A program made the translations under genes and the position numbers. A stretch of DNA of 64,000 nt from a bacterium (GTDB lineage Bacteria > CLD3 > SB21). The notes under the pieces were generated by a model. That model was given only the letters and a program-made list of their open reading frames with translations. It was not told where the DNA came from and made no database searches. Where the stretch lies: positions 3,281-67,280 of the forward strand of contig JAIBAF010000013.1 in the NCBI GenBank assembly GCA_019695335.1, read 5' to 3'. Positions within the stretch are counted from its first letter, which is position 1; every line of letters begins with the position of its first letter. Below are positions 1 to 64,000 of this stretch, piece by piece.

Positions 1-497
1 TATAAAGGCATCCAATTACGGTGATCAATGTCCTCGCCTTGCGTCCAGATCTGTTTTTGACTGATATTACGCTGATCATTCCAGCCAACAAAATAAATTC
101 CAGAGCGCGGGTGCGCTTCATACACGAAACTGATGCTGTCCTTGCTGTTCCATGTCAACGCCGGTTGTGGATAAATTATAATCTGTGAACCGGTGTTTTT
201 AAATTTAACGTCTTTACCGCCTAATGTCGCTTTGATGATTGTAAGTTTGATTCCATCAAACGCAATACTGTCCACTTGTTTACGAATCGGTTTGAAATAA
301 TGAGTAATTTTACCTTTAACTATGCCTTTGGGAGGATCGAACGATACGTCAAGTTTTAATCGTTCAATATCCAGAACATGGTCGCGAGTTTTGACATCGG
401 GATCGGTATAAAACTTTTCAGTTGGATATTCCGTTTGTTGTGCATAAAGAGAACACCACATGGTCATTACTATCCATACAATCGCTAATACTCTCAT
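1..497 (-). CDS. M1-family aminopeptidase, N-terminal part (gene runs off the left edge)
   Basis: My own minus-strand translation from the ATG at 497 gives MRVLAIVWIVMTMWCSLYAQQ (signal peptide) ... GIYFVGWND ... QIWTQGEDIDHRNWMP. This resembles the N-terminal beta domain of aminopeptidase N-type enzymes. It is absent from the ORF track because it is truncated by the window edge. Confidence 0.45.
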   Translation of the reverse strand, partial: MRVLAIVWIVMTMWCSLYAQQTEYPTEKFYTDPDVKTRDHVLDIERLKLDVSFDPPKGIVKGKITHYFKPIRKQVDSIAFDGIKLTIIKATLGGKDVKFKNTGSQIIIYPQPALTWNSKDSISFVYEAHPRSGIYFVGWNDQRNISQKQIWTQGEDIDHRNWMPL

Positions 498-591
498 AAC
501 ATGATTTTCCTTTGATGGTTGTAAATAACAATTTCAGTTAATGACGATCATCGTCCTTATGTCTCATTAAGTTTGACCGAAATTAGCATAG

Positions 592-1158
592 TCATTTTTC
601 ACGCACAATGTTTAAAATTTTAATCTGAGGTTTTAAATATTGGCCTTCTTCAGGCTGTTGATGGATTTTCTTCACTACTTCCATGCCTTCGATGACGCGG
701 CCAAAAGCCGCAAAACCTTGTCCGTCAGGATTGCGTTTGCCTCCGTAATCGAGTTCCGGCTGATCGCCAACACAAATAAAAAATTCTGATCCGGCCGTAC
801 CAGGCTCTGCTCGTGCATAGGAAATAACGCCGTCAAGATGATGAATACCCGTTTTTTCTGTTGTTTCATGTTCGATAGGAAAGTAACGGGTTTTGTCATC
901 TGAAAACAATCCGCCTTGAATGACTTCGATTTTAACAGGATTGTTCGGTTGGTTTTTCATCGTTACAACACGATAAAAAACGGAATTGACATACAACTCT
1001 TCGTCGACGTACATGAGAAAATTTTCTGCAGAAATCGGCGCTTGTTTCACAAAAACTTCTACGCGAATATCACCCAGTTCTGTGTGTATAACAACTGTGG
1101 GGTTTTGTGAGAACAATGCTCCAATCCCAAACAGTAAAAGAAGCAATGTTGTTTTCAT
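592..1158 (-). CDS. Secreted cyclophilin-type peptidyl-prolyl cis-trans isomerase
   Basis: Signal peptide MKTTLLLLLFGIGALFSQ. Cyclophilin motifs FYRVV, GTAGSEFFICVG and FGRVIEGMEVV. Confidence 0.85.
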   Translation of the reverse strand: MKTTLLLLLFGIGALFSQNPTVVIHTELGDIRVEVFVKQAPISAENFLMYVDEELYVNSVFYRVVTMKNQPNNPVKIEVIQGGLFSDDKTRYFPIEHETTEKTGIHHLDGVISYARAEPGTAGSEFFICVGDQPELDYGGKRNPDGQGFAAFGRVIEGMEVVKKIHQQPEEGQYLKPQIKILNIVREK

Positions 1159-1241
1159 AGGTCATGAATTTGTGGTTAACAAACTAATTATTGAAACTCA
1201 ATTAATCAATCAAGGAAATCAGAATACCCTAAACAGGTCAT

Positions 1242-2186
1242 TCAAATAAGGCGACCGGATTTCAAAATGTATAAACCGGTTGAAATCGTAAGAATTGAGC
1301 CTAATGTAGAAATTAGAATAATATTACCGGCAAGCTTTGAATTGCCGCCCATAGCTTCAGCCATGACAAAACTCACAATAGCCGTCGGACACGCAAACAA
1401 AATAAACATAATACCGATATCTACTCCGGAATAATTGAAGAGATAAGCAAAATACGTCAACAGGAGAGGTGTAATTATAATTTTGAGTACTGATGCGGAA
1501 AAAGCTATTTTAGAAGCGCGTTTAACTTCTTCAAAATTGAGCGCCCCGCCAATGCCGATTAAAGCCATCGGAAGCGTGAGAGCCGAAAGATACCCGGCGG
1601 TTTTGGAAAGAATCGGATGAATACTGATTTTAAAATATATAAAAGGGAGCGATATCAATACTGCAATGATCAAAGGATTTTTAGCAACCTCCCAAAGCGC
1701 ATCTGAAATATTCAAGCTGCGTTCATGCCGCATCGGCACTGTCAACGCAATCACAGCCAAAACGTTGTACAACGGAAGAATAAATGCCAATACAATCGAT
1801 GCTTTGCCGAGGTGTTCTTCTCCAAATAAATTAGCAACCAATGCCAGTCCGATAACAGCATAATTTCCCCGAAAACTTCCCTGGATAAAGACGCTCCTGT
1901 CTCGCCCATCCTGAATGAACGGTCTTGACAACAGCCAACTCATTATGAAAGAGATTAATGTACCTACATAAACAAAGATTACTTGATTCAATTCAAAGGT
2001 TGCATGGATATCCAACCGCGATAATTCTAAAAACACCAACACCGGAAGAGAAACATTAAATACAATTCGTGAAGAAAGATTAACGAAATTGTCATTGACC
2101 AACCCGATTTTTCGTAAGAAAATTCCGAGAAATACGATTAAAAAAACCGGAAGGACGGTATTAGCTATGAATAGTAAATTTTCCAT
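1242..2186 (-). CDS. AEC (auxin efflux carrier) family membrane transporter
   Basis: 314 aa with about 10 hydrophobic helices. The two-half architecture with a central loop is typical of the AEC/membrane transport protein family. Confidence 0.65.
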   Translation of the reverse strand: MENLLFIANTVLPVFLIVFLGIFLRKIGLVNDNFVNLSSRIVFNVSLPVLVFLELSRLDIHATFELNQVIFVYVGTLISFIMSWLLSRPFIQDGRDRSVFIQGSFRGNYAVIGLALVANLFGEEHLGKASIVLAFILPLYNVLAVIALTVPMRHERSLNISDALWEVAKNPLIIAVLISLPFIYFKISIHPILSKTAGYLSALTLPMALIGIGGALNFEEVKRASKIAFSASVLKIIITPLLLTYFAYLFNYSGVDIGIMFILFACPTAIVSFVMAEAMGGNSKLAGNIILISTLGSILTISTGLYILKSGRLI

Positions 2187-2288
2187 CAGCAGTTGACATT
2201 AATTTAGGCAGCAATGTAAAAAAGAAATCTGCCAACATCCATTTTTTTGTTCGATTCGGATTTTTTTAGTTTATAAAACTAAGGAAAA

Positions 2289-2322
2289 TAAAAAAAGGCG
2301 TAGTAACCTACGCCTTTTTAGA
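2289..2322 (-). terminator. Rho-independent terminator (bidirectional shape) downstream of the 2337-3617 gene
   Basis: Stem GGCGTAG (2297-2303) pairs with CTACGCC (2308-2314) around a 4-nt loop. It is flanked by an A-run and a T-run. Confidence 0.75.
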
Positions 2323-2336
2323 AAAATGGTTCCCGT

Positions 2337-3617
2337 TTATTTTAATTTTGTTTTCAGAATGACAACATCTTTGAGCTGATCGTATGGTTTAATTTTTCTG
2401 TTATCAAAACCGCTCCTTAACTGCGCATTGGCAATATAGTAATACCAATCGCCTCCAATTTCACCCGTCGTCGCCTGATCGAAGTGCGGATTATTGGCTT
2501 CAATGATCGTTACACCGGTCACGTTCTTCATATCCGGACTCAAATGAAATTTTTTAATCCTTCCAACAACACCGGATTGATGGGCGATCAGAATTCGATC
2601 ATAGAACGCAAGACCGTCGACTCCGCCGAGCGGAATTAATTCAGGATGTTTTAGAAAACGATAATCACGTGTCACTCTATCAATGATCATGATTCCTAAA
2701 GCGTCTGCAACGAATAAATATTTTCCATCTGAAGATTTGGTGATTCCGTTCAAAAAAACCGCCCTTTCCGGTTTAAGGAATATTTCTAATGAATCCCGTG
2801 CATGATTGATCCAAAAAATTTCTCCGGATTGTGAATCGGTTATGTACACATTGCCTTCTTGATCGACTGTCAGATCGTTAAAAAAATGATCGCCTTTTGG
2901 TCCGGGATATTTACGGATCAATTGGCCGGTACGTAAATCGAATTGATGAACAATCGTCGTTAACTGTTCTTCGCCGATGCCTTCGGCAATCGGCATATTA
3001 GGATTCCGGCAACTGTTAACCCAGATCACGCGATGCCGGGCATCGACTTCCATTCCTACCACGCCGAGTAATCCGTCTTGTTTTTCAGCCACAAAGTCAT
3101 CGCTGCTTCCATCGGGATAAATCCGTTTGACCTTGCGTTTGTAGGATGAACTGATGAACAATTGCCCTGTCGAATCGTCAAACGCCGTTCCTTCCGGAAT
3201 GAGGTCGCGCTCTTTAATAGTGAACGCAACGATACTGTTATTAACCGGTTTGCGCAACGCGTCGATTTCCTTCAAAAGCCTTATAAATTCTTTATCATTT
3301 CGAAATGAATAAAAGGCGCTATCGGTGGGCGCATTCAGAACAAAATCGCTTCCCATAGCAATACCTTGTTTCAATTTAAGAAGTGCTTTGTCTTTTTGAT
3401 TTTGCCAGCCGTGTACTTGAGCCATCAAATAATAAATTTCAGTATCGCTGGGAATTAATTGCTCAAGCCGGTACAATTTTGTTTCAGCTAGTGAATAGTT
3501 TCGGTTTTGGTACGCATCAAGCACTTCATAATACAGCTTAAGCGCGTCTTGTTCTTGGGCAAATAACAAGCAGGGATAGAAAAAGATTAAAAAAAGTTTC
3601 ATTGATAAAACCTTCAT
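2337..3617 (-). CDS. Secreted TPR plus beta-propeller (SMP-30/gluconolactonase/NHL-like) protein, function unknown
   Basis: Signal peptide MKVLSMKLFLIFFYPCLLFAQ. TPR-like helices in the N-terminal part. Propeller-like strands such as NVYITDSQSGEIFWI and GKYLFVADALG. The start at 3617 was chosen because it forms an ATGA overlap with the upstream stop (3614-3617). Confidence 0.5.
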   Translation of the reverse strand: MKVLSMKLFLIFFYPCLLFAQEQDALKLYYEVLDAYQNRNYSLAETKLYRLEQLIPSDTEIYYLMAQVHGWQNQKDKALLKLKQGIAMGSDFVLNAPTDSAFYSFRNDKEFIRLLKEIDALRKPVNNSIVAFTIKERDLIPEGTAFDDSTGQLFISSSYKRKVKRIYPDGSSDDFVAEKQDGLLGVVGMEVDARHRVIWVNSCRNPNMPIAEGIGEEQLTTIVHQFDLRTGQLIRKYPGPKGDHFFNDLTVDQEGNVYITDSQSGEIFWINHARDSLEIFLKPERAVFLNGITKSSDGKYLFVADALGIMIIDRVTRDYRFLKHPELIPLGGVDGLAFYDRILIAHQSGVVGRIKKFHLSPDMKNVTGVTIIEANNPHFDQATTGEIGGDWYYYIANAQLRSGFDNRKIKPYDQLKDVVILKTKLK

Positions 3618-4072
3618 TTTTGAGTGGATGTCATTGCAATTAGTTTCCATTCATCCGCACGTTTTCGATACAGCGTTGTCCAGGCAAAAACCGTCGTATC
3701 GATTACAGACTGTCCTTGCTCATTCTGGTAGCTTAGGATTACGATTTTCTGGACAAAGGTACTGGCCATACTTGCATCATCAGAAATTTCGATGATGGGC
3801 TCGGCGATATCATCCCACTTTATAAATTCAACACGATCAAAATAGCGTTTGAAATTTTCGCGCATTTGCCGGTTTGTGCGAAACCCCAATTCGCCATTTC
3901 GGATAAAGAGCAGCGTATCCGCCTGTTCCGATGCCAATAGATCGATATTTTCTTCAAGATGCGCCGTCCGTTGCCGCTCATGCAGTTTTAAAAGCTCTCT
4001 TCTCTCCTTTTCAATATCAGGATTATTGCAGGCGACTGTAATCAGTACACTAATCCATAGTACATATCTCAT
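3614..4072 (-). CDS. Lipoprotein with SnoaL/DUF4440-like (NTF2 fold) domain
   Basis: N-terminal LITVAC lipobox-like signal. About 130 aa with the pattern typical of DUF4440 proteins, ending in RKRADEWKLIAMTS. Confidence 0.5.
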   Translation of the reverse strand: MRYVLWISVLITVACNNPDIEKERRELLKLHERQRTAHLEENIDLLASEQADTLLFIRNGELGFRTNRQMRENFKRYFDRVEFIKWDDIAEPIIEISDDASMASTFVQKIVILSYQNEQGQSVIDTTVFAWTTLYRKRADEWKLIAMTSTQK

Positions 4073-4092
4073 ATGTCACTCCTTTAAAAAAA

Positions 4093-4111
4093 TTACTACA
4101 CTGTGTAGTAA
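4093..4111. promoter_or_regulatory. Perfect 9-bp inverted repeat TTACTACAC-T-GTGTAGTAA, candidate BlaI/MecI/CopY-type operator
   Basis: Read directly from the sequence. It lies 21 bp upstream of the 4072 start codon and shares the ACTAC..GTAGT core with the dyad in front of the blaI-like gene. Confidence 0.5.
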
Positions 4112-4127
4112 ATTACTTTAAAAAAAT

Positions 4128-5057
4128 TTATTGTGAACAGCCTGAATAACACAAATGTGTTCGCTTACCGTGCCCTGTCGACCATTCCAATTGATTCTCC
4201 GAATGAAATTTGATGATCCAAATTCCAATCGCAATAACGACTAATCCGATAATCATGCGTCGATAACGAACAAAACGATTACCTTTTCCTTGATGTATGA
4301 GGCGATCTAAGCGTTTTTCAAGCGACGCCGTAGCTGAGCTTGCAATCACCGGAACCGCCATTTCATTTCCGAGTGATAAATTCCACACTTTAACAAGGGC
4401 CGACGCCAGTTCCAACGGCCGATTAAAAACTTTCGAAACGATTTCGTCGCATGTTTGTTCATAAAACAGAACAAACGCCGGTTCCACATAACGATTAAAA
4501 AATAAAATCATTATTTGTGCCAACAATACAGAGAGCATGAGGCCGGCAAAATCAAAACGTTCATCAAGCGCCCGGTAAAATATCGCCAGACTGATAGCGT
4601 AAGATATCCATGTCAAAAAAGTTGTGGCCATTACTTTTTGCAAAAATTTCCTTAAATTATCCCGGCGCTTAACATGCACAAGTTCATGGGCCAATACCTG
4701 CCTTAATTCCCATTCATTCAAATTTCTTAATACCAATGGTGTTATAAATATTACCGGCTTCAAAAGCCCGGCGGTAAATACCGGTATCTCATTGGTAATG
4801 ATTCGAAGATCCGGATTAATGTGAAATTTCATAGCCGATGCAACTGACAACATGCTATCGTGCAATACACTATCGGCCTTGACCGATTGTTGAATTAATT
4901 TTTTCATTGAATATCCGTGCGTCCATAATCGAATCACAAATACCAATAGCAGCAAACACAGTAAACTCTGCAGGAAAAGTACATAACCACACCCGATTGG
5001 ATTCACAATAAAAAAACTTAAGAAAGTCAGAATATCGACGTAATACTGGCTCAACAT
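4128..5057 (-). CDS. M56-family (BlaR1/MecR1-like) membrane metalloprotease without a recognisable extracellular sensor domain
   Basis: HEXXH motif in AHELVHVKRRD. Multiple TM helices. Located 1 nt downstream of a BlaI-type repressor gene. Only 309 aa, with a Cys/His-rich tail HGKRTHLCYSGCSQ. Confidence 0.75.
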   Translation of the reverse strand: MLSQYYVDILTFLSFFIVNPIGCGYVLFLQSLLCLLLLVFVIRLWTHGYSMKKLIQQSVKADSVLHDSMLSVASAMKFHINPDLRIITNEIPVFTAGLLKPVIFITPLVLRNLNEWELRQVLAHELVHVKRRDNLRKFLQKVMATTFLTWISYAISLAIFYRALDERFDFAGLMLSVLLAQIMILFFNRYVEPAFVLFYEQTCDEIVSKVFNRPLELASALVKVWNLSLGNEMAVPVIASSATASLEKRLDRLIHQGKGNRFVRYRRMIIGLVVIAIGIWIIKFHSENQLEWSTGHGKRTHLCYSGCSQ

Positions 5058-5058
5058 A

Positions 5059-5484
5059 CTATTTTTTTTGTTTTTTTAATTTGGCGTCAATTAACTTAGA
5101 TAGTTCATGAATTTTCTGAGGATCTTCTTTTTCCAGCGAATCCACAAACTGACTTAATAAGGGCAACGAAAAGTCGGAAAGCAATCCTTTGAGAATAGTT
5201 TGGGAGGTTGTTTGAGTAAATATTTCCCGCGTCAGAATAGGCTCATAAATAAATGCATTCCCATCTTTAATTTTTTTCAATACGCCCTTCTGCGCAAGCC
5301 GCGTCATGACGGTCATAACCGTGGTATACGCAATACGGCGTTTAAGTTTCAATTTTTCAAAAACGTCTCTGACAGTCAAACGGCCGCTATTCCAAAGCAC
5401 TTCCATAATATCGGCTTCAAGATCACCAAAGATTTTTCGCAATCCGGTTTGGCGCGGATCAAATGTAAAATAATACTTTTTCAT
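5059..5484 (-). CDS. BlaI/MecI/CopY family transcriptional repressor
   Basis: 141 aa. Winged-helix region ADIMEVLWNSGRLTVRDVFEKL...YTTVMTVMTRLAQKGVL is typical of the Penicillinase_R family. It is paired with the M56 protease gene. Confidence 0.85.
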   Translation of the reverse strand: MKKYYFTFDPRQTGLRKIFGDLEADIMEVLWNSGRLTVRDVFEKLKLKRRIAYTTVMTVMTRLAQKGVLKKIKDGNAFIYEPILTREIFTQTTSQTILKGLLSDFSLPLLSQFVDSLEKEDPQKIHELSKLIDAKLKKQKK

Positions 5485-5492
5485 ATAAGTCT

Positions 5493-5507
5493 ACTACGTT
5501 GCGTAGT
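5493..5507. promoter_or_regulatory. Dyad ACTACG-TTG-CGTAGT, candidate autoregulatory operator of the blaI-like operon
   Basis: 6-bp arms read directly from the sequence, 9-23 nt upstream of the ATG at 5484. Confidence 0.45.
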
Positions 5508-5543
5508 TAGATAAGTTACAAAAAAACTTAGAGTTTTTTTGCG

Positions 5544-6719
5544 TTATGAATTAACGTGATTTGAACGAATTCGCCCCAACATACCTGCGGATACTGCGCC
5601 TAAGCCCAGCATACCGATCCAAAGAACGTCCGGTCCCCAATGTTCATAAATCTGAATGCCGATCCATGGCCCGAGAATAAAGGCGAGGCTGAAGGTCATC
5701 TGATAATAACCCATATATTCGCCTCTGCGGTTAGGCGGCGCTATTTCTCCCATATATGCCGCCAATCCTGGAAACAAAATCATTTCGCCAAAAGTCCATA
5801 TCACAACCGACCCGGCTACCGTCCACATGTCGACTGTCAAAATCATAGCACCGAAACCTAAACCGACCAATACGGCACCCAACGCAAGAGTATGGCTATG
5901 TTTCCAATGGCTCATTTTCATATTGAGCCATACTTCCGCAACAATAATCAACGCCGTATTGATCGTAAACAAAATCCCGTAGGCCGATTCATGCAAATGG
6001 AGATCGTTGACCAAATACAAAGGCATCGACGATTCGTGCTGAAAAAAAACCATCACTACCGGCACAACAGCCATCAAGAAATACATGAGCCGTTTATCTT
6101 TATAGGCTATTCCTTCGTGGTGTTGGGTCTGGATCGTCATATCGTGAGAAATAATTCGCCACGGTGCAAACATCAGGACAAATCCGGCCATTAAAGCGAA
6201 TCCCCCATTTACTATAAAAAGCGTTGGATACGACACTAATACTAAAAAACCCCCGACCGCCGGACCGATGCTCATACCGATATTAATAGCGAGCCGTTGA
6301 AGAGCGTATGCTGATTTTCGCTGCCCGGGCTGAGTCATATCCGTAATGACGGCAAGGCTGGCGGGACGAAAAGCTTCACTCATCATCGCCCATGTGACAG
6401 TGGCTCCAAATACAACTGCGAAACTTTGGGCTAAAGGATACGCCATCATGACTATCGATGACAAAAAAAGCGATAAAAGCATAACTTTTCTGTGGCCGAG
6501 AAAATCGGATAACCTTCCTGAAAACGGAGCGGATACCAGTGCCCCAATGCCGTATCCAATAAATACCCATGCAGCCTGATCCGATGAAAAATTCAAATTA
6601 CGTGTCAGGTATAACACCAAAAAGGGCAAAGCCATAGTCCCCGTCCGATTGACCAATGTGGTTGTAAAAATTACCCACAGTTCCTTAGGTAACTCCCGTA
6701 AGCTTTTCCATGGATTCAT
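5544..6719 (-). CDS. MFS transporter
   Basis: 391 aa with about 12 TM helices. MFS loop motif GRLSDFLGHRKV between TM2 and TM3. Confidence 0.8.
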   Translation of the reverse strand: MNPWKSLRELPKELWVIFTTTLVNRTGTMALPFLVLYLTRNLNFSSDQAAWVFIGYGIGALVSAPFSGRLSDFLGHRKVMLLSLFLSSIVMMAYPLAQSFAVVFGATVTWAMMSEAFRPASLAVITDMTQPGQRKSAYALQRLAINIGMSIGPAVGGFLVLVSYPTLFIVNGGFALMAGFVLMFAPWRIISHDMTIQTQHHEGIAYKDKRLMYFLMAVVPVVMVFFQHESSMPLYLVNDLHLHESAYGILFTINTALIIVAEVWLNMKMSHWKHSHTLALGAVLVGLGFGAMILTVDMWTVAGSVVIWTFGEMILFPGLAAYMGEIAPPNRRGEYMGYYQMTFSLAFILGPWIGIQIYEHWGPDVLWIGMLGLGAVSAGMLGRIRSNHVNS

Positions 6720-6749
6720 TTAAAAAAATTTTCCTTTGAGTTTTGCAGT

Positions 6750-7391
6750 TTAATACTGATCCGGATATTTACCTTTGAAATTTAAAAAATAATCGTGCAT
6801 AAAATGAATATCGTTATCCGCATTACCCGTTGGGTAAAAAAGTTCGCCGATATGCAGGATGCGCGTTGGATAGTCGAATGCAACCAAAAGAATTGGCACG
6901 TTGGCTCCAATCGCGATATAATAAAATCCAGTTCGCCATCGTTCTGTTTTTTTTCGTGTTCCCTCCGGTGAAAGACCGAGAATAAATTGTTCATGTCGTC
7001 CAAACAGATCAATGCATTGCCCAACCACGCCATTCGGATGAAAGCGGTCGACGGGCGTTCCACCGAGTTTTTCCCATAATGTTCCGAACGGCCAGCGAAA
7101 AATCGTGTCTTTGCCAAGCCAGCATACTTTAATGTCCAGCGCCATCAGCGCAGCCATGCCGACAACAAAATCCCAATTACTGGTATGCGGTGCGGCAATG
7201 GCCACAAATTTCGGAATGTCCGGTATCGGGCCCGAAACGTTCCATCGTAATATACTCAAGATAATCTGTCCGAACCATCGCACGATGACCCGGTGATAGC
7301 GCGGAATTTGCAAAGATAATTTAGGAAGATCCATGAAAAGGAATTGACAAACAGGCGATGTTTCTATAGATTTTCCAGACACATTAGACAT
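6750..7391 (-). CDS. PlsC-family lysophospholipid (1-acylglycerol-3-phosphate) acyltransferase
   Basis: HxxxxD motif in APHTSNWDF and PEGTR motif in SPEGTRKK. The true start may be an internal Met. Confidence 0.75.
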   Translation of the reverse strand: MSNVSGKSIETSPVCQFLFMDLPKLSLQIPRYHRVIVRWFGQIILSILRWNVSGPIPDIPKFVAIAAPHTSNWDFVVGMAALMALDIKVCWLGKDTIFRWPFGTLWEKLGGTPVDRFHPNGVVGQCIDLFGRHEQFILGLSPEGTRKKTERWRTGFYYIAIGANVPILLVAFDYPTRILHIGELFYPTGNADNDIHFMHDYFLNFKGKYPDQY

Positions 7392-7414
7392 TCCTCAACA
7401 CTTTTTCAAGTACC

Positions 7415-8275
7415 TTGAAAGGCCCTATGGCTGCTAAGAAAAAACACGCCCATCTCAATCACAAAAACATTCCGGTCAAAGCATTCGAAAATCTTGAATT
7501 TCTTCACAGCCCGGAGGCCCGAACAATCAGGATGTTAAGCGAACTGCATGAACCGCTTCGGCGTTTTCGCAAAATCGGTGTGCGCGACACTGTCGTGTTT
7601 TACGGTTCGGCCCGAACTCCCGATCCGGAAACAGCGAAAAAACGCTATAGTGAATTACGTAAAAAAGTTTCCAGGGAAAAAAATCCCTCCCGGAAACTTT
7701 TACAAACATTGGAATATGCTAAAATCGATCTGGATATGTCTCAGTATTACGGCGACGCCATGCAATTAGCTCATTTATTAACCAAATGGTCCCGCTCATT
7801 GTCCGGTGAGAAAAGATTTATTGTATGTTCCGGCGGCGGCCCCGGGATGATGGAGGCAGCCAACCGCGGAGCAAAAAAAGCAGGCGGTCCTTCGATTGGG
7901 TTGAATATCGAATTGCCATTCGAACAGATACCTAATAGTTACATCACACCGGAACTCAATTTTGAATTCCATTATTTTTTCATGCGCAAATTTTGGTTCG
8001 CTTATTTGGCTAAAGCATTGGTAGTTTTTCCAGGAGGATTTGGAACTCTGGATGAACTTTTTGAAATTCTGACGCTTGTGCAAACCAAAAAAATCGAAAA
8101 ACCGCTGACGATTGTGATCTACGGATCAGAATATTGGAAGGAAGTCATTAACTTCGATACCATGGTTCGGCATCATATGATCAGTTCGGAAGATCTCGAT
8201 CTCTTCCATTTTGCCGACACACCCGAATCAGCTTTCGAATTTCTCAAAAAGCAACTCACTAAAAATTATTTGTAG
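7415..8275 (+). CDS. LOG/TIGR00730 family Rossmann-fold nucleotide-binding protein
   Basis: Motifs GGGPGMMEAANRGA and PGGFGTLDELFE. Confidence 0.8.
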   Translation: MKGPMAAKKKHAHLNHKNIPVKAFENLEFLHSPEARTIRMLSELHEPLRRFRKIGVRDTVVFYGSARTPDPETAKKRYSELRKKVSREKNPSRKLLQTLEYAKIDLDMSQYYGDAMQLAHLLTKWSRSLSGEKRFIVCSGGGPGMMEAANRGAKKAGGPSIGLNIELPFEQIPNSYITPELNFEFHYFFMRKFWFAYLAKALVVFPGGFGTLDELFEILTLVQTKKIEKPLTIVIYGSEYWKEVINFDTMVRHHMISSEDLDLFHFADTPESAFEFLKKQLTKNYL

Positions 8276-8421
8276 ATCATGCCAATTCCCCATTTAAATC
8301 TCCTTTAAAGCAATTGAGAACTCATCTCATTTTGAAACCCACATTAAAGATTTTTAATTTTTACTCCGCAACTATTTTAGTATAATATTCTGGCAACTTT
8401 GGACTGCAACTATGGAAAACA

Positions 8422-9753
8422 ATGAACGAATCGTTGCTTACTCTGTCGCTCTCACTATTATTATTTGCGTTAGTGTTTATTCCCTATCTTTGGTTTACCC
8501 AAAAGAAAAGAAAAACATTTGAGGCCAAAAAGCAGGAGGCCATTGCACTGGGGCATGATAAACCTGTTGCCCAACATCCGCTGATCGATCAATCCCGATG
8601 TATTGGTTGTGCGGCATGTGTTATTGCATGCCCGGAACATGCGCTCGGCATGATCGACGGAATGGCCGAATTGGTTTATCCCGGTAAATGCGTTGGCCAT
8701 GGTGTTTGCGCGGAAGCCTGCCCTGTCTCGGGCATTCGCATTGTGCTCGATCCCGCCAAATCAACTGCTGAATTACCTCTACTGGATGAATTTTTCCAAT
8801 CGAATGTTCCGAATGTGTATCTTATCGGGGAACTCGGCGGGATGGCACTGCTGCGTAATGCAATCTATCAAGGCAAATCGGTTATTGAACATATTTCCGA
8901 AAAAATTAAAAGTTCGCCCCGTCAAACAAACAATCCTTCACGGCATGACGTTATTATTATCGGTGCCGGTCCGGCCGGTCTCAGCGCCGCGCTCATGGCT
9001 CAGAAAAACGGATTAAATTATCTCCTGCTTGAGAAAGAAGAAACACCGGGCGGCGCCATTTTAAGTTACCCGCGTCAGAAACTCGTGATGACCATGCCCG
9101 TCGAAATTCCGCAATATGGCGTGCTCAAAAAACGCGAATTATCCAAAGAAGATTTATTAACGCTCTGGTCGGACATTATTCAGAAAACTTCTCTTAAAGT
9201 TACTTGCAATGAACGCCTTGAAGATGTGATTCACCATGAAGGAGCGCTGACGGTTGTCACTTCAGGTGGAAATCGTTACGATGCCGAACATGTTGTGTTA
9301 GCGCTGGGTCGTCGCGGAACTCCGCGAAAACTGAATGTACCCGGAGAACAATCGTCTAAAGTCGCTTACCAACTTCTTGAAGCCGTACGGTATAAACACA
9401 TGCATTGTATGGTCGTCGGCGCCGGCGACAGCGGTATCGAAGCTGCGATCGCACTTTCCAAGCAACATGGAACGACCGTTACGTTGATCAATCGCGGCAC
9501 GGACTTCCAGCGCGCCAAATCCAAAAATCAGGACCGTGTCCGTGAAGCTGAAACACAAAACCTGATCAAAATTTATTACCAATCTTCGGTTTCAGACATT
9601 CGTGATCACAGCATAACCATTCAATCACCGGAAGGCTCACTTGAAATAACCAACGATTTCATTTTCATTTTCGCGGGCGGCGAAATGCCGACGCCGTTCC
9701 TTAAAAAAATCGGAATAGAATTTACTCACAAAGACCGGATGATCGCCGCATGA
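8422..9753 (+). CDS. Membrane-anchored 2x[4Fe-4S] ferredoxin domain fused to an FAD/NAD(P)-dependent pyridine-nucleotide-disulfide-oxidoreductase-like domain
   Basis: N-terminal TM helix followed by KKRK. Cluster motifs CIGCAACVIACP and CVGHGVCAEACP. Dinucleotide motifs IIIGAGPAGLSAA and VVGAGDSGIEAA. Confidence 0.8.
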   Translation: MNESLLTLSLSLLLFALVFIPYLWFTQKKRKTFEAKKQEAIALGHDKPVAQHPLIDQSRCIGCAACVIACPEHALGMIDGMAELVYPGKCVGHGVCAEACPVSGIRIVLDPAKSTAELPLLDEFFQSNVPNVYLIGELGGMALLRNAIYQGKSVIEHISEKIKSSPRQTNNPSRHDVIIIGAGPAGLSAALMAQKNGLNYLLLEKEETPGGAILSYPRQKLVMTMPVEIPQYGVLKKRELSKEDLLTLWSDIIQKTSLKVTCNERLEDVIHHEGALTVVTSGGNRYDAEHVVLALGRRGTPRKLNVPGEQSSKVAYQLLEAVRYKHMHCMVVGAGDSGIEAAIALSKQHGTTVTLINRGTDFQRAKSKNQDRVREAETQNLIKIYYQSSVSDIRDHSITIQSPEGSLEITNDFIFIFAGGEMPTPFLKKIGIEFTHKDRMIAA

Positions 9754-10628
9754 ACCGAACATTGCACAGCATTTACATCCTCTCATTGACGGTCATTGGA
9801 ATTCTGATTGTCGCATGGATCGGAATTTACGGATGGAGTTATTATGCTACCGATGTGCCGGACCGGCATGAACATGCGTTGCATTCTACCCTTAGCCCCA
9901 CCGGATTTTGGGGACATGGAATGGGATTCATCGGCGCTTTCCTGATGACATTCGGCGTAGTCATGTACTCGCTCAGAAAACGTTGGAAATTGCTAGCCAA
10001 GGTCGGAATGATCAAGCATGTACTGGAACTGCATATTTTTTTGTGCCTGATTGGCCCCGCATTGATCGTCTATCACACAGCATTTAAGTTTGGAGGCATT
10101 GTGGGTGTGAGTTTTTGGTGCATGATGATCGTTGTTGCAAGCGGAGTGATTGGGCGATATCTATACTTGCAAATTCCAAAAACCGTAACCGGCCGCGAGA
10201 TTACTTCTTACGAACTTGAAAAACAGATTGACGCACTTCGAAAAAAATTATTGGATGAATTTAAAATACCCATAGAGTTTATAGCTCACATCGACGCCAT
10301 TTCCAGTGAACTGATCGAATCATCGAAAGCATCGCTAATTACAACTTTCCCAAAACTCGTCATACAAAACTTACGTCACGATGTTCGCGTTCGGTCTCTG
10401 ATTGCGTCGCTGTCGCACCAAAACGGATCGGCATCCGCCGAAGTGGTCAATGCCATTGCTGAAAAATCTCACTTACAAAGACAATTGGCTAATCTCACGG
10501 TCACGCAGAAACTATTTCGCTATTGGCATATGTTTCATTTACCGTTTGCAGTAGTCATGTTCATAATTATGATCGCTCATATTGTGGCAGCGTTTTTGTT
10601 TGGTTACGGTTGGATATTTACAGAATAG
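9750..10628 (+). CDS. 5-TM membrane protein with two His-x13-His helices (putative di-heme b-type cytochrome)
   Basis: Helices LHIFLCLIGPALIVYH and FHLPFAVVMFIIMIAH each carry His-x13-His. ATGA overlap with the upstream flavoprotein gene. The CDS is well supported; heme binding is inferred. Confidence 0.6.
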   Translation: MNRTLHSIYILSLTVIGILIVAWIGIYGWSYYATDVPDRHEHALHSTLSPTGFWGHGMGFIGAFLMTFGVVMYSLRKRWKLLAKVGMIKHVLELHIFLCLIGPALIVYHTAFKFGGIVGVSFWCMMIVVASGVIGRYLYLQIPKTVTGREITSYELEKQIDALRKKLLDEFKIPIEFIAHIDAISSELIESSKASLITTFPKLVIQNLRHDVRVRSLIASLSHQNGSASAEVVNAIAEKSHLQRQLANLTVTQKLFRYWHMFHLPFAVVMFIIMIAHIVAAFLFGYGWIFTE

Positions 10629-10667
10629 ATTGACCTTTATTCACCATTTAACAATCCAAGGAAATTC

Positions 10668-11246
10668 ATGAAAGACAAAAAAACTCTGGGACTTGTCGCC
10701 CTCGGAATAACGTTGTTAGTTTTTGCAGGATACAATTATTTCCAGTTGCCTAAATCTAAGCCGGTTTCCAATGAAGACACGGCTTCTTTACAGACCAGCA
10801 TTTCTTCCATTGACGGTAAAACCATGCCGGCCAACCATGATCAATTAGTTCAAGCCGATCAACTCAGAGAACATTTGAAATCGAATCCAACCGACACCGA
10901 TCATTGGGTTCAATTGGGTAATTTGCTTTTTGATGCAGGAAATTTTGCAGATGCTGTCGAACCGTACCGTACAGCACTCCAATTACGCCCGACAGATAAC
11001 GACGTACGAACCGATTATGCCGTTTGCTTGTTCAATACCAATCGATCCGATGAAGCAATTGCTGAGTTGAATACGGTCATCAAAAGTAATCCGAACCATA
11101 GCACGGCTTTATATAATATAGGTGTCATCCATTCGCATAGTGGCCGCAACGATCAAGCTAGAACATTCTGGAATCGGGCGATTGAGGCGGCGCCGAATTC
11201 CGACATCGCACAAAAAGCCCGGCAAGCTTTGGCTAATCTGAAATAA
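10668..11246 (+). CDS. TM-anchored periplasmic TPR protein (NrfG/CcmI-like, possible apocytochrome chaperone)
   Basis: N-terminal anchor LGLVALGITLLVFAGY. About three to four TPR units (WVQLGNLLFDAGNFADAVEPYRTAL, ALYNIGVIHSHSGRNDQARTFWNRAIE). Position is immediately upstream of the multiheme cytochrome genes. Confidence 0.6.
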   Translation: MKDKKTLGLVALGITLLVFAGYNYFQLPKSKPVSNEDTASLQTSISSIDGKTMPANHDQLVQADQLREHLKSNPTDTDHWVQLGNLLFDAGNFADAVEPYRTALQLRPTDNDVRTDYAVCLFNTNRSDEAIAELNTVIKSNPNHSTALYNIGVIHSHSGRNDQARTFWNRAIEAAPNSDIAQKARQALANLK

Positions 11247-11249
11247 AAA

Positions 11250-13016
11250 ATGAAACTCCTCATTACATTTATTCTCAATGTTCTTATAATTCCAGTCTGT
11301 GTCTACGCTCAATTTTCTCCCGGTGAATTGGCCCAATCGCATGCACATCTCGAAGGCATTGACAACTGTACGCAATGCCACGATCTTGGAAAGAAAATTG
11401 AAAATTCCAAATGTATCGATTGCCATTCGTTGATAAAAAACCGTATTGAAAAAAAGACCGGCTATCATGCTTCTACAGAAGTGCAGGGAAAACTGTGTTA
11501 CGAATGCCACCGCGATCACAATGGACGGAAATTCATCATGGTTGAATGGAAACCGTCGAAAGAAAAATTCAATCATGATCTAACCGGTTACAAACTCGAG
11601 GGAAAACATAAAACCGATAAGTGCGAAGCCTGCCATCAACCCGATTTTATCAAAGATCAGGGTGTGATCCAACGGGTAAAAGATGGGTTAAATTTAAAAC
11701 AAACTTTTCTCGGACTTTTTCAAGATTGCCGTTCATGCCATTTTGATGAACATCGCGGTCAATTCGATGATTGTTCAAAGTGTCATGATTTCCAGGATTG
11801 GAAACAATCGTCTTCCGCTAAATTTGATCATCAAAAAGCACGGTATGCGTTAACCGGTAGACATTTGTCTGTAGAATGTGTAAAATGCCACGCTCCCGTA
11901 AACGATTCGAAGAAAAAACCGGATGGAAAAACTGACCTCGATTATTTTAAATACAAACCGCTTAATTTTTCAAACTGTACTCCTTGCCATGCCGATCCGC
12001 ATGAAAACAAATTTGGCCAAAACTGCACGTCGTGTCACGTGACTTCAGACTGGCGAAATATTCGCAATCAATCCTTCGACCACTCTCTGACACGTTATCC
12101 ATTAGTAGGAAAACATACGACAGTGGCCTGCGAACGTTGCCATCAGCCTGATCCTAAAAAGCCGTCCGTTTACAAAAATATGAAATTTGCAGAGTGCACG
12201 GACTGTCACGCCGACGCACACGCTGGACAACTGGCCGCGAGAGCGGATAAGGGCAAATGCGAATCGTGTCATGACGTCTTCGGATTCCATCCATCGCTCT
12301 TTACCCTCGCCAGGCATACAACGGAGAGCCGTTACCCGTTGACCGGCGCTCACGAAAAAACCGAATGTATCAAATGCCACGTAAAATTATCTCCAAAGGA
12401 ATTTAAAGATCGAACGGGTTTCAAGGCGACGGCCGATTCAAATTTCATCGCACTCAAGTTTTTCGATCAGCGTTGCAGCGCCTGTCACAAAGACATCCAT
12501 CGCGGCCAATTTGCGGAAAAATTAAAAAATAATGATTGCAACATCTGCCATAAAACATCGGCATGGAAAGATCTGATTTTTGATCACGCCAAAGATTCAG
12601 GATTTCCATTGTTAGGCAAACATCAAAACGTTACCTGCGACCAATGTCATCCGATGGTCGATGCGACGACGGAATTCAAACGCGTTTTATACAAACCTGT
12701 TTCGAAATTCTGCGAACACTGCCACACTGATATTCATGAAGGACAACTTACTCAACATCCCGACGCTACTACCGCTCATCCGAAAACTTATTGCGAAAAT
12801 TGCCACACCAACGATGCGTTCAAGCCGACGATTTTTGATCACAATAAACAATCGCGCTACGCACTGACCGGCGCACATCAAAAAGTCGCATGCAATAAAT
12901 GCCACCTACAAACTACGATCAAAGCGGATACGTTGAATACTCTGTACAAGCCGATCAGCACGGAATGTGCCGCCTGCCATCCCGATCAACATGAAGGAGT
13001 GTTTGAAATCAAATGA
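11250..13016 (+). CDS. Secreted multiheme c-type cytochrome, 20 CxxCH motifs
   Basis: Signal peptide MKLLITFILNVLIIPVCVYAQ. I counted 20 CxxCH motifs in the translation. There are six repeats of F-[DN]-H..L.G.H....CxxCH (one begins A-R-H instead), typical of c7/c3-like triheme modules. Confidence 0.9.
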   Translation: MKLLITFILNVLIIPVCVYAQFSPGELAQSHAHLEGIDNCTQCHDLGKKIENSKCIDCHSLIKNRIEKKTGYHASTEVQGKLCYECHRDHNGRKFIMVEWKPSKEKFNHDLTGYKLEGKHKTDKCEACHQPDFIKDQGVIQRVKDGLNLKQTFLGLFQDCRSCHFDEHRGQFDDCSKCHDFQDWKQSSSAKFDHQKARYALTGRHLSVECVKCHAPVNDSKKKPDGKTDLDYFKYKPLNFSNCTPCHADPHENKFGQNCTSCHVTSDWRNIRNQSFDHSLTRYPLVGKHTTVACERCHQPDPKKPSVYKNMKFAECTDCHADAHAGQLAARADKGKCESCHDVFGFHPSLFTLARHTTESRYPLTGAHEKTECIKCHVKLSPKEFKDRTGFKATADSNFIALKFFDQRCSACHKDIHRGQFAEKLKNNDCNICHKTSAWKDLIFDHAKDSGFPLLGKHQNVTCDQCHPMVDATTEFKRVLYKPVSKFCEHCHTDIHEGQLTQHPDATTAHPKTYCENCHTNDAFKPTIFDHNKQSRYALTGAHQKVACNKCHLQTTIKADTLNTLYKPISTECAACHPDQHEGVFEIK

Positions 13017-13765
13017 AAATGATTTTTTTTACAGCATTTTTGGTAATGGCGTTTGAATGGAACAATTTACCGGCCAAGCCCGATAATACAATTTCATTGG
13101 ACACTAGTTTGTTGCCGGACACGCCGTTCGTCAAAATTCCGCACAAAACGTTTGATGTCCCATGCGAAGCATGTCACACAACCGAATCGTGGAAAATTTT
13201 GAAACCCAGGATCGATTTTGATCATGCGCGTACGGGATTTCCTCTAATTGGCGCCCACGAGCAGATTGCCTGCAATGCTTGTCACGCGGGAGGCAAGTTC
13301 AACGCAACGGTTCGTGAATGTTATATGTGCCATGAAGACCCGCATCAGGCTCAGCTCGGCGTCGACTGTGAACGCTGTCATAATGAAAATGCCTGGGCGC
13401 CCTCGATTTTCACTCACGACGATCAAACATTTTTTATGACGGGCGCGCACAAAGGACTCGATTGCGCCAGTTGCCACAAAAATCTGATCACTTTTAAAAT
13501 GCCGGCTATCCAGGAATGCGGCGATTGCCACGTTCCGATCGGTGCGACCACGGATCATAACCAGTACAAAATTTTCGGCGACTGTCTCTCATGCCACAAT
13601 TTAAACGCGTGGGACAACTATCCTCATTTAGACGAATGGTTTTCGCTCACCGGCCATCATCGCCGCAGTTGTGAAACCTGTCATCGCCAGGCGCCAAACT
13701 ATTCAACCTATACTTGTCGTGAATGTCACGATTTCGATCATAAAGGCGAAGGGCATGACGATTAA
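13013..13765 (+). CDS. Secreted multiheme c-type cytochrome, 9 CxxCH motifs
   Basis: Hydrophobic N-terminus. 9 CxxCH motifs counted. Same module type as the 20-heme protein (FDHARTGFPLIGAHEQIACNACH). ATGA overlap with the 20-heme gene. Confidence 0.9.
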   Translation: MKMIFFTAFLVMAFEWNNLPAKPDNTISLDTSLLPDTPFVKIPHKTFDVPCEACHTTESWKILKPRIDFDHARTGFPLIGAHEQIACNACHAGGKFNATVRECYMCHEDPHQAQLGVDCERCHNENAWAPSIFTHDDQTFFMTGAHKGLDCASCHKNLITFKMPAIQECGDCHVPIGATTDHNQYKIFGDCLSCHNLNAWDNYPHLDEWFSLTGHHRRSCETCHRQAPNYSTYTCRECHDFDHKGEGHDD

Positions 13766-13781
13766 CGTCATTTGAATTATT

Positions 13782-15062
13782 ATGAAAAAATTGATCATAC
13801 TTTATTTGTTTGCCGCAACAACTTCGGCATTCAGCCAAATTGCCGGATCGAACAATAATCTCGTCGGACGTTTTTCAGTTGGATGGAATTACTATTCTGA
13901 AGGCGCGTCGTTGTCGCCGCAACTCAACAGTTTTACCAATTACGGAATGCTTAACTATCGTTCATTCTCCAATGACGGACAGACGATCCGATATCAATTT
14001 CGTGGAGATTTTTACCAGAAAACAGGTCTGACGACAACACCCACTCTTGATCGCAGCGCTCAATTTAAAAACCGTTATATTGTCAGACAATTGTACGGTT
14101 CCTATTCAATTTTTCACGGTGAAATTAAACTGGGACGTGTTGTTCCGCTGGGTACGAATGTCGACGCGTATCCGATCAACGGAGCTGTTGTAGAAAATAT
14201 GATAGTAAACAACGTATGGCGCGTATCGGCTTTCGGTGGAAAAATTCACGATGAATATGCCAATCGTTTCGAAGGATTAGGCTACAACGCCGGAGGAAGC
14301 GTGACTTACGATCGCAAAACGTGGATACTCGGAACAGGATTTACTTCCGAACAATTGCGTGAGACTAAATTAAGCAAAGCGTATCTCTTCGGAGAATATC
14401 GCCCGTCATTGCAATGGCGTTTTAGTTCACGTAATCAGTATATCACTAATCGTTCGTTGATCGGCTATTCTCAAAATGCGCTGTTGTATCGAATCAATAG
14501 AAATTTCAGCGTACGTCTGTTTGCCGAATATCATGATCGACGGGCGTATGCGCCGGCGCCAACGGACAGCATCGGATGGGACCGCTTTTTCGAAACAAAA
14601 AAAGAAACTCTGTTCGGCGGCACGGTTCGCTACCAGCTTTTTAACCGCAAAAATATCGGCGCGATAGAAATTGTCCCGGCTTTCAAAAAGCGGATCGGTA
14701 ACGACGGCTTGACATATGGCGCTGTGCAATTAAATTATCGAAATTATTTCTGGTCGCGATTTAATTGCGGAATTGCCGGCAGTTATACCAGCAATCAGTG
14801 GCTCGACAATGTCAAAGCAAGCGTATACTGGAACAAAAATTTTCTTGATGGAAAATTAGACGGTGGAATTTCAGCGGCATTTAACGCTTATAAGTGGAGT
14901 AATGCCGGGGCCGGCACTAAAAATTTATCAACTGTTTCATTTGATATGAATTATCGTTTGAATACTGCATGGAACATCACGTGCGTTGTATATGAAGAAT
15001 TCGGCAATGCGACCGATCCTCATTCGGGAATCAATGTACGGATGAATTATTATCTACGATAA
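13782..15062 (+). CDS. Predicted outer-membrane beta-barrel protein (porin-like partner of the cytochromes)
   Basis: Signal peptide MKKLIILYLFAATTSAFSQ. Aromatic- and Gly/Asn-rich alternating segments throughout (for example YGAVQLNYRNYF, FDMNYRLN, GINVRMNYY). Starts 16 nt after the 9-heme gene. Confidence 0.55.
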   Translation: MKKLIILYLFAATTSAFSQIAGSNNNLVGRFSVGWNYYSEGASLSPQLNSFTNYGMLNYRSFSNDGQTIRYQFRGDFYQKTGLTTTPTLDRSAQFKNRYIVRQLYGSYSIFHGEIKLGRVVPLGTNVDAYPINGAVVENMIVNNVWRVSAFGGKIHDEYANRFEGLGYNAGGSVTYDRKTWILGTGFTSEQLRETKLSKAYLFGEYRPSLQWRFSSRNQYITNRSLIGYSQNALLYRINRNFSVRLFAEYHDRRAYAPAPTDSIGWDRFFETKKETLFGGTVRYQLFNRKNIGAIEIVPAFKKRIGNDGLTYGAVQLNYRNYFWSRFNCGIAGSYTSNQWLDNVKASVYWNKNFLDGKLDGGISAAFNAYKWSNAGAGTKNLSTVSFDMNYRLNTAWNITCVVYEEFGNATDPHSGINVRMNYYLR

Positions 15063-15656
15063 AATTTTCTCGCGCCGTAATTCATCAATCAATACAGTTT
15101 CGGGCGTCAGATGAATCGCCCGCATGCCCGCTTTTTTCGCGCCTTCCACATTGACCAAAAGATCGTCAATAAACAAAGCCTCCGGCATAGCCACATCCAG
15201 CTTCGAACATGCCAATTCGTAAATCACCCGATCCGGTTTCATCAACCCAACCTCATGGGAATATACTCGTACATCAAATCGATGTAAAAATCCGTAGCGT
15301 TCTTCGATCCATTTGACGTGAGAGGCATTCGTATTGGAAATCAATCCGACGGAATATTTTGGCTTTAAAATCTCAATGAGATCGATGTGTTTTTGCATTG
15401 GCTCGAAGATATCGTTCCACAAATGCTGCAGTTCATCGACGGTTCCTTCATAGGCCACCAATCGATGCAATTGTTTAAAAAAAATTTCAATTGAAATTTT
15501 CCCAAGCTCGAAATCCAGCGCTAACGAACTTTGCGTGACAAGTTTCAAAATCTCTTCGTACGACTTAGCCGAACGTTGCGTCATCGCCGTCACGTTACGT
15601 TTCCAGTCAAAATGAACCAACACTTTTCCTAAATCAAAAACCACGGCCCGAATCAT
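15054..15656 (-). CDS. HAD-superfamily hydrolase (subfamily IA)
   Basis: N-terminal VVFDLGKVLV motif, ISNTN motif and C-terminal FIDD motif. Confidence 0.75.
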   Translation of the reverse strand: MIRAVVFDLGKVLVHFDWKRNVTAMTQRSAKSYEEILKLVTQSSLALDFELGKISIEIFFKQLHRLVAYEGTVDELQHLWNDIFEPMQKHIDLIEILKPKYSVGLISNTNASHVKWIEERYGFLHRFDVRVYSHEVGLMKPDRVIYELACSKLDVAMPEALFIDDLLVNVEGAKKAGMRAIHLTPETVLIDELRREKILS

Positions 15657-15842
15657 ATTCCTCTTTTCATTATTTTTTCAGAAGGGGTGAATATAAAAAT
15701 AATTTCTTCTCTGCCAAAAGGATTAATTTCTCAAAATTATTGTTAACAAATTATTATTCACATTTAATTTCATAGCTACTGCCTTATTTCCTTAAATATC
15801 AATAGTTCAGCCACATTTTAACCCTGCCCGATTCTCGCCTAT

Positions 15843-15881
15843 TTAACAATACGGTAACATTTATCTAATAAATCATTAGTA
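15843..15881 (+). promoter_or_regulatory. Candidate Pho box array: four hexamers at 11-bp phasing (TTAACA, GTAACA, CTAATA, TTAGTA)
   Basis: Read directly from the sequence at 15843, 15854, 15865 and 15876, which is 76-114 bp upstream of the pstS ATG. It resembles the Bacillus PhoP-type TT(A/T/C)ACA direct repeats. Confidence 0.4.
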
Positions 15882-15956
15882 CAAACGCGTTAGATTTAAC
15901 TGTTTTTTAAGCTTGTGTGACTTATTCCTAACACTCAATAAAAGGAGAAACATCTC

Positions 15957-17006
15957 ATGCGTTTAACGAAATGGTTTGTATTCGCGATCATGTTGGCCGG
16001 ATTGGCTGTCATGGTAAGTTGCGGCGACAAAAAGAAAGAATTTAAAAAAGAAGAAGGTACGGAAATGAAAGCGTCTACGGCTGCCGCTGCTTCGACGGCT
16101 GTCAAAGTGGACGAAAACCTTCCGAAATATGAAAAAACCAGCGGCGTGTCCGGAAATCTCAATAGTATCGGCTCAGACACGATGAATAACTTAATGACAT
16201 TGTGGGCGGAAGAATTCAAAAAACTCTATCCCAGCGTCAATGTACAGGTCGAAGGCAAAGGTTCCAGCACTGCTCCTCCTGCATTGATCGAAGGCACGGC
16301 TCAACTCGGCCCGATGTCGCGCCCGATGAAGAAAGAAGAAGTTGATAAATTTGAGAAAAAATACGGTTTCAAACCCACCGGTATTGCGACGGCATTCGAC
16401 GGACTTGCAGTATATGTTCACAAAGATAATCCGATCAAAGGTCTGACCATGCAGCAAATCGATGCGATTTTTTCTAAAACGCGTAAAGGTGGCGCAAAAG
16501 AAGATATCGTGACGTGGGGACAACTCGGTCTCGATGGCGAATGGAAAGACAAACCGATCAGTCTGTACGGCCGTAATTCGGCGTCTGGCACCTACGGTTT
16601 CTTCAAAGAACATGCTCTGTTCAAAGGCGATTATAAAGACAATGTCAAAGAACAACCGGGTTCGGCTTCTGTCGTACAAGGCGTTGGTACCGATAAATAT
16701 GCCATCGGATACAGTGGCATCGGCTATATTACAACGGACGTCCGTGCCGTACCGATCGCTCAGAAAGAAGGCGACGAATTTGTAGGCGAAAGCTACGACA
16801 ATGTCAAGTCCGGCAAATATCCGATGAGCCGTTTCTTATACGTTTACCTCGCTAAAAATCCCGCCAAGGATATGGATCCATTGGTAAAAGAATTTGTGAA
16901 ATTTATTTTAACGTATGAGGGCCAGCAAGTAGTTGCCAAAGATGGTTATATGCCGTTAACGGCGGATATTATCAAAGAGCAATTGACTATTTTAGAAGGT
17001 AAATAA
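15957..17006 (+). CDS. pstS: Phosphate ABC transporter substrate-binding lipoprotein PstS
   Basis: Lipobox-like VMVSC. Motif [18 protein letters not shown]...[25 protein letters not shown] is typical of the PstS family. Followed by pstCAB. Confidence 0.9.
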
Positions 17007-17037
17007 AATTCTATTGACCTCGCTGTACAGTTAATCC

Positions 17038-17093
17038 CCGAACTTGATTCGGAGTTTGCCAATCGGTATTTGCAGGCTTTGAAACAAGTTCGG
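17038..17093 (+). repeat. 9-bp inverted repeat CCGAACTTG ... CAAGTTCGG in the pstS-pstC intercistronic region
   Basis: Arms at 17038-17046 and 17085-17093 with a 38-nt loop. Possible mRNA stabiliser or attenuator hairpin. Confidence 0.35.
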
Positions 17094-17129
17094 CGGAACT
17101 GACAGAGAACTTAATTATCGGCGGCTTTC

Positions 17130-19298
17130 ATGCATTTACGTAACATTACGAATAATCTTGCAACTGGAGTTATTACAACGGGCGGCATCGGTCTGATCAT
17201 CATTGTCGTCGGTATTATTTTATTTATATTTTATCAGGCTTTGCCGTTGTGGCAAAGCGCTAAAACGGATAAACTGCAAGACATCAATATTGCGCAACTG
17301 ATTCCTTCCGATGAATCCGTTGTGTACGCCGGCGAAGAAGAACAAAAAGAAATTTTATACGTCATCACTCAAAATGGCCGTATTTATTTCGTTAACCTTT
17401 CACAGAACAAATTAATCGGTCATACGGAACTGACCAAACTCAACGGCCATTCTATTTCGTCAGCGGCCGCACTTTTTGGAACACACCGCATCGCACTTGG
17501 AACCAATCACGGTGAAATTGCTGAAATCGATATCAAATTCAGTACGTTATTTGAATCGAACGGACGTACGATTGTTCCCGAAGCCGTTGAAAAAGGGTGG
17601 TACCGCCTTCATAACGATTCCCCCATCACGCGTTTGGAAATCGGTCATGAAGACGACCGTTTGGTATTTGCGGGCGTGCAAACCACTGACCGCCAGAAAA
17701 TTTTTGTTGCACGAACATTTGCAGACACGGCGGCTCTTCAAATTAATTACTTGGAAAATTTTACAACCGCGGTAACGGCATTGACCGTTAACTCGTCGTC
17801 ATCTGAAATTATTTTTGGATTCGGCGACGGTTTTATCGAACGGCGTAATTTTGACGGAAATCTAATCGAACATATCAACGTTTCATCGCAAGCCGTCACA
17901 GCTTTAAAATATCTGATCGGCGACATTACTTTGATCGCAGGCGACGCGCGAGGCAATGTCACCGGCTGGATGGTTGTTGGAAGCAACGGTACTGCGCCAA
18001 CTTTAACGAAATTCCGTACCTTTGAAACGCATGCACAGCCCATCCAAACTATTGCCGTTTCATGGCGAAATAAATCATTCATAACTGCCGACGCTTCCGG
18101 CGTTATTCATCTGAATCACTCTACAACTGAACAAACTTTATTGAATCTGAAAGCTGCCGATCAGGCAGCACATCTTGTAAATTTTTCTCCGAAGTCCGAC
18201 GGTATTCTGATTCTGAACCCTTCCGGCATAATATCGAATTATCAACTTACTAACGCACATCCGGAAGCAACCTTTAAGACGTTATTTGGAAAAGTATGGT
18301 ACGAAAGCTACCCGGATCCGTCCTATACATGGCAATCGACCGGAGGCACCGATGATTTCGAGCCGAAGATCAGTATGATCCCGTTGATATTCGGAACGCT
18401 CAAAGGAACGTTGTACGCCATGGTTTTTGCCATTCCACTGGCGATTTTTGGCGCCATTTACACTTCACAATTTGCTCATCCGCGAATTCGAACGATCATC
18501 AAACCCGCCGTGGAAATCATGGCTGCTTTACCCAGCGTTGTGATCGGATTTATTGCCGGATTGTGGCTCGCACCGCTGATGAAAAACGTGATGGTTGAAT
18601 TTATCGTCATGCTGATTCTCACACCGTTATTGATTTTCTTTTTCTTTTACGGTTACAGCCAATTGCCCCGGCGATGGACGTCATCCATCAAGCAGGGTTA
18701 TGAAGTTTTTATGATGATCCCGGTGTTGATCTTGGCCGGATTCCTGTGTTATCAGATTGGATATACGATTGAAAGCGGTTGGTTTGGCGGGGATATTCAG
18801 ACGTGGCTGTACCAAACGCTCGATATTCGTTACGATCAAAGAAATGCAATTATCGTCGGTATCGCAATGGCCTTTGCCGTCATGCCGATTATTTTTACGA
18901 TCACCGAAGATTCGCTCAGCAGCGTTCCCGCTCATTTAACTTCTGCGTCACTGGCGCTCGGTGCAAGCCGCTGGCAAACCGCCGTCAAAGTTGTACTCCC
19001 GGCCGCAAGCGCAGGGATTTTTTCAGCCGTCATGATCGGTTTCGGCCGTGCCGTCGGTGAAACCATGATCGTACTGATGGCGACCGGCAACACGCCGATC
19101 ATGGACTGGAGCATTTTCAACGGCATGCGCACGTTGTCCGCCAATATCGCCGTGGAAATTCCTGAAGCGCCGCATGGCGGAACACTATACCGGGTTTTGT
19201 TTCTCTCAGGAGCTTTACTTTTTATTATGACGTTTATCGTCAATACCGTCGCTGAAATCGTGCGGCAACGGTTACGGAAAAAATATGCAACGATGTAA
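17130..19298 (+). CDS. pstC: Phosphate ABC transporter permease PstC, long form with an approximately 390-aa N-terminal periplasmic beta-propeller-like domain
   Basis: The C-terminal 300 aa carry the permease core with an EAA-like loop (ASLALGASRWQTAVKVVLPAA). An N-terminal TM helix is followed by repetitive beta-rich sequence. Confidence 0.85.
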   Translation: MHLRNITNNLATGVITTGGIGLIIIVVGIILFIFYQALPLWQSAKTDKLQDINIAQLIPSDESVVYAGEEEQKEILYVITQNGRIYFVNLSQNKLIGHTELTKLNGHSISSAAALFGTHRIALGTNHGEIAEIDIKFSTLFESNGRTIVPEAVEKGWYRLHNDSPITRLEIGHEDDRLVFAGVQTTDRQKIFVARTFADTAALQINYLENFTTAVTALTVNSSSSEIIFGFGDGFIERRNFDGNLIEHINVSSQAVTALKYLIGDITLIAGDARGNVTGWMVVGSNGTAPTLTKFRTFETHAQPIQTIAVSWRNKSFITADASGVIHLNHSTTEQTLLNLKAADQAAHLVNFSPKSDGILILNPSGIISNYQLTNAHPEATFKTLFGKVWYESYPDPSYTWQSTGGTDDFEPKISMIPLIFGTLKGTLYAMVFAIPLAIFGAIYTSQFAHPRIRTIIKPAVEIMAALPSVVIGFIAGLWLAPLMKNVMVEFIVMLILTPLLIFFFFYGYSQLPRRWTSSIKQGYEVFMMIPVLILAGFLCYQIGYTIESGWFGGDIQTWLYQTLDIRYDQRNAIIVGIAMAFAVMPIIFTITEDSLSSVPAHLTSASLALGASRWQTAVKVVLPAASAGIFSAVMIGFGRAVGETMIVLMATGNTPIMDWSIFNGMRTLSANIAVEIPEAPHGGTLYRVLFLSGALLFIMTFIVNTVAEIVRQRLRKKYATM

Positions 19299-19342
19299 TA
19301 AATCTTATTTTTTGATTTCTATAGTCGGATTCTAATTTTTAT

Positions 19343-20968
19343 ATGAAGAAAATATTACAAAGCGGCGATTTATTTTTGTGGTTCACCGGAGCGGCCCTTG
19401 GAACGATTATTCTGCTGGTTGCCGGACTGCTCTTTATTGTGGGATTGAATGGCGTCGGAGTATTCTGGCCTTCCAATCTTGCGTTGGTTCAATACGGCGA
19501 CGGACGCCAATGGCTGGGTGAAATCGGCGCTGAAGAAATGATCCCGTCGTCCAATCTTCCTGAAAATTTGAAAAACGGCAATCATGCCCGCTTCCAAATG
19601 AAAATCGGTAACCGCGATGTGTACGGTGTCGATTTCAAATGGATCAACGACTACGAATTGGCGGAGTTGCGTTACCCGGAAAATGCCATCGCCGTCGAGC
19701 GTCGTGAATACGGCAATCTGTACGGTTTTCTCGAAGGCATCAAAGAATCGGACCGGCTGATCGTTCAAGGTGATGAAGCGCTGACCACGTTTGCTTCATT
19801 GCTCGAAAAATCCAACGATGTTTTCAATCAAAGAGCCAGCTTGGAAAAAAGTGAAGTTGGAATAATCAATTTTCGAATTGAACAATTACGCCTGAAAATA
19901 AAACAATTGGAATACGATGGCGGTCATTCGGAAAGTGAAATTCAGGCGCTTCGGGCTTCCATAGATGATCAGCAAAAAAAATATGAAGTTTTGCGGCAGT
20001 CGATCGATGAATTGAACGCCAAAACGGCATCCACTTATGTGATTTTTAAATTAGCCGACGGATCAACAAAAGAAATTCCCATTTCTAAAATCATCCGCTT
20101 CTATTTGCCGAATCAAATGAACTGGCCGGATAAATTGCAATATTACGTAGCAAAAATCTGGGAATTTCTTTCCAGCGATCCCAGGGAATCGAATACGGAA
20201 GGCGGCGTATTTCCCGCCATTTTCGGAACCGTAATGATGGTATTGATCATGACACTGGCTGTCGTGCCTTTTGGAGTGCTGGCTGCTGTGTATTTGCGTG
20301 AATATGCCAAACAAGGTGTTCTGGTACGATTGATCCGCATTGCCGTAAATAACCTGGCCGGCGTTCCTTCGATCGTATTCGGAATTTTCGGATTAGGTTT
20401 TTTTGTGTATTTATGTGGCGGTACAATTGATCAATTATTTTACCCGGAACGGCTTCCATCGCCGACGTGGGGCACAGGCGGAATCTTATGGGCTTCGCTG
20501 ACGCTGTCGCTTTTGACGATTCCTGTAGTCATCGTTGCAACAGAAGAAGCGATCAGCGCCGTACCGAAAGGCGTGCGCGACGGCTCGATGGCTCTGGGCG
20601 CTACCAAATGGCAAACGACGTGGCGAGTCGTATTACCGGCATCGACGCCCGGGATATTGACCGGTGTGATTTTATCGATGGCACGCGGGGCGGGCGAAGT
20701 CGCTCCGCTGATGATCACCGGCGTCGTCAAACTCGCTCCGAATCTACCGATCGATCAAATGTGGCCATTGGTTCATCTCGACCGGAAATTCATGCACTTA
20801 GGTTTTCACATTTATGACGTTGGCTTTCAATCGCCGAATGTCGAAGCGGCAAAACCAATGGTTTTCATGACAGCGTTGCTTTTGATTGCAATTGTGTTAT
20901 TGCTGAATCTTACAGCCATTATCATTCGCGCACGGCTGAGAAAAAAATATCAGAGTTCGGCTTTTTGA
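19343..20968 (+). CDS. pstA: Phosphate ABC transporter permease PstA, long form
   Basis: C-terminal permease core (SMALGATKWQTTWRVVLPAS). An N-terminal TM helix is followed by an approximately 270-aa extra domain with a coiled-coil segment. Confidence 0.85.
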   Translation: MKKILQSGDLFLWFTGAALGTIILLVAGLLFIVGLNGVGVFWPSNLALVQYGDGRQWLGEIGAEEMIPSSNLPENLKNGNHARFQMKIGNRDVYGVDFKWINDYELAELRYPENAIAVERREYGNLYGFLEGIKESDRLIVQGDEALTTFASLLEKSNDVFNQRASLEKSEVGIINFRIEQLRLKIKQLEYDGGHSESEIQALRASIDDQQKKYEVLRQSIDELNAKTASTYVIFKLADGSTKEIPISKIIRFYLPNQMNWPDKLQYYVAKIWEFLSSDPRESNTEGGVFPAIFGTVMMVLIMTLAVVPFGVLAAVYLREYAKQGVLVRLIRIAVNNLAGVPSIVFGIFGLGFFVYLCGGTIDQLFYPERLPSPTWGTGGILWASLTLSLLTIPVVIVATEEAISAVPKGVRDGSMALGATKWQTTWRVVLPASTPGILTGVILSMARGAGEVAPLMITGVVKLAPNLPIDQMWPLVHLDRKFMHLGFHIYDVGFQSPNVEAAKPMVFMTALLLIAIVLLLNLTAIIIRARLRKKYQSSAF

Positions 20969-21005
20969 TAAATTATTTAACTAATAAAAATAAATATTTC
21001 GTACA

Positions 21006-21893
21006 ATGAACCGAGAAATCCTTATGAGTGAAAAACCGGCCGCCTACACCAATTTCAAACAAGCATTGGACGGCAAAGCGATGAATGAATCCTCTCCCAT
21101 ATCGAATGACAACGACGGAGAGAAAGGTGCGCGCACCGGCTCCGTTAAAATCAGTACGCGGCAGATCAATATGTTTTATGGCGATCACCACGCACTGAAA
21201 AACATTTCCCTCGATATCATGGCCAATGAAGTGACGGCGTTAATCGGTCCTTCCGGTTGCGGTAAATCGACCTACTTGCGTCTTTTTAATCGCATGAACG
21301 ATCTTGTAGACAACGTTCGCATCGAAGGGGAAATTATCATTGACGGTAATAACATTTACGGTCGCGATGTCGACGTGGTCTCTCTACGTAAACGCGTCGG
21401 AATGATCTTTCAAAAATCCAATCCATTCCCTAAATCGATTTATGATAACGTTGCGTATGGTCCGAAAGTCAACGGACAGACTTCCAAAGCTTCTTTGGAC
21501 GAAATCGTCGAACGCTGTCTCCGCAAAGCCGCCTTGTGGGACGAAGTAAAAGACCGGCTGAAAAGTTCCGCCTACGGGCTCTCGGGCGGCCAGCAGCAAC
21601 GCTTGTGTATTGCACGCGCGTTGGCCGTGGATCCGGATATTCTGCTGATGGATGAACCGTGTTCCGCGCTGGACCCGATCGCTACACAAAAAATCGAAGA
21701 TCTGATCGAAGAATTGAAGCACGATTATACGATCATTATTGTAACCCATAATATGCAACAAGCCGCTCGCGTTTCGGATAAAACGGCGTTCATGTGGCTC
21801 GGACAATTGATCGAATTCAATGAAACTAAAAAGATCTTTACGTCACCGTCGGAACGTATGACGGAAGATTATATTACGGGGCGATTCGGATAA
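21006..21893 (+). CDS. pstB: Phosphate ABC transporter ATP-binding protein PstB
   Basis: Walker [10 protein letters not shown], signature LSGGQQQRL, Walker B LLMDEP, and the PstB-type [15 protein letters not shown]. The start may be an internal Met (21024 or 21081). Confidence 0.9.
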
Positions 21894-21964
21894 TAAAATA
21901 ATTAATTTTAAATATTTTCTTTGCGTGGAAATATTTTAACCTAACATATAGGAATTTTTTTTAT

Positions 21965-22651
21965 ATGAAATCACAATTTACCGAACAACTGGCCAACCTC
22001 GAGAAACAGGTTATCGAAATGGGCAGTTTGGTCGAAAAACAAGTTAATGATGTCATAGTGTCATTGATCAACCGTGATGAAGCCTTGGCTTTATCGGTTA
22101 TTGATAATGATAAAAAAGTCGATTTGCTGGAAGTATCCATCGATGAGGAGGTTTTGAATATCCTGGCGTTGCATCAACCGGTTGCGTTTGACTTGCGCGA
22201 TATCATCGGGATTTCAAAAATTAATGGCGATCTCGAACGAATCAGCGATCATGCACAAAATATTGCCGAGTCGTCGAAATTTATCGTCAAAAATAATTAT
22301 CAAGGAACGTTAGGCGTCATTCCGAAAATGGCCGAAGTCGTTCAGGCCATGCTGAAGGACGCTATAGACAGTTTCATTCACAAAGACGTGGATACGGCCT
22401 TATCGGTATGCAAACGCGACGACGAAATCGATAAGATGAACAAGCACCTTTTTGCGGATATTCTCGCCAACATGATCAAAGACCCCAATACGATTCCGAT
22501 GTCGCTGGAATTGATTCGTATCAGTAAAAATCTTGAACGTGTTGCCGACTTGTGTACCAATATTTCCGAAGACGTCGTATTTATCCGCAACGCCAAATCG
22601 ATCAAGCATGCGCGAGAACAAGCAGAATTGAAAAAAAATATTTCCGGTTAA
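21965..22651 (+). CDS. phoU: Phosphate signalling complex protein PhoU
   Basis: 228 aa with two PhoU repeats (DLERISDHAQNIAE and NLERVADLCTNISE). Confidence 0.9.
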   Translation: MKSQFTEQLANLEKQVIEMGSLVEKQVNDVIVSLINRDEALALSVIDNDKKVDLLEVSIDEEVLNILALHQPVAFDLRDIIGISKINGDLERISDHAQNIAESSKFIVKNNYQGTLGVIPKMAEVVQAMLKDAIDSFIHKDVDTALSVCKRDDEIDKMNKHLFADILANMIKDPNTIPMSLELIRISKNLERVADLCTNISEDVVFIRNAKSIKHAREQAELKKNISG

Positions 22652-22684
22652 CCGGAAAGGACTACGGACTAATTTGAGGAAAGT

Positions 22685-23398
22685 ATGAGTAAAAAAATCA
22701 AAACCATTCTTTGCGTGGATGACGAACAAGATCTGCTGGACATTTTGAGTTACAATCTCAAAAAAGAAGGCTACAACGTTTACACGTCAGACAATGGCGA
22801 AAAAGCTATTCAGATTGCTGACCGGATTAAACCCGATCTGGTTCTTCTCGACATCATGATGCCCGGCATGGATGGCATGGAAGTGTGCCGGCAAATCCGC
22901 AATCATCCTCAGATCAAGGACGTACACGTTATTTTTATTACCGCTAAAGCGGATGAAGTCGATGAAATTCTCGGATTGGAATTTGGTGCGGACGATTATA
23001 TCACCAAACCTTTCAGCCCGAGAAAAATTATCACTAAAGTCAAAGCTGTTTTCCGGCGGGAAGAATTGAGAAAAGAATTTACCGAAGACAAAAAAGCCAT
23101 TATTTCATTTAAAGGCGTGGAGATCAACCGCCTGAACTATACCGTCAAAATCAACAATGAAGAAGTTAAATTCTTGCACAAAGAATTTGAATTGTTATAT
23201 TTTCTCATGAATCGCCCGGGTATGGTTTTCTCCCGCAATAATCTTTTGTATCATGTCTGGGGTGAAGACGCCTATTTCGTTGACCGGACTGTCGATGTGC
23301 ACGTGACCAAAATCAGAAAAAAACTCGGTCCTTACGGCGATTATATTCAAACGGTTCGCGGCGTCGGATACAAATTTTCTCCCAACGGAGCTGAATGA
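22685..23398 (+). CDS. phoB: OmpR/PhoB-family response regulator
   Basis: Receiver motifs (DDEQD, LDIMMPGMDG, KPF) and a winged-helix C-terminal domain (VDVHVTKIRKKL, TVRGVGYKF). Sits in the Pho cluster. Confidence 0.8.
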   Translation: MSKKIKTILCVDDEQDLLDILSYNLKKEGYNVYTSDNGEKAIQIADRIKPDLVLLDIMMPGMDGMEVCRQIRNHPQIKDVHVIFITAKADEVDEILGLEFGADDYITKPFSPRKIITKVKAVFRREELRKEFTEDKKAIISFKGVEINRLNYTVKINNEEVKFLHKEFELLYFLMNRPGMVFSRNNLLYHVWGEDAYFVDRTVDVHVTKIRKKLGPYGDYIQTVRGVGYKFSPNGAE

Positions 23399-24837
23399 GA
23401 CGGATCAGTTCTCAAATTTCTCTCGCGCTAATAGGCCTCTTTTTCGTAGGGTTTGTCCTGCTTCTATTGATCGTCGATTTTACTTTGAAAAACAATCTGC
23501 AATCGCAGTTGATCGATCAGATGAAAATCGAATGCCTTCTGATCGACGATCTTCTCCCTGTTACGGACTCCATCGATCTCAACGTTTCAGATATTGCCCG
23601 AGTAACCAAAGGCCGATTGACCGTTCTCGATGAAAAAGGCGATATCCTCGCCGATTCGGAAGAAAAAAATTTCAAACAACCGCGCGAAAATCATCTTAAC
23701 CGCGACGAAGTTCAGCAGGCGATCAGTGCGATCGACGGTTTCGGAGCCTCCATCCGTCACAGCAAATCCGTAGACGAAGATCTGATCTACACCGCTCACA
23801 AATCTCCCAAAGGGCGTTTCATTCGCTTGTCGCAAAAACAAAAATTTGAAGAACAAATTATTTTAAAAGTTCGGCTCATTTTTCTGTCGGCGGCGCTGGC
23901 TTCCGTTATATTAGTGCTGTTACTTATTCCAAGAGTGTCAAAACACATTACACAGCCACTGTCCGATATCATCGCGGCGGCTGAAGAGATTAAAGGCGGG
24001 AATTACGATAAAGAAATCGTTGCCCGTGAACCCAATGAAATCGGCGAACTCGCCCGTATTCTCAACGAAATGTCCGCCAAACTCAAAGGCGATATTCAAA
24101 AACTGAACCATTTACAGGAAGTACGCAAAGATTTTGTTGCCAATGCTTCACACGAATTACGCACGCCGATCAGTTCAATCCGGGGTTATGTTGAAACGCT
24201 GCTCGACGGCGCGCTTGAAGATGAAGCGGTCAGCCGTAAATTTCTCGAACGCGCATTGACCAACGTGATCCGCCTCGAAAATATCGTAAACGATATGCTC
24301 GATCTGTCGAAACTCGAATCGCGTGATAAAGGCCTTAGTTTACGCTATTTCGACCCGGTGACGGTTGTCAATAATTTAGTCGGCGATTTTGAAGAAACAG
24401 CCAATAAAAAAGATTTGAAACTTGTCAGCAAAAATGAATTGCCTGGCGAATTCAAATTGTTTGCTGATTTGTATCAATTCGAAAAAGCTCTGATCAATCT
24501 TGTAGAAAATGCGATCAAATACACTGAAAAAGGCCAAGTGTGTATCCGCATGATCGTTCAGGACAAAAATTTTATTTTGCGAGTTGAAGACACTGGACCG
24601 GGAATTAATCCTGATGATTTATCACGCATTTTCGAACGATTTTATCGCGTTGACAAAGGCCGTTCACGGCAACAAGGCGGCAGCGGTCTGGGTCTTTCTA
24701 TCGTCAAGCACGTCATGGATATTCATAAAGGCCGTGTCGACGTCGAAAGCGAGCTCGGCCAAGGTACGCGTTTTATTCTCACCTTCCCCGCTACTCCGGC
24801 CCACGAAATCATCGGCCCGGTCTCCAAAATCGGATAA
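23395..24837 (+). CDS. phoR: PhoR-like sensor histidine kinase
   Basis: Two TM helices, a HAMP-like linker, H-box ASHELRTPISSIRGY, N box ENAIKYT, and G boxes DTGPGI and GGSGLGLSIV. 4-nt overlap with phoB. Confidence 0.8.
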   Translation: MRRISSQISLALIGLFFVGFVLLLLIVDFTLKNNLQSQLIDQMKIECLLIDDLLPVTDSIDLNVSDIARVTKGRLTVLDEKGDILADSEEKNFKQPRENHLNRDEVQQAISAIDGFGASIRHSKSVDEDLIYTAHKSPKGRFIRLSQKQKFEEQIILKVRLIFLSAALASVILVLLLIPRVSKHITQPLSDIIAAAEEIKGGNYDKEIVAREPNEIGELARILNEMSAKLKGDIQKLNHLQEVRKDFVANASHELRTPISSIRGYVETLLDGALEDEAVSRKFLERALTNVIRLENIVNDMLDLSKLESRDKGLSLRYFDPVTVVNNLVGDFEETANKKDLKLVSKNELPGEFKLFADLYQFEKALINLVENAIKYTEKGQVCIRMIVQDKNFILRVEDTGPGINPDDLSRIFERFYRVDKGRSRQQGGSGLGLSIVKHVMDIHKGRVDVESELGQGTRFILTFPATPAHEIIGPVSKIG

Positions 24838-24889
24838 ATTGCCTTATATTCCACCACTTCTCTTTTTTTAATCGAGAAAATTAAATCCG

Positions 24890-24917
24890 TGTTAATCAAA
24901 TATTGCTTGAATGTTAC
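24890..24917. promoter_or_regulatory. Two inverted-orientation TTAACA/GTAACA-like hexamers (TGTTAA, TGTTAC) 22 bp apart upstream of the DUF47-PiT genes
   Basis: Read directly from the sequence at 24890-24895 and 24912-24917. The phasing is a multiple of 11 bp. Confidence 0.25.
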
Positions 24918-24976
24918 GGGAAAATTAATTATGATGGCGTGCATTTTCTTATCCAACCTTAAAACGGAACCAAGCC

Positions 24977-25621
24977 ATGGGATTTGACAGTATCATCCAG
25001 ATTTTGTTGCCGAAAGACGACAAATTTTTCGCTTTCTTCGAAGAAACCGCCGAATCCATTCTCAAAGCCTCCGAACTCATGAAAACGATAGCAGGTGTAT
25101 CCGAAAACGATCGGGCAAATATTCTTAACCAAGTCCACGACTATGAACACCGCTGCGATGAAATTACGCATAAAGTTTTTGCCGAGCTCAATGCAACATT
25201 TGTTACGCCGTTTGACCGCGAAGATATTCAACTTTTAGCTTCGGCGCTGGACGACATTATCGATTTCATGGACGAAGCTGCTCGCCGTTTTACATTATAC
25301 AAAATCAGTGAATTTCCCCAGTCGATGATGGAATTGATCGATATTTTAAATAAATCGATTGCAGAACTCCGTCATGGCGTATCATTGCTCCGAGATAAAC
25401 GCAAAACCAGTGAACTCAGGAAAATTCTTCAAAAAGTCCACGAGTACGAAAATGAAGCCGATCTTGTGTTCGAACAAACGATCGCCCATCTTTTCGAAAA
25501 TGAAAAAGATTCCATCAAAGTCATCAAGCTTAAAGATATTTACGGCAGTTTAGAACGTGCGACCGATAAATGCGAAGACGCAGCCAATGTTCTCGAAACC
25601 ATTCTAATCAAACACGCCTAA
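24977..25621 (+). CDS. DUF47 (PhoU-like, YkaA-type) protein, PiT accessory/regulatory partner
   Basis: 214-aa helical protein beginning MGFDSIIQILLPKDDKFFAFFEE, typical of the TIGR00153/DUF47 family. Located immediately upstream of the PiT gene. Confidence 0.75.
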   Translation: MGFDSIIQILLPKDDKFFAFFEETAESILKASELMKTIAGVSENDRANILNQVHDYEHRCDEITHKVFAELNATFVTPFDREDIQLLASALDDIIDFMDEAARRFTLYKISEFPQSMMELIDILNKSIAELRHGVSLLRDKRKTSELRKILQKVHEYENEADLVFEQTIAHLFENEKDSIKVIKLKDIYGSLERATDKCEDAANVLETILIKHA

Positions 25622-25639
25622 CATTAACACAGACATTGC

Positions 25640-26626
25640 ATGCTGACTCTGGTTATTACGATCATCTTTATCGCTTTAATTTTTGATTTTCTTAACGGCT
25701 TTCACGATTCGGCCAATTCGATTGCCACCGTGGTGTCGACGCGCGTACTGACGCCACGAAAAGCTGTGGTGTGGGCTGCATTTTTTAATATGGCTGCAGC
25801 ATTTTTATTCGACGTACATATCGCGAAAACTATCGGCAAAGGCCTGATCGATATTGCCGTTGTCAATGAATGGGTTATAATGAGTGCGCTTATCGGTGCG
25901 ATCGTATGGAATCTTTTAACATGGTATTACGGTATTCCATCGAGTTCATCGCACGCATTGATGGGTGGATATGCCGGCGCCGCGATTGCCAAAGCAGGAT
26001 GGGGATCGATCATCGCCAGCGGATGGACCAATACTTTGATTTTTATCGCTGTGGCGCCGTTAATGGGAATGATCATGGGATTCACATTAATGGTTATTCT
26101 GTCGTGGATTTTTTATAAAAAATCATCGTCGAAAGTCAACGATTCATTTAGAAAGCTCCAGTTGGTTTCCGCCGCATTCTATAGCCTCGGTCACGGAACC
26201 AACGACGCTCAAAAAACAATGGGAATCATCACTGGCTTACTTGTAACAGCGGGCTATTTGCAAACCTTCGAAGTTCCGTTCTGGGTTATTCTCATTTCAC
26301 ATTTTGCCATTGGCGTTGGAACGCTTTTCGGAGGATGGCGCATTGTGAAGACAATGGGACAAAAAATTACAAAGTTAAAACCATCCGGTGGATTTTGTGC
26401 GGAAACAGCGGGCGCCATCACGCTACTCGTCACGGCATTTGGCGGAATTTCAGTCAGTACAACGCACACCATTACTGGCGCCATCATGGGCGTCGGTGCA
26501 ACCAAACGTGTCTCGGCTGTTCGGTGGGGGCTCGCCGGCAATATTGTCATCGCATGGATTCTGACGATTCCGGCATCGGCGTTAGTCGGGGCGGCTTTTT
26601 ATTATCTCGTAGCTTACTTCCAATAA
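25640..26626 (+). CDS. pit: Inorganic phosphate transporter, PiT family
   Basis: Duplicated signature GFHDSANSIAT and GTNDAQKTMG. Polytopic membrane protein. Confidence 0.9.
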   Translation: MLTLVITIIFIALIFDFLNGFHDSANSIATVVSTRVLTPRKAVVWAAFFNMAAAFLFDVHIAKTIGKGLIDIAVVNEWVIMSALIGAIVWNLLTWYYGIPSSSSHALMGGYAGAAIAKAGWGSIIASGWTNTLIFIAVAPLMGMIMGFTLMVILSWIFYKKSSSKVNDSFRKLQLVSAAFYSLGHGTNDAQKTMGIITGLLVTAGYLQTFEVPFWVILISHFAIGVGTLFGGWRIVKTMGQKITKLKPSGGFCAETAGAITLLVTAFGGISVSTTHTITGAIMGVGATKRVSAVRWGLAGNIVIAWILTIPASALVGAAFYYLVAYFQ

Positions 26627-26629
26627 GTG

Positions 26630-27985
26630 CTATAGCAATTTCTCAAGCTTTTCATTCACCAGTTTTTGGGCTTTATTCCAATCGACCTCATCCACATTTA
26701 TTTTTCCCAACGCTAACTCGTTCAAAATCGTATCCTGAATCTTCCCTCTTGAAAGCGCTACAGAATACGGCATTCGGCGAAAAGTGACCATCGAGTATTT
26801 TGGAATAAATTGTTCGGGAAATTTCTCCTCAAGAACGTGCTCGATTTTCTTCTTCAAAACAAATACCGGATCGGCTACAAGATCGCGCATTTCATAAAAA
26901 TTTTCTACGGCCAGATCAGCGATCGCATCCGTATTGATCTTCCGCGATTGCTCATATTCTGAAAATACCTTTTCCCAATCATCCCCATGCCGGCCGACAC
27001 ATTCATCCAGCACAACGCAATCTTCAAATGAACAGTTCATACCTTGCCCGAAAAACGGAACGATCGCATGCGCTGCGTCGCCCAATAAAGACGCCGTATT
27101 GCCGGCATGCCAAGGAAAACATTTGACTGTCATCAGTGAACTAGTCGGATTGTCAAAAAAATCTTCGAGCAATGTCGGCATGAGCGGAACGGCATCCGAA
27201 AACTGCTCCTTAAAAAATCGGTTTACCTTTTCTTTCGTATCAAGACTGGCGAAACTGACGTGACCTTCCATCGGAAAAAATAACGTGCACGTAAAACTGC
27301 CGTCCATATTCGGAAGCGCGATCAGCATGTATGTTTTTCGCGGCCAGATATGAAGCGCATTTTTTTCGATTAAAAAATTACCGTCACCTCCGGCAGGAAT
27401 CGACAACTCTTTATATCCGTGTTCAAGATAACTTTGAGAATAATTGAAGCGCCCGATTTTCATCATATCATAACGAATCGCCGAAGCAGAACCATCCGTT
27501 CCGATAACCGTGTCAGCTTTGACACAGACTGTTTGTTGAGCTATTTCATCAAAAATTTCTGCCTCTCCCGTAGCAAAATTCATCCCTGTGCATCGTTTAT
27601 TGAAATGAATCTTCACGCGATCGTATCGTTCAGCCAGATCCATCATCGCCATGTTTAACTGACCTCGGGATACAGAGTAAATGACTTCTGTGTCATCTTT
27701 TCCATATGGAATGAAATTTAACGCGCCTTCCGGAGCATGGATCAGCCTTCCTTTCATCGGAATTGCGATTTTCAAAATCTCACGATCGAGCCCGACGCCT
27801 TTCAAGGCATGTAAACCTCGCAACGAGAGAGCAAGATTAATGGAACGCCCGGCGCTGATGTGCGTGGTACGCATGTCCGGTCTGCGCTCGTAGATATCAA
27901 CATAAAAACCACGCTTAGCCAAATAAACCGCCAGCAGTGATCCCGCCAACCCGGCTCCGATCAGAATGATGTGTTTTTCTTTCAT
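26630..27985 (-). CDS. kmo: Kynurenine 3-monooxygenase (FAD-dependent)
   Basis: N-terminal IILIGAGLAGSLLAVYLAKRGFYVDIYERRPD. DG motif GTDGSASAIR and GD motif LLGDAAHAIVPFFGQGMN. Pathway context. Confidence 0.85.
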   Translation of the reverse strand: MKEKHIILIGAGLAGSLLAVYLAKRGFYVDIYERRPDMRTTHISAGRSINLALSLRGLHALKGVGLDREILKIAIPMKGRLIHAPEGALNFIPYGKDDTEVIYSVSRGQLNMAMMDLAERYDRVKIHFNKRCTGMNFATGEAEIFDEIAQQTVCVKADTVIGTDGSASAIRYDMMKIGRFNYSQSYLEHGYKELSIPAGGDGNFLIEKNALHIWPRKTYMLIALPNMDGSFTCTLFFPMEGHVSFASLDTKEKVNRFFKEQFSDAVPLMPTLLEDFFDNPTSSLMTVKCFPWHAGNTASLLGDAAHAIVPFFGQGMNCSFEDCVVLDECVGRHGDDWEKVFSEYEQSRKINTDAIADLAVENFYEMRDLVADPVFVLKKKIEHVLEEKFPEQFIPKYSMVTFRRMPYSVALSRGKIQDTILNELALGKINVDEVDWNKAQKLVNEKLEKLL

Positions 27986-28024
27986 GTGTTTTTCTCTAAC
28001 GGTAATAAAATTCTGCGCTGGAAA

Positions 28025-29290
28025 TTAAATCGCTTCTCTCAGAATTTCAGAAAAGCGATAGACATCCATAAATGAATTATATAAAGGCGCTGGGGCAACG
28101 CGAACAACATCCGGTTCTCTCCAGTCACAGAATACGCCTCCATCGGTCAGCTTTTGATGAAATTTCTTTCCATTGCCATGTATTCTCAACGACAATTGAT
28201 TACCTCTCTGTTTACGATCGGTTGGCGTGATGATCGTGATAAATTTACCGGCTATCTCGCGAATGATCGACTCGAGATAACCGGTCAGTAAATCGCCTTT
28301 AGCTCGAATATTTTCTATGCCTGCTTCATCAAAAATTTCCAGCGATGCATTGACGGCCGCCATCGAAAGAATCGGCGGATTACTCAACTGCCAGCCTTCA
28401 GCTCCCTCGATCGGCACGAAATCGGGACCCATGATAAATCTGGTTTTTTTATCGTGACCCCACCACCCAGCAAAACGCGGTAAGCTCGATTTACGCGCAT
28501 ACCGTTCGTGCACGAAACACCCGGCGATACTCCCAGGCCCTGAATTAAGATATTTGTACGAACACCACACGGCAAAATCCACGTCCCAATCGTGTAATTT
28601 CAAAACTAAATTGCCGGCTGCATGAGCAAGATCAAATCCAACCATGCATCCTTGCGCGTGTGCAGCTTTTGTAATTCGCTCGATGTCATAAGCCTGGCCT
28701 GAATAGTAATTAATACCGCCGATAAGAATGAGCGCAATATCTTTGCCTTTTTTTTCGATAAGCGCCTCGATATCATCGGTTCGGATAATATCTTCTCCGG
28801 ATCGCGGGGCGATTTCAATAATCGCATCCTTAGGATCAAAATGATGAAACGCAATCTGCGATTGCACGGCATATTGATCGGATGGAAAAGCCGTGTGCTC
28901 CATCAATATTTTGTACCGCGTAGCTGTCGGGCGATAAAACGAAACCATCATTAAATGCAGATTAACCGTGAGTGAATTCATATTAACAACTTCGATCGGT
29001 TTCGCACCGACCAGGCGGGCGGTTTTTTCAGCCAAAAACTCATGATAAGGCAGCCACGGCCGTTTTGCATGAAAATGCCCTTCGACCGCAAGATTCTCCC
29101 AATCTTTAAGCTCCTGTTCAAGATGCATCCGAACATTTTTGGGCTGCAGTCCAAGCGAGTTCCCGCATAAATAAATACAATCATCGCCATTTTTCAATTT
29201 TGGTATATAAAACCGTTCTCTGAATTTTTTTAAAGGATCTTTCGAATCCATATCTTCGGCAAACGAGCGGCTTAGATCGAATTTGATCAT
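28025..29290 (-). CDS. kynU: Kynureninase (PLP-dependent)
   Basis: 421 aa. Motifs YLCGNSLGLQPK and FAVWCSYKYLNSGPG (PLP-Lys region) are characteristic of kynureninase. Confidence 0.85.
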   Translation of the reverse strand: MIKFDLSRSFAEDMDSKDPLKKFRERFYIPKLKNGDDCIYLCGNSLGLQPKNVRMHLEQELKDWENLAVEGHFHAKRPWLPYHEFLAEKTARLVGAKPIEVVNMNSLTVNLHLMMVSFYRPTATRYKILMEHTAFPSDQYAVQSQIAFHHFDPKDAIIEIAPRSGEDIIRTDDIEALIEKKGKDIALILIGGINYYSGQAYDIERITKAAHAQGCMVGFDLAHAAGNLVLKLHDWDVDFAVWCSYKYLNSGPGSIAGCFVHERYARKSSLPRFAGWWGHDKKTRFIMGPDFVPIEGAEGWQLSNPPILSMAAVNASLEIFDEAGIENIRAKGDLLTGYLESIIREIAGKFITIITPTDRKQRGNQLSLRIHGNGKKFHQKLTDGGVFCDWREPDVVRVAPAPLYNSFMDVYRFSEILREAI

Positions 29291-29346
29291 AAAATTTATT
29301 TTTTTGGAATTGAAATTCTAAGAGCAACAATCCCCGTCTCTTGAAT

Positions 29347-30162
29347 TTAAGATTTCACTTCATACAAGAATACCCTGCTCGGTGCGGCATCAGCGACAAA
29401 ATTGGGGATCTGAATGTGCGCTAAATATGGCCCGTCAGGAATTTCATCCGGAACAAAAATCATTTCAGTAATCGTTTTGACTGAAGGCCCTTTGGGATCG
29501 ACGTCGTGTGAGCCTTGAGGCGTTGCCCAAAAAATATGGTGGACACTCAATCGACCTTCATCAAAAGTTCTGTCAACCGAAGGAATATCCACCAATAAAT
29601 GTTCCACACCTAACGAAACCAGATATTCCATAGCTTCGAGGGAAAAAAACGGTGGAGGCATCTCAAGATATTGGCGAGATCGTTTGGAAAGATCGTTAGG
29701 TAACGTACGGATGATCAATGCTTTTAGAAAATCCGGCGCTGCATTTTCTAAAACGTAAAAAAGAGACTTTGAAGTGATCAATCGGTCATCCGAAGACTTT
29801 TCCGGCGAATACGTTTCGAGTGAGTCGCTGGCTTTTTCAGGCGTAACGGTCACCAAGGTACCGGGAAAGAAAACATCCCGCAATATTTTGTGAATGGAAA
29901 TACGTTCGTAAGCGATATGTCCGATACATTCCGTATGCGTCCCATTGCAATGTGGAATGATCCTATATTCTTCAAAATTGCAGCTGCCGCCGCGACGAAC
30001 GTCACCGATAAATTGTCCGTCTTCATAAGCATTTGCAGATGCCGGCGGAACGTTGTAAGTATTCGGTTGCTCACCATTAAACTCTACAGGAATGGAAATA
30101 TCAATCGGGTTGAGCAGATTAATTTCATACGAAAGCGATCCTAGCAGCGAACGAATTACCAT
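29347..30162 (-). CDS. Cyclase-family metal-dependent hydrolase, candidate kynurenine formamidase
   Basis: Segment IPHCNGTHTECIGH resembles, but deviates from, the HxGTHxDxPxH motif of cyclase/KynB enzymes. The gene sits between kynureninase and ACMSD. Confidence 0.45.
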   Translation of the reverse strand: MVIRSLLGSLSYEINLLNPIDISIPVEFNGEQPNTYNVPPASANAYEDGQFIGDVRRGGSCNFEEYRIIPHCNGTHTECIGHIAYERISIHKILRDVFFPGTLVTVTPEKASDSLETYSPEKSSDDRLITSKSLFYVLENAAPDFLKALIIRTLPNDLSKRSRQYLEMPPPFFSLEAMEYLVSLGVEHLLVDIPSVDRTFDEGRLSVHHIFWATPQGSHDVDPKGPSVKTITEMIFVPDEIPDGPYLAHIQIPNFVADAAPSRVFLYEVKS

Positions 30163-30175
30163 AGAAATTTTCTGA

Positions 30176-31186
30176 TTAAATGAAGCGTTCTTTTTTCAGG
30201 CCAAGCCATTCTAACGCCGTTTTATATAAAAGCTGTTCTTTAACGGATATCTCTAATGTATGCATGGATTCGATCAACTTGCCCGGGGTTTGTTCGCCCA
30301 GCGGGAAAGGATAATCCGAACCTAAGGCGATACGGTTGGCGCCAACCAAATCGATCAGGTATTGCAGCATCATTGGATCATGAACTAACGAATCAAGATA
30401 AAATTTTCCAAGATAGTGTCGCGGATTGACCGAGTTATCAATCGCACATAAATCGGGACGTACTTTGAATCCATGTTCAATGCGCCCGAATGTCGCAGGA
30501 AATGACCCGCCTCCGTGGGCAAAAGCTACTCGAAGCTTTGGCAATTTTTCAAAAATGCCTCCAAAAATCATTGAACAAATCGCCAGTGATGTTTCAGCCG
30601 GCATGCCCACAAGCCACGGTAACCAATATTTGGGCATTTTTTCTTTACCCATCATGTCCCACGGATGCACGAATACCGCTGCACCTAATTCAACGGCCGC
30701 TTCAAAAACCGGAAAGAGATGTTCGTCATTCAAATTCCAGTCATTGACGTGAGAGCCAATTTGAATTCCTGCCAATTTTAATTCAGTAACGCATCTTTCC
30801 AATTCCTTTACGGCCAATGCAGCATCTTGCATGGGAACGGTTCCCAGCCCAATGAAACGTTTCGGGAATTGCGCGACGATACCTGCAAGATGATCGTTCA
30901 ACAGTTTTGACAAGTCCAAAGCATGTTCCGGCCTGGCCCAGTAACTGAACATCACCGGTACCGTCGATAGAACCTGCACGTGTACTTGATGCGAATCGCA
31001 TTCGCGGATTCGTTCTTGCGGATCCCAGCTGTTGGATTGTATTTCACGGAACGTCTTGCCGTCGATCATCATACGCGCGCAACACGGTTTGTAATGATCG
31101 AGTTGTACGAAACCGCCGTAGCCGTATCGTTCTTTGAGATCGGGCCAATGTTCGGGAAGAATGTGTGTGTGTATGTCGATTTTCAA
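30176..31186 (-). CDS. nbaD: 2-amino-3-carboxymuconate-6-semialdehyde decarboxylase (ACMSD, amidohydrolase_2)
   Basis: The N-terminus [31 protein letters not shown] closely matches my recollection of animal and bacterial ACMSD. Also contains metal-ligand His and Asp positions. Confidence 0.85.
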
Positions 31187-31196
31187 AAAAAAGATC

Positions 31197-31721
31197 CTAT
31201 GACTTCAAAATCGGTCGTTCCATGCGTGTGCCGCATTTTTTGCAAGTGCTGTTAGCTTCATTGTTATAAAATCGTTCGAAAACCGGCGGCAATTGTGTGA
31301 CAATATCGGTCAGATGAAAATATTCATCATACATTTTGGTACTGCATTTTTCACAATACCATTGCAACCCATCCAGTTCTTTTTCGTCGCGTTTACGTTC
31401 GATCACGAGACCGACCGTATTGGCCGGACGTTGAGGCGAATGAGGCGTACGCGGCGGCAAAAGAAATATGTCACCCTGATTGATCGGAATATCTACTTGC
31501 TTGCCGTCCTCAATGATTTTCAGAACCATGTTACCTTCAAGCTGATAGTAAAACTCTTCGCCCTCATTATAATGATAATCTTTGCGGGCATTCGGTCCGC
31601 CCACCACCATGATGATAAATTCCGTGTCTTTCCAAACAACCTGGTTGCCTACCGGCGGCTTGAGCAAATCGCGATGCTCGTCAATCCATTTCTTAAAATT
31701 AAAAGCCTGCAATTTTGCCAT
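31197..31721 (-). CDS. nbaC: 3-hydroxyanthranilate 3,4-dioxygenase (cupin)
   Basis: Cupin core with [16 protein letters not shown] and [11 protein letters not shown]-terminal CEKC...CKKC rubredoxin-like site is typical of bacterial and yeast HAAO. Confidence 0.85.
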
Positions 31722-31761
31722 AACTTACCTCATACGTTATGTTAATCGGTTTTCAGAATTT

Positions 31762-32391
31762 TTATATATTTGAAAAATTATAATCAAACCATTGCTCCGG
31801 TGAATCGGCCGGAAGGTCGCCGCGCGACTTAGCCTGAATTTTTTCCTGAATATTCTCAAGAGAGCGCGATATCATCGAATGATTTAGGCACGTTCCATGT
31901 TCCCATCCAAGTTTCTCAGCCAAAGCCAAAATGCGTTCGGCGCCAAAACGCTTCATCAAAGCCGAATCCAAAGCTTCATGATAAATCAATACCGGCGAAG
32001 GCCAGTTGCCCATCGCCTCGCTGATCATCTGATCTTTTGAAGGAACAGGATAATATTCCGCAACAATTACTTTCGCTGATCGGACCGCATTACCGCTGGT
32101 CATCGAAGCAAACACATCGCTCATGGCTAACGCCAAATGATAATGCCCCTCCATCCAACGTTGTAAATCTATGGAAGAACGTAGCGGTGTATAAGTGATG
32201 GATTTTGCATCAAGGTGTTTTTTTATTACCTCAAAAGTCGTTTTGAAATGCGTTACGATCAAAATCGGTATTTGTGAATTTTGATCGACTATTACATCCG
32301 ATACAATGCCTGAAATTTTTTCGTCCTGCGTCCGCCAGACTTTGGTATCTTGAATCTTAGCTGATTTCTTTTTGTTAAACAATCCAAACAT
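31762..32391 (-). CDS. Hypothetical protein (209 aa) embedded in the kynurenine gene string
   Basis: Long ORF, co-directional, 3 nt downstream of the RidA-like gene and 40 nt upstream of nbaC. I recognise no motif. Confidence 0.6.
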   Translation of the reverse strand: MFGLFNKKKSAKIQDTKVWRTQDEKISGIVSDVIVDQNSQIPILIVTHFKTTFEVIKKHLDAKSITYTPLRSSIDLQRWMEGHYHLALAMSDVFASMTSGNAVRSAKVIVAEYYPVPSKDQMISEAMGNWPSPVLIYHEALDSALMKRFGAERILALAEKLGWEHGTCLNHSMISRSLENIQEKIQAKSRGDLPADSPEQWFDYNFSNI

Positions 32392-32394
32392 GGC

Positions 32395-32814
32395 TTACTC
32401 AATCGTTGCGATTACTTTGAGTTCAATAGCAATGGGCGTCGGAAGCGCATTGACTTCGACGGTCGTACGGCATGGCCGGTTGTCTTTGAAGTATTCGGCA
32501 TAAACGCGATTATAAGTCTGAAAATCTTTTTTCATATTTGTCAAAAAAACTGTCACATCTACGATTTGATTCCAACTTGATCCGGCATCTTCAAGAATTA
32601 CACGAATATTTTTGAAGACGGAATGACACTGCGCTTCAATATCGTACGAAAGGATGTTACCTTGATCGTCCAACTCAATGCCGGGAATTTTTTTCGTTCC
32701 CCGCTCACGTGGTCCCACACCTGATAGAAATAATAAATTACCAACGCGGCGCGCATGAGGATACAAACCGACAGGTTCAGGTGCCCTGGAAGATTCAATA
32801 ATTTTAGAACTCAT
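32395..32814 (-). CDS. RidA/YjgF-family deaminase (candidate 2-aminomuconate deaminase)
   Basis: 139 aa with YjgF/RidA-type sequence (GNLLFLSGVGP ... ARTTVEV-type C-terminal CRTTVEVNALP). Pathway context. Confidence 0.7.
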   Translation of the reverse strand: MSSKIIESSRAPEPVGLYPHARRVGNLLFLSGVGPRERGTKKIPGIELDDQGNILSYDIEAQCHSVFKNIRVILEDAGSSWNQIVDVTVFLTNMKKDFQTYNRVYAEYFKDNRPCRTTVEVNALPTPIAIELKVIATIE

Positions 32815-32848
32815 GCATGAACAATCTGTAATTTAAAATCTAAAATAA

Positions 32849-33790
32849 TTATTTAAATAATGCATCAATTCTATTTCCATTTGCTCCTTCAAGCGTAAAT
32901 CTGAGTAAAGACGCGATCGTTACTGCTAAATCAATTTGCGAATAACGATCAATGACAATGCGATCCTGATCGAATTCAGGTCCGTACGCATACAATGCTA
33001 TATGACGGCAACCAGGACAGGAATCACCGTGCGATACAAACCCATCCGAAAGGCTGTCCAAATGCCGTCCATGATCGTGGGTGACAAAAAGCGCCGTATG
33101 ATTGGCATATATCGGATCATTATTGATAAACTTCCATACCGTAAATGCTGCACGATCGCCGTCGCGAATCCCTTTAATATAAGCATCCCAATTTCCGTCA
33201 TGAGCGCTGACGTCCGGCTCTTTGAAATGAATTAAAGTCAATTTCGGATGATATGTATTGAGAACATCTAAAGCTCGCGCCAACGTCAACGAATCTGCAC
33301 GATTACTTGAACCAAGTCCTGAAACACCGCAATCATGTGCCGGACGAAATTGATGTTGCCACGTGGAATCTTTGCAATCAGTCAGCACTTCCAATTTATG
33401 TTTGCTTGCAATAACCCACGTCGCTGTCGAATCGACGCTCTTAGATTTACGAAAATATTGAAATACCGACGGATGATCCGGAAGTTCTTCACCAAAATTG
33501 TTGATCTCTTGATAAAACCCCGTCAACATTGCCGTATGGCCGGCCGTCGTTTCCGTAGCACCATCGTTATAAAAATTTGTCAAAAGAACGCCGGCCGATA
33601 ACATACTGTCTTTAATAAATGGCATTAAGTTTCCGGCCGAATCGCCCCATGTCTCTGAAAACCTCGGACCATCAATGATCACGACAATCACATTTTCAGT
33701 AACGTCGGTGACAAGATCTGTATTATCTGAATCCCGGCATTGGTCTAATAGACACATTCCGGCAATAAGACTACCAATCAGCCATTTCAT
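32849..33790 (-). CDS. Secreted alkaline-phosphatase-superfamily enzyme (nucleotide pyrophosphatase/phosphodiesterase-like)
   Basis: Signal sequence MKWLIGSLIAGMCLL. Motifs VIIDGPRFSETWG, TTAGHTAMLTG and FVTHDHGRH...HGD. The start at 33790 was chosen because of the ATGA overlap with the upstream stop. Confidence 0.6.
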   Translation of the reverse strand: MKWLIGSLIAGMCLLDQCRDSDNTDLVTDVTENVIVVIIDGPRFSETWGDSAGNLMPFIKDSMLSAGVLLTNFYNDGATETTAGHTAMLTGFYQEINNFGEELPDHPSVFQYFRKSKSVDSTATWVIASKHKLEVLTDCKDSTWQHQFRPAHDCGVSGLGSSNRADSLTLARALDVLNTYHPKLTLIHFKEPDVSAHDGNWDAYIKGIRDGDRAAFTVWKFINNDPIYANHTALFVTHDHGRHLDSLSDGFVSHGDSCPGCRHIALYAYGPEFDQDRIVIDRYSQIDLAVTIASLLRFTLEGANGNRIDALFK

Positions 33791-35229
33791 AATTTCACAC
33801 AAATATTTTTAGGTTCTGTAAAAAATCGCAGGGCTTCCCAGCCGCCTTCGCGGCCAACACCGGAATTTTTCATCCCGCCAAACGGCGTGCGTAAATCGCG
33901 TAACATCCAACAATTAATCCAAACAATTCCCGTCTTCACTAAATTGGCCACCCTATGCGCACGGGTAAGATTTTCTGTCCAAATAATTGAAGCCAGCCCG
34001 TACGAAGTTCCATTAGCCATCGTCACCGCTTGTTCTTCCGAATCAAATGGCATGATGGTCGCAACCGGACCGAATATTTCTTCCTGATTAGTTCGGCATT
34101 CGTACGATAATCCATCGATCACAGTCGGTGCGATAAACCATCCGTTTTGACAACGCCCGCTCAATTTGACCATTTCTCCACCACATCGAATTTTTCCACC
34201 TTCTTTTTTTGCGAGATCAATGTAAAATAAAATTTTATCCATGTGCTGTTTTGAAACGATCGCTCCTTGTTGTGTATCCTCCGATAACGGATCGCCGACT
34301 TTCAGCGAACGAGCACGTTCGGTAAAATCATGCAGGAATCGGTCATAAATGGAACGTTCAACCAAAATACGCGATCCGCAGAGACAAATTTCACCTTGAT
34401 TGGAAAACGAAGACCGTACAGTTGTTTCCAACATCTCATTATAGTTACAATCGGCAAAAATGATGTTTGGATTTTTTCCGCCTAGTTCAAGCGACAGCTT
34501 CTTGAACATTGGCGCCGCAATTCTGGCGATTTCAGCTCCGGTTTTTGTTCCACCGGTAAACGAAATGGCGGTAATTTTCGGATGTTTGGAAATTGCGTCA
34601 CCCACTTTTGGCCCGAGTCCATGCACGATATTCAATACACCGGCAGGCAATCTCGCTTCTCCACAAATATCAGACAACATATACGCCGTCATCGGAGTAA
34701 TTTCGGAAGGTTTTGCTACCACGCAATTCCCCGCGGCCAAAGCAGGAGCAATTTTCCAGGTAAATAAATAGAGCGGAAGATTCCAGGGAGAAATGCATCC
34801 TACCACTCCAATTGGCGCGCGAACCGTGTAATTGACAGCGCGGTTTTCCATGACGTGAGACTCGCTGGCGAAATGCATGATGCCCGTTGCAAAAAAATGA
34901 AAATTGCTTGAAGCACGAGGGATATCTACCGTTCGGGCAAGGTTCACCGGTTTTCCCTGATCGACGCTTTCAGCTTGTGCAAGCTTTTCTATATTCTTAT
35001 CAATCATCTCGCTGATACGCATAAGAATTCGTGAACGCTGTTCTATGGGCATAACCGACCAAACCGAAAAAGCTTTTTCAGCCGACGATACAGCCGCAGC
35101 TACATCATGTTCATCTGAGTCGGGAATTAGTGAATACACCTCGCCTGTAGCCGGATTGTAATTATCCAGATAGCGCCTGCTGGCAGGTTCAACGAATTGG
35201 CCGTCGATGTAATTAAGAATTTTAATCAT
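33787..35229 (-). CDS. NAD-dependent aldehyde dehydrogenase, candidate 2-aminomuconate-6-semialdehyde dehydrogenase
   Basis: ALDH motifs FTGGTKTG, LELGGKNP and EEIFGPV, with the catalytic Cys region QGEICLCGSR. Pathway context. Confidence 0.75.
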   Translation of the reverse strand: MIKILNYIDGQFVEPASRRYLDNYNPATGEVYSLIPDSDEHDVAAAVSSAEKAFSVWSVMPIEQRSRILMRISEMIDKNIEKLAQAESVDQGKPVNLARTVDIPRASSNFHFFATGIMHFASESHVMENRAVNYTVRAPIGVVGCISPWNLPLYLFTWKIAPALAAGNCVVAKPSEITPMTAYMLSDICGEARLPAGVLNIVHGLGPKVGDAISKHPKITAISFTGGTKTGAEIARIAAPMFKKLSLELGGKNPNIIFADCNYNEMLETTVRSSFSNQGEICLCGSRILVERSIYDRFLHDFTERARSLKVGDPLSEDTQQGAIVSKQHMDKILFYIDLAKKEGGKIRCGGEMVKLSGRCQNGWFIAPTVIDGLSYECRTNQEEIFGPVATIMPFDSEEQAVTMANGTSYGLASIIWTENLTRAHRVANLVKTGIVWINCWMLRDLRTPFGGMKNSGVGREGGWEALRFFTEPKNICVKL

Positions 35230-35231
35230 AA

Positions 35232-35810
35232 TTATCTTTCATACTCTGCAAAAGCTTTGTCCAGCAGAGATTTCACATCTAAACTTTCGGACCATTTTTT
35301 AAGGTAGGCAACATCCATTGAGTTCTGTTGGACTTTTAAAATTCCAATGATATCATTCCATTGCCTTTCCGAAATTTCGCCGCCCATTTTATACCAAAGT
35401 AATTTATTCAACAAGATATCTTCAACTGATCCTACAAAAAAAATAGCATTGGAGTCACTAAATAAAGTGTCCTTTTTTTTTCGTTCAAATGCAGATCGAT
35501 CATAAGTATTTTTTGGAATAAAAATATCAATTTTGACCATAGTTTCGAGATGAACTAAATTGAAAGAAGAACATGTATTGATAGCCTGCAGCATGGTCTC
35601 TAAGTCAAAATAATATTTCTGATGCAAACGTTCTGCAAACTGACTTGCAGCCGATTCTGAAAAATCGGCTATGATGTCGACATCTAAAGTTGCGCGCGCG
35701 ATTCCATAGATCGAGCTTGCGATTGAACCGCCAATATAATATGCAATTCCGAGTTCATCTAAGGCTGTTACAACCGGTGTGAGTGCAATTTCAATTTCAG
35801 ATTGATTCAT
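35232..35810 (-). CDS. Minimal nucleotidyltransferase-fold protein (Pol-beta superfamily, AbiEii/MNT-like)
   Basis: GGSIASSIYGIARATLDVDI (GS-x13-DxD) followed by a helical C-terminal half. ATGA overlap with the upstream 81-aa ORF. Confidence 0.5.
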   Translation of the reverse strand: MNQSEIEIALTPVVTALDELGIAYYIGGSIASSIYGIARATLDVDIIADFSESAASQFAERLHQKYYFDLETMLQAINTCSSFNLVHLETMVKIDIFIPKNTYDRSAFERKKKDTLFSDSNAIFFVGSVEDILLNKLLWYKMGGEISERQWNDIIGILKVQQNSMDVAYLKKWSESLDVKSLLDKAFAEYER

Positions 35811-36052
35811 TCGTTAGTAAAATACGACCGAAGTTTATCCGCTAAGTGTTTTCCATAATGATATTCGGCAAATAACAATTTTTGCTCGACTTCATTTAGT
35901 TCAGGATGTTGACGCGCAATGGCTCTTTTAGACAATCGGATGACTAAACTTGATAAGGAACATGCCATTTCACATCGCCTGGAAATCGAAGCTTTCCTGA
36001 TGAGTTCAACTTGAATCTGTTCAGCCGCTGAATGTGTATCGGAAGGAAGCAT
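35807..36052 (-). CDS. Small helical protein (81 aa), putative partner of the nucleotidyltransferase
   Basis: The ORF abuts the upstream stop (TAAATG) and overlaps the downstream start (ATGA). I recognise no family. Confidence 0.5.
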   Translation of the reverse strand: MLPSDTHSAAEQIQVELIRKASISRRCEMACSLSSLVIRLSKRAIARQHPELNEVEQKLLFAEYHYGKHLADKLRSYFTNE

Positions 36053-36640
36053 TTAATTTTGTCTATCCTTAAATATATCCACGCCTTGATCATACATGCG
36101 ATCCAACAGAACTCCAATTCCTGCTTCAATTGATAATTTTTTTTCTGCAGTCGTAATAGGAATAAGATTTAGCAATTTTACAGTCAAATCATTATACATC
36201 AACTGGTCCCACCCGCCTTTTTTAAAGGCCGGATGAAAAATAACGGACTCGCAATTAGAAAATTGAGGAATTAAACCAACGTCAGGCAACAAATGCCAAT
36301 AATCAAAATAATTGTTTTTCAAAAAAGGCCATGTGGCAATATTCGCCAAAAAAGTCGCCACATCGGACTCTGATTGTTCACTCAAACTCCCGCGAATGGT
36401 CCAATGAATTTCGCATCGATGCGGACACCCGTTCATCGCTTTCTCAGCCATACCCATCGTTGAGAACGTCGTCATAGGAATTTCTATTGTCGGGCGCCAA
36501 ACAAAAATATCAAGATAATCCAAAACAGGTTTATTAATAGCTGAGTGTGAATCAAATCGAAAATGGATGTCAGGTTCTCCGTAATGAGCGACGTGTTCAT
36601 CAAAAACAAATCGCATCAGTTCGGATGGTTCTATAATCAT
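36053..36640 (-). CDS. SUFU-like (suppressor-of-fused domain) protein, immunity-protein-like
   Basis: 195 aa. Pattern ..MTTFSTMGMAE..CEIHWTI..W....L..IA...F....... LNLIPITTAEKKL...G...L matches my recollection of bacterial SUFU-domain proteins. Confidence 0.45.
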   Translation of the reverse strand: MIIEPSELMRFVFDEHVAHYGEPDIHFRFDSHSAINKPVLDYLDIFVWRPTIEIPMTTFSTMGMAEKAMNGCPHRCEIHWTIRGSLSEQSESDVATFLANIATWPFLKNNYFDYWHLLPDVGLIPQFSNCESVIFHPAFKKGGWDQLMYNDLTVKLLNLIPITTAEKKLSIEAGIGVLLDRMYDQGVDIFKDRQN

Positions 36641-36663
36641 AAGTTGTTAATCAAAATTCTTTC

Positions 36664-37452
36664 TTACAAACATCCGGTGCGTCCGCCGTCGACGGGGATA
36701 TTAATTCCGTTAATATAGGATGCAAATGGCGACGCCAGAAATACGGCGGCGTATGCCAGGTCTTCGGCTAAACCTAATCGCGCCGCGGGAATTTCTTCAA
36801 TCATTTCTTTCAAAATATCTTCTTCACTGCGTCCCGACTGTTTCGCTTTATTTGCAACAAGACTGGTTAAACGTTGTGTTTTTGTCGCGCCCGGTAAGAG
36901 ATTGTTGACTGTAATACCGAATGGAGCTACTTCAACAGATAAGGTTTTGGACCAATTGGCCACTGCGCCGCGGATCGTGTTGGAAACGCCCAAACCGCGA
37001 ATAGGTTGTTTAACCGAAGTCGAAATAATATTGATAATGCGTCCGTAACGTTCATTTTTCATTCCCGTCAGAACGGCTTGAACTAAAATTTGATTGCAAA
37101 TTAAATGTTGTTCAAAAGTCTTAAGAAAGGCTTCCGTTGATGCTTCAGTAAGCGCTCCGCCTGACGGGCCTCCTGTGTTATTTACTAAAATATGAATCGG
37201 TGACGCCTGCTTTAAAAAACCACTAATGGAAGTTTTGAGCTCAGTCGGCTTACTGAAGTCGGCGATAATATAAGCATGACGTTGTCCGCGGCTCGTATCG
37301 AGTTCATTGCAAACCGTTCGTAGCGAATCTTCGTTACGGGCAACGAGCGTGACATTGGCTCCTGATTTCGCCATTTGAACCGCAATCGCTTTACCGATTC
37401 CCTGCGTACTCCCACCCACTAACGCGTTTTTATTATCCAGTTTAATTTCCAT
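36664..37452 (-). CDS. Short-chain dehydrogenase/reductase family protein (atypical active-site region)
   Basis: GGSTQGIGKA cofactor motif, NNTGG, and C-terminal YINGINIPVDGG. By eye, the position of the YxxxK motif reads S-N-T-I-R. Confidence 0.75.
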   Translation of the reverse strand: MEIKLDNKNALVGGSTQGIGKAIAVQMAKSGANVTLVARNEDSLRTVCNELDTSRGQRHAYIIADFSKPTELKTSISGFLKQASPIHILVNNTGGPSGGALTEASTEAFLKTFEQHLICNQILVQAVLTGMKNERYGRIINIISTSVKQPIRGLGVSNTIRGAVANWSKTLSVEVAPFGITVNNLLPGATKTQRLTSLVANKAKQSGRSEEDILKEMIEEIPAARLGLAEDLAYAAVFLASPFASYINGINIPVDGGRTGCL

Positions 37453-37465
37453 TCACACCTGCCAA

Positions 37466-38572
37466 TCACTTCTGTCCGTAATAAAAGCCCAGATTTTTTT
37501 CAATGTCTGCCGGTAATTGCGGCAAAGCCGACCTTGGAATTAAAAATGTCGAAAGATTGAATAAGTCGGTAAATACTTTATGTTGTTCCGTCGTAATGCG
37601 CAAATAGTCATGCCCGGACGAACCGCCCGTTCCGATTTTAGTTCCGATCATACGATGAACCATTAACGTATGTCTGTAACGCCAGGTGGTAAATAATTCG
37701 TCGATGTCGATAAGCGCCGTCAAAAATTTGAACGGCAAATGCAAAATCGGCTGGTCACGGTAAAGGCAAATGAGCAATGCAGCCTGTGTCGCCCGATGAG
37801 ACAGTCGTCGAAATCCATCCTTTACTAACTGTTCGTGTTTGGTCGCATCGAACACGGCTTCGAAATTTTCGCGAGTTTTTTCAAGTTGTTTGATCTGTTC
37901 GGTTTTTTCATTTTCAGAAAGCCCGGGATGATTTTCGATGGTTTTACGATCATTGTCCAACATGGAATCTACAGCGGCCCTATACGAATTCCAAAAATTG
38001 AAATTTTTAAATTCCAAAAAAGGCGTCCGTTCAAGCCATTTTTCAACCAAATCAAACAACGACACTGCTTCCTCCGATTTCCGGATCAATGTCTGGTGTT
38101 CTTTCGATAAACGAGTATGATAAGCAAATTGATTGTACATTTTCCGCTGAGCCGGTTTTAAACCCAACAAATTTTCAATCAGACGGAACTGTACGCTCTG
38201 AAATCCCGACGCCGGCATCAGAATGTCGCGGAAATCGAGGAAATCCAGCGGCGTCATCGTTTCGAGAATACGTAATTGATCGATCAGTAATTTTTGAATT
38301 TCAGTAACACGCTGCAGGCGCGCCACGGCAATACCGATATTTTTTTCATCAACCGTTTTCTTTTCAAAACATTCCACTACGGAATTAAGCTCGTGCAAAA
38401 TTTGTTTAAACCACAACTCATATGCCTGATGGACAATGATAAATAACATTTCATCGTGCGCGTGCATATCGTATTCATCGCTTTTCGGCAATTGTGCGGA
38501 AAGCAACTGATCGAGTTTTAAATAATCGGAATAATAAACGGGCGGAAAAGGCTTCTGCATCTTATTTTCCAA
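37466..38572 (-). CDS. kynA: Tryptophan 2,3-dioxygenase
   Basis: Motifs YSDYLKLDQLLSAQ, HDEMLFIVHQAYELWFKQ and TGGSSGHDYL are typical of TDO. Confidence 0.85.
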   Translation of the reverse strand: MENKMQKPFPPVYYSDYLKLDQLLSAQLPKSDEYDMHAHDEMLFIIVHQAYELWFKQILHELNSVVECFEKKTVDEKNIGIAVARLQRVTEIQKLLIDQLRILETMTPLDFLDFRDILMPASGFQSVQFRLIENLLGLKPAQRKMYNQFAYHTRLSKEHQTLIRKSEEAVSLFDLVEKWLERTPFLEFKNFNFWNSYRAAVDSMLDNDRKTIENHPGLSENEKTEQIKQLEKTRENFEAVFDATKHEQLVKDGFRRLSHRATQAALLICLYRDQPILHLPFKFLTALIDIDELFTTWRYRHTLMVHRMIGTKIGTGGSSGHDYLRITTEQHKVFTDLFNLSTFLIPRSALPQLPADIEKNLGFYYGQK

Positions 38573-39029
38573 AATGTTCCTCGAATGATTTTACTTTATT
38601 AAGCCGACGAACGTGGCGCTCGGCATTGGAAAACTTCGCTCTCAAAAACGATTCAGTAATTTCCACGGCAATATTCGGCCCGATAATACGCGCACCTAAA
38701 GTCAATACATTCATATCGTCGTCCTCCACGCCTTGATGCGCAGAAAAAGTATCGTGGCATAATCCTGCCCGAATACCCTTGAATTTATTGGCCGCCACCG
38801 TCGCACCAACGCCGCTGCCGCAAATAATTATGCCGCGTTGCGCGCTGCCCTTTAAAACTTCTTGTGCTACCGCAGCGGCATAATCCGGATAATCCGCCGC
38901 CTCGGTGCTGTGCGTGCCAAGATCTACCACTTGGTGACCGGCTTTTTTCACCGTTTCAATGATCGTTTGCTTCAACGGGAATCCGCCGTGATCGCATCCG
39001 ACTGCAATGGTCATAATTGTAACCTTCAA
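38562..39029 (-). CDS. rpiB: Ribose-5-phosphate isomerase B
   Basis: MTIAVGCDHGGFPLK and ICGSGVGATVAANK are RpiB/LacAB family motifs. Confidence 0.85.
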   Translation of the reverse strand: MKVTIMTIAVGCDHGGFPLKQTIIETVKKAGHQVVDLGTHSTEAADYPDYAAAVAQEVLKGSAQRGIIICGSGVGATVAANKFKGIRAGLCHDTFSAHQGVEDDDMNVLTLGARIIGPNIAVEITESFLRAKFSNAERHVRRLNKVKSFEEHFGK

Positions 39030-39073
39030 AGATTAGAACAATGTGATGAAAATATTTCAGAAAGGGTATAAAC

Positions 39074-39108
39074 AAAAAAAGGCTCTGATAAGCATCGGAG
39101 CCTTTTTT
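39074..39108 (-). terminator. Rho-independent terminator (bidirectional shape) after the ferredoxin gene, separating it from the rpiB-kynA string
   Basis: 9-bp stem GGCTCTGAT/ATCGGAGCC (one G-U pair) with a 4-nt loop, flanked by A7 and T6. Confidence 0.75.
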
Positions 39109-39124
39109 ATACGTGATATGACAT

Positions 39125-39367
39125 TTATTGCTTGAACATGTCAGCGTTTTTCTGAGTAAAATGTTTCCATTTGTCCGGAACATTTTCAGCCGCAAAAATC
39201 GCTTCGACCGGGCATTCCGGTTCGCAGGCGCCGCAATCAATACACTCATCCGGGTGTATATATAATTGATCCCATCCCTCAGAATCATAAATGCAATCGA
39301 CCGGGCAGACTTTAACACAAGCCGTATCCTTGACGCCGATACAAGGTTCACAGATAACGTAGGCCAT
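39125..39367 (-). CDS. Small dicluster (7Fe-type) ferredoxin
   Basis: [27 protein letters not shown] ... [16 protein letters not shown]. Confidence 0.85.
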
Positions 39368-39495
39368 GACGTGCTCCTAATTTTTAGTAATGATGGACTA
39401 TGTGTTTTCCCAATTCCTAAGCCATTCAAATCGAAAAAAACTTACTGAATCTCACTCCAATAGTCAAGCAGAATTTGAGCCAAACTGTCCAACAT

Positions 39496-40950
39496 TTACT
39501 GTGCGCCGGAGTTCATTTGAGCACGGATCCGGCTATGATGACGACTGTAAAAAAAATAAATTGCAAAACCGATAAGCATCCAGATGATAAGCCGGAGCCA
39601 TGTATCGACCGGCAAAGCAATCATCTGAGCAAGAGAAATGAGTGCACCTAAAATCGGTACCAATGGAACCCAAGGCGTTCTGAATGGCCGCTCAAGATCC
39701 GGACGTGTCTTTCTCAATACTAAAATGCCAACGCAAACGATCGTAAAAGCCAACAAAGTCCCGATCGATACGAGTTCACCCAAAATGCCGATAGGAAAAA
39801 GTCCGGCTACAAACATAGCAACCGTGCCGGTCAAAATCGTTGCGACATAGGGCGTACGAAATGTGGGATGAACATTCGAAAAAGCCTTAGGCAAAAGTCC
39901 GTCTTGCGACATCGAAAAGAAAATTCTCGGTTGTCCCATAAGCATGACGAGTACGACCGAACTTAATCCGGCAATGGCGCCCAGTTTGATGAAGGGACGC
40001 AGCCAAAAAAGCCCATCGCCCGTCGCATCGACACCAACGGCAATCGGATCCGGCACTAACAGTTGTTTATAACTGACGATGCCCGTTAACACCAACGCGA
40101 CTAAAATGTATAGTACTGTCGAAACCCCTAATGAACCTAAGATTCCAATAGGCATATCTTTTTGGGGGTTTTTGGCCTCCTGCGCCGCAGTCGATACCGC
40201 GTCGAATCCAATGTATGCAAAAAAGATTACCCCGGCTCCTCGTAAAATTCCACTCCATCCAAATTGCCCAAATTCACCGGTATTAGGTGGAATGAAGGGA
40301 TCCCAATTGGCTGCGACGACAAATCCAAATCCGAAAATGATAAACAGTAAAATGACAATGATCTTTAAGGCCACCACAAGATTATTAAATCCGGCAGTTT
40401 CCCGGATGCCTATTACCAAGAGCGTTGTCATCAAAGCGACCACGAACATTGCGGGTAAATTCATGAACGCCCCGGTCGTTTGCCACCCTGTATTCGGATC
40501 ATGAATGAAAGGAGCGTTGGAAAGATAACCAGGAATCACAATCCCGAAATCTCTCATAAAGCTCACGACATATCCTGACCATCCTACAGCCACTGTCGAA
40601 GCGCTGAAAAGATATTCAAGAATCAAATCCCAGCCGATCACCCATGCCAGGAATTCGCCCATCGTCGCATAGGCATACGTATACGCGCTTCCTGCGACTG
40701 GAATCATCGACGCAAATTCCGCATAACAAAGACCTGCAAAAGCGCAGGCCAAACCCGAAACGATGAAGGACAAAACAATTGCCGGACCGGCATATTGTGC
40801 CGCCGCTTGCCCCGTTAAAACAAAAATCCCGGCGCCAATGATAGCGCCAATACCTAAAGCCGCCAGATTGGTCGGGCCCAGTGTACGTTTCAATCCGTGT
40901 TCGCTATCCGATGCCTGTTTCATCAGGTCCTGAATCGATTTAGTTACCAT
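39496..40950 (-). CDS. APC-superfamily amino acid permease (cationic amino acid transporter-like)
   Basis: About 12-14 TM helices. N-terminal LKRTLGPTNLAALGIGAIIGAGIFVLTG motif. The start at MVTKS (40950) is preferred over the ORF-track start. Confidence 0.8.
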   Translation of the reverse strand: MVTKSIQDLMKQASDSEHGLKRTLGPTNLAALGIGAIIGAGIFVLTGQAAAQYAGPAIVLSFIVSGLACAFAGLCYAEFASMIPVAGSAYTYAYATMGEFLAWVIGWDLILEYLFSASTVAVGWSGYVVSFMRDFGIVIPGYLSNAPFIHDPNTGWQTTGAFMNLPAMFVVALMTTLLVIGIRETAGFNNLVVALKIIVILLFIIFGFGFVVAANWDPFIPPNTGEFGQFGWSGILRGAGVIFFAYIGFDAVSTAAQEAKNPQKDMPIGILGSLGVSTVLYILVALVLTGIVSYKQLLVPDPIAVGVDATGDGLFWLRPFIKLGAIAGLSSVVLVMLMGQPRIFFSMSQDGLLPKAFSNVHPTFRTPYVATILTGTVAMFVAGLFPIGILGELVSIGTLLAFTIVCVGILVLRKTRPDLERPFRTPWVPLVPILGALISLAQMIALPVDTWLRLIIWMLIGFAIYFFYSRHHSRIRAQMNSGAQ

Positions 40951-41072
40951 AATTTTACCGTAAGTTTGAATGAAGGAATAAAAGTGGAACGGAACCAAAG
41001 CAATTTAGCCCCGCAGCACCAAACTGGATCGTGCCGGATAAATATTCGACTTTTGCATATAAGAATCAACGG

Positions 41073-41282
41073 TTAAGGCTTGGAATCAAGTTCTTCCAAT
41101 AAACGATCGTATTCTTGTTCCCGCAGAGAATGCATCTGCGCTAACCGATCTTCGTACGATTTCGCTGCTGAAACGGCCATTAAGGAATGCTCAGAAAACG
41201 ACTCCGAGTGACCCAATAGACATCCACAAATCTGGACGATCATTATCACCCCAATTATTACTTTAAACATACTCCTCCACAA
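41073..41282 (-). CDS. Small membrane-anchored/lipoprotein-like protein
   Basis: Hydrophobic N-terminus with ICGC, followed by a charged helical tail. No homology recognised. Confidence 0.35.
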   Translation of the reverse strand: MWRSMFKVIIGVIMIVQICGCLLGHSESFSEHSLMAVSAAKSYEDRLAQMHSLREQEYDRLLEELDSKP

Positions 41283-41348
41283 GGATTAGGGTTATAAAAA
41301 ACCGGCGGAAAGGTTCATTTCCGCCGGAATTCAGTGCCAAGGTAACGG

Positions 41349-41636
41349 TCAATAAGAAGGAAAATAGCGTTTAAAAAGTACATCGGTAAGACCGGTCGCT
41401 TCTTTGCTGTCAGGCTTAATCTTGCGTTTGTTGAATTCATTATCGATAACTTCCATCGCATCCTTCCACTCCGGCATCGGATCGATTTTGGCCAGAAATT
41501 GGTTGAATTCATTCGTATTACCGCCAAAAAGTTTTTTAATAGCCCGATCACGTTTTTCAGACCAATCCGGATCGGATTCAAAAAGCTCTTTGGTAGAAAT
41601 CAGATTTTTTTTGATTTCATTTTGCATAATGGACAT
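41349..41636 (-). CDS. Hypothetical soluble protein (95 aa)
   Basis: ORF with an AGGAGG-like sequence (AAGGAGGTAT) upstream of the ATG at 41636. No motif recognised. Confidence 0.45.
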   Translation of the reverse strand: MSIMQNEIKKNLISTKELFESDPDWSEKRDRAIKKLFGGNTNEFNQFLAKIDPMPEWKDAMEVIDNEFNKRKIKPDSKEATGLTDVLFKRYFPSY

Positions 41637-41655
41637 ACCAATACCTCCTTAAGGT

Positions 41656-41781
41656 TTATGATTTAGGGTTTTGTTTTTCAGTTTTGTATGATTTAATGAT
41701 CAATTGAACAAAAGTAGCGACTACGGCTACAATTAAACCAATGACCACAAATAAGGTCAGCCAATCTGTTGACTTCGCCAT
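41656..41781 (-). CDS. Unannotated 41-aa single-TM small protein
   Basis: My own translation gives MAKSTDWLTLFVVIGLIVAVVATFVQLIIKSYKTEKQNPKS. AGAGG lies 5-6 nt upstream of the ATG. It is below the ORF-track length cut-off. Confidence 0.35.
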   Translation of the reverse strand: MAKSTDWLTLFVVIGLIVAVVATFVQLIIKSYKTEKQNPKS

Positions 41782-41806
41782 AGAACCTCTTTTGGGTTTA
41801 AAAAAA

Positions 41807-42127
41807 TCATTTAAAATATTTTTTAACAAGCACGATCACAAAAAACATGATACATCCGATAACGCTTCCTATGATAACCGAATCCAGCAAACGATAATGT
41901 TCCGTTGCTTTAAATAGCACGTATGGAATTCCCATTACCGGAAGCAACAAAGCCAGCCAAACAGGCCAACGGGCTCCAGAATACCGAAGGTGATGCGTCA
42001 AAACCGGCCTGTCATAATCATGACTTTCAAACATATCCACATTGGAACGATGACTGATGGCAATACCGCACGAACTACACGCATCGGTATCCATCGAGAT
42101 CATGTTTCCACATCGATGACAAAACAT
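41807..42127 (-). CDS. Zinc-ribbon membrane protein
   Basis: N-terminal CHRCG...CSSCG zinc ribbon followed by two hydrophobic helices. Confidence 0.5.
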   Translation of the reverse strand: MFCHRCGNMISMDTDACSSCGIAISHRSNVDMFESHDYDRPVLTHHLRYSGARWPVWLALLLPVMGIPYVLFKATEHYRLLDSVIIGSVIGCIMFFVIVLVKKYFK

Positions 42128-42217
42128 ATTGCCTCCACAGATTAAAAATTAATGGAAAGCAACAATCACTCTGCACAATAAGTGCAAAATGTCAGCTAGA
42201 ATGATGTAAGAAAATGA

Positions 42218-42574
42218 TTAAGAAAGAAGAAAAGAGGGAGGCGCACGTAAGGATGGGGTATCGCCAAGAATAAAAGTGTGTATAATGAGGGATTTATAAA
42301 TGAACCTGAAAGTTTTATACGATAGTTGGCCGCAATGCCAATTCGGAGGAGCATTGAACTTAAATTTCTGGTTCGACCATTGGGTAGTCAGATCTTCTTT
42401 TTGGGAACTGATGAAAAAGTGATCGTAGGTATGATCAAAGCTGATATAGTTAATGTCCGCGAGAGGAGAGGTCGGTTTCAGCGATGCTTCGGAAGCAGCG
42501 TAGACCTGGTTCACGCCAACCCAAAGAAAAAAACCTAAAAACAGGCCGCTAAAATGTTTGAATCGGATTTTCAT
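42218..42574 (-). CDS. Small secreted hypothetical protein
   Basis: Signal peptide MKIRFKHFSGLFLGFFLWVGVNQVYA. No motif recognised. Confidence 0.4.
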   Translation of the reverse strand: MKIRFKHFSGLFLGFFLWVGVNQVYAASEASLKPTSPLADINYISFDHTYDHFFISSQKEDLTTQWSNQKFKFNAPPNWHCGQLSYKTFRFIYKSLIIHTFILGDTPSLRAPPSFLLS

Positions 42575-42719
42575 GTTAGGCTAACGTACATAAGGTGCCA
42601 GGCAAAATCAAGCATATTTATTATAAATTTTTCAAAAAAACCACAAATACACAATTGGGTGATTGTATCCTTTATAAAAAATCCCTAATTGCGGAGAACT
42701 GGGTTATACGGATTGAACA

Positions 42720-42938
42720 TCAGTGATGACAACCGCAAGAAGGACCGCATCCGCCGCCTGACATTACCGGTAATGCGTTTCCAGATTTAGTTTCAGCCGC
42801 AAAAACAGATAATAATTTTTCAGCCTTTTTGGCATGACAATGCGGACATTCAACATCGGTAATCGAAATGTGGGAAGTCGAAAATAATTCCTGAAAAACT
42901 GCCTCACATTGCTGGCAACGAAATTCATAAATGGGCAT
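42720..42938 (-). CDS. FmdB-family zinc-ribbon protein
   Basis: MPIYEFRCQQCEAVF...CPHCHAKKAEKLLS plus a Gly/Cys-rich tail GGGCGPSCGCHH. GAGAGG lies upstream of the ATG at 42938. Confidence 0.75.
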   Translation of the reverse strand: MPIYEFRCQQCEAVFQELFSTSHISITDVECPHCHAKKAEKLLSVFAAETKSGNALPVMSGGGCGPSCGCHH

Positions 42939-43106
42939 ACAACCTCTCGATAAAGCCTTACCAATCAATAGGAAAAAGCAATTGATTATTACGGCTTATT
43001 TTAATAGTTTCACCACCTGTCCAATCATCAGCGACATGGCGGTTATGTTCAATTGGAACACGAGAAATTATTATAAAAATATCACCTAATCAAGAGGTAT
43101 TCATCG

Positions 43107-44507
43107 ATGGAAACGAAACAGTTTGATGTTATTGTGTTGGGCGGCGGACCCGGAGGATATGTTGCAGCGATTCGGGCAGCGCAATTGGGTTTTAAGACGG
43201 CTGTCATCGAACGTGACAAAATCGGAGGTATCTGCGTCAACTGGGGATGTATTCCTACCAAAGCGCTTCTCAAAAACGCCGAAATCTATGAAACACTTCA
43301 TCACGCTAAAGATTGGGGATATTCGTTTGATAATCTGAAATTCGATTTCAAGCAAATCATCAAACGTAGCCGCGACGTTGCCGATGCGAATTCCAAAGGC
43401 GGCGATTATCTGATGAAAAAAAATAAAATCGAAGTGATCAAAGGTGCGGGAAAATTTTTGGATAAAAATACGCTCAGTATAAGCGATGCTTCCGGAAAAG
43501 AGACCACCCATGCTAAAGCGAAGCACATTATTATCGCGACCGGTGCTCGGGCGCGCATGTTGCCCAATTTAAAAGCCGATGGAAAACGTATTTTAACCAG
43601 CACCGAAGCCATGGTTGCTCAGGAAGTCCCGAAATCCATCGTTATTATCGGAGCAGGCGCGATCGGTATTGAATTCGCCTACTTCTTTAATGCTTTCGGC
43701 TCCAAAGTCACCATTATTGAAATGTTGCCCAATATTTTGCCTGTCGAAGATGAGGAAGTTTCACAAGCATTATCAAAGATTTTTGTCAAAAAAGGTATGC
43801 AGATTTTCACCGAAACCAAGGTTGAAAAAGTTGACGTCGCAGCCAATAACGTCAAGGTAACCGTTTCCGGTAAGGATGGACAGAAAACCATCGAAGCCGA
43901 TCAATGTCTGGTCGCCATTGGCGTTCAGGGTAACATCGAAAATATTGGCCTCGAAAAAGTCGGTGTGACCGCCGAAAAAGGCTGGATCAAAGTAGACAAA
44001 TTTTATAAGACCAATGTGGATGGCATCTATGCCATTGGAGATATTATCGGTCCGCCATGGCTGGCACACGTGGCTTCGCACGAAGGAATTTTGTGCGTCG
44101 AAAAAATTGCCGGCAAAGATGTTCATCCCATGGATTACAACAGCATTCCGGGCTGTACGTATTGCCAGCCGCAGGTTGCCAGTATCGGGCTCACAGAGAA
44201 AAAAGCCAAAGAAATGGGCCACCAAGTTAAAGTCGGTCGTTTTCCATTTACGGCCAGCGGTAAAGCACGCGCGATCCAGGAACGCGACGGATTTGTCAAA
44301 GTGATTTTCGATGCTAAATACGGCGAATTACTCGGGGCGCACATTCTCGGCTCGGAAGCAACCGAAATGATCGCGGAATTCGGCGTGGCCAAATCCATGG
44401 AAGCAACTTACAAAGAAATCGGCCATACGATTCATGCGCACCCGACATTGTCCGAAGCCATGATGGAAGCGGCTCTAGACGCTTACGGCGAAGCCGTACA
44501 CATTTAA
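43107..44507 (+). CDS. lpdA: Dihydrolipoyl dehydrogenase
   Basis: GGGPGGYVAAIRAAQLG, redox-active CVNWGCIPTK, and C-terminal HAHPTLSE. Confidence 0.9.
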   Translation: METKQFDVIVLGGGPGGYVAAIRAAQLGFKTAVIERDKIGGICVNWGCIPTKALLKNAEIYETLHHAKDWGYSFDNLKFDFKQIIKRSRDVADANSKGGDYLMKKNKIEVIKGAGKFLDKNTLSISDASGKETTHAKAKHIIIATGARARMLPNLKADGKRILTSTEAMVAQEVPKSIVIIGAGAIGIEFAYFFNAFGSKVTIIEMLPNILPVEDEEVSQALSKIFVKKGMQIFTETKVEKVDVAANNVKVTVSGKDGQKTIEADQCLVAIGVQGNIENIGLEKVGVTAEKGWIKVDKFYKTNVDGIYAIGDIIGPPWLAHVASHEGILCVEKIAGKDVHPMDYNSIPGCTYCQPQVASIGLTEKKAKEMGHQVKVGRFPFTASGKARAIQERDGFVKVIFDAKYGELLGAHILGSEATEMIAEFGVAKSMEATYKEIGHTIHAHPTLSEAMMEAALDAYGEAVHI

Positions 44508-44528
44508 AACTAATGAAACGGTTCGAAC

Positions 44529-45119
44529 GTGAGGATTGATGCGGTTGAGTTCATTGGAAGTTTCTACAAAATAGAACAGATTCCGGTTGACGATTTTCCG
44601 GAATTGCCGGTTTTCGGGCGATCCAATGTTGGAAAATCGTCGGTGATCAATTGCCTGACTTCCAGAAAGATTGCGCTAGTAAGTAAAACGCCCGGGAAAA
44701 CGCAGAGTCTGAATTATTACAAAATCAATGAGCGCTTTTATCTTGTCGACGTACCCGGATTCGGCTATGCGAAAGTAAAACAGAATCTGCGTGAATCGTG
44801 GAGGCGAGTCATTGAAGCTTGGTTAACCCACAGCGAGAAAATCCCGGCGGTCATTCAAATCGTCGACGCACGCCATGAAGCCCAAACGGCTGATTTACAA
44901 TTGGCTGAATGGCTTCATCACCATCGCCTGTCATTTATTGTAATTGCCAATAAAATCGATCAGATAAAGCGTCAGAATTTGACGGCAACGATACAAAAGT
45001 TTGAGAAAGTTTTCAGCACGACCGTTTATCCTTTTTCAGCTAAAACGGAATCCGGAAAAAAAGAATTACTTCAATGGTTATATACAATTGTTTATGAAAA
45101 CTACCATTCCTCTAATTGA
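44529..45119 (+). CDS. engB: Ribosome biogenesis GTPase EngB/YsxC
   Basis: GTG start. GRSNVGKSS, DVPGFGYA and NKID motifs. Confidence 0.85.
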   Translation: MRIDAVEFIGSFYKIEQIPVDDFPELPVFGRSNVGKSSVINCLTSRKIALVSKTPGKTQSLNYYKINERFYLVDVPGFGYAKVKQNLRESWRRVIEAWLTHSEKIPAVIQIVDARHEAQTADLQLAEWLHHHRLSFIVIANKIDQIKRQNLTATIQKFEKVFSTTVYPFSAKTESGKKELLQWLYTIVYENYHSSN

Positions 45120-45132
45120 ACCGGGAGGTTCT

Positions 45133-46536
45133 ATGTTCAAAGGATTCATTCTATTTTTCACACTATTAACGGCTACGGTCGTCGCCGGCAATAAAAATCA
45201 AAGTGAAGGCCGGCTAGCCTATTACGTGGATTATTCCTGTTTCAAATTATTGAATCAGAGCGATCAGACGTATGTCCAGCTTCATTTTTTTATGAACAGA
45301 AATACCCTGACCTTTGTTCCAAAAGATAACGACAGTACTTTAAAAGCCGGTTATGTCGTCACTGTTTTATTTACGGATATTAAAAATAACAGCAACCGCG
45401 TCGACCGCAATTGGAATACCGTTATTGACGATAAAATCACAGTACAAGATACGGCGAAAGAAGTACCGTTGATTTTTGAATATTATATGACGCTCAAACC
45501 CGGCAATTATACCATGCAGATACAAATCCGCGACATCAACGACACGTCGTCAATCGGCACTTATTCAGATATCATTGGCGTTCCGGATTATGATGATAAA
45601 GAGCTGACGTTGAGTCATATTGAATTGGCCAGCCAGATTATTAAGGGCGGCAATCCCGAGGAAATGTTCGTCAAAAACGGCATGACGATTTTTCCCAATC
45701 CTTCAAAATTTTTCGGAACCAATCTCCCAAGACTTTTTATTTATGCTGAATTGTATAATCTGGAAAATAAACCGAATGAACCGAATAATTCGTATACGGT
45801 CGAATATATTATCACGGATGAGGCCGGCAGCGTCGTCAAAGAATTTCCTGCAAAGACTTACAATAAGGTCGATCGTTCGGCGGTCATTTTACATTCGCTG
45901 AATATTATTTCGCTTGCAACAGGCCGGTATTATCTGATGGTGCGGGCAACCGATAACGCAACGAAGAAGATCACGCAGAGTAAAGAATTCTTCGTAGTAT
46001 TCCGCGAAGGTGAATCCCTTGCAGAACTTTCAGGTGAAGTTTCATTTTTTAGCGACCTGGATGAGCAAGGAGCCCAAAAAGCAGAACATATCATTTCGTA
46101 TATCGCCAACAAAGATGAAGTAAAGGCCTTTAAACAATTGGATCTGGAAGGCAAGAAAAACTTCCTCGACCGTTTCTGGAAAGAACGCGATCCGTCACCG
46201 GGAACGCGCACTAACGAAACGCTCATGGATTATTATAAACGTTATGAAGAAGCCAATCAGCGATTTGGTTCCCCCAACCGCCCCGGCTGGAAGTCAGACA
46301 TGGGAAGGGTGTACGTTACGTACGGCGTACCGGCGCAGATCGAAAAACACGAATTCGAATCCAACAGCGTGCCTTATCAGGTATGGTATTATTTACAACT
46401 CAAAGATCAACCTACTCAGACAATATTTATTTTTGCCGATCGTGATGGAACAGGGCAGAATTATTTGATCCATTCCAATGCGCGCGGTGAATATAATAAT
46501 CCTAATTGGCAGCAAGATATTCGAAAAGATTTTTAA
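45133..46536 (+). CDS. GWxTD domain-containing secreted protein (paralog 1)
   Basis: GGGAGG RBS at 45123-45128. Signal peptide MFKGFILFFTLLTATVVA. C-terminal FWKERDPSPGT...GWKSDMGRVYVTYGVP...PYQVWYY. Confidence 0.75.
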   Translation: MFKGFILFFTLLTATVVAGNKNQSEGRLAYYVDYSCFKLLNQSDQTYVQLHFFMNRNTLTFVPKDNDSTLKAGYVVTVLFTDIKNNSNRVDRNWNTVIDDKITVQDTAKEVPLIFEYYMTLKPGNYTMQIQIRDINDTSSIGTYSDIIGVPDYDDKELTLSHIELASQIIKGGNPEEMFVKNGMTIFPNPSKFFGTNLPRLFIYAELYNLENKPNEPNNSYTVEYIITDEAGSVVKEFPAKTYNKVDRSAVILHSLNIISLATGRYYLMVRATDNATKKITQSKEFFVVFREGESLAELSGEVSFFSDLDEQGAQKAEHIISYIANKDEVKAFKQLDLEGKKNFLDRFWKERDPSPGTRTNETLMDYYKRYEEANQRFGSPNRPGWKSDMGRVYVTYGVPAQIEKHEFESNSVPYQVWYYLQLKDQPTQTIFIFADRDGTGQNYLIHSNARGEYNNPNWQQDIRKDF

Positions 46537-46563
46537 TTCAACTTTATATTAAAAGAGGATGGA

Positions 46564-47868
46564 ATGCGTAACCGGATTTATATTGAAAATATTTTTCATC
46601 ATGAAATAGCGGATGGGACGGAAGTTACACTCAAAGGATGGCTGTACAATAAACGTTCCAGTGGCAAATTAGTATTCCTGTTATTACGCGACGGTACGGG
46701 CACTATTCAATGCACCGTTTACAAACCTACCGTCGGTGACGATATGTTCAGCTCGGCTGATAAAATTGCTCAGGAATCGTCTGTATCAATTACAGGTAAT
46801 ATCCATAAAGATGAGCGCGCACCCGGCGGTTATGAAATTCAGGTCAGTCGTGTCGAATTGATTCATCAGGCTGTGGATTATCCCATCACGCCTAAGGAAC
46901 ACGGACCCGAATTTCTGATGGATAATCGCCATTTGTGGCTGCGGTCTAAAAATCAACATGCGATTATGCGCATTCGCCATACGGTCATCAAAGCGATCCG
47001 TGATTTTTTTGACGGCCGTGGATTTACGTTGATTGATACGCCGATTTTTACACCGGCCGCATGCGAAGGCACGACAACTTTATTTGAGACCGAGTATTTT
47101 GAGAGCAAAGCCTATCTGGCTCAAAGCGGTCAATTGTATGCTGAAGCCGGCGCAATGGCATTAGGGAAAGTTTACTGTTTCGGCCCGACATTTCGTGCTG
47201 AAAAATCCAAAACCCGCCGCCATTTGACGGAATTCTGGATGGTTGAACCGGAAGTGGCGTTTAATGATTTGTATGATAATATGGAACTGGCTGAAGACTT
47301 TCTTGAATATATCGTACAAACGGTTTTACGAGAACGTGCGCAAGAGTTAAACATTCTGGAACGCGATACGTCTAAGCTTGTAAATGTCAAAGCGCCATTT
47401 CCCCGCGTGCATTATGAGGAAGCAGTCAAGATCATTCATGATTCCGGCCTGACGTTTGAATCAGGTAATGATTTTGGCGCACCGGATGAGGCTGCGATTT
47501 CGGCAAAATTTGACCGTCCTGTTATTGTTCACCATTATCCCGCAGCCGTCAAAGCATTCTATATGAAACGTGATCCGAACCAGCCCGATAAAGCTTTGGC
47601 TATGGACATTCTGGCTCCGGAAGGTTATGGAGAAATTGTCGGCGGCAGCCAGCGTGAAGATGATTACGATACCCTGCTTAAGCGTATTAAAGAACATCAT
47701 CTCCCACCTGAAGCTTTTGATTGGTATTTAGACCTTCGTCGGTACGGTTCAGTACCGCATGCCGGCTTTGGGCTCGGCGTTGAACGAACTATTACTTGGA
47801 TCTGCGGCATTCAGCATTTACGCGAAGCGATCGCATTCCCGCGGATGATTCATAGATTGAAACCTTAA
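46564..47868 (+). CDS. asnS: Asparagine--tRNA ligase
   Basis: OB-fold N-terminus. Class II motifs including [25 protein letters not shown] and GFGLGVERT. Confidence 0.85.
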
Positions 47869-47886
47869 CAAATTGACAGGAGTTAC

Positions 47887-48924
47887 TTGATGAAATGGTT
47901 TGAAGCCAGGATAGTCATATTATTGGTTGTCGCCGCAATGTTTTATTCAGCTTGCGATGGCGATACAGTCACTATCAAATATATTGATCTGACAAATAGT
48001 CAATTGGACATTCTGTTTGTTTCCGAATCAGAAGGAAAGCAACAGATTTATGCCGTTCAGGACACCGCGTTAGATGCTATCTACAATATCAGTAGAGCTT
48101 ATGGTCAATGGGGAATTCTTGATCCCTCTTGGTCCACAGACGGACGGAAATTTGCATACACCGATCTAGTTGTTGTTACAAGTTCGTATACACCCTTCCA
48201 TACTAATATTTATATCCGTAATTTGGATATGGATTCATCGCGTTACGATTCATTAAATTTACGCCGGGTAACGACTGATCCCTACATAATAGATAGCAAT
48301 GGAATTGCCTATGGTACTTTAAACTTGAGACCGGATTGGAATTCCTCAATTCAAAAAATCGTTTTCATTTCAGATCGAATTAACAATAAATTTAATATCT
48401 TCAGCATTAACATCACGGATTCACTCACTGGGGATACAGGCTCTATTGCTCCATTAACAATAGAAGACGATAAAATAGATATTTATTGTTTTCCCTCTTA
48501 TTCCCCTGATGGCTCAAAAATAGTTTATAGTTCAAGAAAAGATGGCAGCGAAGAAATATGGAAAATGGATGCCGATGGTTCCAATAAAACTCAGCTTACA
48601 TTTAATAATTCATCTTTGAACAGGCGTCCCCGCTTTTCGCCGGACGGCAATCATATTTCGTTCTATTCAACATTGTGGAAAAATGGTATTGATAGTTTAC
48701 AAGTTTTTACGATGGATGCTAATGGGGGAAATTTAGATACCATTACATCGTTCGGTAATAATTACGATCCCGCGTGGTCGCCGGACGGCACGAAACTTAT
48801 TTATGCCAAACGAACTTCTTTATCAAAAAGTTACATTTATATTATCAATACTGATGGTAGCGGCGAAACCCGTCTGATCAGTGATAGACGGGCGTATTAT
48901 CCCGTATGGCGAATGAAGCCTTAG
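47887..48924 (+). CDS. TolB-like PD40 beta-propeller protein
   Basis: Repeated [WY]SPDG motifs (YSPDGSKIVYSS, FSPDGNHISF, WSPDGTKLIYA). N-terminal hydrophobic anchor with a Cys. Confidence 0.65.
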   Translation: MMKWFEARIVILLVVAAMFYSACDGDTVTIKYIDLTNSQLDILFVSESEGKQQIYAVQDTALDAIYNISRAYGQWGILDPSWSTDGRKFAYTDLVVVTSSYTPFHTNIYIRNLDMDSSRYDSLNLRRVTTDPYIIDSNGIAYGTLNLRPDWNSSIQKIVFISDRINNKFNIFSINITDSLTGDTGSIAPLTIEDDKIDIYCFPSYSPDGSKIVYSSRKDGSEEIWKMDADGSNKTQLTFNNSSLNRRPRFSPDGNHISFYSTLWKNGIDSLQVFTMDANGGNLDTITSFGNNYDPAWSPDGTKLIYAKRTSLSKSYIYIINTDGSGETRLISDRRAYYPVWRMKP

Positions 48925-49475
48925 CATTTATGCCAAGTCTTACGGAAAGCAAAAGTAAAAGCTTCAAAAAAGAAATGATCCGTATACTCGATCAATTCTT
49001 ACGCGGATACATTTCAGCTCAAGAACTCAAGAAATCGGCGGTTCCAATGCTAATGGTTTCTGCCAATAAAAAAGGACGGAAAAATTATATTGAAAAATAT
49101 TTGATGGATATAGCGGGAAAGCCCGATGCAGAATTAACCCGGAATTATATTTTTGGTATTCGCGAAAATATTGCCGGAGAACAAATCGTCTCGCCAAAGA
49201 ACCGTAAACTTCTTCTCAGACGCTCATTGAGGAAACTCATTGAGCGTTTGTTGTTTGATGAAATCGATAATGAATATTTTTTGTCAATGTTATTTGATCT
49301 AGCCGTTGATTTTCATGATCAGGTCAACACGGAACCTGAAATAAAATTTTTTATTGAAACCATTCATAATCAGACGCGGCAATCGGCGGCTTCTGCTTCC
49401 AAAAAAATAGAAGCCGTTATAGAATCGATCTCATCGTTTTATGAAAATTATTACAAAGGCCTGTGGGATGATTAA
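48906..49475 (+). CDS. Hypothetical helical protein (189 aa)
   Basis: ORF overlapping the upstream gene by 19 nt. The start is uncertain. No motif recognised. Confidence 0.4.
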   Translation: MANEALAFMPSLTESKSKSFKKEMIRILDQFLRGYISAQELKKSAVPMLMVSANKKGRKNYIEKYLMDIAGKPDAELTRNYIFGIRENIAGEQIVSPKNRKLLLRRSLRKLIERLLFDEIDNEYFLSMLFDLAVDFHDQVNTEPEIKFFIETIHNQTRQSAASASKKIEAVIESISSFYENYYKGLWDD

Positions 49476-51886
49476 TCTTCCGTTAGCTCTACGATTGTGA
49501 CCCCTGTATCCCCTTCCCCCCATTGTCCTAAACGGTAACTACGCACCCGGTGGTTTTTCTTCAGATATTCGGCTATTTTTTTTCGCAAAACGCCGCCACC
49601 CTTGCCATGAATCAACGCAATCTGACGAAATCCCATTACATGTGCGTCGGAAATATATTTATCCGCCTGATAAATAGCTTCTTCTGTTGTCATTCCTCTC
49701 AGATCAATTTCATTGCCAATATCTTCGGTATCCCAGCGAACATGCTCTCTCAATAACTCTTTTTTCTGTTTTTGCTCTTTGGACTTAACAAGCTGATTCA
49801 CTGTCGCTTTAATTTTTAAATTACCGATAGCAACCAATACATGTCCCGATTCATCAGCTTCCGCGATGATTGTTCCGTCCAAACCCATCGATTTAAGAAA
49901 CACCCGCTCATTCATTTTTCCTTCGGCCGGTACTTCAGATTCGTCAGGAAGATCCTTCAATCTTTCCAATTCATCCGATGTTTTTTGATTTTCATCTCCA
50001 ATGAGTTTTTTTGCGGTTTGGATTTCTTCTTTACCGGCTTGCGAAGCTTTGATTGACTGAATTGCAGCTTCAATCTTTTTATTCAGATTATCAATAAGTT
50101 CGCGTTTCTCCAAAAGCGCCTTTTGTTTAAGTTCTTTTTCACGTTTTTTCAGTTCACCGGCGCGTTGGTCATAAAATTTTGTCAGCCCTTCTAATCGGGT
50201 TTTTTCACGCTCAATATCCGACAGTTTTTGATCGTAGATACGGGTTTGGTGTTGCAGATCTTGAATAAGGTTTTCAAGACGCTGTGATTCACTGCCGGAA
50301 ATTACTTTGGCTTGTTCAATGACTTTGCTATCAAGTCCCATACGTGTGGAAATTTCAAACGCATAACTGCTTCCCGGAATACCGGCGCGAAAAACATACG
50401 TCGGCTGCAGTGTCGCCTGGTCAAATTCCATCGATCCGTTATGAATGCCTTCCGTATTGTGCGCAAACGCTTTAAGGGCGCCATGATGAGTCGTGATGAT
50501 TGAAATAGCTTTGCAACTGTTAAAACGTCCAAGTATAGCGATGGCCAGCGACGCGCCTTCCTTGGGATCCGTTCCACTGCCCATTTCGTCAATCAAAATC
50601 AATGTCCGTTCGTTGACGCGATCGACCATATTGGAAAGATTGCGAACGTGCGACGAGAAAGTCGAAAGATCATTTTCAATGGATTGTTCATCACCGATAT
50701 CGGCAAACACTTGATCGAAAACGCTCACGTGCGTTCCCGGTTCCACCGGAATCAAAAGACCTGCCTGTACCATTAAAACCAGAAGTCCGACGGTTTTGAG
50801 CGCGACCGTCTTTCCTCCTGCGTTCGGTCCCGATATGATCAATGTTCGGTAATCATCTCCGATACTAAGATTCAATGGAATGATGGGATGGCGTTCGCCA
50901 GGCAATTTATATTGTTCTTTGAGTAACAAAAGCGGGTGCAAAGCATTTTTAAAAACAATTTTCCCATCGACATTTAAATGCGGTTTGACACCGTTAATTT
51001 GGTTGGTGAACCGTGCTTTGACGTACAGAAATTCTATCTCCGCTAATACCGAACTGTCCGCTTGCAATTCTGAAAGCGACATTCGGATTTCATTGGTGAT
51101 CTCCGTCAGAATCCTCTCGATTTCATGCGTCTCTTCCAATCCAAGCTTGCGTAATTCGTTGTTCAATTCTAACGCTTCCGCAGGTTCGATAAACACCGTC
51201 TGACCGCTGGCTGAAGCATCGTGAATAAAACCTCGCACAGTATTTTTGTATTCATCTTTGACTGGAATCACCATTCTTCCGTCCCGCACAGTGACGATCT
51301 CATCCTGAGCATAACCTTCTTTGGTATACGTGCGCGCAAGGCTTTCTAATTTCTTTCGGAGTTGCAAAGTTTTTTGATCCAGATCGCGGCGGATTTGCCG
51401 TAACTTCGGACTCGCCGTGTCGCGGATAGCGCCCTGCTCATCAATTGTTCGCTGAATGCGCTCTTCAACGGCGGGATAACTGTGGAGTACGTCCGTTATT
51501 TTGAATAAAAGCGGATATTTTTCAATCCGGTTTTTGATATAACTTTTTATGCGCCGGGATGACGTAATGGTCAGTAAGAGCTGCAGCAGTTCTGCAGGAT
51601 TTAAGAATCGGCCTTCAACAGAAATTTTTTTAAGTAACGGACGAGCATCTTTGAGTTCATCAATCGGGAAAGTATCATCGTATTTTAAAATATCATGCAT
51701 CTCGACAAGTGTATCAAGCAAAGATTCTATCAAATCAAGTTTCGGATTGGGAAAAAGACTGTTTACTTTTTCCTCCGACATTGCTGTCAGAACAAATCGT
51801 GATAGATGCTCTTTGATTTTTTCAAATTCGAGCGTAGTAATGCTAAATTGTTTTTCCATTGGAGATCTATTGGGACTGTTTGTCAA
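49472..51886 (-). CDS. mutS2: Endonuclease MutS2 (MutS domain V plus Smr)
   Basis: Walker A GPNAGGKT, DEMGSGTDP, and a C-terminal Smr domain (IDLRGMTTEEA...HGKGGGVLRK). Confidence 0.9.
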   Translation of the reverse strand: MTNSPNRSPMEKQFSITTLEFEKIKEHLSRFVLTAMSEEKVNSLFPNPKLDLIESLLDTLVEMHDILKYDDTFPIDELKDARPLLKKISVEGRFLNPAELLQLLLTITSSRRIKSYIKNRIEKYPLLFKITDVLHSYPAVEERIQRTIDEQGAIRDTASPKLRQIRRDLDQKTLQLRKKLESLARTYTKEGYAQDEIVTVRDGRMVIPVKDEYKNTVRGFIHDASASGQTVFIEPAEALELNNELRKLGLEETHEIERILTEITNEIRMSLSELQADSSVLAEIEFLYVKARFTNQINGVKPHLNVDGKIVFKNALHPLLLLKEQYKLPGERHPIIPLNLSIGDDYRTLIISGPNAGGKTVALKTVGLLVLMVQAGLLIPVEPGTHVSVFDQVFADIGDEQSIENDLSTFSSHVRNLSNMVDRVNERTLILIDEMGSGTDPKEGASLAIAILGRFNSCKAISIITTHHGALKAFAHNTEGIHNGSMEFDQATLQPTYVFRAGIPGSSYAFEISTRMGLDSKVIEQAKVISGSESQRLENLIQDLQHQTRIYDQKLSDIEREKTRLEGLTKFYDQRAGELKKREKELKQKALLEKRELIDNLNKKIEAAIQSIKASQAGKEEIQTAKKLIGDENQKTSDELERLKDLPDESEVPAEGKMNERVFLKSMGLDGTIIAEADESGHVLVAIGNLKIKATVNQLVKSKEQKQKKELLREHVRWDTEDIGNEIDLRGMTTEEAIYQADKYISDAHVMGFRQIALIHGKGGGVLRKKIAEYLKKNHRVRSYRLGQWGEGDTGVTIVELTED

Positions 51887-53127
51887 TCCGTTGACAACGA
51901 CATCAACTTCAATAACTTTTCTTTATCCAGTACCACAACTTCTACTGTTTCACCCTCGTTGACATTATCCCGGCTTTCTGCCAAATCAATCAAACCGTCA
52001 GCATAGGATAGTGATGATAAAACGCCGGAACTTTGATTGCCTGTCAATTCGACTTCAAAGCCTTTTTCGCTCTTTGAAATTTTTGCTCTTAAAAAATGGC
52101 GTAATCCCGGTTTTTTGTTAATGCCGTGCTTGCATCGAGCGTGAATGATCAGCGGCGAATAATTCAGCCCCATCATCTTATACAATGCCGGAACGACATA
52201 CAATTCAAAACAAACTATTGAACTTACTGGATTACCCGGTAAACCAAAAAATAATTGACTGCCTTTGGTTCCAAAAACAAGCGGTTTACCCGGCTTTTGT
52301 CTGACTTTCCAAAATTTGATTTCGATACCAAGACGTTGAAACGTTTCGCGAACAAAATCATATTCGCCCATGGACACGCCGCCGGACGTGAGAATAACAT
52401 CGTATTCTATAGCTCGGGTCAATTGCCTCTCCGTATCTTCCGGCGTGTCACGAGCAATTCCAAGATCGAACGGAATAACGCCATGGTGCAACAACAACGA
52501 TTGCAAAGCAACGTTATTGCTGGAGCGGATTTTTCCAGAAGTTAAAGGTTCATCGACGCCAATCAATTCATTACCGGTTGATACAATCGCCACACGCGGC
52601 TTACGCCAAACCATTACTTCCTTCCGTCCAATCGACGCCAATACTCCGGTATCGTACGATTTAAGCCGTCGTCCTTTTTCAAAAACTAATTGGCCTTTCT
52701 GAATATCGTCACCGGCAAAACGGCAATGTTCATGTTTGGCTACCGACAAAAAAACTTTGACAGAACCACTATCAAGTTTTTCAGTATGTTCAACCATGAC
52801 AACGGCATCGGCGCCTGGCGGTAACGGCGCACCCGTCATGATTTGGACGGCCTCATTAGAACCGACCGTATGGTGAGATGTTGTCCCAGCCTGGACCTCA
52901 TCGATCACTTTCAAAATGACGGGCTGATCATGCGATGCATTTTGCACATCTTCCGAACGTACGGCATAACCATCCATAGCCGAATTATCAAATGGTGGAA
53001 TCGCTTCAGTGGATACGATGTCTTCAGCCAGTACGAATCCGGCTGCTTCTGCCGAAGCATGTTTAACCAGGCTTAAAACTGCAGCCGATTGAAGAATGAT
53101 GGATCGGGCTTCGTCGACGGAAATCAT
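51883..53127 (-). CDS. moeA: Molybdopterin molybdenumtransferase MoeA
   Basis: PPFDNSAMDGYAV, the MoCF domain (ILTSGGVSMGEYD) and LPGNPVS. Confidence 0.85.
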   Translation of the reverse strand: MISVDEARSIILQSAAVLSLVKHASAEAAGFVLAEDIVSTEAIPPFDNSAMDGYAVRSEDVQNASHDQPVILKVIDEVQAGTTSHHTVGSNEAVQIMTGAPLPPGADAVVMVEHTEKLDSGSVKVFLSVAKHEHCRFAGDDIQKGQLVFEKGRRLKSYDTGVLASIGRKEVMVWRKPRVAIVSTGNELIGVDEPLTSGKIRSSNNVALQSLLLHHGVIPFDLGIARDTPEDTERQLTRAIEYDVILTSGGVSMGEYDFVRETFQRLGIEIKFWKVRQKPGKPLVFGTKGSQLFFGLPGNPVSSIVCFELYVVPALYKMMGLNYSPLIIHARCKHGINKKPGLRHFLRAKISKSEKGFEVELTGNQSSGVLSSLSYADGLIDLAESRDNVNEGETVEVVVLDKEKLLKLMSLSTD

Positions 53128-53128
53128 C

Positions 53129-53497
53129 TTACTCTTTCATGTAATAAAAATCTGTAATCATAAATTTTGAAGCTACGGGCTCAACCGTTACGCATAACTG
53201 ACGTTCATATTCGGTTTCCAAAAAACGAATTTTGAAATAAAAATATTCCGCCTCGCCGATCATGGCGTGATCATATAATTGAAAGAAGATGTGTGAATTA
53301 AAATCTCGTGAATGGTTTCGGAAGTCTCGCTCTTGATCGATTTTATCGATCGCATGGCCGGTAGTCATTACCTTGAGATCATCATAGTGATCGGCTGAGT
53401 AATAGAATTCGACAAACTTCCTGGCCGTGGATTCGGCATCGGCCGACAAGGAACAGCCAACTTGCAGCATGAAAACAGGGAGAAAAAATAACCGCAT
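53129..53497 (-). CDS. Small lipoprotein, function unknown
   Basis: The internal start MRLFFLPVFMLQVGC (lipobox) forms a TAATG overlap with the era stop. The upstream extension in the ORF track would overlap era by 46 nt. Confidence 0.5.
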   Translation of the reverse strand: MRLFFLPVFMLQVGCSLSADAESTARKFVEFYYSADHYDDLKVMTTGHAIDKIDQERDFRNHSRDFNSHIFFQLYDHAMIGEAEYFYFKIRFLETEYERQLCVTVEPVASKFMITDFYYMKE

Positions 53498-54402
53498 TAC
53501 ATATAACCAAGGTCTTTGAGTGTCCGCCGGTCTTCGCGCCATTTTTCTTTTACTTTAACCCACAATTCAAGGAAAACCTTACGGCCCAGAAATTCCTCAA
53601 TCGCTGTGCGCGCTTCTTCACCAATTTTTTTAAGCGCCGCTCCTTTGGAACCTATTAAAATGGCTTTCTGCGAAGAACGCTCAACGTAAATGGTTGCGCG
53701 AATAAAATCTTTTTTCCGGTCGCGTTCTTTAAATTCTTCTATTATTACATCAGTTGAGTAAGGAATTTCCTGCGAATAGTGATAAAATATCTTTTCACGG
53801 ATAATCTCAGCAACAAAAAATTTTTCCGGCTGTTCAGTCAAAACATCTTCAGGATAGAACGCCGGGCCTTCAGGTAATTGCGGTACCAAGGCATGCACGA
53901 CTCGATCGGTTCCATCCGAATGCAAAGCTGAAACCGGAATAATCTCGGTAAATAAACCGGTAGAGTGAAACTTGGCAATCAATGGAAGCAATTGATCTTT
54001 GGCAATGCGATCGATCTTGTTAAGCACCAGTATAACCGGCAGTTTATTATCTTTCAACGTTTCAGAAAAAAGTTTTTGGATGAATTCCTCGCCGTCATTT
54101 TCAGTAACATCGATCATCACCAGTAATGCATCGGCGGATCCGATAGCATCGTCGGCAATACGCATCATAGCCGACTGCAATTCATACTTTGGAGTAATCA
54201 ACCCCGGCGTATCGAGAAAAATAATTTGAACGTTGTTTTGATTATGAATTCCGAGTACGCGCTGGCGCGTCGTTTGCGGCTTCGGCGATACGATCGACAA
54301 TTTAAAATGTAGGATGCTGTTCAGCAACGTCGACTTGCCAACGTTTGGCTTTCCGATGATCGCGACATACCCGCAACGAAAAGATGTTTGATTATCTGTC
54401 AC
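53497..54402 (-). CDS. era: GTPase Era
   Basis: GKPNVGKSTLLN, DTPG, NKID and a C-terminal KH domain. Confidence 0.9.
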   Translation of the reverse strand: MTDNQTSFRCGYVAIIGKPNVGKSTLLNSILHFKLSIVSPKPQTTRQRVLGIHNQNNVQIIFLDTPGLITPKYELQSAMMRIADDAIGSADALLVMIDVTENDGEEFIQKLFSETLKDNKLPVILVLNKIDRIAKDQLLPLIAKFHSTGLFTEIIPVSALHSDGTDRVVHALVPQLPEGPAFYPEDVLTEQPEKFFVAEIIREKIFYHYSQEIPYSTDVIIEEFKERDRKKDFIRATIYVERSSQKAILIGSKGAALKKIGEEARTAIEEFLGRKVFLELWVKVKEKWREDRRTLKDLGYM

Positions 54403-54441
54403 GCACGCTCATATTTCTGTATTAAGGATTGCAATAAAAAT

Positions 54442-55773
54442 TTAATGAAGGTAAACATAATTTTCAAAGTCCTGCCGATTGTAAAGTTCGTAATCTCCGA
54501 TTCCTTGGAAATCGACAAACACCAATTTCAGGTTAGCTTGGTAATAATACCAAATTTCATAAGGCTTCGAATTGGATTCATAGGGATGCCGTTCGATATC
54601 ATCCGGCGCTTCCAAAATCACAAACACCATTCCGCGATCCGTTTCCCATCCTTCACGGAATCCCGAAGTAAAATAACGATTGGCATAATCGATTCGCCGG
54701 TAATATTCTTCCATAATTTCATTGCGCTCGGTTTCAGGTGTCGGATCCTTGGCCTTCCAGAAATCATTAAAATACTTTTCTTTTTCTTCCTGCGAGCTTT
54801 TAATGATTTTAGACAAGTTGGCGCCGCGTGCGACGTGTCGCATCTGTTTGATCGCATTATCCAGATCGAATCCTGTTCCTGACAACGTCGGATTGGTAAA
54901 GGACGACAAGCGAACGTCGAAAACGGCTTTACTTGAGACTTTTTGATCACCAAAAGAAACTGTCACATCCAAAACATATTTTCCATAAGATAAATTTTTC
55001 TTGTCAATTTCAATCGAACTGAAGGTCTGAAACTGATATACTTCTTTTGCTGTTGAATCTTGTAAAACAATTTTTTGATTTTTATCCAGAATCTTATATT
55101 TCAATGTCATCCGGTCCCGATCGGACGGGAGATTGCCGGAACTATCTTTATATTTCCAGGCAAACCGGCTGTTATACAATTCAAAATATACCAGGTATCG
55201 TTTGAATTCATTGTCAAAGCTTTTGAAAACGTTAGGAACGATATTGACAATATCGTCCAACGAATCTTTCTGAATGCGATCGGCAAAAATCAAATCGCTG
55301 ATGCCGATTTTCTTATCCCGAAACGTTTTGACGGGAATATCCAATTTACGTTGACCGAATTTTTGTGTTTCCTTATCCGTGATCATGACTTCGAGCAAAT
55401 AATCGCCCGGATCGAGCAGCAACGTAATACGGCTGAAATGAAATCGTAAATCGGAAGTTGTTTCTTCAAATTTGTCCGTTATAATTTCACGATCTTGAAC
55501 TTCCCGTTTAACCAAATTATTCTGTTTGTCTTTGACTGTATACGTAATTTCATATTGCGCACGATATAATGTTGATTGATATTTCGCAAATAGAAGTTCG
55601 CTGTAGGCCACTTTCACAAACGATTCGATCCGTCCTTTGGTGGTGTCTTTAGCTGCAAAATTAGCGGCATCCATAAAGAAAAAAGGCCCGCCGCCTGCCG
55701 ATTTGCCGATTTGTGCAAACGCCATCGTCGAATGGACCACTACAATTGCAGCTAATACTCTGAATGTCTTCAC
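54442..55773 (-). CDS. GWxTD domain-containing secreted protein (paralog 2)
   Basis: Signal peptide. C-terminal FWKAKDPTPET...GWETDRGMVFVILEAP...PYEIWYY. Confidence 0.75.
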   Translation of the reverse strand: MKTFRVLAAIVVVHSTMAFAQIGKSAGGGPFFFMDAANFAAKDTTKGRIESFVKVAYSELLFAKYQSTLYRAQYEITYTVKDKQNNLVKREVQDREIITDKFEETTSDLRFHFSRITLLLDPGDYLLEVMITDKETQKFGQRKLDIPVKTFRDKKIGISDLIFADRIQKDSLDDIVNIVPNVFKSFDNEFKRYLVYFELYNSRFAWKYKDSSGNLPSDRDRMTLKYKILDKNQKIVLQDSTAKEVYQFQTFSSIEIDKKNLSYGKYVLDVTVSFGDQKVSSKAVFDVRLSSFTNPTLSGTGFDLDNAIKQMRHVARGANLSKIIKSSQEEKEKYFNDFWKAKDPTPETERNEIMEEYYRRIDYANRYFTSGFREGWETDRGMVFVILEAPDDIERHPYESNSKPYEIWYYYQANLKLVFVDFQGIGDYELYNRQDFENYVYLH

Positions 55774-55782
55774 AAAATGCTC

Positions 55783-57174
55783 CTATGAATGAGTTGAAAC
55801 CAATTCCGAATACACATCATACTCGCTGGCATCCGTTACTTTAATATCAACAAAATGGCCGGGCTCCAGTTGTCGCTCGGTTTTAATGATCACTTCATTA
55901 TCGATCTCCGGCGCATCATGCTGCGTCCGTCCAACATAATAGTCCTGCTCTTTGACGTCAATGATTGCTTTATATGTTTTACCGATTTTACCCAGATTGT
56001 TTTCAAGAGAAATTTCTTGTTGCATCGCCATCAGACGGTTATAACGTTCTTTTTTAAGTGTTTCGGAAATTTGAGGTTTCAGATCGTACGAATAGGTTCC
56101 TTCTTCATGAGAATACGTAAAGACGCCAAGCCGGTCAAATTTAAATTCCGATACAAAATCGCACAACTCCTGAAAATCTTTTTCCGTTTCGCCGGGATAC
56201 CCGACGACAATCGACGTACGCAACGCCACTTCCGGAATTCTTTCGCGTAATTTATGAAGTAATTCCGTCGTTTGTTGTTTTGTCGTATTACGACGCATCG
56301 CTTTCAACATATTATCGGAAATATGCTGCACCGGCAGATCGACATAACGGCATATTTTTTTATTGTGAGCAAAGTGTTCGATTAATTCATCCGAAAACAT
56401 CGACGGATATAAATACATGACGCGAATCCATTCGATACCGTCCACATGCGACAGTTTTTCAAGCAACTGAATCAAATGAACGTTTTTTCTCAAATTCGGC
56501 GCGCTTCGGTCGAAATCATACCCATACGACGATGTGTCCTGTGAAACGCAAATCAATTCTTTCACGCCTTTGGATGCCAGTATTTGCGCTTCGCGAACAT
56601 TGTCATCGATGCTTTTACTGACAAGATTGCCACGAATCATCGGAATGTAACAAAATCCACAGCGTTGATTACATCCTTCCGAAATTTTTAAATAACCGTA
56701 ATGCTTCTGATTGAGCAGAACGCGTTCGGTAAACAAAACCTGTTGGTAATGTCCTTCAATTTTTTCGGTTACTTTATCAAATTCGTGCACGCCGAAAAAC
56801 GCATCGACTTCCGGCATCTCGCCTGCTAACTCTTTTCTGTAACGCTCTGAGAGACAGCCCGTCACAATAACTTCTTTGCGTATACCTTTTTTGGCGGCGG
56901 CCTCTTTCCATGCAATGGCTTTCAGGATCGTATCGATCGATTCTTTTTTGGCGCTTTCGATAAATCCGCAGGTATTGATCACGACGGTATCGGCATGATC
57001 GGCATTTTCCACGATCGTGGAATGTTTGAGATTTCCCAGAATCACTTCGGAATCAACTTGATTTTTCGGGCAGCCCAAAGAAATCACGTTGACTTTTTTT
57101 GTTCCATTCGATAGCGGGGAGCGGTTTTGTCCGAGTACCGGTAAAGAAATTATTTTAGGTTTAATGTTAGACAC
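55783..57174 (-). CDS. rimO: Ribosomal protein S12 methylthiotransferase RimO
   Basis: SLGCPKNQVDSE N-terminal motif, radical SAM CNQRCGFCYIP, and a C-terminal TRAM domain. Confidence 0.8.
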   Translation of the reverse strand: MSNIKPKIISLPVLGQNRSPLSNGTKKVNVISLGCPKNQVDSEVILGNLKHSTIVENADHADTVVINTCGFIESAKKESIDTILKAIAWKEAAAKKGIRKEVIVTGCLSERYRKELAGEMPEVDAFFGVHEFDKVTEKIEGHYQQVLFTERVLLNQKHYGYLKISEGCNQRCGFCYIPMIRGNLVSKSIDDNVREAQILASKGVKELICVSQDTSSYGYDFDRSAPNLRKNVHLIQLLEKLSHVDGIEWIRVMYLYPSMFSDELIEHFAHNKKICRYVDLPVQHISDNMLKAMRRNTTKQQTTELLHKLRERIPEVALRTSIVVGYPGETEKDFQELCDFVSEFKFDRLGVFTYSHEEGTYSYDLKPQISETLKKERYNRLMAMQQEISLENNLGKIGKTYKAIIDVKEQDYYVGRTQHDAPEIDNEVIIKTERQLEPGHFVDIKVTDASEYDVYSELVSTHS

Positions 57175-57262
57175 GGTCTGTTTGGAAATTGTTTAAATTG
57201 GCCTGTATAATACATAAAATGGGTTTGAAAGTCAATTTGTAACCCCACCCAATCCAGGGCAT

Positions 57263-58162
57263 TTAGCGGCTTTTCGAGGACTTGGACTTTCGCAAAAACT
57301 GATCAATTATATTATGAAATTCGGCATCGTCTTTGATTTTTGAATTGAGAGGAATTAGCGAGTTCGCAAACGAACCGATACGTTTATCTTTAATATGTAA
57401 ATCCAATTTCCCAAGATAACTTCCGTACGCACCGGCCTGAACAATAATCGTTTTTCCGATGCGGATATTTTCTCTGATTTCCGTTTGCGAGTGAGAGCCG
57501 ACAATAACATCGATTTGCGGATATGCTTTGGCCAGTTCGATGTCTTCATCATAGCCTGCCTGCGATAACACGATGATCACGTCCGATTGCGACGCCGCCT
57601 GTTCTAAAACGGATTTAAATCGTTCGGGATCGGCCTGATACTCCAGTTTTTTTTCTTTTGGAAAATAATGAAACGATGATGGCGGCGTATAACCAATCAT
57701 AGCCAATCGCAGTCCTGTTATCGTTTTGATACGATAGGATGGAATGGACATGACTTTACCGTCGCGCATTAAGGTCGAGCTAACCAAAGGTAATTTCGAT
57801 GTGAGCAGTTCATTCGTAATGAACTGAGTTTCGTTAGCAAATTCCTGATCGCCGATATTCACCGCATCGTACCCCAGCAATTCATACAAACGGATAACTT
57901 TTTTGTCTTGTTCAGGTGCAAATCCGAAGGCATCAAGAAAATCACCTGCATCGACTGCCAATAGGTTACTATTTTCAGTTCGCAACTGATTCAACATGGT
58001 TCTCCTGCGGGAAAGACCACCCAACGGTTCTTCACCGCAATCACACGGATGAAGATTTCCATTATTATTATTCGTATAAACGATGGTCACGATCGTTGTG
58101 TCGGCGGCATGAAGTTCATTTAGCCCCAATAATAATAAAACGACTAAAAATAGTCTTAGCAA
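57263..58162 (-). CDS. Secreted 5'-nucleotidase/metallophosphoesterase-like protein with substituted metal-ligand motifs
   Basis: Signal peptide. The UshA-like scaffold is recognisable (VDAGDFLD, LGYDAVNIGDQEF, IDVIVGSHSQ), but NDHHG reads NNNNG, GNHE reads GDQE, and an HPCDCG insert is present. Confidence 0.55.
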   Translation of the reverse strand: MLRLFLVVLLLLGLNELHAADTTIVTIVYTNNNNGNLHPCDCGEEPLGGLSRRRTMLNQLRTENSNLLAVDAGDFLDAFGFAPEQDKKVIRLYELLGYDAVNIGDQEFANETQFITNELLTSKLPLVSSTLMRDGKVMSIPSYRIKTITGLRLAMIGYTPPSSFHYFPKEKKLEYQADPERFKSVLEQAASQSDVIIVLSQAGYDEDIELAKAYPQIDVIVGSHSQTEIRENIRIGKTIIVQAGAYGSYLGKLDLHIKDKRIGSFANSLIPLNSKIKDDAEFHNIIDQFLRKSKSSKSR

Positions 58163-58331
58163 ATAAAGCTCCTGTCATTTTGTTTTGTCAAACCTGTAAC
58201 GCTGTCCGTGCTCTGCGACAATTTGACACACAAAAACAACTTAAGTTAAGTCAATGATGATACTAATAGATAAAATATGATGATTTTTGCAGTAAAAATA
58301 AACATTTAAAAGATTATGATGAACGTGAAAA

Positions 58332-58368
58332 GTAACATGGCATTACTTTTGATAACATTTGCGAAACA
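58332..58368 (+). promoter_or_regulatory. Four TTAACA-like hexamers (GTAACA, TTACTT, ATAACA, GAAACA) at 11/9/11-bp phasing, possible Pho-type box
   Basis: Read directly from the sequence at 58332, 58343, 58352 and 58363, about 270 bp upstream of the small OMP gene. Confidence 0.2.
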
Positions 58369-58406
58369 TATTGAAAAAAATCCAGTTGCGTTTATCAATT
58401 TTTAAC

Positions 58407-58448
58407 GTTATATATAACATATTATTATAACATTGAACCTTCAATGTT
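58407..58448. promoter_or_regulatory. Two adjacent perfect palindromes, GTTATATATAAC and AACATTGAA-CC-TTCAATGTT
   Basis: Read directly from the sequence at 58407-58418 and 58429-58448. Confidence 0.4.
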
Positions 58449-58499
58449 GAACGAACTATATTTTTATACGAAACCTGCGGTAAAAAAATTCGTTCTAGT

Positions 58500-58515
58500 G
58501 GTAAACTCGTTTACC
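58500..58515. promoter_or_regulatory. Perfect palindrome GGTAAAC-TC-GTTTACC
   Basis: Read directly from the sequence. The 2-nt spacer argues for a DNA binding site rather than an RNA hairpin. Confidence 0.35.
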
Positions 58516-58583
58516 TTATTTAGCCCAACCTTATTAACGACGTTCCATCGAAATTTCTTTCATTATAGGATTCTGAATGAAAC

Positions 58584-58606
58584 CTCTTCCATGAGTTGTG
58601 GAAGAG
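58584..58606 (+). promoter_or_regulatory. 5'-leader hairpin CTCTTCC-N9-GGAAGAG about 30 nt upstream of the OMP start codon
   Basis: 7-bp stem read directly from the sequence. Confidence 0.3.
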
Positions 58607-58637
58607 CTGATGCTAACTAAACTAAGGAGAAAGAAAC

Positions 58638-59177
58638 ATGAAGAAGATAACGATGTTATCTTTAGCGATGCTGCTAGTTGCAGCAACGGCTTTTGCTCAG
58701 ATGCCTGACAAAGGTATGGTCGAATTCACCATGAGCGGTCCGCTTTTCCAAAATCAATCTGAATCAGAAGTTTCTACAATCGGTCCAGCATTTGGTTTTG
58801 GCTATTTTATGACGCCAGCCATAGAAGTTGGTGGTGGCCTCCAAGTTTTGAAATTTGGTGGAGACGGTGGAAAAGCATTCTTTGGCGATAAATTTTCTTT
58901 AGCAATTGATGTAAACGGTAAATATCATTTTGCTGCTAAAGAAAAAATGTGGCCATATGTTGGCGCTCATGTCAATATAGGTTTAGGCGATGGCCCGTTG
59001 GGTAAAGCCGGCGGTAAAGATGCTCCGTTGACGTTCGGCGGTGCTGTTGGTGTTAAATATTGGCCGATGGAAGGTGGCGCATTATTTGGTGAATTAGCAT
59101 TTGACAAAACTTCACCCAAAGCGCTTAAAGAAACTACTATTGGTGTGAATTTGGGTATTTTGATTCGCTTGAAATAA
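58638..59177 (+). CDS. Small outer-membrane beta-barrel protein (8-strand OmpA-N/OmpW-like class)
   Basis: AAGGAGA RBS. Signal peptide MKKITMLSLAMLLVAATAFAQ. Gly/aromatic-rich alternating strands. Followed by a strong terminator. Confidence 0.6.
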   Translation: MKKITMLSLAMLLVAATAFAQMPDKGMVEFTMSGPLFQNQSESEVSTIGPAFGFGYFMTPAIEVGGGLQVLKFGGDGGKAFFGDKFSLAIDVNGKYHFAAKEKMWPYVGAHVNIGLGDGPLGKAGGKDAPLTFGGAVGVKYWPMEGGALFGELAFDKTSPKALKETTIGVNLGILIRLK

Positions 59178-59196
59178 GCAGAATTAGTTATTAAAT

Positions 59197-59232
59197 AAAC
59201 CCTCGAGATTTTTCTCGAGGGTTTATTTTTTT
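59197..59232 (+). terminator. Rho-independent terminator
   Basis: 11-bp stem AAACCCTCGAG/CTCGAGGGTTT with a 6-nt loop, followed by a T-rich tract. Confidence 0.85.
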
Positions 59233-59409
59233 CCGCAATTCCGTCCCCATTTTTAAAATTCCTCATGAATTCAAACTTTTCCTTGCATTTGCCTAATAAA
59301 TCATTAAATTTCCTTGCGTTGGAGAGAGGAAGTAAATTCAATATTTTCAATTCAATTTTTTTGATAAATAAAAATTAAAAACACATTTCCGAAGGCAAAG
59401 GAGAGAGTT

Positions 59410-59607
59410 ATGATCACGGTGCAAGTTGGAGAGAATGAATCATTCGACAAAGCGCTCAAACGTTTCAAAAGAAAATGTTTACAATCCGGTTTGATGCGGA
59501 CATTGCGTGAGACCGCACATTATACCAAACCAAGCGAAAGAAAAAAAGCCGATCGCTTGAGAGCTATCAGAAAACAAAGACAAATCCAGGCCGAAGAAGG
59601 TTACTAG
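59410..59607 (+). CDS. rpsU: 30S ribosomal protein S21
   Basis: MITVQVGENESFDKALKRFKRKCLQSGL...YTKPSERKK. Confidence 0.9.
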   Translation: MITVQVGENESFDKALKRFKRKCLQSGLMRTLRETAHYTKPSERKKADRLRAIRKQRQIQAEEGY

Positions 59608-59629
59608 AATTTTTTAAAATCTCGTTTGA

Positions 59630-59662
59630 AAAACCATCCCGAAATCGGGATGGTTTTTTTGT
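59630..59662 (+). terminator. Rho-independent terminator
   Basis: 8-bp stem CCATCCCG/CGGGATGG with a 4-nt loop, followed by T7. Confidence 0.85.
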
Positions 59663-59704
59663 TTCCAGTTTTCACGAACCGTCCGACAATCCGAATGATG
59701 AACA

Positions 59705-61123
59705 ATGCCAGCTAAACTAACTAAAAAATATTCGATTCTGCCGATTTATCGCCGGATCCACTCTGATGCGCATTACACCGGCAAAGGCGTGACAATTGCT
59801 TTTATTGACAGCGGCTTCTGGCCTCACCCGGATTTGATCACACCCCATCCGCGCATACTGGCCATGGTTGACGTCACGCGTGAGAAATTTTCCAAAAAAG
59901 ATTTTTTAAAAGTGAGGCCCTCGAGCTGGCACGGAACGATGGTAGCTTGTTCGGCCTGTGGCAGCGGTTTTTTTTCGAAAAAATATTACCGCGGCATCGC
60001 GGCGGATGCCAACGTTGTTTTGATCAAAGCTTTCGACGGCAAAAAAGTTACCTCCGCCGATATTCACCGCGCCTTATTATGGGTTTTAAAAAATCATAAA
60101 GCACACACCATTCGCATCGTGAATATCTCTCTCGGCGGTAACCGCAACGATACAGCTTTGCGTAGCTCTATTTGCAAGACCATTGGCAAATTAAAATCGT
60201 TGGGCATCACGGTGGTTGCCGCTACCGGTAATAATCCTGGCGCCCCGGTCATACCTCCGGCCAGTTGTCCCGATGTGATTACCGTAGGCGGTATCGACGA
60301 TAAAAATTCCGAGAACTCTAATCTTTTCGGCGACTACGGTTCATCGTATGGCCGCACAACTGACGGCTTTGTAAAACCGGAAATCGTCGCTCCGGGAAAA
60401 TTGCTGCCGGCGCCGATAGTATTGGACAATGAAACGTTTGATGAATCACAAATTTTGCACGAATTAAATAATACTCCAGCCAAATTATTAAAGAAAAAAT
60501 TACGTGCCGCTATTCGCCGGACTAAATTGGATCCGAAAATATTAACGTTGCCCGAAAAACAAGTCAAAGCAGCCATTCGGGAAAGACTGGTGACTGAAAA
60601 ATTTTTTGCCCCGTATTATCAGCACGTCGATGGAACTTCTTTTGCAGCGCCGATCGTATCGGCCATCATTGCACAAATGCTGGAAGCCAACCCATTACTG
60701 ACGCCCGGATTGATCAAAATGATCATCGAAACGACCGCGCGACGACTGCCTGGTTTGGCTCCGGAGAAACAAGGTTTCGGTCTTATCAATGCCAAAGGAT
60801 GCGTTCAGCAGGCATTACGAGAGACGCATGCGGTCGAAACCGATTCACCTCAGGTGTTCGATGACCGTATTGTTTTTTACTACCACAACCACACGGCTAA
60901 AAAAGTCTGCCTGCTTGGCGATTTTACCGCTTGGCAGAAAGACACCATTCTGCTTAAAAAAATCAGTGACGGGGTCTGGCGCGCCGATATCCCGCGGCTT
61001 TCCGCCGGGCAATACGCTTATAAATTCCTTATCGACGATCGCTTGTGGATCGAAGATCCGTTAAACCACCGCAAAGAAAACGACCATTACAACGGCATGA
61101 ACAATCTGTTGCTGGTTCCGTAA
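59705..61123 (+). CDS. S8 (subtilisin-like) serine peptidase with a C-terminal CBM48/AMPK-beta-like glycogen-binding-type domain
   Basis: Catalytic triad contexts AFIDSGF, WHGTMVA and GTSFAAPIVSA. C-terminal tail KKVCLLGDFTAWQKD...DGVWRADI...YAYKFLIDDRLWIEDPLN. No obvious signal peptide. Confidence 0.75.
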   Translation: MPAKLTKKYSILPIYRRIHSDAHYTGKGVTIAFIDSGFWPHPDLITPHPRILAMVDVTREKFSKKDFLKVRPSSWHGTMVACSACGSGFFSKKYYRGIAADANVVLIKAFDGKKVTSADIHRALLWVLKNHKAHTIRIVNISLGGNRNDTALRSSICKTIGKLKSLGITVVAATGNNPGAPVIPPASCPDVITVGGIDDKNSENSNLFGDYGSSYGRTTDGFVKPEIVAPGKLLPAPIVLDNETFDESQILHELNNTPAKLLKKKLRAAIRRTKLDPKILTLPEKQVKAAIRERLVTEKFFAPYYQHVDGTSFAAPIVSAIIAQMLEANPLLTPGLIKMIIETTARRLPGLAPEKQGFGLINAKGCVQQALRETHAVETDSPQVFDDRIVFYYHNHTAKKVCLLGDFTAWQKDTILLKKISDGVWRADIPRLSAGQYAYKFLIDDRLWIEDPLNHRKENDHYNGMNNLLLVP

Positions 61124-61299
61124 ACGAACGACCGTTAAAAAGCTTGTATTTATAAGGTTTCATGGCTTTTGCCGCTGTAAAATTTCTCAATTAAAAGTTT
61201 GATTTTTTCTGGCAATTATAGTATTTTCGTGCCCTAAAATACTGTTCATACGATTACGGCAATACAACTACTACCAATAGATCGAGGAGACATCATCCT

Positions 61300-63129
61300 A
61301 TGATGACGAAAATCAGAGAAAAGACCCATATTCTTTTGTGGGTATTGGTCTTTTGTTTTATCGCGTTGATTGTGATCGAGTGGGGCGCCAATTATTCCGA
61401 CATCGCCCGCACCAAACGCGGTATTATCGGCAAAGTCAACGGCGAAGACGTTCGATACGCGGACTTCCAGACGGTATATTACAATCAGATTCAGCAAATG
61501 CAACAACAGAAAAACGAATCTTTATCCGAATCGGAAATGGAGCAAGTCAGCGACCAGATCTGGGGACAAATTACCGAAGAAATGTTGCTACGCGATTTTA
61601 TCAAAGGGAACGCGATCGCGGTCGGCGATTCCGAAGTCGTTTTTCATTTACGCAATAATCCGCCTGATTTTCTTCGTCAAAGTCCCTCGTTCCAGACGGA
61701 TGGACAATTTGATCAGAACAAATACCTGCAAGCGCTGAACAATCCGGCTTTTGCCAAAGAATGGGCGTCCATTGAAAACATCCTTCGCGTACAATTACCG
61801 TTGGTCAAACTCCAGGGTTTGATTTCATCATCCATTCGCGTTTCCGAGAGCGAATTGCGCCAGGAATACATGCGTCGTAACCTTAAACTCAGCGGCAAAA
61901 TTATCTATTTCAGCCCCGCTGATTTTCCCATGGAATCCATCACGGTCGGCGACGATGAAATCAAATCGTATTACGACGCGCACATTGACGATTATAAAGA
62001 ACAAGAAAAAGCTAAAATGGTCTATGTGACTTTCAACGATGCGCCGACGAAAGATGATTCGGCGGAAGTTTTTACGCGCATTGAAGACGTCCGCAAGCAA
62101 GCTCTGGAAGGCAAAGATTTTGCAGAACTAGCCAAAACTTATTCCAGCGAACCGGGCGCGGCCAATAGCGGCGGTTCTCTCGGATGGTTTACACGCGGAC
62201 GTATGGTACAGGAATTCGAAGACGCCTGTTTCAAAGCCAAAGCTGGAGACATTATCGGACCGGTCGAAACGCAATTCGGCTACCATATCATCAAAATCGA
62301 AGAAACGAAATTCAAAAATAATCCTAAAGATAAAAATCAGGACAGCGTCAAAGCAAGTCACGTCCTGATTCGAATGGAACCCAGTCAGACAACGGTGGAA
62401 ACAGCACGCGAAAATGCCAATGCGTTTTACGACGTCGCTAAAGAAACCGGTTTCGATGCAGCGCTGGAAAAATTCGCAGGAAAATTTGAATTAAAGCCGG
62501 ACACTACGGTCGATATCGTCAATAACGACGTCGGTATGATCGCCGGTTTCCCCGACCGTCTGCGCAGCGTTGTTCGTTTTATTTTCAGCAATGAAGTCGG
62601 TGTGACCACTCGCCCGTTCAAAACCAATCTCGGATTTACGATTTTCAAAACGATCAGCCGCTCGAAAAAAGGCATTCAGCCATTGGAAACTGTCCGTGAA
62701 AAAGTCAAAAACGCGGTTATTGAAGAAAAACGTAAAGACCTTGCTTTCAAAAAAGCTCAGGATTACCGCGCTAAAGCCCGATCAATCGACGAAGTTCGTT
62801 TGATCGATACGTCGGTGACGATCCGCGATTTATCTAATTTTACTCTCTCCAGTTCGATTCAAGGCGTCGGCCGCGACACGAAAGTCAACGGCGTACTGTT
62901 TCAATTACCGGTTGGCACTTTTGCCGATGCGATCAAAGGCAATCGCGGAGCGTATCTGGTGCAAATCAATTACCGTGATGAATTTAAAGAAACCGCTTAT
63001 CAGGAAGCGCGCCGAAACCTGAAAACACAGTTATTGAATACCAAACAACAACGCGCGTACCGCGACTGGCTGGAAACGACAAAGAAAGTAATGGACATTG
63101 AAGATTTCCGCGCTGATTTTAATTTATAA
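61300..63129 (+). CDS. PpiD/SurA-like periplasmic chaperone with parvulin PPIase domain
   Basis: N-terminal membrane anchor THILLWVLVFCFIALIV. Parvulin core ASHVLI...GGSLGWFTRGRMVQEFEDA...FGYHIIK. Confidence 0.8.
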   Translation: MMTKIREKTHILLWVLVFCFIALIVIEWGANYSDIARTKRGIIGKVNGEDVRYADFQTVYYNQIQQMQQQKNESLSESEMEQVSDQIWGQITEEMLLRDFIKGNAIAVGDSEVVFHLRNNPPDFLRQSPSFQTDGQFDQNKYLQALNNPAFAKEWASIENILRVQLPLVKLQGLISSSIRVSESELRQEYMRRNLKLSGKIIYFSPADFPMESITVGDDEIKSYYDAHIDDYKEQEKAKMVYVTFNDAPTKDDSAEVFTRIEDVRKQALEGKDFAELAKTYSSEPGAANSGGSLGWFTRGRMVQEFEDACFKAKAGDIIGPVETQFGYHIIKIEETKFKNNPKDKNQDSVKASHVLIRMEPSQTTVETARENANAFYDVAKETGFDAALEKFAGKFELKPDTTVDIVNNDVGMIAGFPDRLRSVVRFIFSNEVGVTTRPFKTNLGFTIFKTISRSKKGIQPLETVREKVKNAVIEEKRKDLAFKKAQDYRAKARSIDEVRLIDTSVTIRDLSNFTLSSSIQGVGRDTKVNGVLFQLPVGTFADAIKGNRGAYLVQINYRDEFKETAYQEARRNLKTQLLNTKQQRAYRDWLETTKKVMDIEDFRADFNL

Positions 63130-63135
63130 AAAAGC

Positions 63136-63447
63136 ATGAAATCCGTTTTGGAAATGATTTCGCCCGTTGTGGATGAACATACGAAGACGGAAAAATCACC
63201 GTCGGATTCCACGACGCTCGATTCACCGATGCGCGTCATTTTGTTCAATGATGACGTTCATACGTTTGACGAAGTCATCGGGCAATTGATCAAAGCCACC
63301 GGATGTACTTCCGCCAAAGCCGAAGCGCTGGCATGGGAAGTTCACACGACCGGCAAAGCCGTTTGTTATGAAGGTGAATTAAGCGAATGTTTGCGCGTCA
63401 GCGGCGTACTTGAGGAAATTGGATTGCACACGCAGATTGAACCATAG
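63136..63447 (+). CDS. clpS: ATP-dependent Clp protease adaptor ClpS
   Basis: RVILFNDDVHTFDEVIGQLIKATGC...A..A..VH..G. Confidence 0.85.
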   Translation: MKSVLEMISPVVDEHTKTEKSPSDSTTLDSPMRVILFNDDVHTFDEVIGQLIKATGCTSAKAEALAWEVHTTGKAVCYEGELSECLRVSGVLEEIGLHTQIEP

Positions 63448-63499
63448 GAGTTCTTTTACCACAAAGACATCAAGGCACAAAAGTATAAAATTAAAAAAA

Positions 63500-63540
63500 A
63501 TCAAAACCCCGGTCAGCGTGATCGGGGTTTTTTAATTTTT
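63500..63540. terminator. Bidirectional rho-independent terminator between convergent clpS and zwf
   Basis: Stem AAAACCCCGGT/ATCGGGGTTTT with a 7-nt loop, flanked by A-runs and T-runs. Confidence 0.8.
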
Positions 63541-63643
63541 TTTGTCACTACGATGTCAGTTCGAGCCCAGTCGAGAACGACAAGAAATAACTAAAGTTCG
63601 AACTTGGTATCTTGCATGGTATCTTCGTGGTTACAAAAAGTTT

Positions 63644-64000
63644 TTACGGATGCGTGCGCCAGCGCCGTCCGTCTTTGGCGAGCAATAAATCCGAAGCCAA
63701 CGGTCCCCACGTTCCGGCCGGATAATTGGGAAAATCATTCGGTTTGGTTTTTTTCCAATAATTAATGATCGGCATCACCAACCACCACGCCACTTCCACC
63801 ATATCTTTTCGCATAAACAACGTCGCATCGCCGCGCAAACAGTCGAGAATTAAACGTTGGTATGCTTCAGCAATTTCAACGTTAAATGCATCATTGTAGG
63901 AAAATTGCATGTCGACCGATTTCAACTGCATGGTTGGACCCGGAACTTTAGCTTCAAATTTCATCGTAATCGATTCATCCGGCTGGATCTGCAGTATGAG
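63644..64000 (-). CDS. zwf: Glucose-6-phosphate dehydrogenase, C-terminal part (gene continues beyond the right edge)
   Basis: The translation continues upstream of the ORF-track Met (LILQIQPDESITMKFEAKVPG...AYQRLILDCLRGDATLF...YPAGTWGP), matching the G6PD C-terminal domain. Confidence 0.85.
   Translation of the reverse strand, partial: LILQIQPDESITMKFEAKVPGPTMQLKSVDMQFSYNDAFNVEIAEAYQRLILDCLRGDATLFMRKDMVEVAWWLVMPIINYWKKTKPNDFPNYPAGTWGPLASDLLLAKDGRRWRTHP

Follow-up and report, generated by a model that had tools for sequence, protein, structure and literature searches.

How are electrons fed to a gene cluster that encodes 29 c-type heme-binding motifs and an outer-membrane barrel alongside a flavoprotein predicted to face the cytoplasm? 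The cluster lies at positions 8422-15062 of the stretch of DNA analysed here (64 kb, hereafter the window) and comprises six ORFs (g1 to g6), all on the plus strand, separated by -4, 39, 3, -4 and 16 nt, with ATGA start/stop overlaps at 9750-9753 (g1/g2) and 13013-13016 (g4/g5) (Table 1). This layout, which had been given in a preliminary description of the locus, was reproduced in full from the sequence, and its heme count was borne out, with 20 CxxCH motifs in g4 and 9 in g5; elsewhere in the window, ORFs of 100 aa or more contain not a single CxxCH. The upstream neighbour is a LOG-like gene, and downstream lie a convergent HAD hydrolase gene and then a pst operon; because these flanking genes are unrelated, the operon is bounded as a six-gene unit. 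Within the intergenic region upstream of g1, a scan for the sigma-70 consensus detected no site, the total counts being near those of shuffled sequence, and no Rfam family matched.

Table 1. Features of the operon and its upstream region, with positions in the window.
Feature	Position	Strand	Basis
Upstream intergenic region, 146 nt; presumed promoter region (candidate)	8276..8421	+	Sole sizeable non-coding gap before g1
g1, membrane-anchored FeS-flavoprotein, 443 aa	8422..9753	+	Pfam, TM helix, motifs
g2, 5-TM inner-membrane protein of PCC3 'IMP' type, 292 aa	9750..10628	+	Hydrophobic helices, motifs
g3, N-terminally anchored periplasmic TPR protein, 192 aa	10668..11246	+	TM helix and TPR repeats
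g4, secreted 20-heme c-type cytochrome, 588 aa	11250..13016	+	20 CxxCH
g5, secreted 9-heme c-type cytochrome, 250 aa	13013..13765	+	9 CxxCH
g6, outer-membrane 22-stranded beta-barrel, 426 aa, signal-peptide-like N-terminus	13782..15062	+	AF2, Foldseek

The preliminary description had regarded the design as unusual, which overstates the case, since the same core had appeared in 2017 as 'PCC3', a cluster predicted from genomes and comprising a barrel, a cytochrome of ~20/21 hemes, a variable many-heme cytochrome and a ~300-aa membrane protein with the motifs SGxxG and Wx3Hx13H (He et al. 2017, PMC5566968). The operon shares with it the barrel, a ~20-heme and a second cytochrome, and the 5-TM protein with H-x13-H pairs. 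What seems to be new in the design is the tightly linked NAD(P)H flavoprotein partner, which is apparently unreported.

Both cytochromes match the Pfam family Cytochrome_C7 (6.5e-24 for g4 and 2.8e-14 for g5), and their non-motif histidines, 26 and 12, respectively, suffice for bis-His ligation of every heme. The g4 protein, with 29 aa per heme and no relative in the PDB by sequence, has a signal peptide ending in VYA before a Q, and its mature N-terminus, Q(I/F/V)SPGEL..AH..LEG, is kept across phyla. The g4-type cytochrome contains exactly 20 hemes in 37 of the 47 loci surveyed below, and 23 in three high-GC loci and in Emticicia; we propose that it is a periplasm-spanning wire, the counterpart of the PCC3 periplasmic MHC. 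At the position of g5, the surveyed loci encode cytochromes ranging from 9 to at least 83 hemes and starting with SPHG...C..CH, always directly upstream of the barrel gene, and g5 is proposed to be the minimal version of this variable second cytochrome, threading the barrel and reaching the cell surface. The suspicion that g6 is a barrel held up under modelling: the AF2 model consists of 22 antiparallel strands (pLDDT 83.7), and Foldseek matched it in the PDB with probability 1.00 (E 3e-9) to outer-membrane pores, namely the FimD/PapC ushers, chitoporin, AlgE and OprD. The protein belongs to no Pfam family; hhalign aligned it with the ~540-aa product of the last cluster gene in other lineages (probability 91.7, E 8e-7, 297 columns), a family with the OMP-typical C-terminus ...RF/KF. 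On the strength of the model, g6 is confidently predicted to be an outer-membrane barrel and is proposed as the sheath for g5.

The inner-membrane protein g2 shows the five hydrophobic helices and the two His-x13-His pairs described previously, H95-x13-H109 and H263-x13-H277. Among 31 homologues, down to 39% identity, H56, H95, H109, H260, H263 and H277 are invariant, as is S131-G132-x-x-G135. The positive-inside rule gives an N-in/C-out topology, with cytoplasmic loops at residues 76-89 (6 K/R) and 135-265, and the AF2 model is all-helical (pLDDT 81). The window protein has no significant Pfam or NCBIfam family and, in the PDB, neither a sequence relative nor a Foldseek structural match; weak, sub-threshold matches, mostly on TM5, were to DUF4405 in 8 and Ni_hydr_CYTB in 5 of the 31 members. 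Heme binding is thus deduced from the motifs, and we propose g2 as a candidate di-heme b transmembrane electron carrier. Two b hemes have been independently proposed for a g2-type protein, and the resemblance of the PCC3 membrane protein to ferric reductase/NOX domains has already been noted (He et al. 2017, PMC5566968).

The distinguishing partner, g1, matches Pyr_redox_3 (2.6e-42) and Fer4_10 (8e-10) in Pfam and combines an N-terminal TM helix (aa 5-23, with 6 K/R within the next 15 residues), a dicluster ferredoxin-like domain and a TrxR/YpdA-like FAD + NAD(P)H two-Rossmann domain, in agreement with the anchor and the two dinucleotide-binding motifs (GAGPAG at 181 and GAGDSG at 333, both GxGxxG) recognized earlier. 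Its nearest solved structures are YpdA/Bdr (7a76, 4e-30) and a TrxR-like FNR (3ab1). Two CxxCxxCxxxCP motifs had also been attributed to g1: the first is present (Cx2Cx2Cx3CP, from C60), but the second is CxxHxxCxxxCP (C90-x2-H93-x2-C96-x3-C100-P), with His replacing the second Cys. Across 76 homologues, H52, C60, C66, C70, C90, H93, C96 and C100 are invariant, and the C63 position is occupied by Ser or Thr in 65. Neither cysteine of the flavin domain (C262, C329) is at a conserved position in this set and, since the domain has no conserved redox-active Cys, NAD(P)(H) is the only evident substrate. Downstream of GAGDSG, R358 is invariant and R364 is conserved in at least 90% of the homologues, a pair that resembles the NADPH 2'-phosphate site of thioredoxin reductases. 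A periplasmic catalytic domain would have contradicted the preliminary description; the positive-inside rule predicts that it faces the cytoplasm, and g1 is proposed to be a cytoplasmic NAD(P)H-oxidising input module.

Homologues of g2 are carried by at least 589 species genomes. In 47 related loci, each with about 10 kb of downstream sequence, g1 lies next to g2 in 46, and a multiheme cytochrome is present in 45 and a barrel in 44. The loci come from Ignavibacteriota, Bacteroidota and a high-GC branch (68-72% GC), the named members of which are annotated as Gemmatimonadetes/Gemmatimonadales, with one partial Acidobacteriota hit. The same five parts recur in the high-GC branch, which is distant in sequence yet keeps Cx2Hx2Cx3CP, the TM anchor, both H-x13-H pairs, the cytochrome N-termini Q.SPG..AH and SPHG and a barrel of the same family (E 1e-44 to 1e-53); a plasmid of the cultured Emticicia oligotrophica DSM 17448, pEMTOL02, carries them as well. 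Other cultured carriers of g1 or g2 homologues are Maribellus sediminis Y2-1-60 and Mangrovibacterium lignilyticum BM_7. The flavoprotein/5-TM pair is thus normally accompanied by cytochromes and a barrel, as the hypothesis in the preliminary description required, and this linkage is strict across phyla. Gene order varies, being g1-g2 in the window and g2-(g3)-g1 in most other lineages, and in one locus (L081) g1 is divergently transcribed.

Further g2 homologues, remote in sequence (E 1e-17 to 1e-22 with the A1 profile) but with 5 TM and both H-x13-H pairs, are associated with other reductases; in Proteobacteria these either differ from g1 in domain order or come from a non-homologous family. 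On plasmids of Alteromonas, Variovorax, Methylophaga, Legionella and Spirosoma, the homologue lies between a 7-heme cytochrome and an FNR-type reductase (FAD_binding_6 + NAD_binding_1 + 2Fe-2S) that is non-homologous to g1; in Methylocystis, the reductase and the IMP are paired but no cytochrome gene is listed. A 4-nt start/stop overlap recurs at most junctions of these modules, the exceptions being Variovorax and Methylocystis. In Sphingobium, the neighbours are a 10-heme cytochrome and a rearranged g1 homologue with a different domain order (Pyr_redox_3 + 2x cNMP-binding + 4Fe-4S). These modules provide independent support for a path from NAD(P)H through FeS and g2 to a cytochrome, and strengthen the NOX-like logic suggested earlier. 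A precedent is offered by MsrQ, a b-heme protein of the membrane that can draw electrons from a cytosolic NAD(P)H reductase and pass them to a partner in the periplasm (PMC12525009).

From cofactor motifs, topology and gene linkage, we infer the cofactor occupancy, physical complex, donor, direction, quinone independence and acceptor of the system, and with moderate confidence read the operon as a compact PCC3-type trans-envelope electron conduit with its own cytoplasmic input enzyme, fed by NAD(P)H and running outward. NAD(P)H would be oxidised at the FAD of g1, held at the inner membrane face by its single TM helix, and electrons would pass to g2 through two FeS clusters, one with three invariant Cys ligands and a fourth that is Cys63 here and mostly Ser/Thr in homologues, the other with an invariant His ligand, typical of exit clusters. 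In g2, the heme b on the cytoplasmic side (H95/H263) would receive them and hand them across the membrane to its periplasmic-side counterpart (H109/H277). Next in line would be g4, a 20-heme protein whose length suffices to span the periplasm, followed by the 9-heme g5 inside the 22-strand barrel g6. The final acceptor would be extracellular or at the surface, candidates being Fe(III)/Mn(IV) minerals, humics, electrodes and partner cells. Given just 9 hemes in g5, the extension of the chain to the cell surface is only proposed. The g3 protein would serve as an apocytochrome chaperone or scaffold in the periplasm. Net flow is most likely outward; a heterotroph with a fermentative or facultative lifestyle could in this way restore its NAD(P)+, and quinones would not be an obligatory step. 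If so, the operon may represent a quinone-free route for electron export. A point against this reading is that moving electrons outward from NAD(P)H would be electrogenic in the sense that dissipates membrane potential, so that it would conserve no energy by itself.

An unlikely alternative retains the conduit and couples it to quinones, with g2 acting as a quinol dehydrogenase or quinone reductase and menaquinol as the real link to the cytochromes; in that case g1 and g2 would jointly form an NAD(P)H:menaquinone oxidoreductase in the membrane, or g1 would be a second, alternative donor. Di-heme b proteins commonly carry quinone sites, g2 could react with quinones, and a quinol dehydrogenase might be encoded elsewhere in the genome, beyond the 64-kb window. 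The PCC3 membrane protein was itself modelled as a quinone-active cytochrome b, and H-x13-H pairs are also a signature of bc1 complex cytochrome b (He et al. 2017, PMC5566968); MsrQ binds ubiquinone as well (PMC12525009), the weak profile matches of g2 are to the quinone-reactive prokaryotic cytochrome b561/Ni_hydr_CYTB family, and no reductase gene appears in the published accounts of PCC3 clusters from proteobacteria. However, a cytoplasmic NAD(P)H-type flavo-FeS protein adjoins the membrane protein in every branch examined, mostly through a 4-nt overlap, and these reductases belong to two non-homologous families with three domain orders, which makes quinol hard to explain as the donor; moreover, no quinone-site motif was identified.

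Reversal of the NAD(P)H-fed conduit, so that electrons from Fe(II), Fe(0), a cathode or a partner cell reduce NAD(P)+ via g2 and g1, appears improbable. Multiheme conduits such as Mtr/Mto are reversible and TrxR-like FNRs run in both directions, but inward transfer to the NAD(P)+ couple, at about -320 mV, would be uphill in redox potential for donors of the Fe(II) type and oppose the inside-negative membrane potential, with no energy-coupling subunit encoded. PCC3 first came to light in Fe(II) oxidisers, for which a role in electron uptake has been discussed (PMC5566968), and in Gallionellaceae it has been proposed to carry electrons inward; the carriers found here, in contrast, are mostly heterotrophic Bacteroidota, Ignavibacteriota and the high-GC, Gemmatimonadota-like branch, and Ignavibacteria rise in Fe(III)-dosed sludge (PMC11495043).

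The TPR protein g3 raises a further reading, which we consider very improbable, that g1-g2-g3 form a maturation or maintenance module supplying reducing power to the periplasm and keeping heme iron or apocytochromes in the right state during assembly of the giant cytochromes, while the conduit is fed by an enzyme encoded elsewhere. The relationship of g3 to CcmH/CycH/NrfG-type TPR domains accords with this, its score of 60.2 bits against PF23914 TPR_CcmH_CycH, an apocytochrome-chaperone domain, exceeding the cut-off of 42 (generic TPR families also match). In topology, the C-terminus of g3 faces out, as 3 K/R precede the TM helix (aa 7-25). Two Ignavibacteria loci (L006 and L043), which count against the main reading and favour this one, keep the g2-g3-g1 trio while lacking both a cytochrome and a barrel within 10 kb, and cytochrome-c biogenesis genes adjoin several clusters: a fused CcsBA synthase gene directly upstream of the Emticicia cluster, CcmE in L081 and ccmA-F near the Methylophaga module. 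Yet g3 occurs in only 23 of the 47 loci, whereas g1 and g2 are nearly always present; none of the three proteins has a conserved thiol-redox motif, and the small modules of three genes each have one 7-heme cytochrome to serve and no TPR protein. We know of no case in which cytochrome maturation has a b-heme/NAD(P)H system of its own, and propose an accessory role for g3, in assembly or as a scaffold. Finally, accidental adjacency of an unrelated flavoprotein/membrane-protein pair to a porin-cytochrome cluster, for which the lineage-specific gene orders and the divergent g1 of L081 might speak, is effectively refuted by the neighbourhood survey, with co-occurrence in 45-46 of the 47 loci, across at least three phyla and the distant branch despite rearrangements; the ATGA overlaps in the window also speak against it.

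All six open reading frames of the operon were recovered on a single strand, in the positions given in the preliminary description, and the gaps between them (-4, 39, 3, -4 and 16 nt) as well as both ATGA start/stop overlaps are as claimed there. The heme-motif counts also proved exact, with 20 CxxCH motifs in the larger cytochrome (g4) and nine in the second one (g5), and among ORFs of 100 aa or more across the 64-kb window only these two contain CxxCH. Both cytochromes contain 28-29 residues per heme (29.4 in g4) and, by motif and residue count, a surplus of His that is more than enough for bis-His ligation. The six-gene unit is well bounded, because the flanking genes are unrelated to it: a LOG-family gene lies upstream, and a convergent HAD hydrolase gene followed by a pst phosphate-transport operon lies downstream. 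An Rfam scan of the whole window gave zero matches, and a scan for promoter and terminator consensus sequences was uninformative, with counts close to those in shuffled sequence.

Coordinates of the operon, of related loci and of other features of the window
Sequence	Coordinates	Strand	Feature
Window	8422-15062	+	six-gene operon (g1-g6)
Window	9750-9753		ATGA start/stop overlap
Window	13013-13016		ATGA start/stop overlap
Window	4128-5484	-	repressor and sensor genes
Window	17130-20968	+	two pst-type permease genes
Window	26630-38572	-	apparent kynurenine pathway cluster
Window	54442-55773	-	secreted protein, 443 aa
Window	57263-58162		neighbouring secreted protein, 299 aa
L003	6044-11375		extra giant cytochromes 3' of barrel gene, 20 + 44 hemes
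L004	15475-20490		extra giant cytochromes 3' of barrel gene, 20 + 22 + 16 hemes
L006, Ignavibacteria	1005-3869		g2-TPR-g1, then housekeeping genes
L043, Ignavibacteria	4387-7197		g2-TPR-g1, then housekeeping genes
L081, high-GC branch	1305-8374		module with adjoining redox genes
L087, Emticicia oligotrophica DSM 17448, pEMTOL02 (NC_018749.1)	6899-18697		complete module on plasmid
L088, Alteromonas macleodii	5974-9457		plasmid module
L089, Variovorax	5884-9570		plasmid module
L090, Methylophaga	6058-9412		plasmid module
L091, Spirosoma	5887-9472		plasmid module
L093, Legionella	4049-7511		plasmid module
L094, Methylocystis	4207-6654		plasmid module

The FeS-flavoprotein g1 (443 aa) starts with a TM helix, and six Lys/Arg residues are clustered just after it; by the positive-inside rule this places the bulk of the protein in the cytoplasm, in agreement with the cytoplasm-facing catalytic domain proposed earlier. 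Next come a dicluster ferredoxin-like domain, in which Pfam detects the Fer4 fold, and a two-Rossmann domain of the TrxR type for FAD and NAD(P)H (Pyr_redox_3, 2.6e-42 in Pfam; first Rossmann motif GAGPAG). The nearest solved relatives are YpdA/Bdr flavoenzymes and TrxR-like ferredoxin-NADP reductases, with 7a76 aligning to residues 174-435 at 4e-30. Two CxxCxxCxxxCP motifs had been ascribed to g1; the first (C60) is present, but the second (C90) reads CxxHxxCxxxCP. Across 76 g1 homologues, H52, C60, C66, C70, C90, H93, C96 and C100 are invariant, so that the second Cys position of motif 2 is always His, and the second Cys of motif 1, retained in the window protein, is Ser or Thr in 65 of the 76. 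This conservation pattern points to one cluster with three Cys ligands and one His-ligated cluster; judging from its sequence, g1 lacks two complete CxxCxxCxxxCP motifs and is not a classical 2x[4Fe-4S] ferredoxin. A function as thiol-disulfide reductase was considered and ruled out because the flavin domain is devoid of conserved cysteines: outside the FeS domain g1 has only C262 and C329, neither at a conserved position, no TrxR CxxC or YpdA active-site Cys was found in the protein, and its scores miss the cut-offs of the TrxR/YpdA families (161 vs 339.9 for TIGR04018 and 85.5 vs 343 for TIGR01292). The conserved Arg residues after the second GxGxxG, which are comparable to those of thioredoxin reductase, hint at NADPH as the substrate.

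The membrane protein g2 (292 aa) is predicted to have five TM helices in an N-in/C-out topology, with a helical cytoplasmic insert of 130 residues between TM4 and TM5. Two His pairs, H95/H109 on TM3 and H263/H277 on TM5, and the S131-G-x-x-G135 motif on TM4 are invariant down to 39% identity, and in the window protein they take the form H95-x13-H109, W259-x3-H263-x13-H277 and S131-G-V-I-G135; the Trp on TM3 is the family consensus, but is replaced by Val in this protein. No Pfam or NCBIfam family was assigned to g2, Pfam giving none even at E <= 10, and Ferric_reduct (PF01794) matched neither g2 at E <= 10 nor 31 homologues at E <= 1. Among these 31 family members, eight match DUF4405, the best reaching 26.3 bits against a threshold of 26.7 and aligning TM5 alone, and five weakly match Ni_hydr_CYTB (prokaryotic cytochrome b561; best E 0.017); the below-threshold matches to both families fall mostly on TM5, and the window protein itself matches neither. 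A Foldseek search of PDB with the g2 model retrieved unrelated channels and receptors (best E 0.57) and no NOX or STEAP structure, and the g2 profile found in PDB sequences only coiled-coil noise on the cytoplasmic loop.

The remaining genes encode components on the periplasmic side and in the outer membrane. The TPR protein g3 has an N-in TM anchor and a periplasmic TPR domain (PF23914, TPR_CcmH_CycH, 60.2 bits vs a cut-off of 42); its resemblance to CcmI/CycH/NrfG is at the level of the domain only, because the NrfG equivalog scores 28 vs 306. With a signal peptide and counterparts of 20 or 23 hemes in relatives, g4 is most readily interpreted as a periplasmic multiheme cytochrome, whereas the gene homologous to g5 varies in relatives from 9 to at least 83 hemes; phmmer searches of PDB with g4 and g5 found no matches. 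The barrel prediction for g6 held up well: the model has a signal peptide and a 22-strand antiparallel barrel (pLDDT 84), and Foldseek aligned it to outer-membrane pores, among them FimD/PapC ushers, chitoporin, AlgE and OprD, with probability 1.0. Neither Pfam nor NCBIfam assigned g6 to a family even at E <= 10, and Pfam gave none at E <= 1 for g6 and 15 homologues. By hhalign (probability 91.7, E 8e-7), the ~540-aa barrel of relatives, which ends in the RF/KF typical of OMPs, is a homologue of g6.

Relatives of g2 were found in at least 589 species-level genomes, the best 80 loci were analysed, and the 47 of these with ~10 kb downstream of g2 were used for counting. A g1 homologue is present in 46 of the 47 loci, a multiheme cytochrome in 45 (37 loci having one with exactly 20 hemes), a barrel of the g6/~540-aa family in 44 and the TPR protein in 23. 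The flavoprotein/five-TM pair thus co-occurs with cytochromes and a barrel in 44-46 of 47 loci, as the conduit interpretation anticipated, and the adjacency of g1-g6 is meaningful. The commonest order is g2-(g3)-g1-20-heme cytochrome-second cytochrome-barrel; the g1-g2 order of the window is common to only one surveyed locus, L001. Among the carriers are Ignavibacteriota, Melioribacteraceae, Prolixibacteraceae, Marinilabiliaceae and Saprospiraceae, and cultured ones include Maribellus sediminis Y2-1-60, Mangrovibacterium lignilyticum BM_7 and Sunxiuqinia sp. A32. A search with the g2 profile returned 3,983 cluster representatives at 50% identity; at least 1,485 proteins form a distant branch, from sequences of 68-72% GC, that bears the names Gemmatimonadetes and Acidobacteriota. 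All three high-GC loci sampled contain the full set: a g2 that has both H-x13-H pairs, a TM-anchored g1 with Cx2Hx2Cx3CP, two cytochromes, one of 23 hemes sharing the mature N-terminus and one of 9-23 hemes starting with SPHG, and the barrel (E 1e-44 to 1e-53).

The complete module also occurs on the Emticicia plasmid pEMTOL02, where g2-like and g1-like genes are accompanied by genes for 23-heme and 40-heme cytochromes and a barrel, and a gene for a 1028-aa fused ResB/CcsA (CcsBA) cytochrome-c synthase lies directly upstream. This location suggests that the module is horizontally mobile, and Emticicia, a cultured strain, offers a tractable test organism; with such cultured carriers the hypothesis is directly testable by genetics and biochemistry. 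The exceptions to the linkage are two Ignavibacteria loci (L006 and L043), in which no cytochrome or barrel gene was found within 10 kb. Since both keep the g2-g3-g1 trio without neighbouring cytochromes, the trio is a separable unit, and either its partners are encoded elsewhere or it has another role. In L003 and L004, the nearest relatives of the window with sequence past the barrel gene (L001 ends inside it), additional giant cytochromes follow; the window has none, the convergent HAD gene standing directly after the barrel gene. In the high-GC locus L081, the module adjoins CcmE and a divergent molybdopterin oxidoreductase, along with an NrfD-type membrane subunit, a 4Fe-4S protein and two c-type cytochromes, a set that is a possible second redox partner. 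One protein of the representative library, P0183 (418 aa), is a single ORF in which the N-terminal 227 residues of a g2-like protein and a short CxxCH stretch precede the C-terminal half of a flavoprotein resembling g1; it was rejected as a Rosetta-stone fusion, since a frameshift or a chimeric assembly is its probable origin.

A tblastn search of annotated plasmids uncovered more distant g2 homologues (22-27% identity; E 1e-17 to 1e-22 with the profile used to score g2 homologues), which have five TM helices and both H-x13-H pairs and mostly keep SGxxG. In Alteromonas, Variovorax, Methylophaga, Legionella and Spirosoma, the gene is preceded by one for a 560-690-aa FNR-type reductase (FAD_binding_6, NAD_binding_1 and 2Fe-2S) and followed by one for a 7-heme cytochrome; for Methylocystis, only the reductase-membrane protein pair is listed, with no cytochrome gene. 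In Sphingobium, the upstream gene encodes a g1 homologue with Pyr_redox_3, two cNMP-binding domains and a C-terminal 4Fe-4S dicluster, and the downstream gene a 10-heme cytochrome. Most junctions in the plasmid modules are 4-nt start/stop overlaps, with exceptions in Variovorax and Methylocystis, and the FNR-type partners weakly match the ferric-reductase NAD-binding domain. Thus, on at least three occasions the g2 family has come to be combined with an NAD(P)H-type flavo-FeS reductase, the partners including two of unrelated fold, and every time a periplasmic multiheme cytochrome accompanies them. This repeated pairing is the strongest in silico support available for a role of the family in moving electrons between NAD(P)(H) in the cytoplasm and cytochromes in the periplasm. 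The compact three-gene module of FNR-type FAD/NAD/2Fe-2S reductase, ~250-aa g2-like, putatively di-heme membrane protein and 7-heme cytochrome recurs within copper/heavy-metal resistance islands. On five of the six plasmids, the N-terminus of the reductase comprises a signal-like segment, a His/Met-rich stretch resembling a copper site and a TM helix, the only one detected, followed by domains whose predicted topology is cytoplasmic; the Methylocystis reductase starts inside the Met-rich stretch. This module could be an NAD(P)H-driven system for reduction of periplasmic metal (Cu).

The conduit had been described as unusual in design, a claim that holds for its flavoprotein input, which is apparently unreported, but not for its four-part core, which was anticipated as PCC3. 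PCC3 was predicted in 2017 from genomes of Fe(II)-oxidisers (He, Barco, Emerson & Roden; PMC5566968) and is still a genomic prediction of four components in the later Gallionellaceae pangenome paper (Hoover et al. 2023; PMC10734462). It comprises a porin, a periplasmic multiheme cytochrome (median 21 hemes), an extracellular one (median 34) and an inner-membrane protein of ~300 aa, whose five TM helices include SGxxG (TM4) and Wx3Hx13H (TM3 and TM5) and which the authors likened to ferric reductase/NOX domains, yet modelled as a quinone-active cytochrome b; FAD, ferredoxin and pyridine nucleotides go unmentioned in this context in the 2017 paper (PMC5566968). Compared by published description, the operon shares with PCC3 the barrel, the ~21-heme periplasmic cytochrome (20 hemes here), a second cytochrome whose heme count varies and is often very large, the g2-type membrane protein and the low number of residues per heme (28-29), as in other wire-like cytochromes. 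It differs in its hosts, which are Bacteroidota, Ignavibacteriota and a high-GC Gemmatimonadota-like branch rather than Alpha-, Beta- and Gammaproteobacteria, in a second cytochrome of 9 hemes as opposed to the published 10-35, and in a barrel of 22 strands vs up to 42 predicted. Moreover, the TM-anchored FeS-flavoprotein is almost always linked and the TPR protein in about half of the loci, neither being part of the PCC3 definition, in which the quinone pool is the assumed partner. The pcc cluster of Ignavibacterium album (IALB_1837-1840; Shi et al. 2014) was considered as a candidate for the same system; again compared by description, it has another gene order and a 14-heme, 400-aa periplasmic cytochrome. 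For related Bacteroidetes clusters the literature offers no more than the label "putative PCCs without homology to known PCCs", and it calls the giant Saprospiraceae cytochromes simply "undescribed"; no description of a flavoprotein linked to a PCC3-type cluster was found in the open-access literature. The distant g2 homologues of proteobacteria lie in smaller modules without a porin. The operon is, apparently, an unreported compact variant of the PCC3 type, with a conserved NAD(P)H flavoprotein input and, in some lineages, a TPR accessory.

As in MtrCAB of Shewanella and the OmaB/OmbB/OmcB Pcc of Geobacter, the genes of the operon are clustered, and a multiheme cytochrome sheathed by the barrel would carry electrons across the outer membrane. 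Mtr and the Geobacter Pcc are fed by the quinol dehydrogenases CymA, ImcH and CbcL, and the operon, as the preliminary description stated, encodes no such gene. Its cytochromes lack a lipobox, and its barrel has 22 strands vs 26 in MtrB; g4 scores 34.8 bits against the 192.2 cut-off of the MtrA/DmsE family of decaheme cytochromes (TIGR03508) that marks MtrCAB, MtoAB and PioAB, g5 does not match that family, and g6 matches no Pfam porin family, the MtrB/PioB porins included. In the Hmc, Tmc, Qmo and DsrMK complexes of sulfate reducers, periplasmic multiheme cytochromes c are likewise connected through a membrane b-type cytochrome to cytoplasmic FeS/flavoproteins, but electrons usually flow inward to the enzymes of sulfate reduction and there is no outer-membrane component. 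No HdrD-type CCG domain or NarI/HdrE-type subunit appeared among the matches of g2, or among the best 25 of 38 Pfam and best 25 of 271 NCBIfam matches of g1. In physiology, the operon may be likened to the Listeria Ndh2/DmkA/EetAB/PplA route, by which a fermentative heterotroph oxidises NADH and exports electrons; that route is Gram-positive and demethylmenaquinone-dependent, and employs a flavinylated lipoprotein without hemes or a barrel. The NOX/FRD and MsrQ/flavin reductase systems offer a functional parallel, as they transfer electrons from cytoplasmic NAD(P)H through flavin and His-ligated b heme(s) held by H-x13-H on TM3 and TM5 to an acceptor at the outer face (PMC12525009; PMC5676040). 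The two His pairs spaced 13 (or 12) apart on TM3/TM5 in NOX/FRD are present in g2, and in MsrQ/Fre the reductase is a separate protein, as is g1. However, g2 has five TM helices vs six and is not a detectable FRD member, g1 is TrxR/YpdA-like with two FeS clusters as opposed to the FNR-like domain of NOX, and the acceptor here would be a chain of multiheme cytochromes. By their defining features, the proteins of the operon fall outside the Mtr, NOX/FRD, TrxR/YpdA and Hmc/Tmc families, and by analogy its mode of action may be that of a two-component NOX or MsrQ/Fre system to which a porin-cytochrome conduit has been coupled.

The most far-reaching reading, to which we give somewhat less than an even chance, is that g1 and g2 represent a widespread, unrecognised two-component NOX-like class of transmembrane NAD(P)H:multiheme-cytochrome oxidoreductases, with a new di-heme b fold independent of the ferric-reductase domain and at least two unrelated reductases recruited to it, and that together with g4-g6 they form one 31-heme wire that joins NAD(P)H to the cell surface and includes no quinone step. 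Going further than the motifs, topology, fold and linkage themselves, we infer the following path as the most likely mechanism. NAD(P)H would reduce the FAD of g1, and electrons would exit through its FeS clusters, the His-ligated one being a plausible exit, to the inner heme b of g2 (H95/H263), then to the outer heme b (H109/H277) and on to the 20-heme g4. Published work considers cytochromes of such size to be of sufficient length to bridge the periplasm (PMC5566968, PMC10734462), and g4 would hand over to the 9-heme g5 seated in the g6 barrel. Net flow outward is favoured, because inward transfer to NAD(P)+ would oppose both the redox gradient and the membrane potential with no coupling subunit encoded, and because the carriers are mostly heterotrophs. 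By our reasoning, outward flow would dissipate the membrane potential, so that the system would serve as an electron sink that itself conserves no energy. The interpretation put forward in the preliminary description agrees with every test that could be run and is supported, although its central claims of quinone bypass, direction and acceptor remain putative.

A conduit of the same parts coupled to quinones is unlikely in our estimate, but deserves weight: b-type cytochromes often bind quinones, and the reductase gene is absent from published descriptions of proteobacterial PCC3 clusters. Electron uptake, with inward flow through the same carriers, is improbable, given that reduction of NAD(P)+ would be thermodynamically unfavourable. 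Still less probable is that g1-g2-g3 constitute a cytochrome-maturation module; the CcmH/CycH-like TPR domain of g3 and the neighbouring ccs/ccm genes would fit this role, but it leaves the near-universality of g1 and g2 unexplained next to a patchy g3. Accidental adjacency of the genes is contradicted by the neighbourhood survey and effectively refuted.

All characterised routes of Gram-negative extracellular electron transfer begin, to our knowledge, at the quinone pool. If the NOX-like reading of g1 and g2 is true, the operon would represent a new mode of such transfer in Bacteroidota, Ignavibacteriota and the high-GC Gemmatimonadota-like branch. It might also supply, for PCC3 as a whole, the inner-membrane mechanism that is missing, making testable a step that has stood as a prediction since 2017. 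It would also give a function to the g2 family, which numbers ~4,000 cluster representatives at 50% identity and matches no Pfam family significantly. A conduit fed directly by NAD(P)H would alter how the reduction of metals, humics and electrodes is modelled, in its energetics and in its ecology, for heterotrophs that abound in sediments, sludge and soils. These are Ignavibacteria, Prolixibacteraceae, Saprospiraceae and the Gemmatimonadota-like carriers of high GC, and giant, so far unexplained multiheme cytochromes occur in many of them.

Several other features of the window merit mention. At 722 and 541 aa, the products of the two pst-type permease genes are of unusual length; in the first one, BPD_transp_1 does not begin until residue 524 and is preceded by an N-terminal extension of ~500 aa that gives a weak, below-threshold beta-propeller-like signal. 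The 443-aa secreted protein contains a GWxTD domain, and its 299-aa neighbour matches no Pfam family. The repressor and sensor genes encode a BlaI-type repressor (Penicillinase_R) and a membrane sensor of the BlaR1/M56-M48 peptidase type. Finally, what appears to be a kynurenine pathway cluster, serving either the degradation of tryptophan or the synthesis of NAD, encodes tryptophan 2,3-dioxygenase, cyclase-type formamidase, a KMO-like FAD monooxygenase, kynureninase, 3-hydroxyanthranilate dioxygenase, an ACMSD-type amidohydrolase, an aldehyde dehydrogenase and a RidA protein.

Follow-up and report, generated by a model that had tools for sequence, protein, structure and literature searches.

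The window, a 64,000-nucleotide stretch of bacterial DNA, carries on its plus strand a run of genes around an ORF of 292 amino acids (Table 1). The ORF and its translation are present as quoted in a preliminary description of the locus, and its start codon does overlap the stop codon of the upstream FeS-flavoprotein gene (CCGCATGAACC, an ATGA overlap). A search for RNA runs containing the gene returned none. Genes for a 20-heme and a 9-heme multiheme cytochrome c (MHC) and for a secreted 426-aa protein, a presumed barrel, follow the ORF.

Table 1 Features of the locus, with window coordinates and the basis of each assignment
Feature	Position	Strand	Basis
443-aa flavoprotein: N-terminal membrane anchor, two-cluster ferredoxin domain, TrxR/YpdA/FNR-like FAD and NAD(P)H domain	8422..9753	+	Pfam
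Candidate di-heme b inner-membrane protein, 292 aa, 5 TM	9750..10628	+	ORF and translation
TM3, aa 88-111, with H95 (10032-10034) and H109 (10074-10076)	10011..10082	+	Hydropathy, alignment of relatives
TM4, aa 116-140, S131-G-x-x-G135 (10140-10154), conserved R136/Y139 at cytoplasmic end	10095..10169	+	
Cytoplasmic helical insert, aa 141-256 (~115 aa), between TM4 and TM5	10170..10517	+	AlphaFold2 helices
TM5, aa 257-286, W259-x3-H263-x13-H277, near-invariant H260; codons of H263 (10536-10538) and H277 (10578-10580)	10518..10607	+	
192-aa membrane-anchored or secreted TPR protein, CcmH/CycH-type TPR domain	10668..11246	+	PF23914, 60.2 bits vs cut-off 42
588-aa secreted multiheme cytochrome c, 20 CxxCH	11250..13016	+	Motif count, signal peptide, Cytochrome_C7/c3/MtrC-like Pfam
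250-aa secreted cytochrome c, 9 CxxCH	13013..13765	+	
426-aa secreted protein, N/G/S/Y-rich, without TM helix	13782..15062	+	Signal peptide, composition

The 443-aa flavoprotein matches Fer4 families (2x Fer4) and Pyr_redox_3/2 in Pfam, and its nearest PDB entries are 7a76, 7a7b, and TrxR-type FNR. An N-terminal hydrophobic helix is present in 70 of 75 flavoprotein homologues, and H52, C60, C66, C70, C90, H93, C96, and C100 are invariant. The protein lacks the redox-active CxxC of TrxR and is therefore no disulfide reductase. Given the lack of a Tat motif and a positive stretch after the anchor, its cofactor domains should be cytoplasmic. The 192-aa TPR protein, probably an apocytochrome c chaperone, has homologues in 32 of 83 related loci. 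Most related loci encode a 20-heme orthologue (~530 aa) of the 588-aa cytochrome, and the counterpart of the second cytochrome is highly variable (6 to 72 hemes). The 426-aa protein is presumed to be an outer-membrane β-barrel (porin). It has no Pfam, NCBIfam, or PDB match, its β-amphipathicity signal is weak (z = 1.8), and an iterated search found homologues in the three closest loci only; at the same position, other loci encode an unannotated protein of 530-600 aa.

Hydropathy of the 292-aa protein gives five hydrophobic segments (aa ~7-30, 55-76, 88-111, 116-140, and 257-286). An AlphaFold2 model (pLDDT 83, pTM 0.75) agrees with this count, placing membrane helices at 3-33, 53-78, 88-110, and 117-141, followed by soluble helices at 153-170, 175-191, and 196-224 and a long helix at 230-284 that enters TM5. 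The five TM helices read earlier from the translation are supported by both analyses. The soluble, helix-rich segment of about 100 residues reported between helices 4 and 5 is also real, because the model gives soluble helices between TM4 and TM5. An RKRWKLLAK loop after TM2 and an acidic loop after TM1 indicate an N-in topology by the positive-inside rule. The sequence of the TM4-TM5 insert is poorly conserved (its consensus is mostly 'x') and its length is kept across relatives; it is reduced in 250-aa relatives and missing from a 183-aa paralogue at locus L008. The insert occupies the same place as the 'D-loop' of NOX and may be a docking site for the partner.

TM3 and TM5 each carry a His-x13-His motif (L94-H95...Y108-H109 and F262-H263...A276-H277), with exactly 13 residues between the two His as first described. 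When residues were shuffled within each helix, two HX13H helices arose in 1.2% of trials. Among 1250 ORFs of at least 150 aa from 91 related loci, 91 contain two hydrophobic HX13H motifs, and all 91 fall in the superfamily of the 292-aa protein. None of H95, H109, H263, and H277 varies among 49 relatives (39-85% identity). An alignment of 70 more distant cluster representatives (25-40% identity) has only nine invariant columns, and these His fill four of them. Within the latter set, G132 and G135 are also invariant, S131 and R136 are at least 90% conserved, and the SGxxG motif of TM4 (S131-G-V-I-G135 in the window protein) is present in 67 of 70. Position 91 on TM3 is V in the window protein vs W in at least 90% of relatives (WX3HX13H), and 65 of the 70 have both full WX3HX13H motifs, on TM3 and TM5.

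All four His lie inside the TM segments predicted by hydropathy and AlphaFold2. Oriented by the positive-inside rule, H95 and H263 would sit near the cytoplasmic ends of their helices and H109 and H277 near the periplasmic ends, forming two bis-His sites at two depths. Basic residues are conserved beside both proposed heme sites (R76, K77, and R136 at the inner one, K113 at the outer one). When the face bearing the His was tested by helical conservation moment, the result was weak, with offsets of 11-63 degrees that were worse without the His, and it is given no weight here. The preliminary description had named loss of the four His among homologues, or their placement outside the membrane, as arguments against a di-heme protein; where such points can be checked in silico, all came out for the di-heme reading. 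The 292-aa protein is likely to bind heme b.

The 292-aa protein has no match in Pfam or NCBIfam. The weak Pfam matches of its relatives converge only on b-heme TM families, namely DUF4405, Ferric_reduct, and Ni_hydr_CYTB. DUF4405 (PF14358) is matched weakly by 23/49, 44/70 (last helix only), and 18/36 members of the sets searched. The window protein itself does not match this profile, and P0269 is the sole relative above its cut-off (28.2 vs 26.7 bits). Sub-threshold matches to Ferric_reduct (PF01794) occur in 25/70 and 24/36 relatives (best 22 bits vs a cut-off of 28) and map TM2-TM3 onto profile positions 1-60. Weak matches to Ni_hydr_CYTB (PF01292) were obtained for 8/49 and 15/70 members (at most 20.6 bits vs a cut-off of 30.1, mostly in the last helix), and the TM5 region is the part of the relatives that matches the last helix of both the DUF4405 and Ni_hydr_CYTB profiles. 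Precomputed annotations place PF01794 and PF14358 labels on two relatives, and some sources call relatives 'iron reductase'.

Assignment of the window protein to an established cytochrome b family was not obtained by profile. It has no match to the ferric-reductase family PF01794, and no member exceeds the cut-off for the cytochrome b561/HydC/FdnI type (PF01292). Membership in bc1/b6f cytochrome b (PF00033/PF13631) and in NarI/DsrM (PF02665) is rejected because there are no profile matches at all in the 49 + 70 + 36 members. The likeness drawn earlier to bc1/b6f cytochrome b, in which two His-x13-His helices stack two b hemes as is proposed here, is an analogy only. That cytochrome b has eight helices (or 4+3) and quinone sites, and its ligands come from helices B and D; the NarI family places its own His on TM2 and TM5. 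A profile search of PDB sequences returned only coiled-coil noise from the insert. Foldseek searches of the PDB used two models, that of the window protein and that of a 254-aa relative of the short type, picked for its smaller insert. Neither gave a match with E < 0.4; the long stalk helices of TM4/TM5 drew ABC-exporter helices and BAR domains as top matches, and di-heme Dcytb appeared at E = 1 only.

One architectural likeness is to the ferric-reductase domain (NOX, FRE, MsrQ, STEAP), with which the protein shares the N-in orientation, His pairs on TM3 and TM5, and i/i+14 spacing. By motif position, invariance, and topology, two predicted bis-His heme sites on TM3/TM5 of an N-in bundle are a feature of the 292-aa protein. 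Ferric-reductase domains receive electrons from cytoplasmic NAD(P)H via flavin and release them on the outer side, with their cytoplasmic loops after TM2 and TM4 facing the dehydrogenase. The window system differs from these enzymes in several respects: the membrane protein has five TM helices instead of six, the dehydrogenase, of a different fold and with two FeS clusters, is encoded as its own polypeptide, and the proposed acceptor is a multiheme cytochrome c.

DUF4405 is the family's best weak Pfam likeness. The flavinylation-associated DUF4405, FezC, PepSY-like, and MsrQ-like cytochromes are small membrane proteins in which four central His stand out as the most conserved; they are proposed to carry electrons over the cytoplasmic membrane, and heme b binding was shown for DUF4405 and FezC (PMC11334425). 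Unlike the window protein, DUF4405 spans the membrane six times and acts together with extracytosolic proteins flavinylated by ApbE, whereas the window cluster lacks apbE and FMN-binding genes. Another comparison is with the Hmc, Tmc, and DsrMKJOP complexes, which share with the proposed window system an MHC, a di-heme b subunit, and a cytoplasmic FeS partner. In these sulfate-reducer complexes, the periplasmic MHC, di-heme b subunit, and cytoplasmic FeS protein form one path; the b subunit is NarI-like, the partner is HdrD-like without a flavin or NAD(P)H site, and flow is inward. No sequence similarity between complexes of this type and the 292-aa protein was detected.

Homologues of the 292-aa protein number 675, none of them named, and the family comprises 3973 clusters at 50% identity. 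It spans at least 595 species genomes, most of them from Ignavibacteriota and Bacteroidota. The earlier view that the protein belongs to no named family did not stand, as it fits the 'IMP' of PCC3/PCC4 porin-cytochrome clusters, a protein type predicted from genomes in 2017 (He et al., PMC5566968). The published IMP is a ~300-aa protein with five TM helices; TM4 carries SGxxG, TM3 and TM5 each carry WX3HX13H, and two b hemes were proposed for it (PMC5566968). Matched to this description and its motifs, the 292-aa protein is most likely a PCC3-type IMP. Published hosts of the PCC3 IMP include Sideroxydans lithotrophicus ES-1 and Leptothrix cholodnii SP-6, and PCC3 was still termed 'functionally unverified' in 2025.

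In PCC3/PCC4, the IMP gene is accompanied by genes for a porin and for two MHCs, one periplasmic (~21 hemes) and one extracellular (PMC5566968). The window cluster may match this set, with a 20-heme cytochrome that is presumably periplasmic, a second cytochrome, and a presumed outer-membrane protein. PCC3 was described in Proteobacteria as four genes without a flavoprotein and was modelled as quinone-active, whereas the window cluster and those of Ignavibacteriota, Bacteroidota, and Myxococcota include an FeS flavoprotein. Additionally, the second cytochrome is small in the window cluster (9 hemes) and large in PCC3. No proteobacterial PCC3 cluster was found in the plasmid collection or around relative P0269, and cluster-member look-ups gave none of the published PCC3 hosts.

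Linkage of the IMP gene to redox partners is close to constant. A multiheme cytochrome is encoded on the same strand within 6 kb in 51 of 51 full-flank loci, and an FeS flavoprotein, by the same measure, in 48 of 51. The position of the flavoprotein gene varies: it is upstream in the window, downstream in most loci, and divergently transcribed in a Myxococcota contig. The usual company of the IMP gene is an anchored 2xFeS + FAD/NAD(P)H flavoprotein, a 20-heme cytochrome c, a second MHC, and a secreted outer-membrane-like protein.

This company is altered around the short relatives. Homology of the plasmid-borne 250-aa relatives to the window family is supported by hhalign (probability 99.85%, E 1e-30), with the four His all aligned, and these relatives are encoded between a ~260-aa cytochrome c3 and an anchored FAD_binding_6 + NAD_binding_1 + 2Fe-2S protein. 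A Sphingobium relative adjoins a third flavoprotein type. Finding different, unrelated NAD(P)H-flavin-FeS modules next to one type of membrane protein argues that this protein accepts electrons from them. Supplementary Table 6 of He et al. 2017 lists porin-less trios of an MHC, an IMP, and an 'other redox protein', in which a 5-TM IMP with two HX13H motifs accompanies a 7-10-heme cytochrome and a redox protein of 410-805 aa. The 250-aa relatives fit this trio pattern, as does the 183-aa paralogue at L008. Compared with the window IMP, trio IMPs are shorter, with the insert reduced or absent, and the trios have no porin and no giant cytochrome and an FNR-like reductase with 2Fe-2S. The flavoprotein/cytochrome synteny and the swap of reductases in distant 250-aa relatives go beyond the account of He et al. 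2017.

The short relatives sit in copper and heavy-metal islands, and this setting, together with the failure of Foldseek to find a fold match in the PDB, would suit a protein whose conserved His bind some other metal or line a channel, as in a metal transporter or sensor, with only an indirect link to cytochromes. We regard such a role as highly improbable, as electron transfer better fits the spacing, depth pairing, and TM3/TM5 placement of the His, the resemblance to DUF4405 and Ferric_reduct, and the flavin/FeS and heme c proteins constantly encoded nearby.

Taken together, these observations suggest that the 292-aa protein serves as the inner-membrane component of a porin-cytochrome conduit fed by NAD(P)H, a reading to which, including the whole route, we assign a probability of roughly 0.6. 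The flavoprotein encoded upstream, tethered to the membrane by its anchor and with its catalytic domains on the cytoplasmic side, would oxidise NAD(P)H at its FAD and pass electrons through its two iron-sulfur clusters to an inner heme, held near the cytoplasmic face by H95 (TM3) and H263 (TM5). This heme would hand electrons over the bilayer to an outer heme near the periplasmic face, held by H109 and H277, from which they may reach the 20-heme periplasmic cytochrome c. The second MHC and the presumed barrel would then carry them outward to an extracellular or periplasmic acceptor. Such a route would follow the logic of an NADPH oxidase or ferric reductase, split over several polypeptides, with an added FeS relay and no need for quinone. 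A fuller version is more tentative, and we place it slightly short of even odds: the protein would belong to a quinone-independent, split NOX-like NAD(P)H:multiheme-cytochrome oxidoreductase, widespread in Ignavibacteriota, Bacteroidota, and Myxococcota, that has recruited at least three unrelated reductases and uses the expanded TM4-TM5 loop and a His-ligated FeS cluster as the entry port.

The main alternative source of electrons is the quinone pool. In the model put forward for PCC3/PCC4 IMPs (He et al. 2017, PMC5566968), the hemes link the menaquinone pool to periplasmic MHCs, and the protein either oxidises quinol or reduces quinone, in the style of NarI, HydC, or CbcL; the flavoprotein would be an accessory or would feed the quinone pool. 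The weak Ni_hydr_CYTB matches are consistent with this model, as is the four-gene composition of published PCC3, to which the flavoprotein does not belong. Known EET routes also begin at the quinol dehydrogenases CymA, ImcH, and CbcL. Nonetheless, the linkage to a flavoprotein is tight and independent of gene order, and a quinone site leaves unexplained why distant branches swap in unrelated NAD(P)H-flavin-FeS proteins. The double HX13H on TM3/TM5 is moreover the pattern of ferric reductases, which are not quinone-reactive, and not that of NarI or FdnI, and the NarI family gives no matches. A quinone-coupled cytochrome b is, on balance, unlikely here.

The same chain could be read in the opposite direction, with electrons from extracellular Fe(II) or a cathode passing through the b hemes and the FeS flavoprotein to NAD(P)+. 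PCC3 was defined in genomes of Fe(II) oxidisers, its inner-membrane gene is upregulated in the iron-oxidising Sideroxydans CL21, and TrxR-like FNRs are reversible. Transfer from Fe(II) or heme b to NAD(P)+ would, however, be strongly uphill and against the membrane potential, with no coupling site visible, and hosts of the family are mostly organotrophic Bacteroidota and Ignavibacteriota. We consider inward uptake very unlikely.

The TPR gene raises a further option, in which the flavoprotein and the b-heme pair export reductant for heme or for apocytochrome cysteines during assembly of the very large cytochromes c, without supplying the mature conduit. The window cluster includes the CcmH/CycH-type TPR gene, ccsA directly precedes the cluster in Emticicia, and CcmF, itself a b-heme protein, has been proposed to reduce heme. 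Most loci, however, have no adjacent biogenesis gene, thiol reduction normally runs via CcdA/DsbD-type proteins, and the cytochromes that partner the short relatives are small, with 7-10 hemes, and require no dedicated machinery. A maturation aid thus earns very little credence from us.

If the NAD(P)H-fed reading is correct, electron export from NAD(P)H would dissipate membrane potential, so the route would conserve no energy; this is plausible for an overflow valve, a role that we assume here. The direct route would dissipate energy yet regenerate NAD+. Known bacterial entry points for EET are the quinol dehydrogenases named above or Ndh2/demethylmenaquinone, and a path that joins NAD(P)H directly to MHCs via FeS clusters and a pair of b hemes would be a different one. 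The family of ~4000 clusters (50% identity) has no Pfam model and no solved relative. Hundreds of species of Bacteroidota and Ignavibacteriota carry it, and these species are common in sludge, in sediments, and in the biofilms of anodes. Its cultured hosts include Emticicia oligotrophica DSM 17448, Maribellus sediminis, and Mangrovibacterium lignilyticum; the E. oligotrophica orthologue is WP_015031196.1. For iron oxidisers, the quinone-based model of PCC3 would need revising if this reading is true.

Translation of the inner-membrane protein (IMP) gene listed in the table gives a 292-codon open reading frame with five transmembrane (TM) segments by hydropathy and two His-x13-His helices, one with H95/H109 and another with H263/H277. 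An AlphaFold2 model from 49 closer homologues (39–85% identity; pLDDT 83, pTM 0.75) orders four TM helices, three soluble helices and a long helix, residues 230–284, running into TM5. The soluble, helix-rich segment that the preliminary description placed between TM4 and TM5 is recovered as a helical insert of ~115 residues. In this model and that of the relative P0343, the helices of TM4 and TM5 are long and project deep into the cytoplasm as a stalk. TM2 is followed by a strongly basic loop (RKRWKLLAK) and TM1 by an acidic one, which by the positive-inside rule would place the N-terminus and insert in the cytoplasm and the C-terminus in the periplasm. On TM3 and TM5, H95 and H263 respectively would then lie a few residues inside the cytoplasmic end of the helix, and H109 and H277 near the periplasmic end, giving two putative bis-His sites at two depths. 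Beside both sites are basic residues conserved in the 49 homologues (R76, K77 and R136 inside; K113 outside), of a kind that would commonly neutralise heme propionates.

All four His are invariant in the 49 homologues. Across 70 cluster representatives at 25–40% identity, invariance is confined to nine columns: G59, Y73, G132, G135, W259 and the same four His. When residues were shuffled within each helix, 1.2% of trials gave two helices with HX13H, and in 91 related loci, with 1250 ORFs no shorter than 150 aa, all ORFs with two hydrophobic HX13H motifs belong to the superfamily of this protein. The paired HX13H is more than chance. Close homologues number 675, none of them named; an exhaustive profile search returned 3973 clusters (50% identity level), with E < 1e-30 for 700. 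Relatives are encoded in at least 595 species-level genomes, mainly of Ignavibacteriota and Bacteroidota (Prolixibacteraceae, Saprospiraceae and Marinilabiliaceae in the latter), with isolates including Maribellus sediminis and Mangrovibacterium lignilyticum. The window itself derives from an organism of wastewater or activated sludge.

The window protein itself matched nothing in Pfam or NCBIfam; the weak Pfam matches of its relatives converge solely on b-heme membrane families. DUF4405, for which heme b binding has been shown experimentally (PMC11334425), was weakly matched in 23/49, 44/70 and 18/36 members of three scanned sets, one member exceeding the curated cut-off. Ferric_reduct was weakly matched in 25/70 and 24/36 members, with TM2–TM3 aligned to the profile's first half, and Ni_hydr_CYTB in 8/49 and 15/70, mostly through the last helix. 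Two relatives are labelled PF01794 or PF14358 in precomputed annotation, and the name "iron reductase" is given to short relatives in some sources. Scanned members gave no match to bc1/b6f cytochrome b or NarI, and a profile search of PDB sequences found no relative. Foldseek returned no significant PDB fold match for the two confident models (window protein and P0343) in a comparison dominated by the long cytoplasmic TM4/TM5 extensions, so membership of the ferric-reductase superfamily at the fold level is not demonstrated; the family may be a fold variant without a solved example. Heme b binding by the window protein is probable. A non-heme role of the four invariant His, considered beside the convergence on b-heme families, is highly improbable.

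The preliminary description recognised no named family here, and this did not hold: by its motifs, the protein corresponds to the IMP type that He et al. 2017 (PMC5566968) defined for PCC3 clusters. PCC3 clusters comprise a porin, an extracellular multiheme cytochrome (MHC; median 34 hemes), a periplasmic MHC (median 21) and a conserved ~300-aa IMP with five TM helices, of which TM4 bears SGXXG, and TM3 and TM5 each bear WX3HX13H (PMC5566968). The window protein shares S131GxxG135 and W259x3H263x13H277; on TM3 the HX13H pair is kept, but V replaces the W that at least 90% of relatives carry. Both full WX3HX13H motifs occur in 65 of the 70 representatives and SGxxG in 67. He et al. saw a likeness between the IMP and the ferric-reductase domain and, in a quinone-active model, gave it two putative b hemes (PMC5566968); PCC3 was still called "functionally unverified" in 2025. 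The di-heme b idea, supported to the limit of sequence analysis, is therefore not new. Two points go beyond the 2017 description: in Ignavibacteriota, Bacteroidota and Myxococcota the IMP has an FeS flavoprotein as a nearly obligate partner, and in distant branches the reductase is swapped.

A same-strand MHC lies within 6 kb at all 51 loci with full flanks, and an FeS flavoprotein is found at 48 of them. The usual gene set encodes the IMP, the flavoprotein, a first cytochrome (~530 aa, 20 CxxCH motifs), a second cytochrome and an unannotated secreted protein of 530–600 aa. Across phyla, most of the related loci L001–L083 (e.g. L052, L024, L051) keep exactly 20 motifs in the first cytochrome; the second has 6–72 and reaches 1808 aa. 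The flavoprotein gene lies upstream of the one for the IMP in the window, where the ATG of the latter does overlap the upstream stop (ATGA); most loci have it downstream, the related locus L003 has it behind the cytochromes, and in a Myxococcota contig it is transcribed divergently. Within the six-gene set of the window, neighbouring genes are separated by -4 to 39 bp. In Emticicia oligotrophica DSM 17448 the whole set lies on plasmid pEMTOL02, directly behind ccsA. The TPR gene, with homologues in 32 of 83 related loci, sits between the IMP and cytochrome genes, and its product is probably a dedicated apocytochrome chaperone for very large cytochromes. A role of the IMP confined to cytochrome maturation is highly improbable. 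The LOG-family gene, 146 bp upstream of the flavoprotein gene, was not found with the cluster elsewhere and so is probably unrelated to it.

Genes and motifs in and upstream of the cluster in the window
Feature	Position	Strand	Remarks
Membrane protein with HELVH zinc-peptidase motif	4128-5057	-	after the repressor; presumed, by eye
BlaI/MecI-type repressor	5059-5484	-	presumed, by eye
BlaR1/BlaI-like sensor pair	4128-5484	-	the preceding two genes; presumed, by eye
LOG-family gene ("possible lysine decarboxylase")	7415-8275	+
Flavoprotein	8422-9753	+
Ferredoxin motifs of flavoprotein (aa 52-100)	8575-8721	+
IMP	9750-10628	+
CcmH/CycH-type TPR protein	10668-11246	+	PF23914, 60 bits vs cut-off 42
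20-heme cytochrome	11250-13016	+
9-heme cytochrome	13013-13765	+
Secreted N/G/S/Y-rich protein, 426 aa	13782-15062	+

The upstream gene indeed encodes an FeS-flavoprotein, with a ferredoxin domain and a pyridine-nucleotide oxidoreductase domain. It carries an N-terminal hydrophobic anchor followed by a Lys/Arg-rich stretch, as in 70 of 75 homologues, and no twin-arginine motif, which suggests that its cofactor domains should be cytoplasmic. The flavin domain is nearest to TrxR-like, YpdA and TrxR-type FNR structures and contains a second GxGxxG, for NAD(P)H. There is no CxxC disulfide centre, and seven of only nine Cys lie within two FeS motifs, C60xx(C/S)63xxC66xxxC70P and C90xxH93xxC96xxxC100P. 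The ferredoxin domain thereby departs from a 2x CxxCxxCxxxCP pattern: the second position of the first motif is Cys in the window and Ser in 58% of homologues, and the second motif reads CxxHxxCxxxCP. H93 and H52 are invariant in the 75 homologues, a pattern that suggests one cluster that is either a [4Fe-4S] with a His ligand or a [3Fe-4S], and that may be the exit cluster.

In plasmids of Alteromonas, Variovorax, Methylophaga and Spirosoma, tblastn revealed relatives of 250 aa. Their homology to the window family is shown by hhalign (probability 99.85%, E 1e-30), with the four His, SGxxG and both W aligned. Each is flanked by a ~260-aa cytochrome c3 and a 640–690-aa membrane-anchored reductase with FAD_binding_6, NAD_binding_1 and 2Fe-2S domains. 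These trios span 5974-9457, 5899-9573, 7058-10412 and 6887-10472 of the plasmid loci L087, L088, L089 and L091. The Variovorax, Methylophaga and Spirosoma trios lie within copper/heavy-metal resistance islands with multicopper oxidase, Cu/heavy-metal P-type ATPase and CopB; that of Alteromonas macleodii adjoins an operon for a [NiFe] hydrogenase. A Met-rich periplasmic part at the N-terminus of the Alteromonas reductase (MMGPGMAKGMDKMMEKMG) hints that its role may be related to metals. A Sphingobium relative adjoins a third Rossmann flavoprotein type and a 10-heme protein. L008, the closest large-contig relative, encodes an extra 183-aa paralogue (7553-8104; hhalign probability 96.4%) with two HX13H and without the cytoplasmic insert, located with a 10-heme cytochrome on one side and the long-type gene on the other; here two generations of the module stand side by side. 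The short-relative, Sphingobium and L008 arrangements match the trios given as "MHC + IMP + other redox protein" by He et al. in Supplementary Table 6. Because unrelated NAD(P)H-flavin-FeS modules adjoin one conserved membrane module, this swapping is the strongest argument that the electron source of the membrane protein is such a module rather than quinol. The quinone-coupled cytochrome b proposed by He et al. is, on this comparison, unlikely.

In the route we propose, FAD would oxidise NAD(P)H and pass electrons by way of two FeS clusters on to the inner heme b (H95/H263), then to the outer heme b (H109/H277) and the 20-heme periplasmic cytochrome, from which they would reach an acceptor via the second cytochrome and an outer-membrane protein. 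We place the probability of this whole NAD(P)H-to-conduit route at roughly 0.6. NADPH oxidases (NOX) and ferric reductases follow the same electron logic, but here it would be divided into subunits. The B and D loops of NOX contact the dehydrogenase; their positions correspond to the basic TM2–TM3 loop and the expanded TM4–TM5 insert of the window protein, which by analogy may serve in docking. Redox potential and membrane potential would both favour the outward direction. Electron uptake in the reverse sense, inward to NAD(P)+, would be thermodynamically unfavourable and is very unlikely. Together, the near-obligate flavoprotein and the reductase swapping suggest an entry into a porin-cytochrome conduit that is fed by NAD(P)H and independent of quinone, where outward flow would regenerate NAD+ at the price of charge dissipation.
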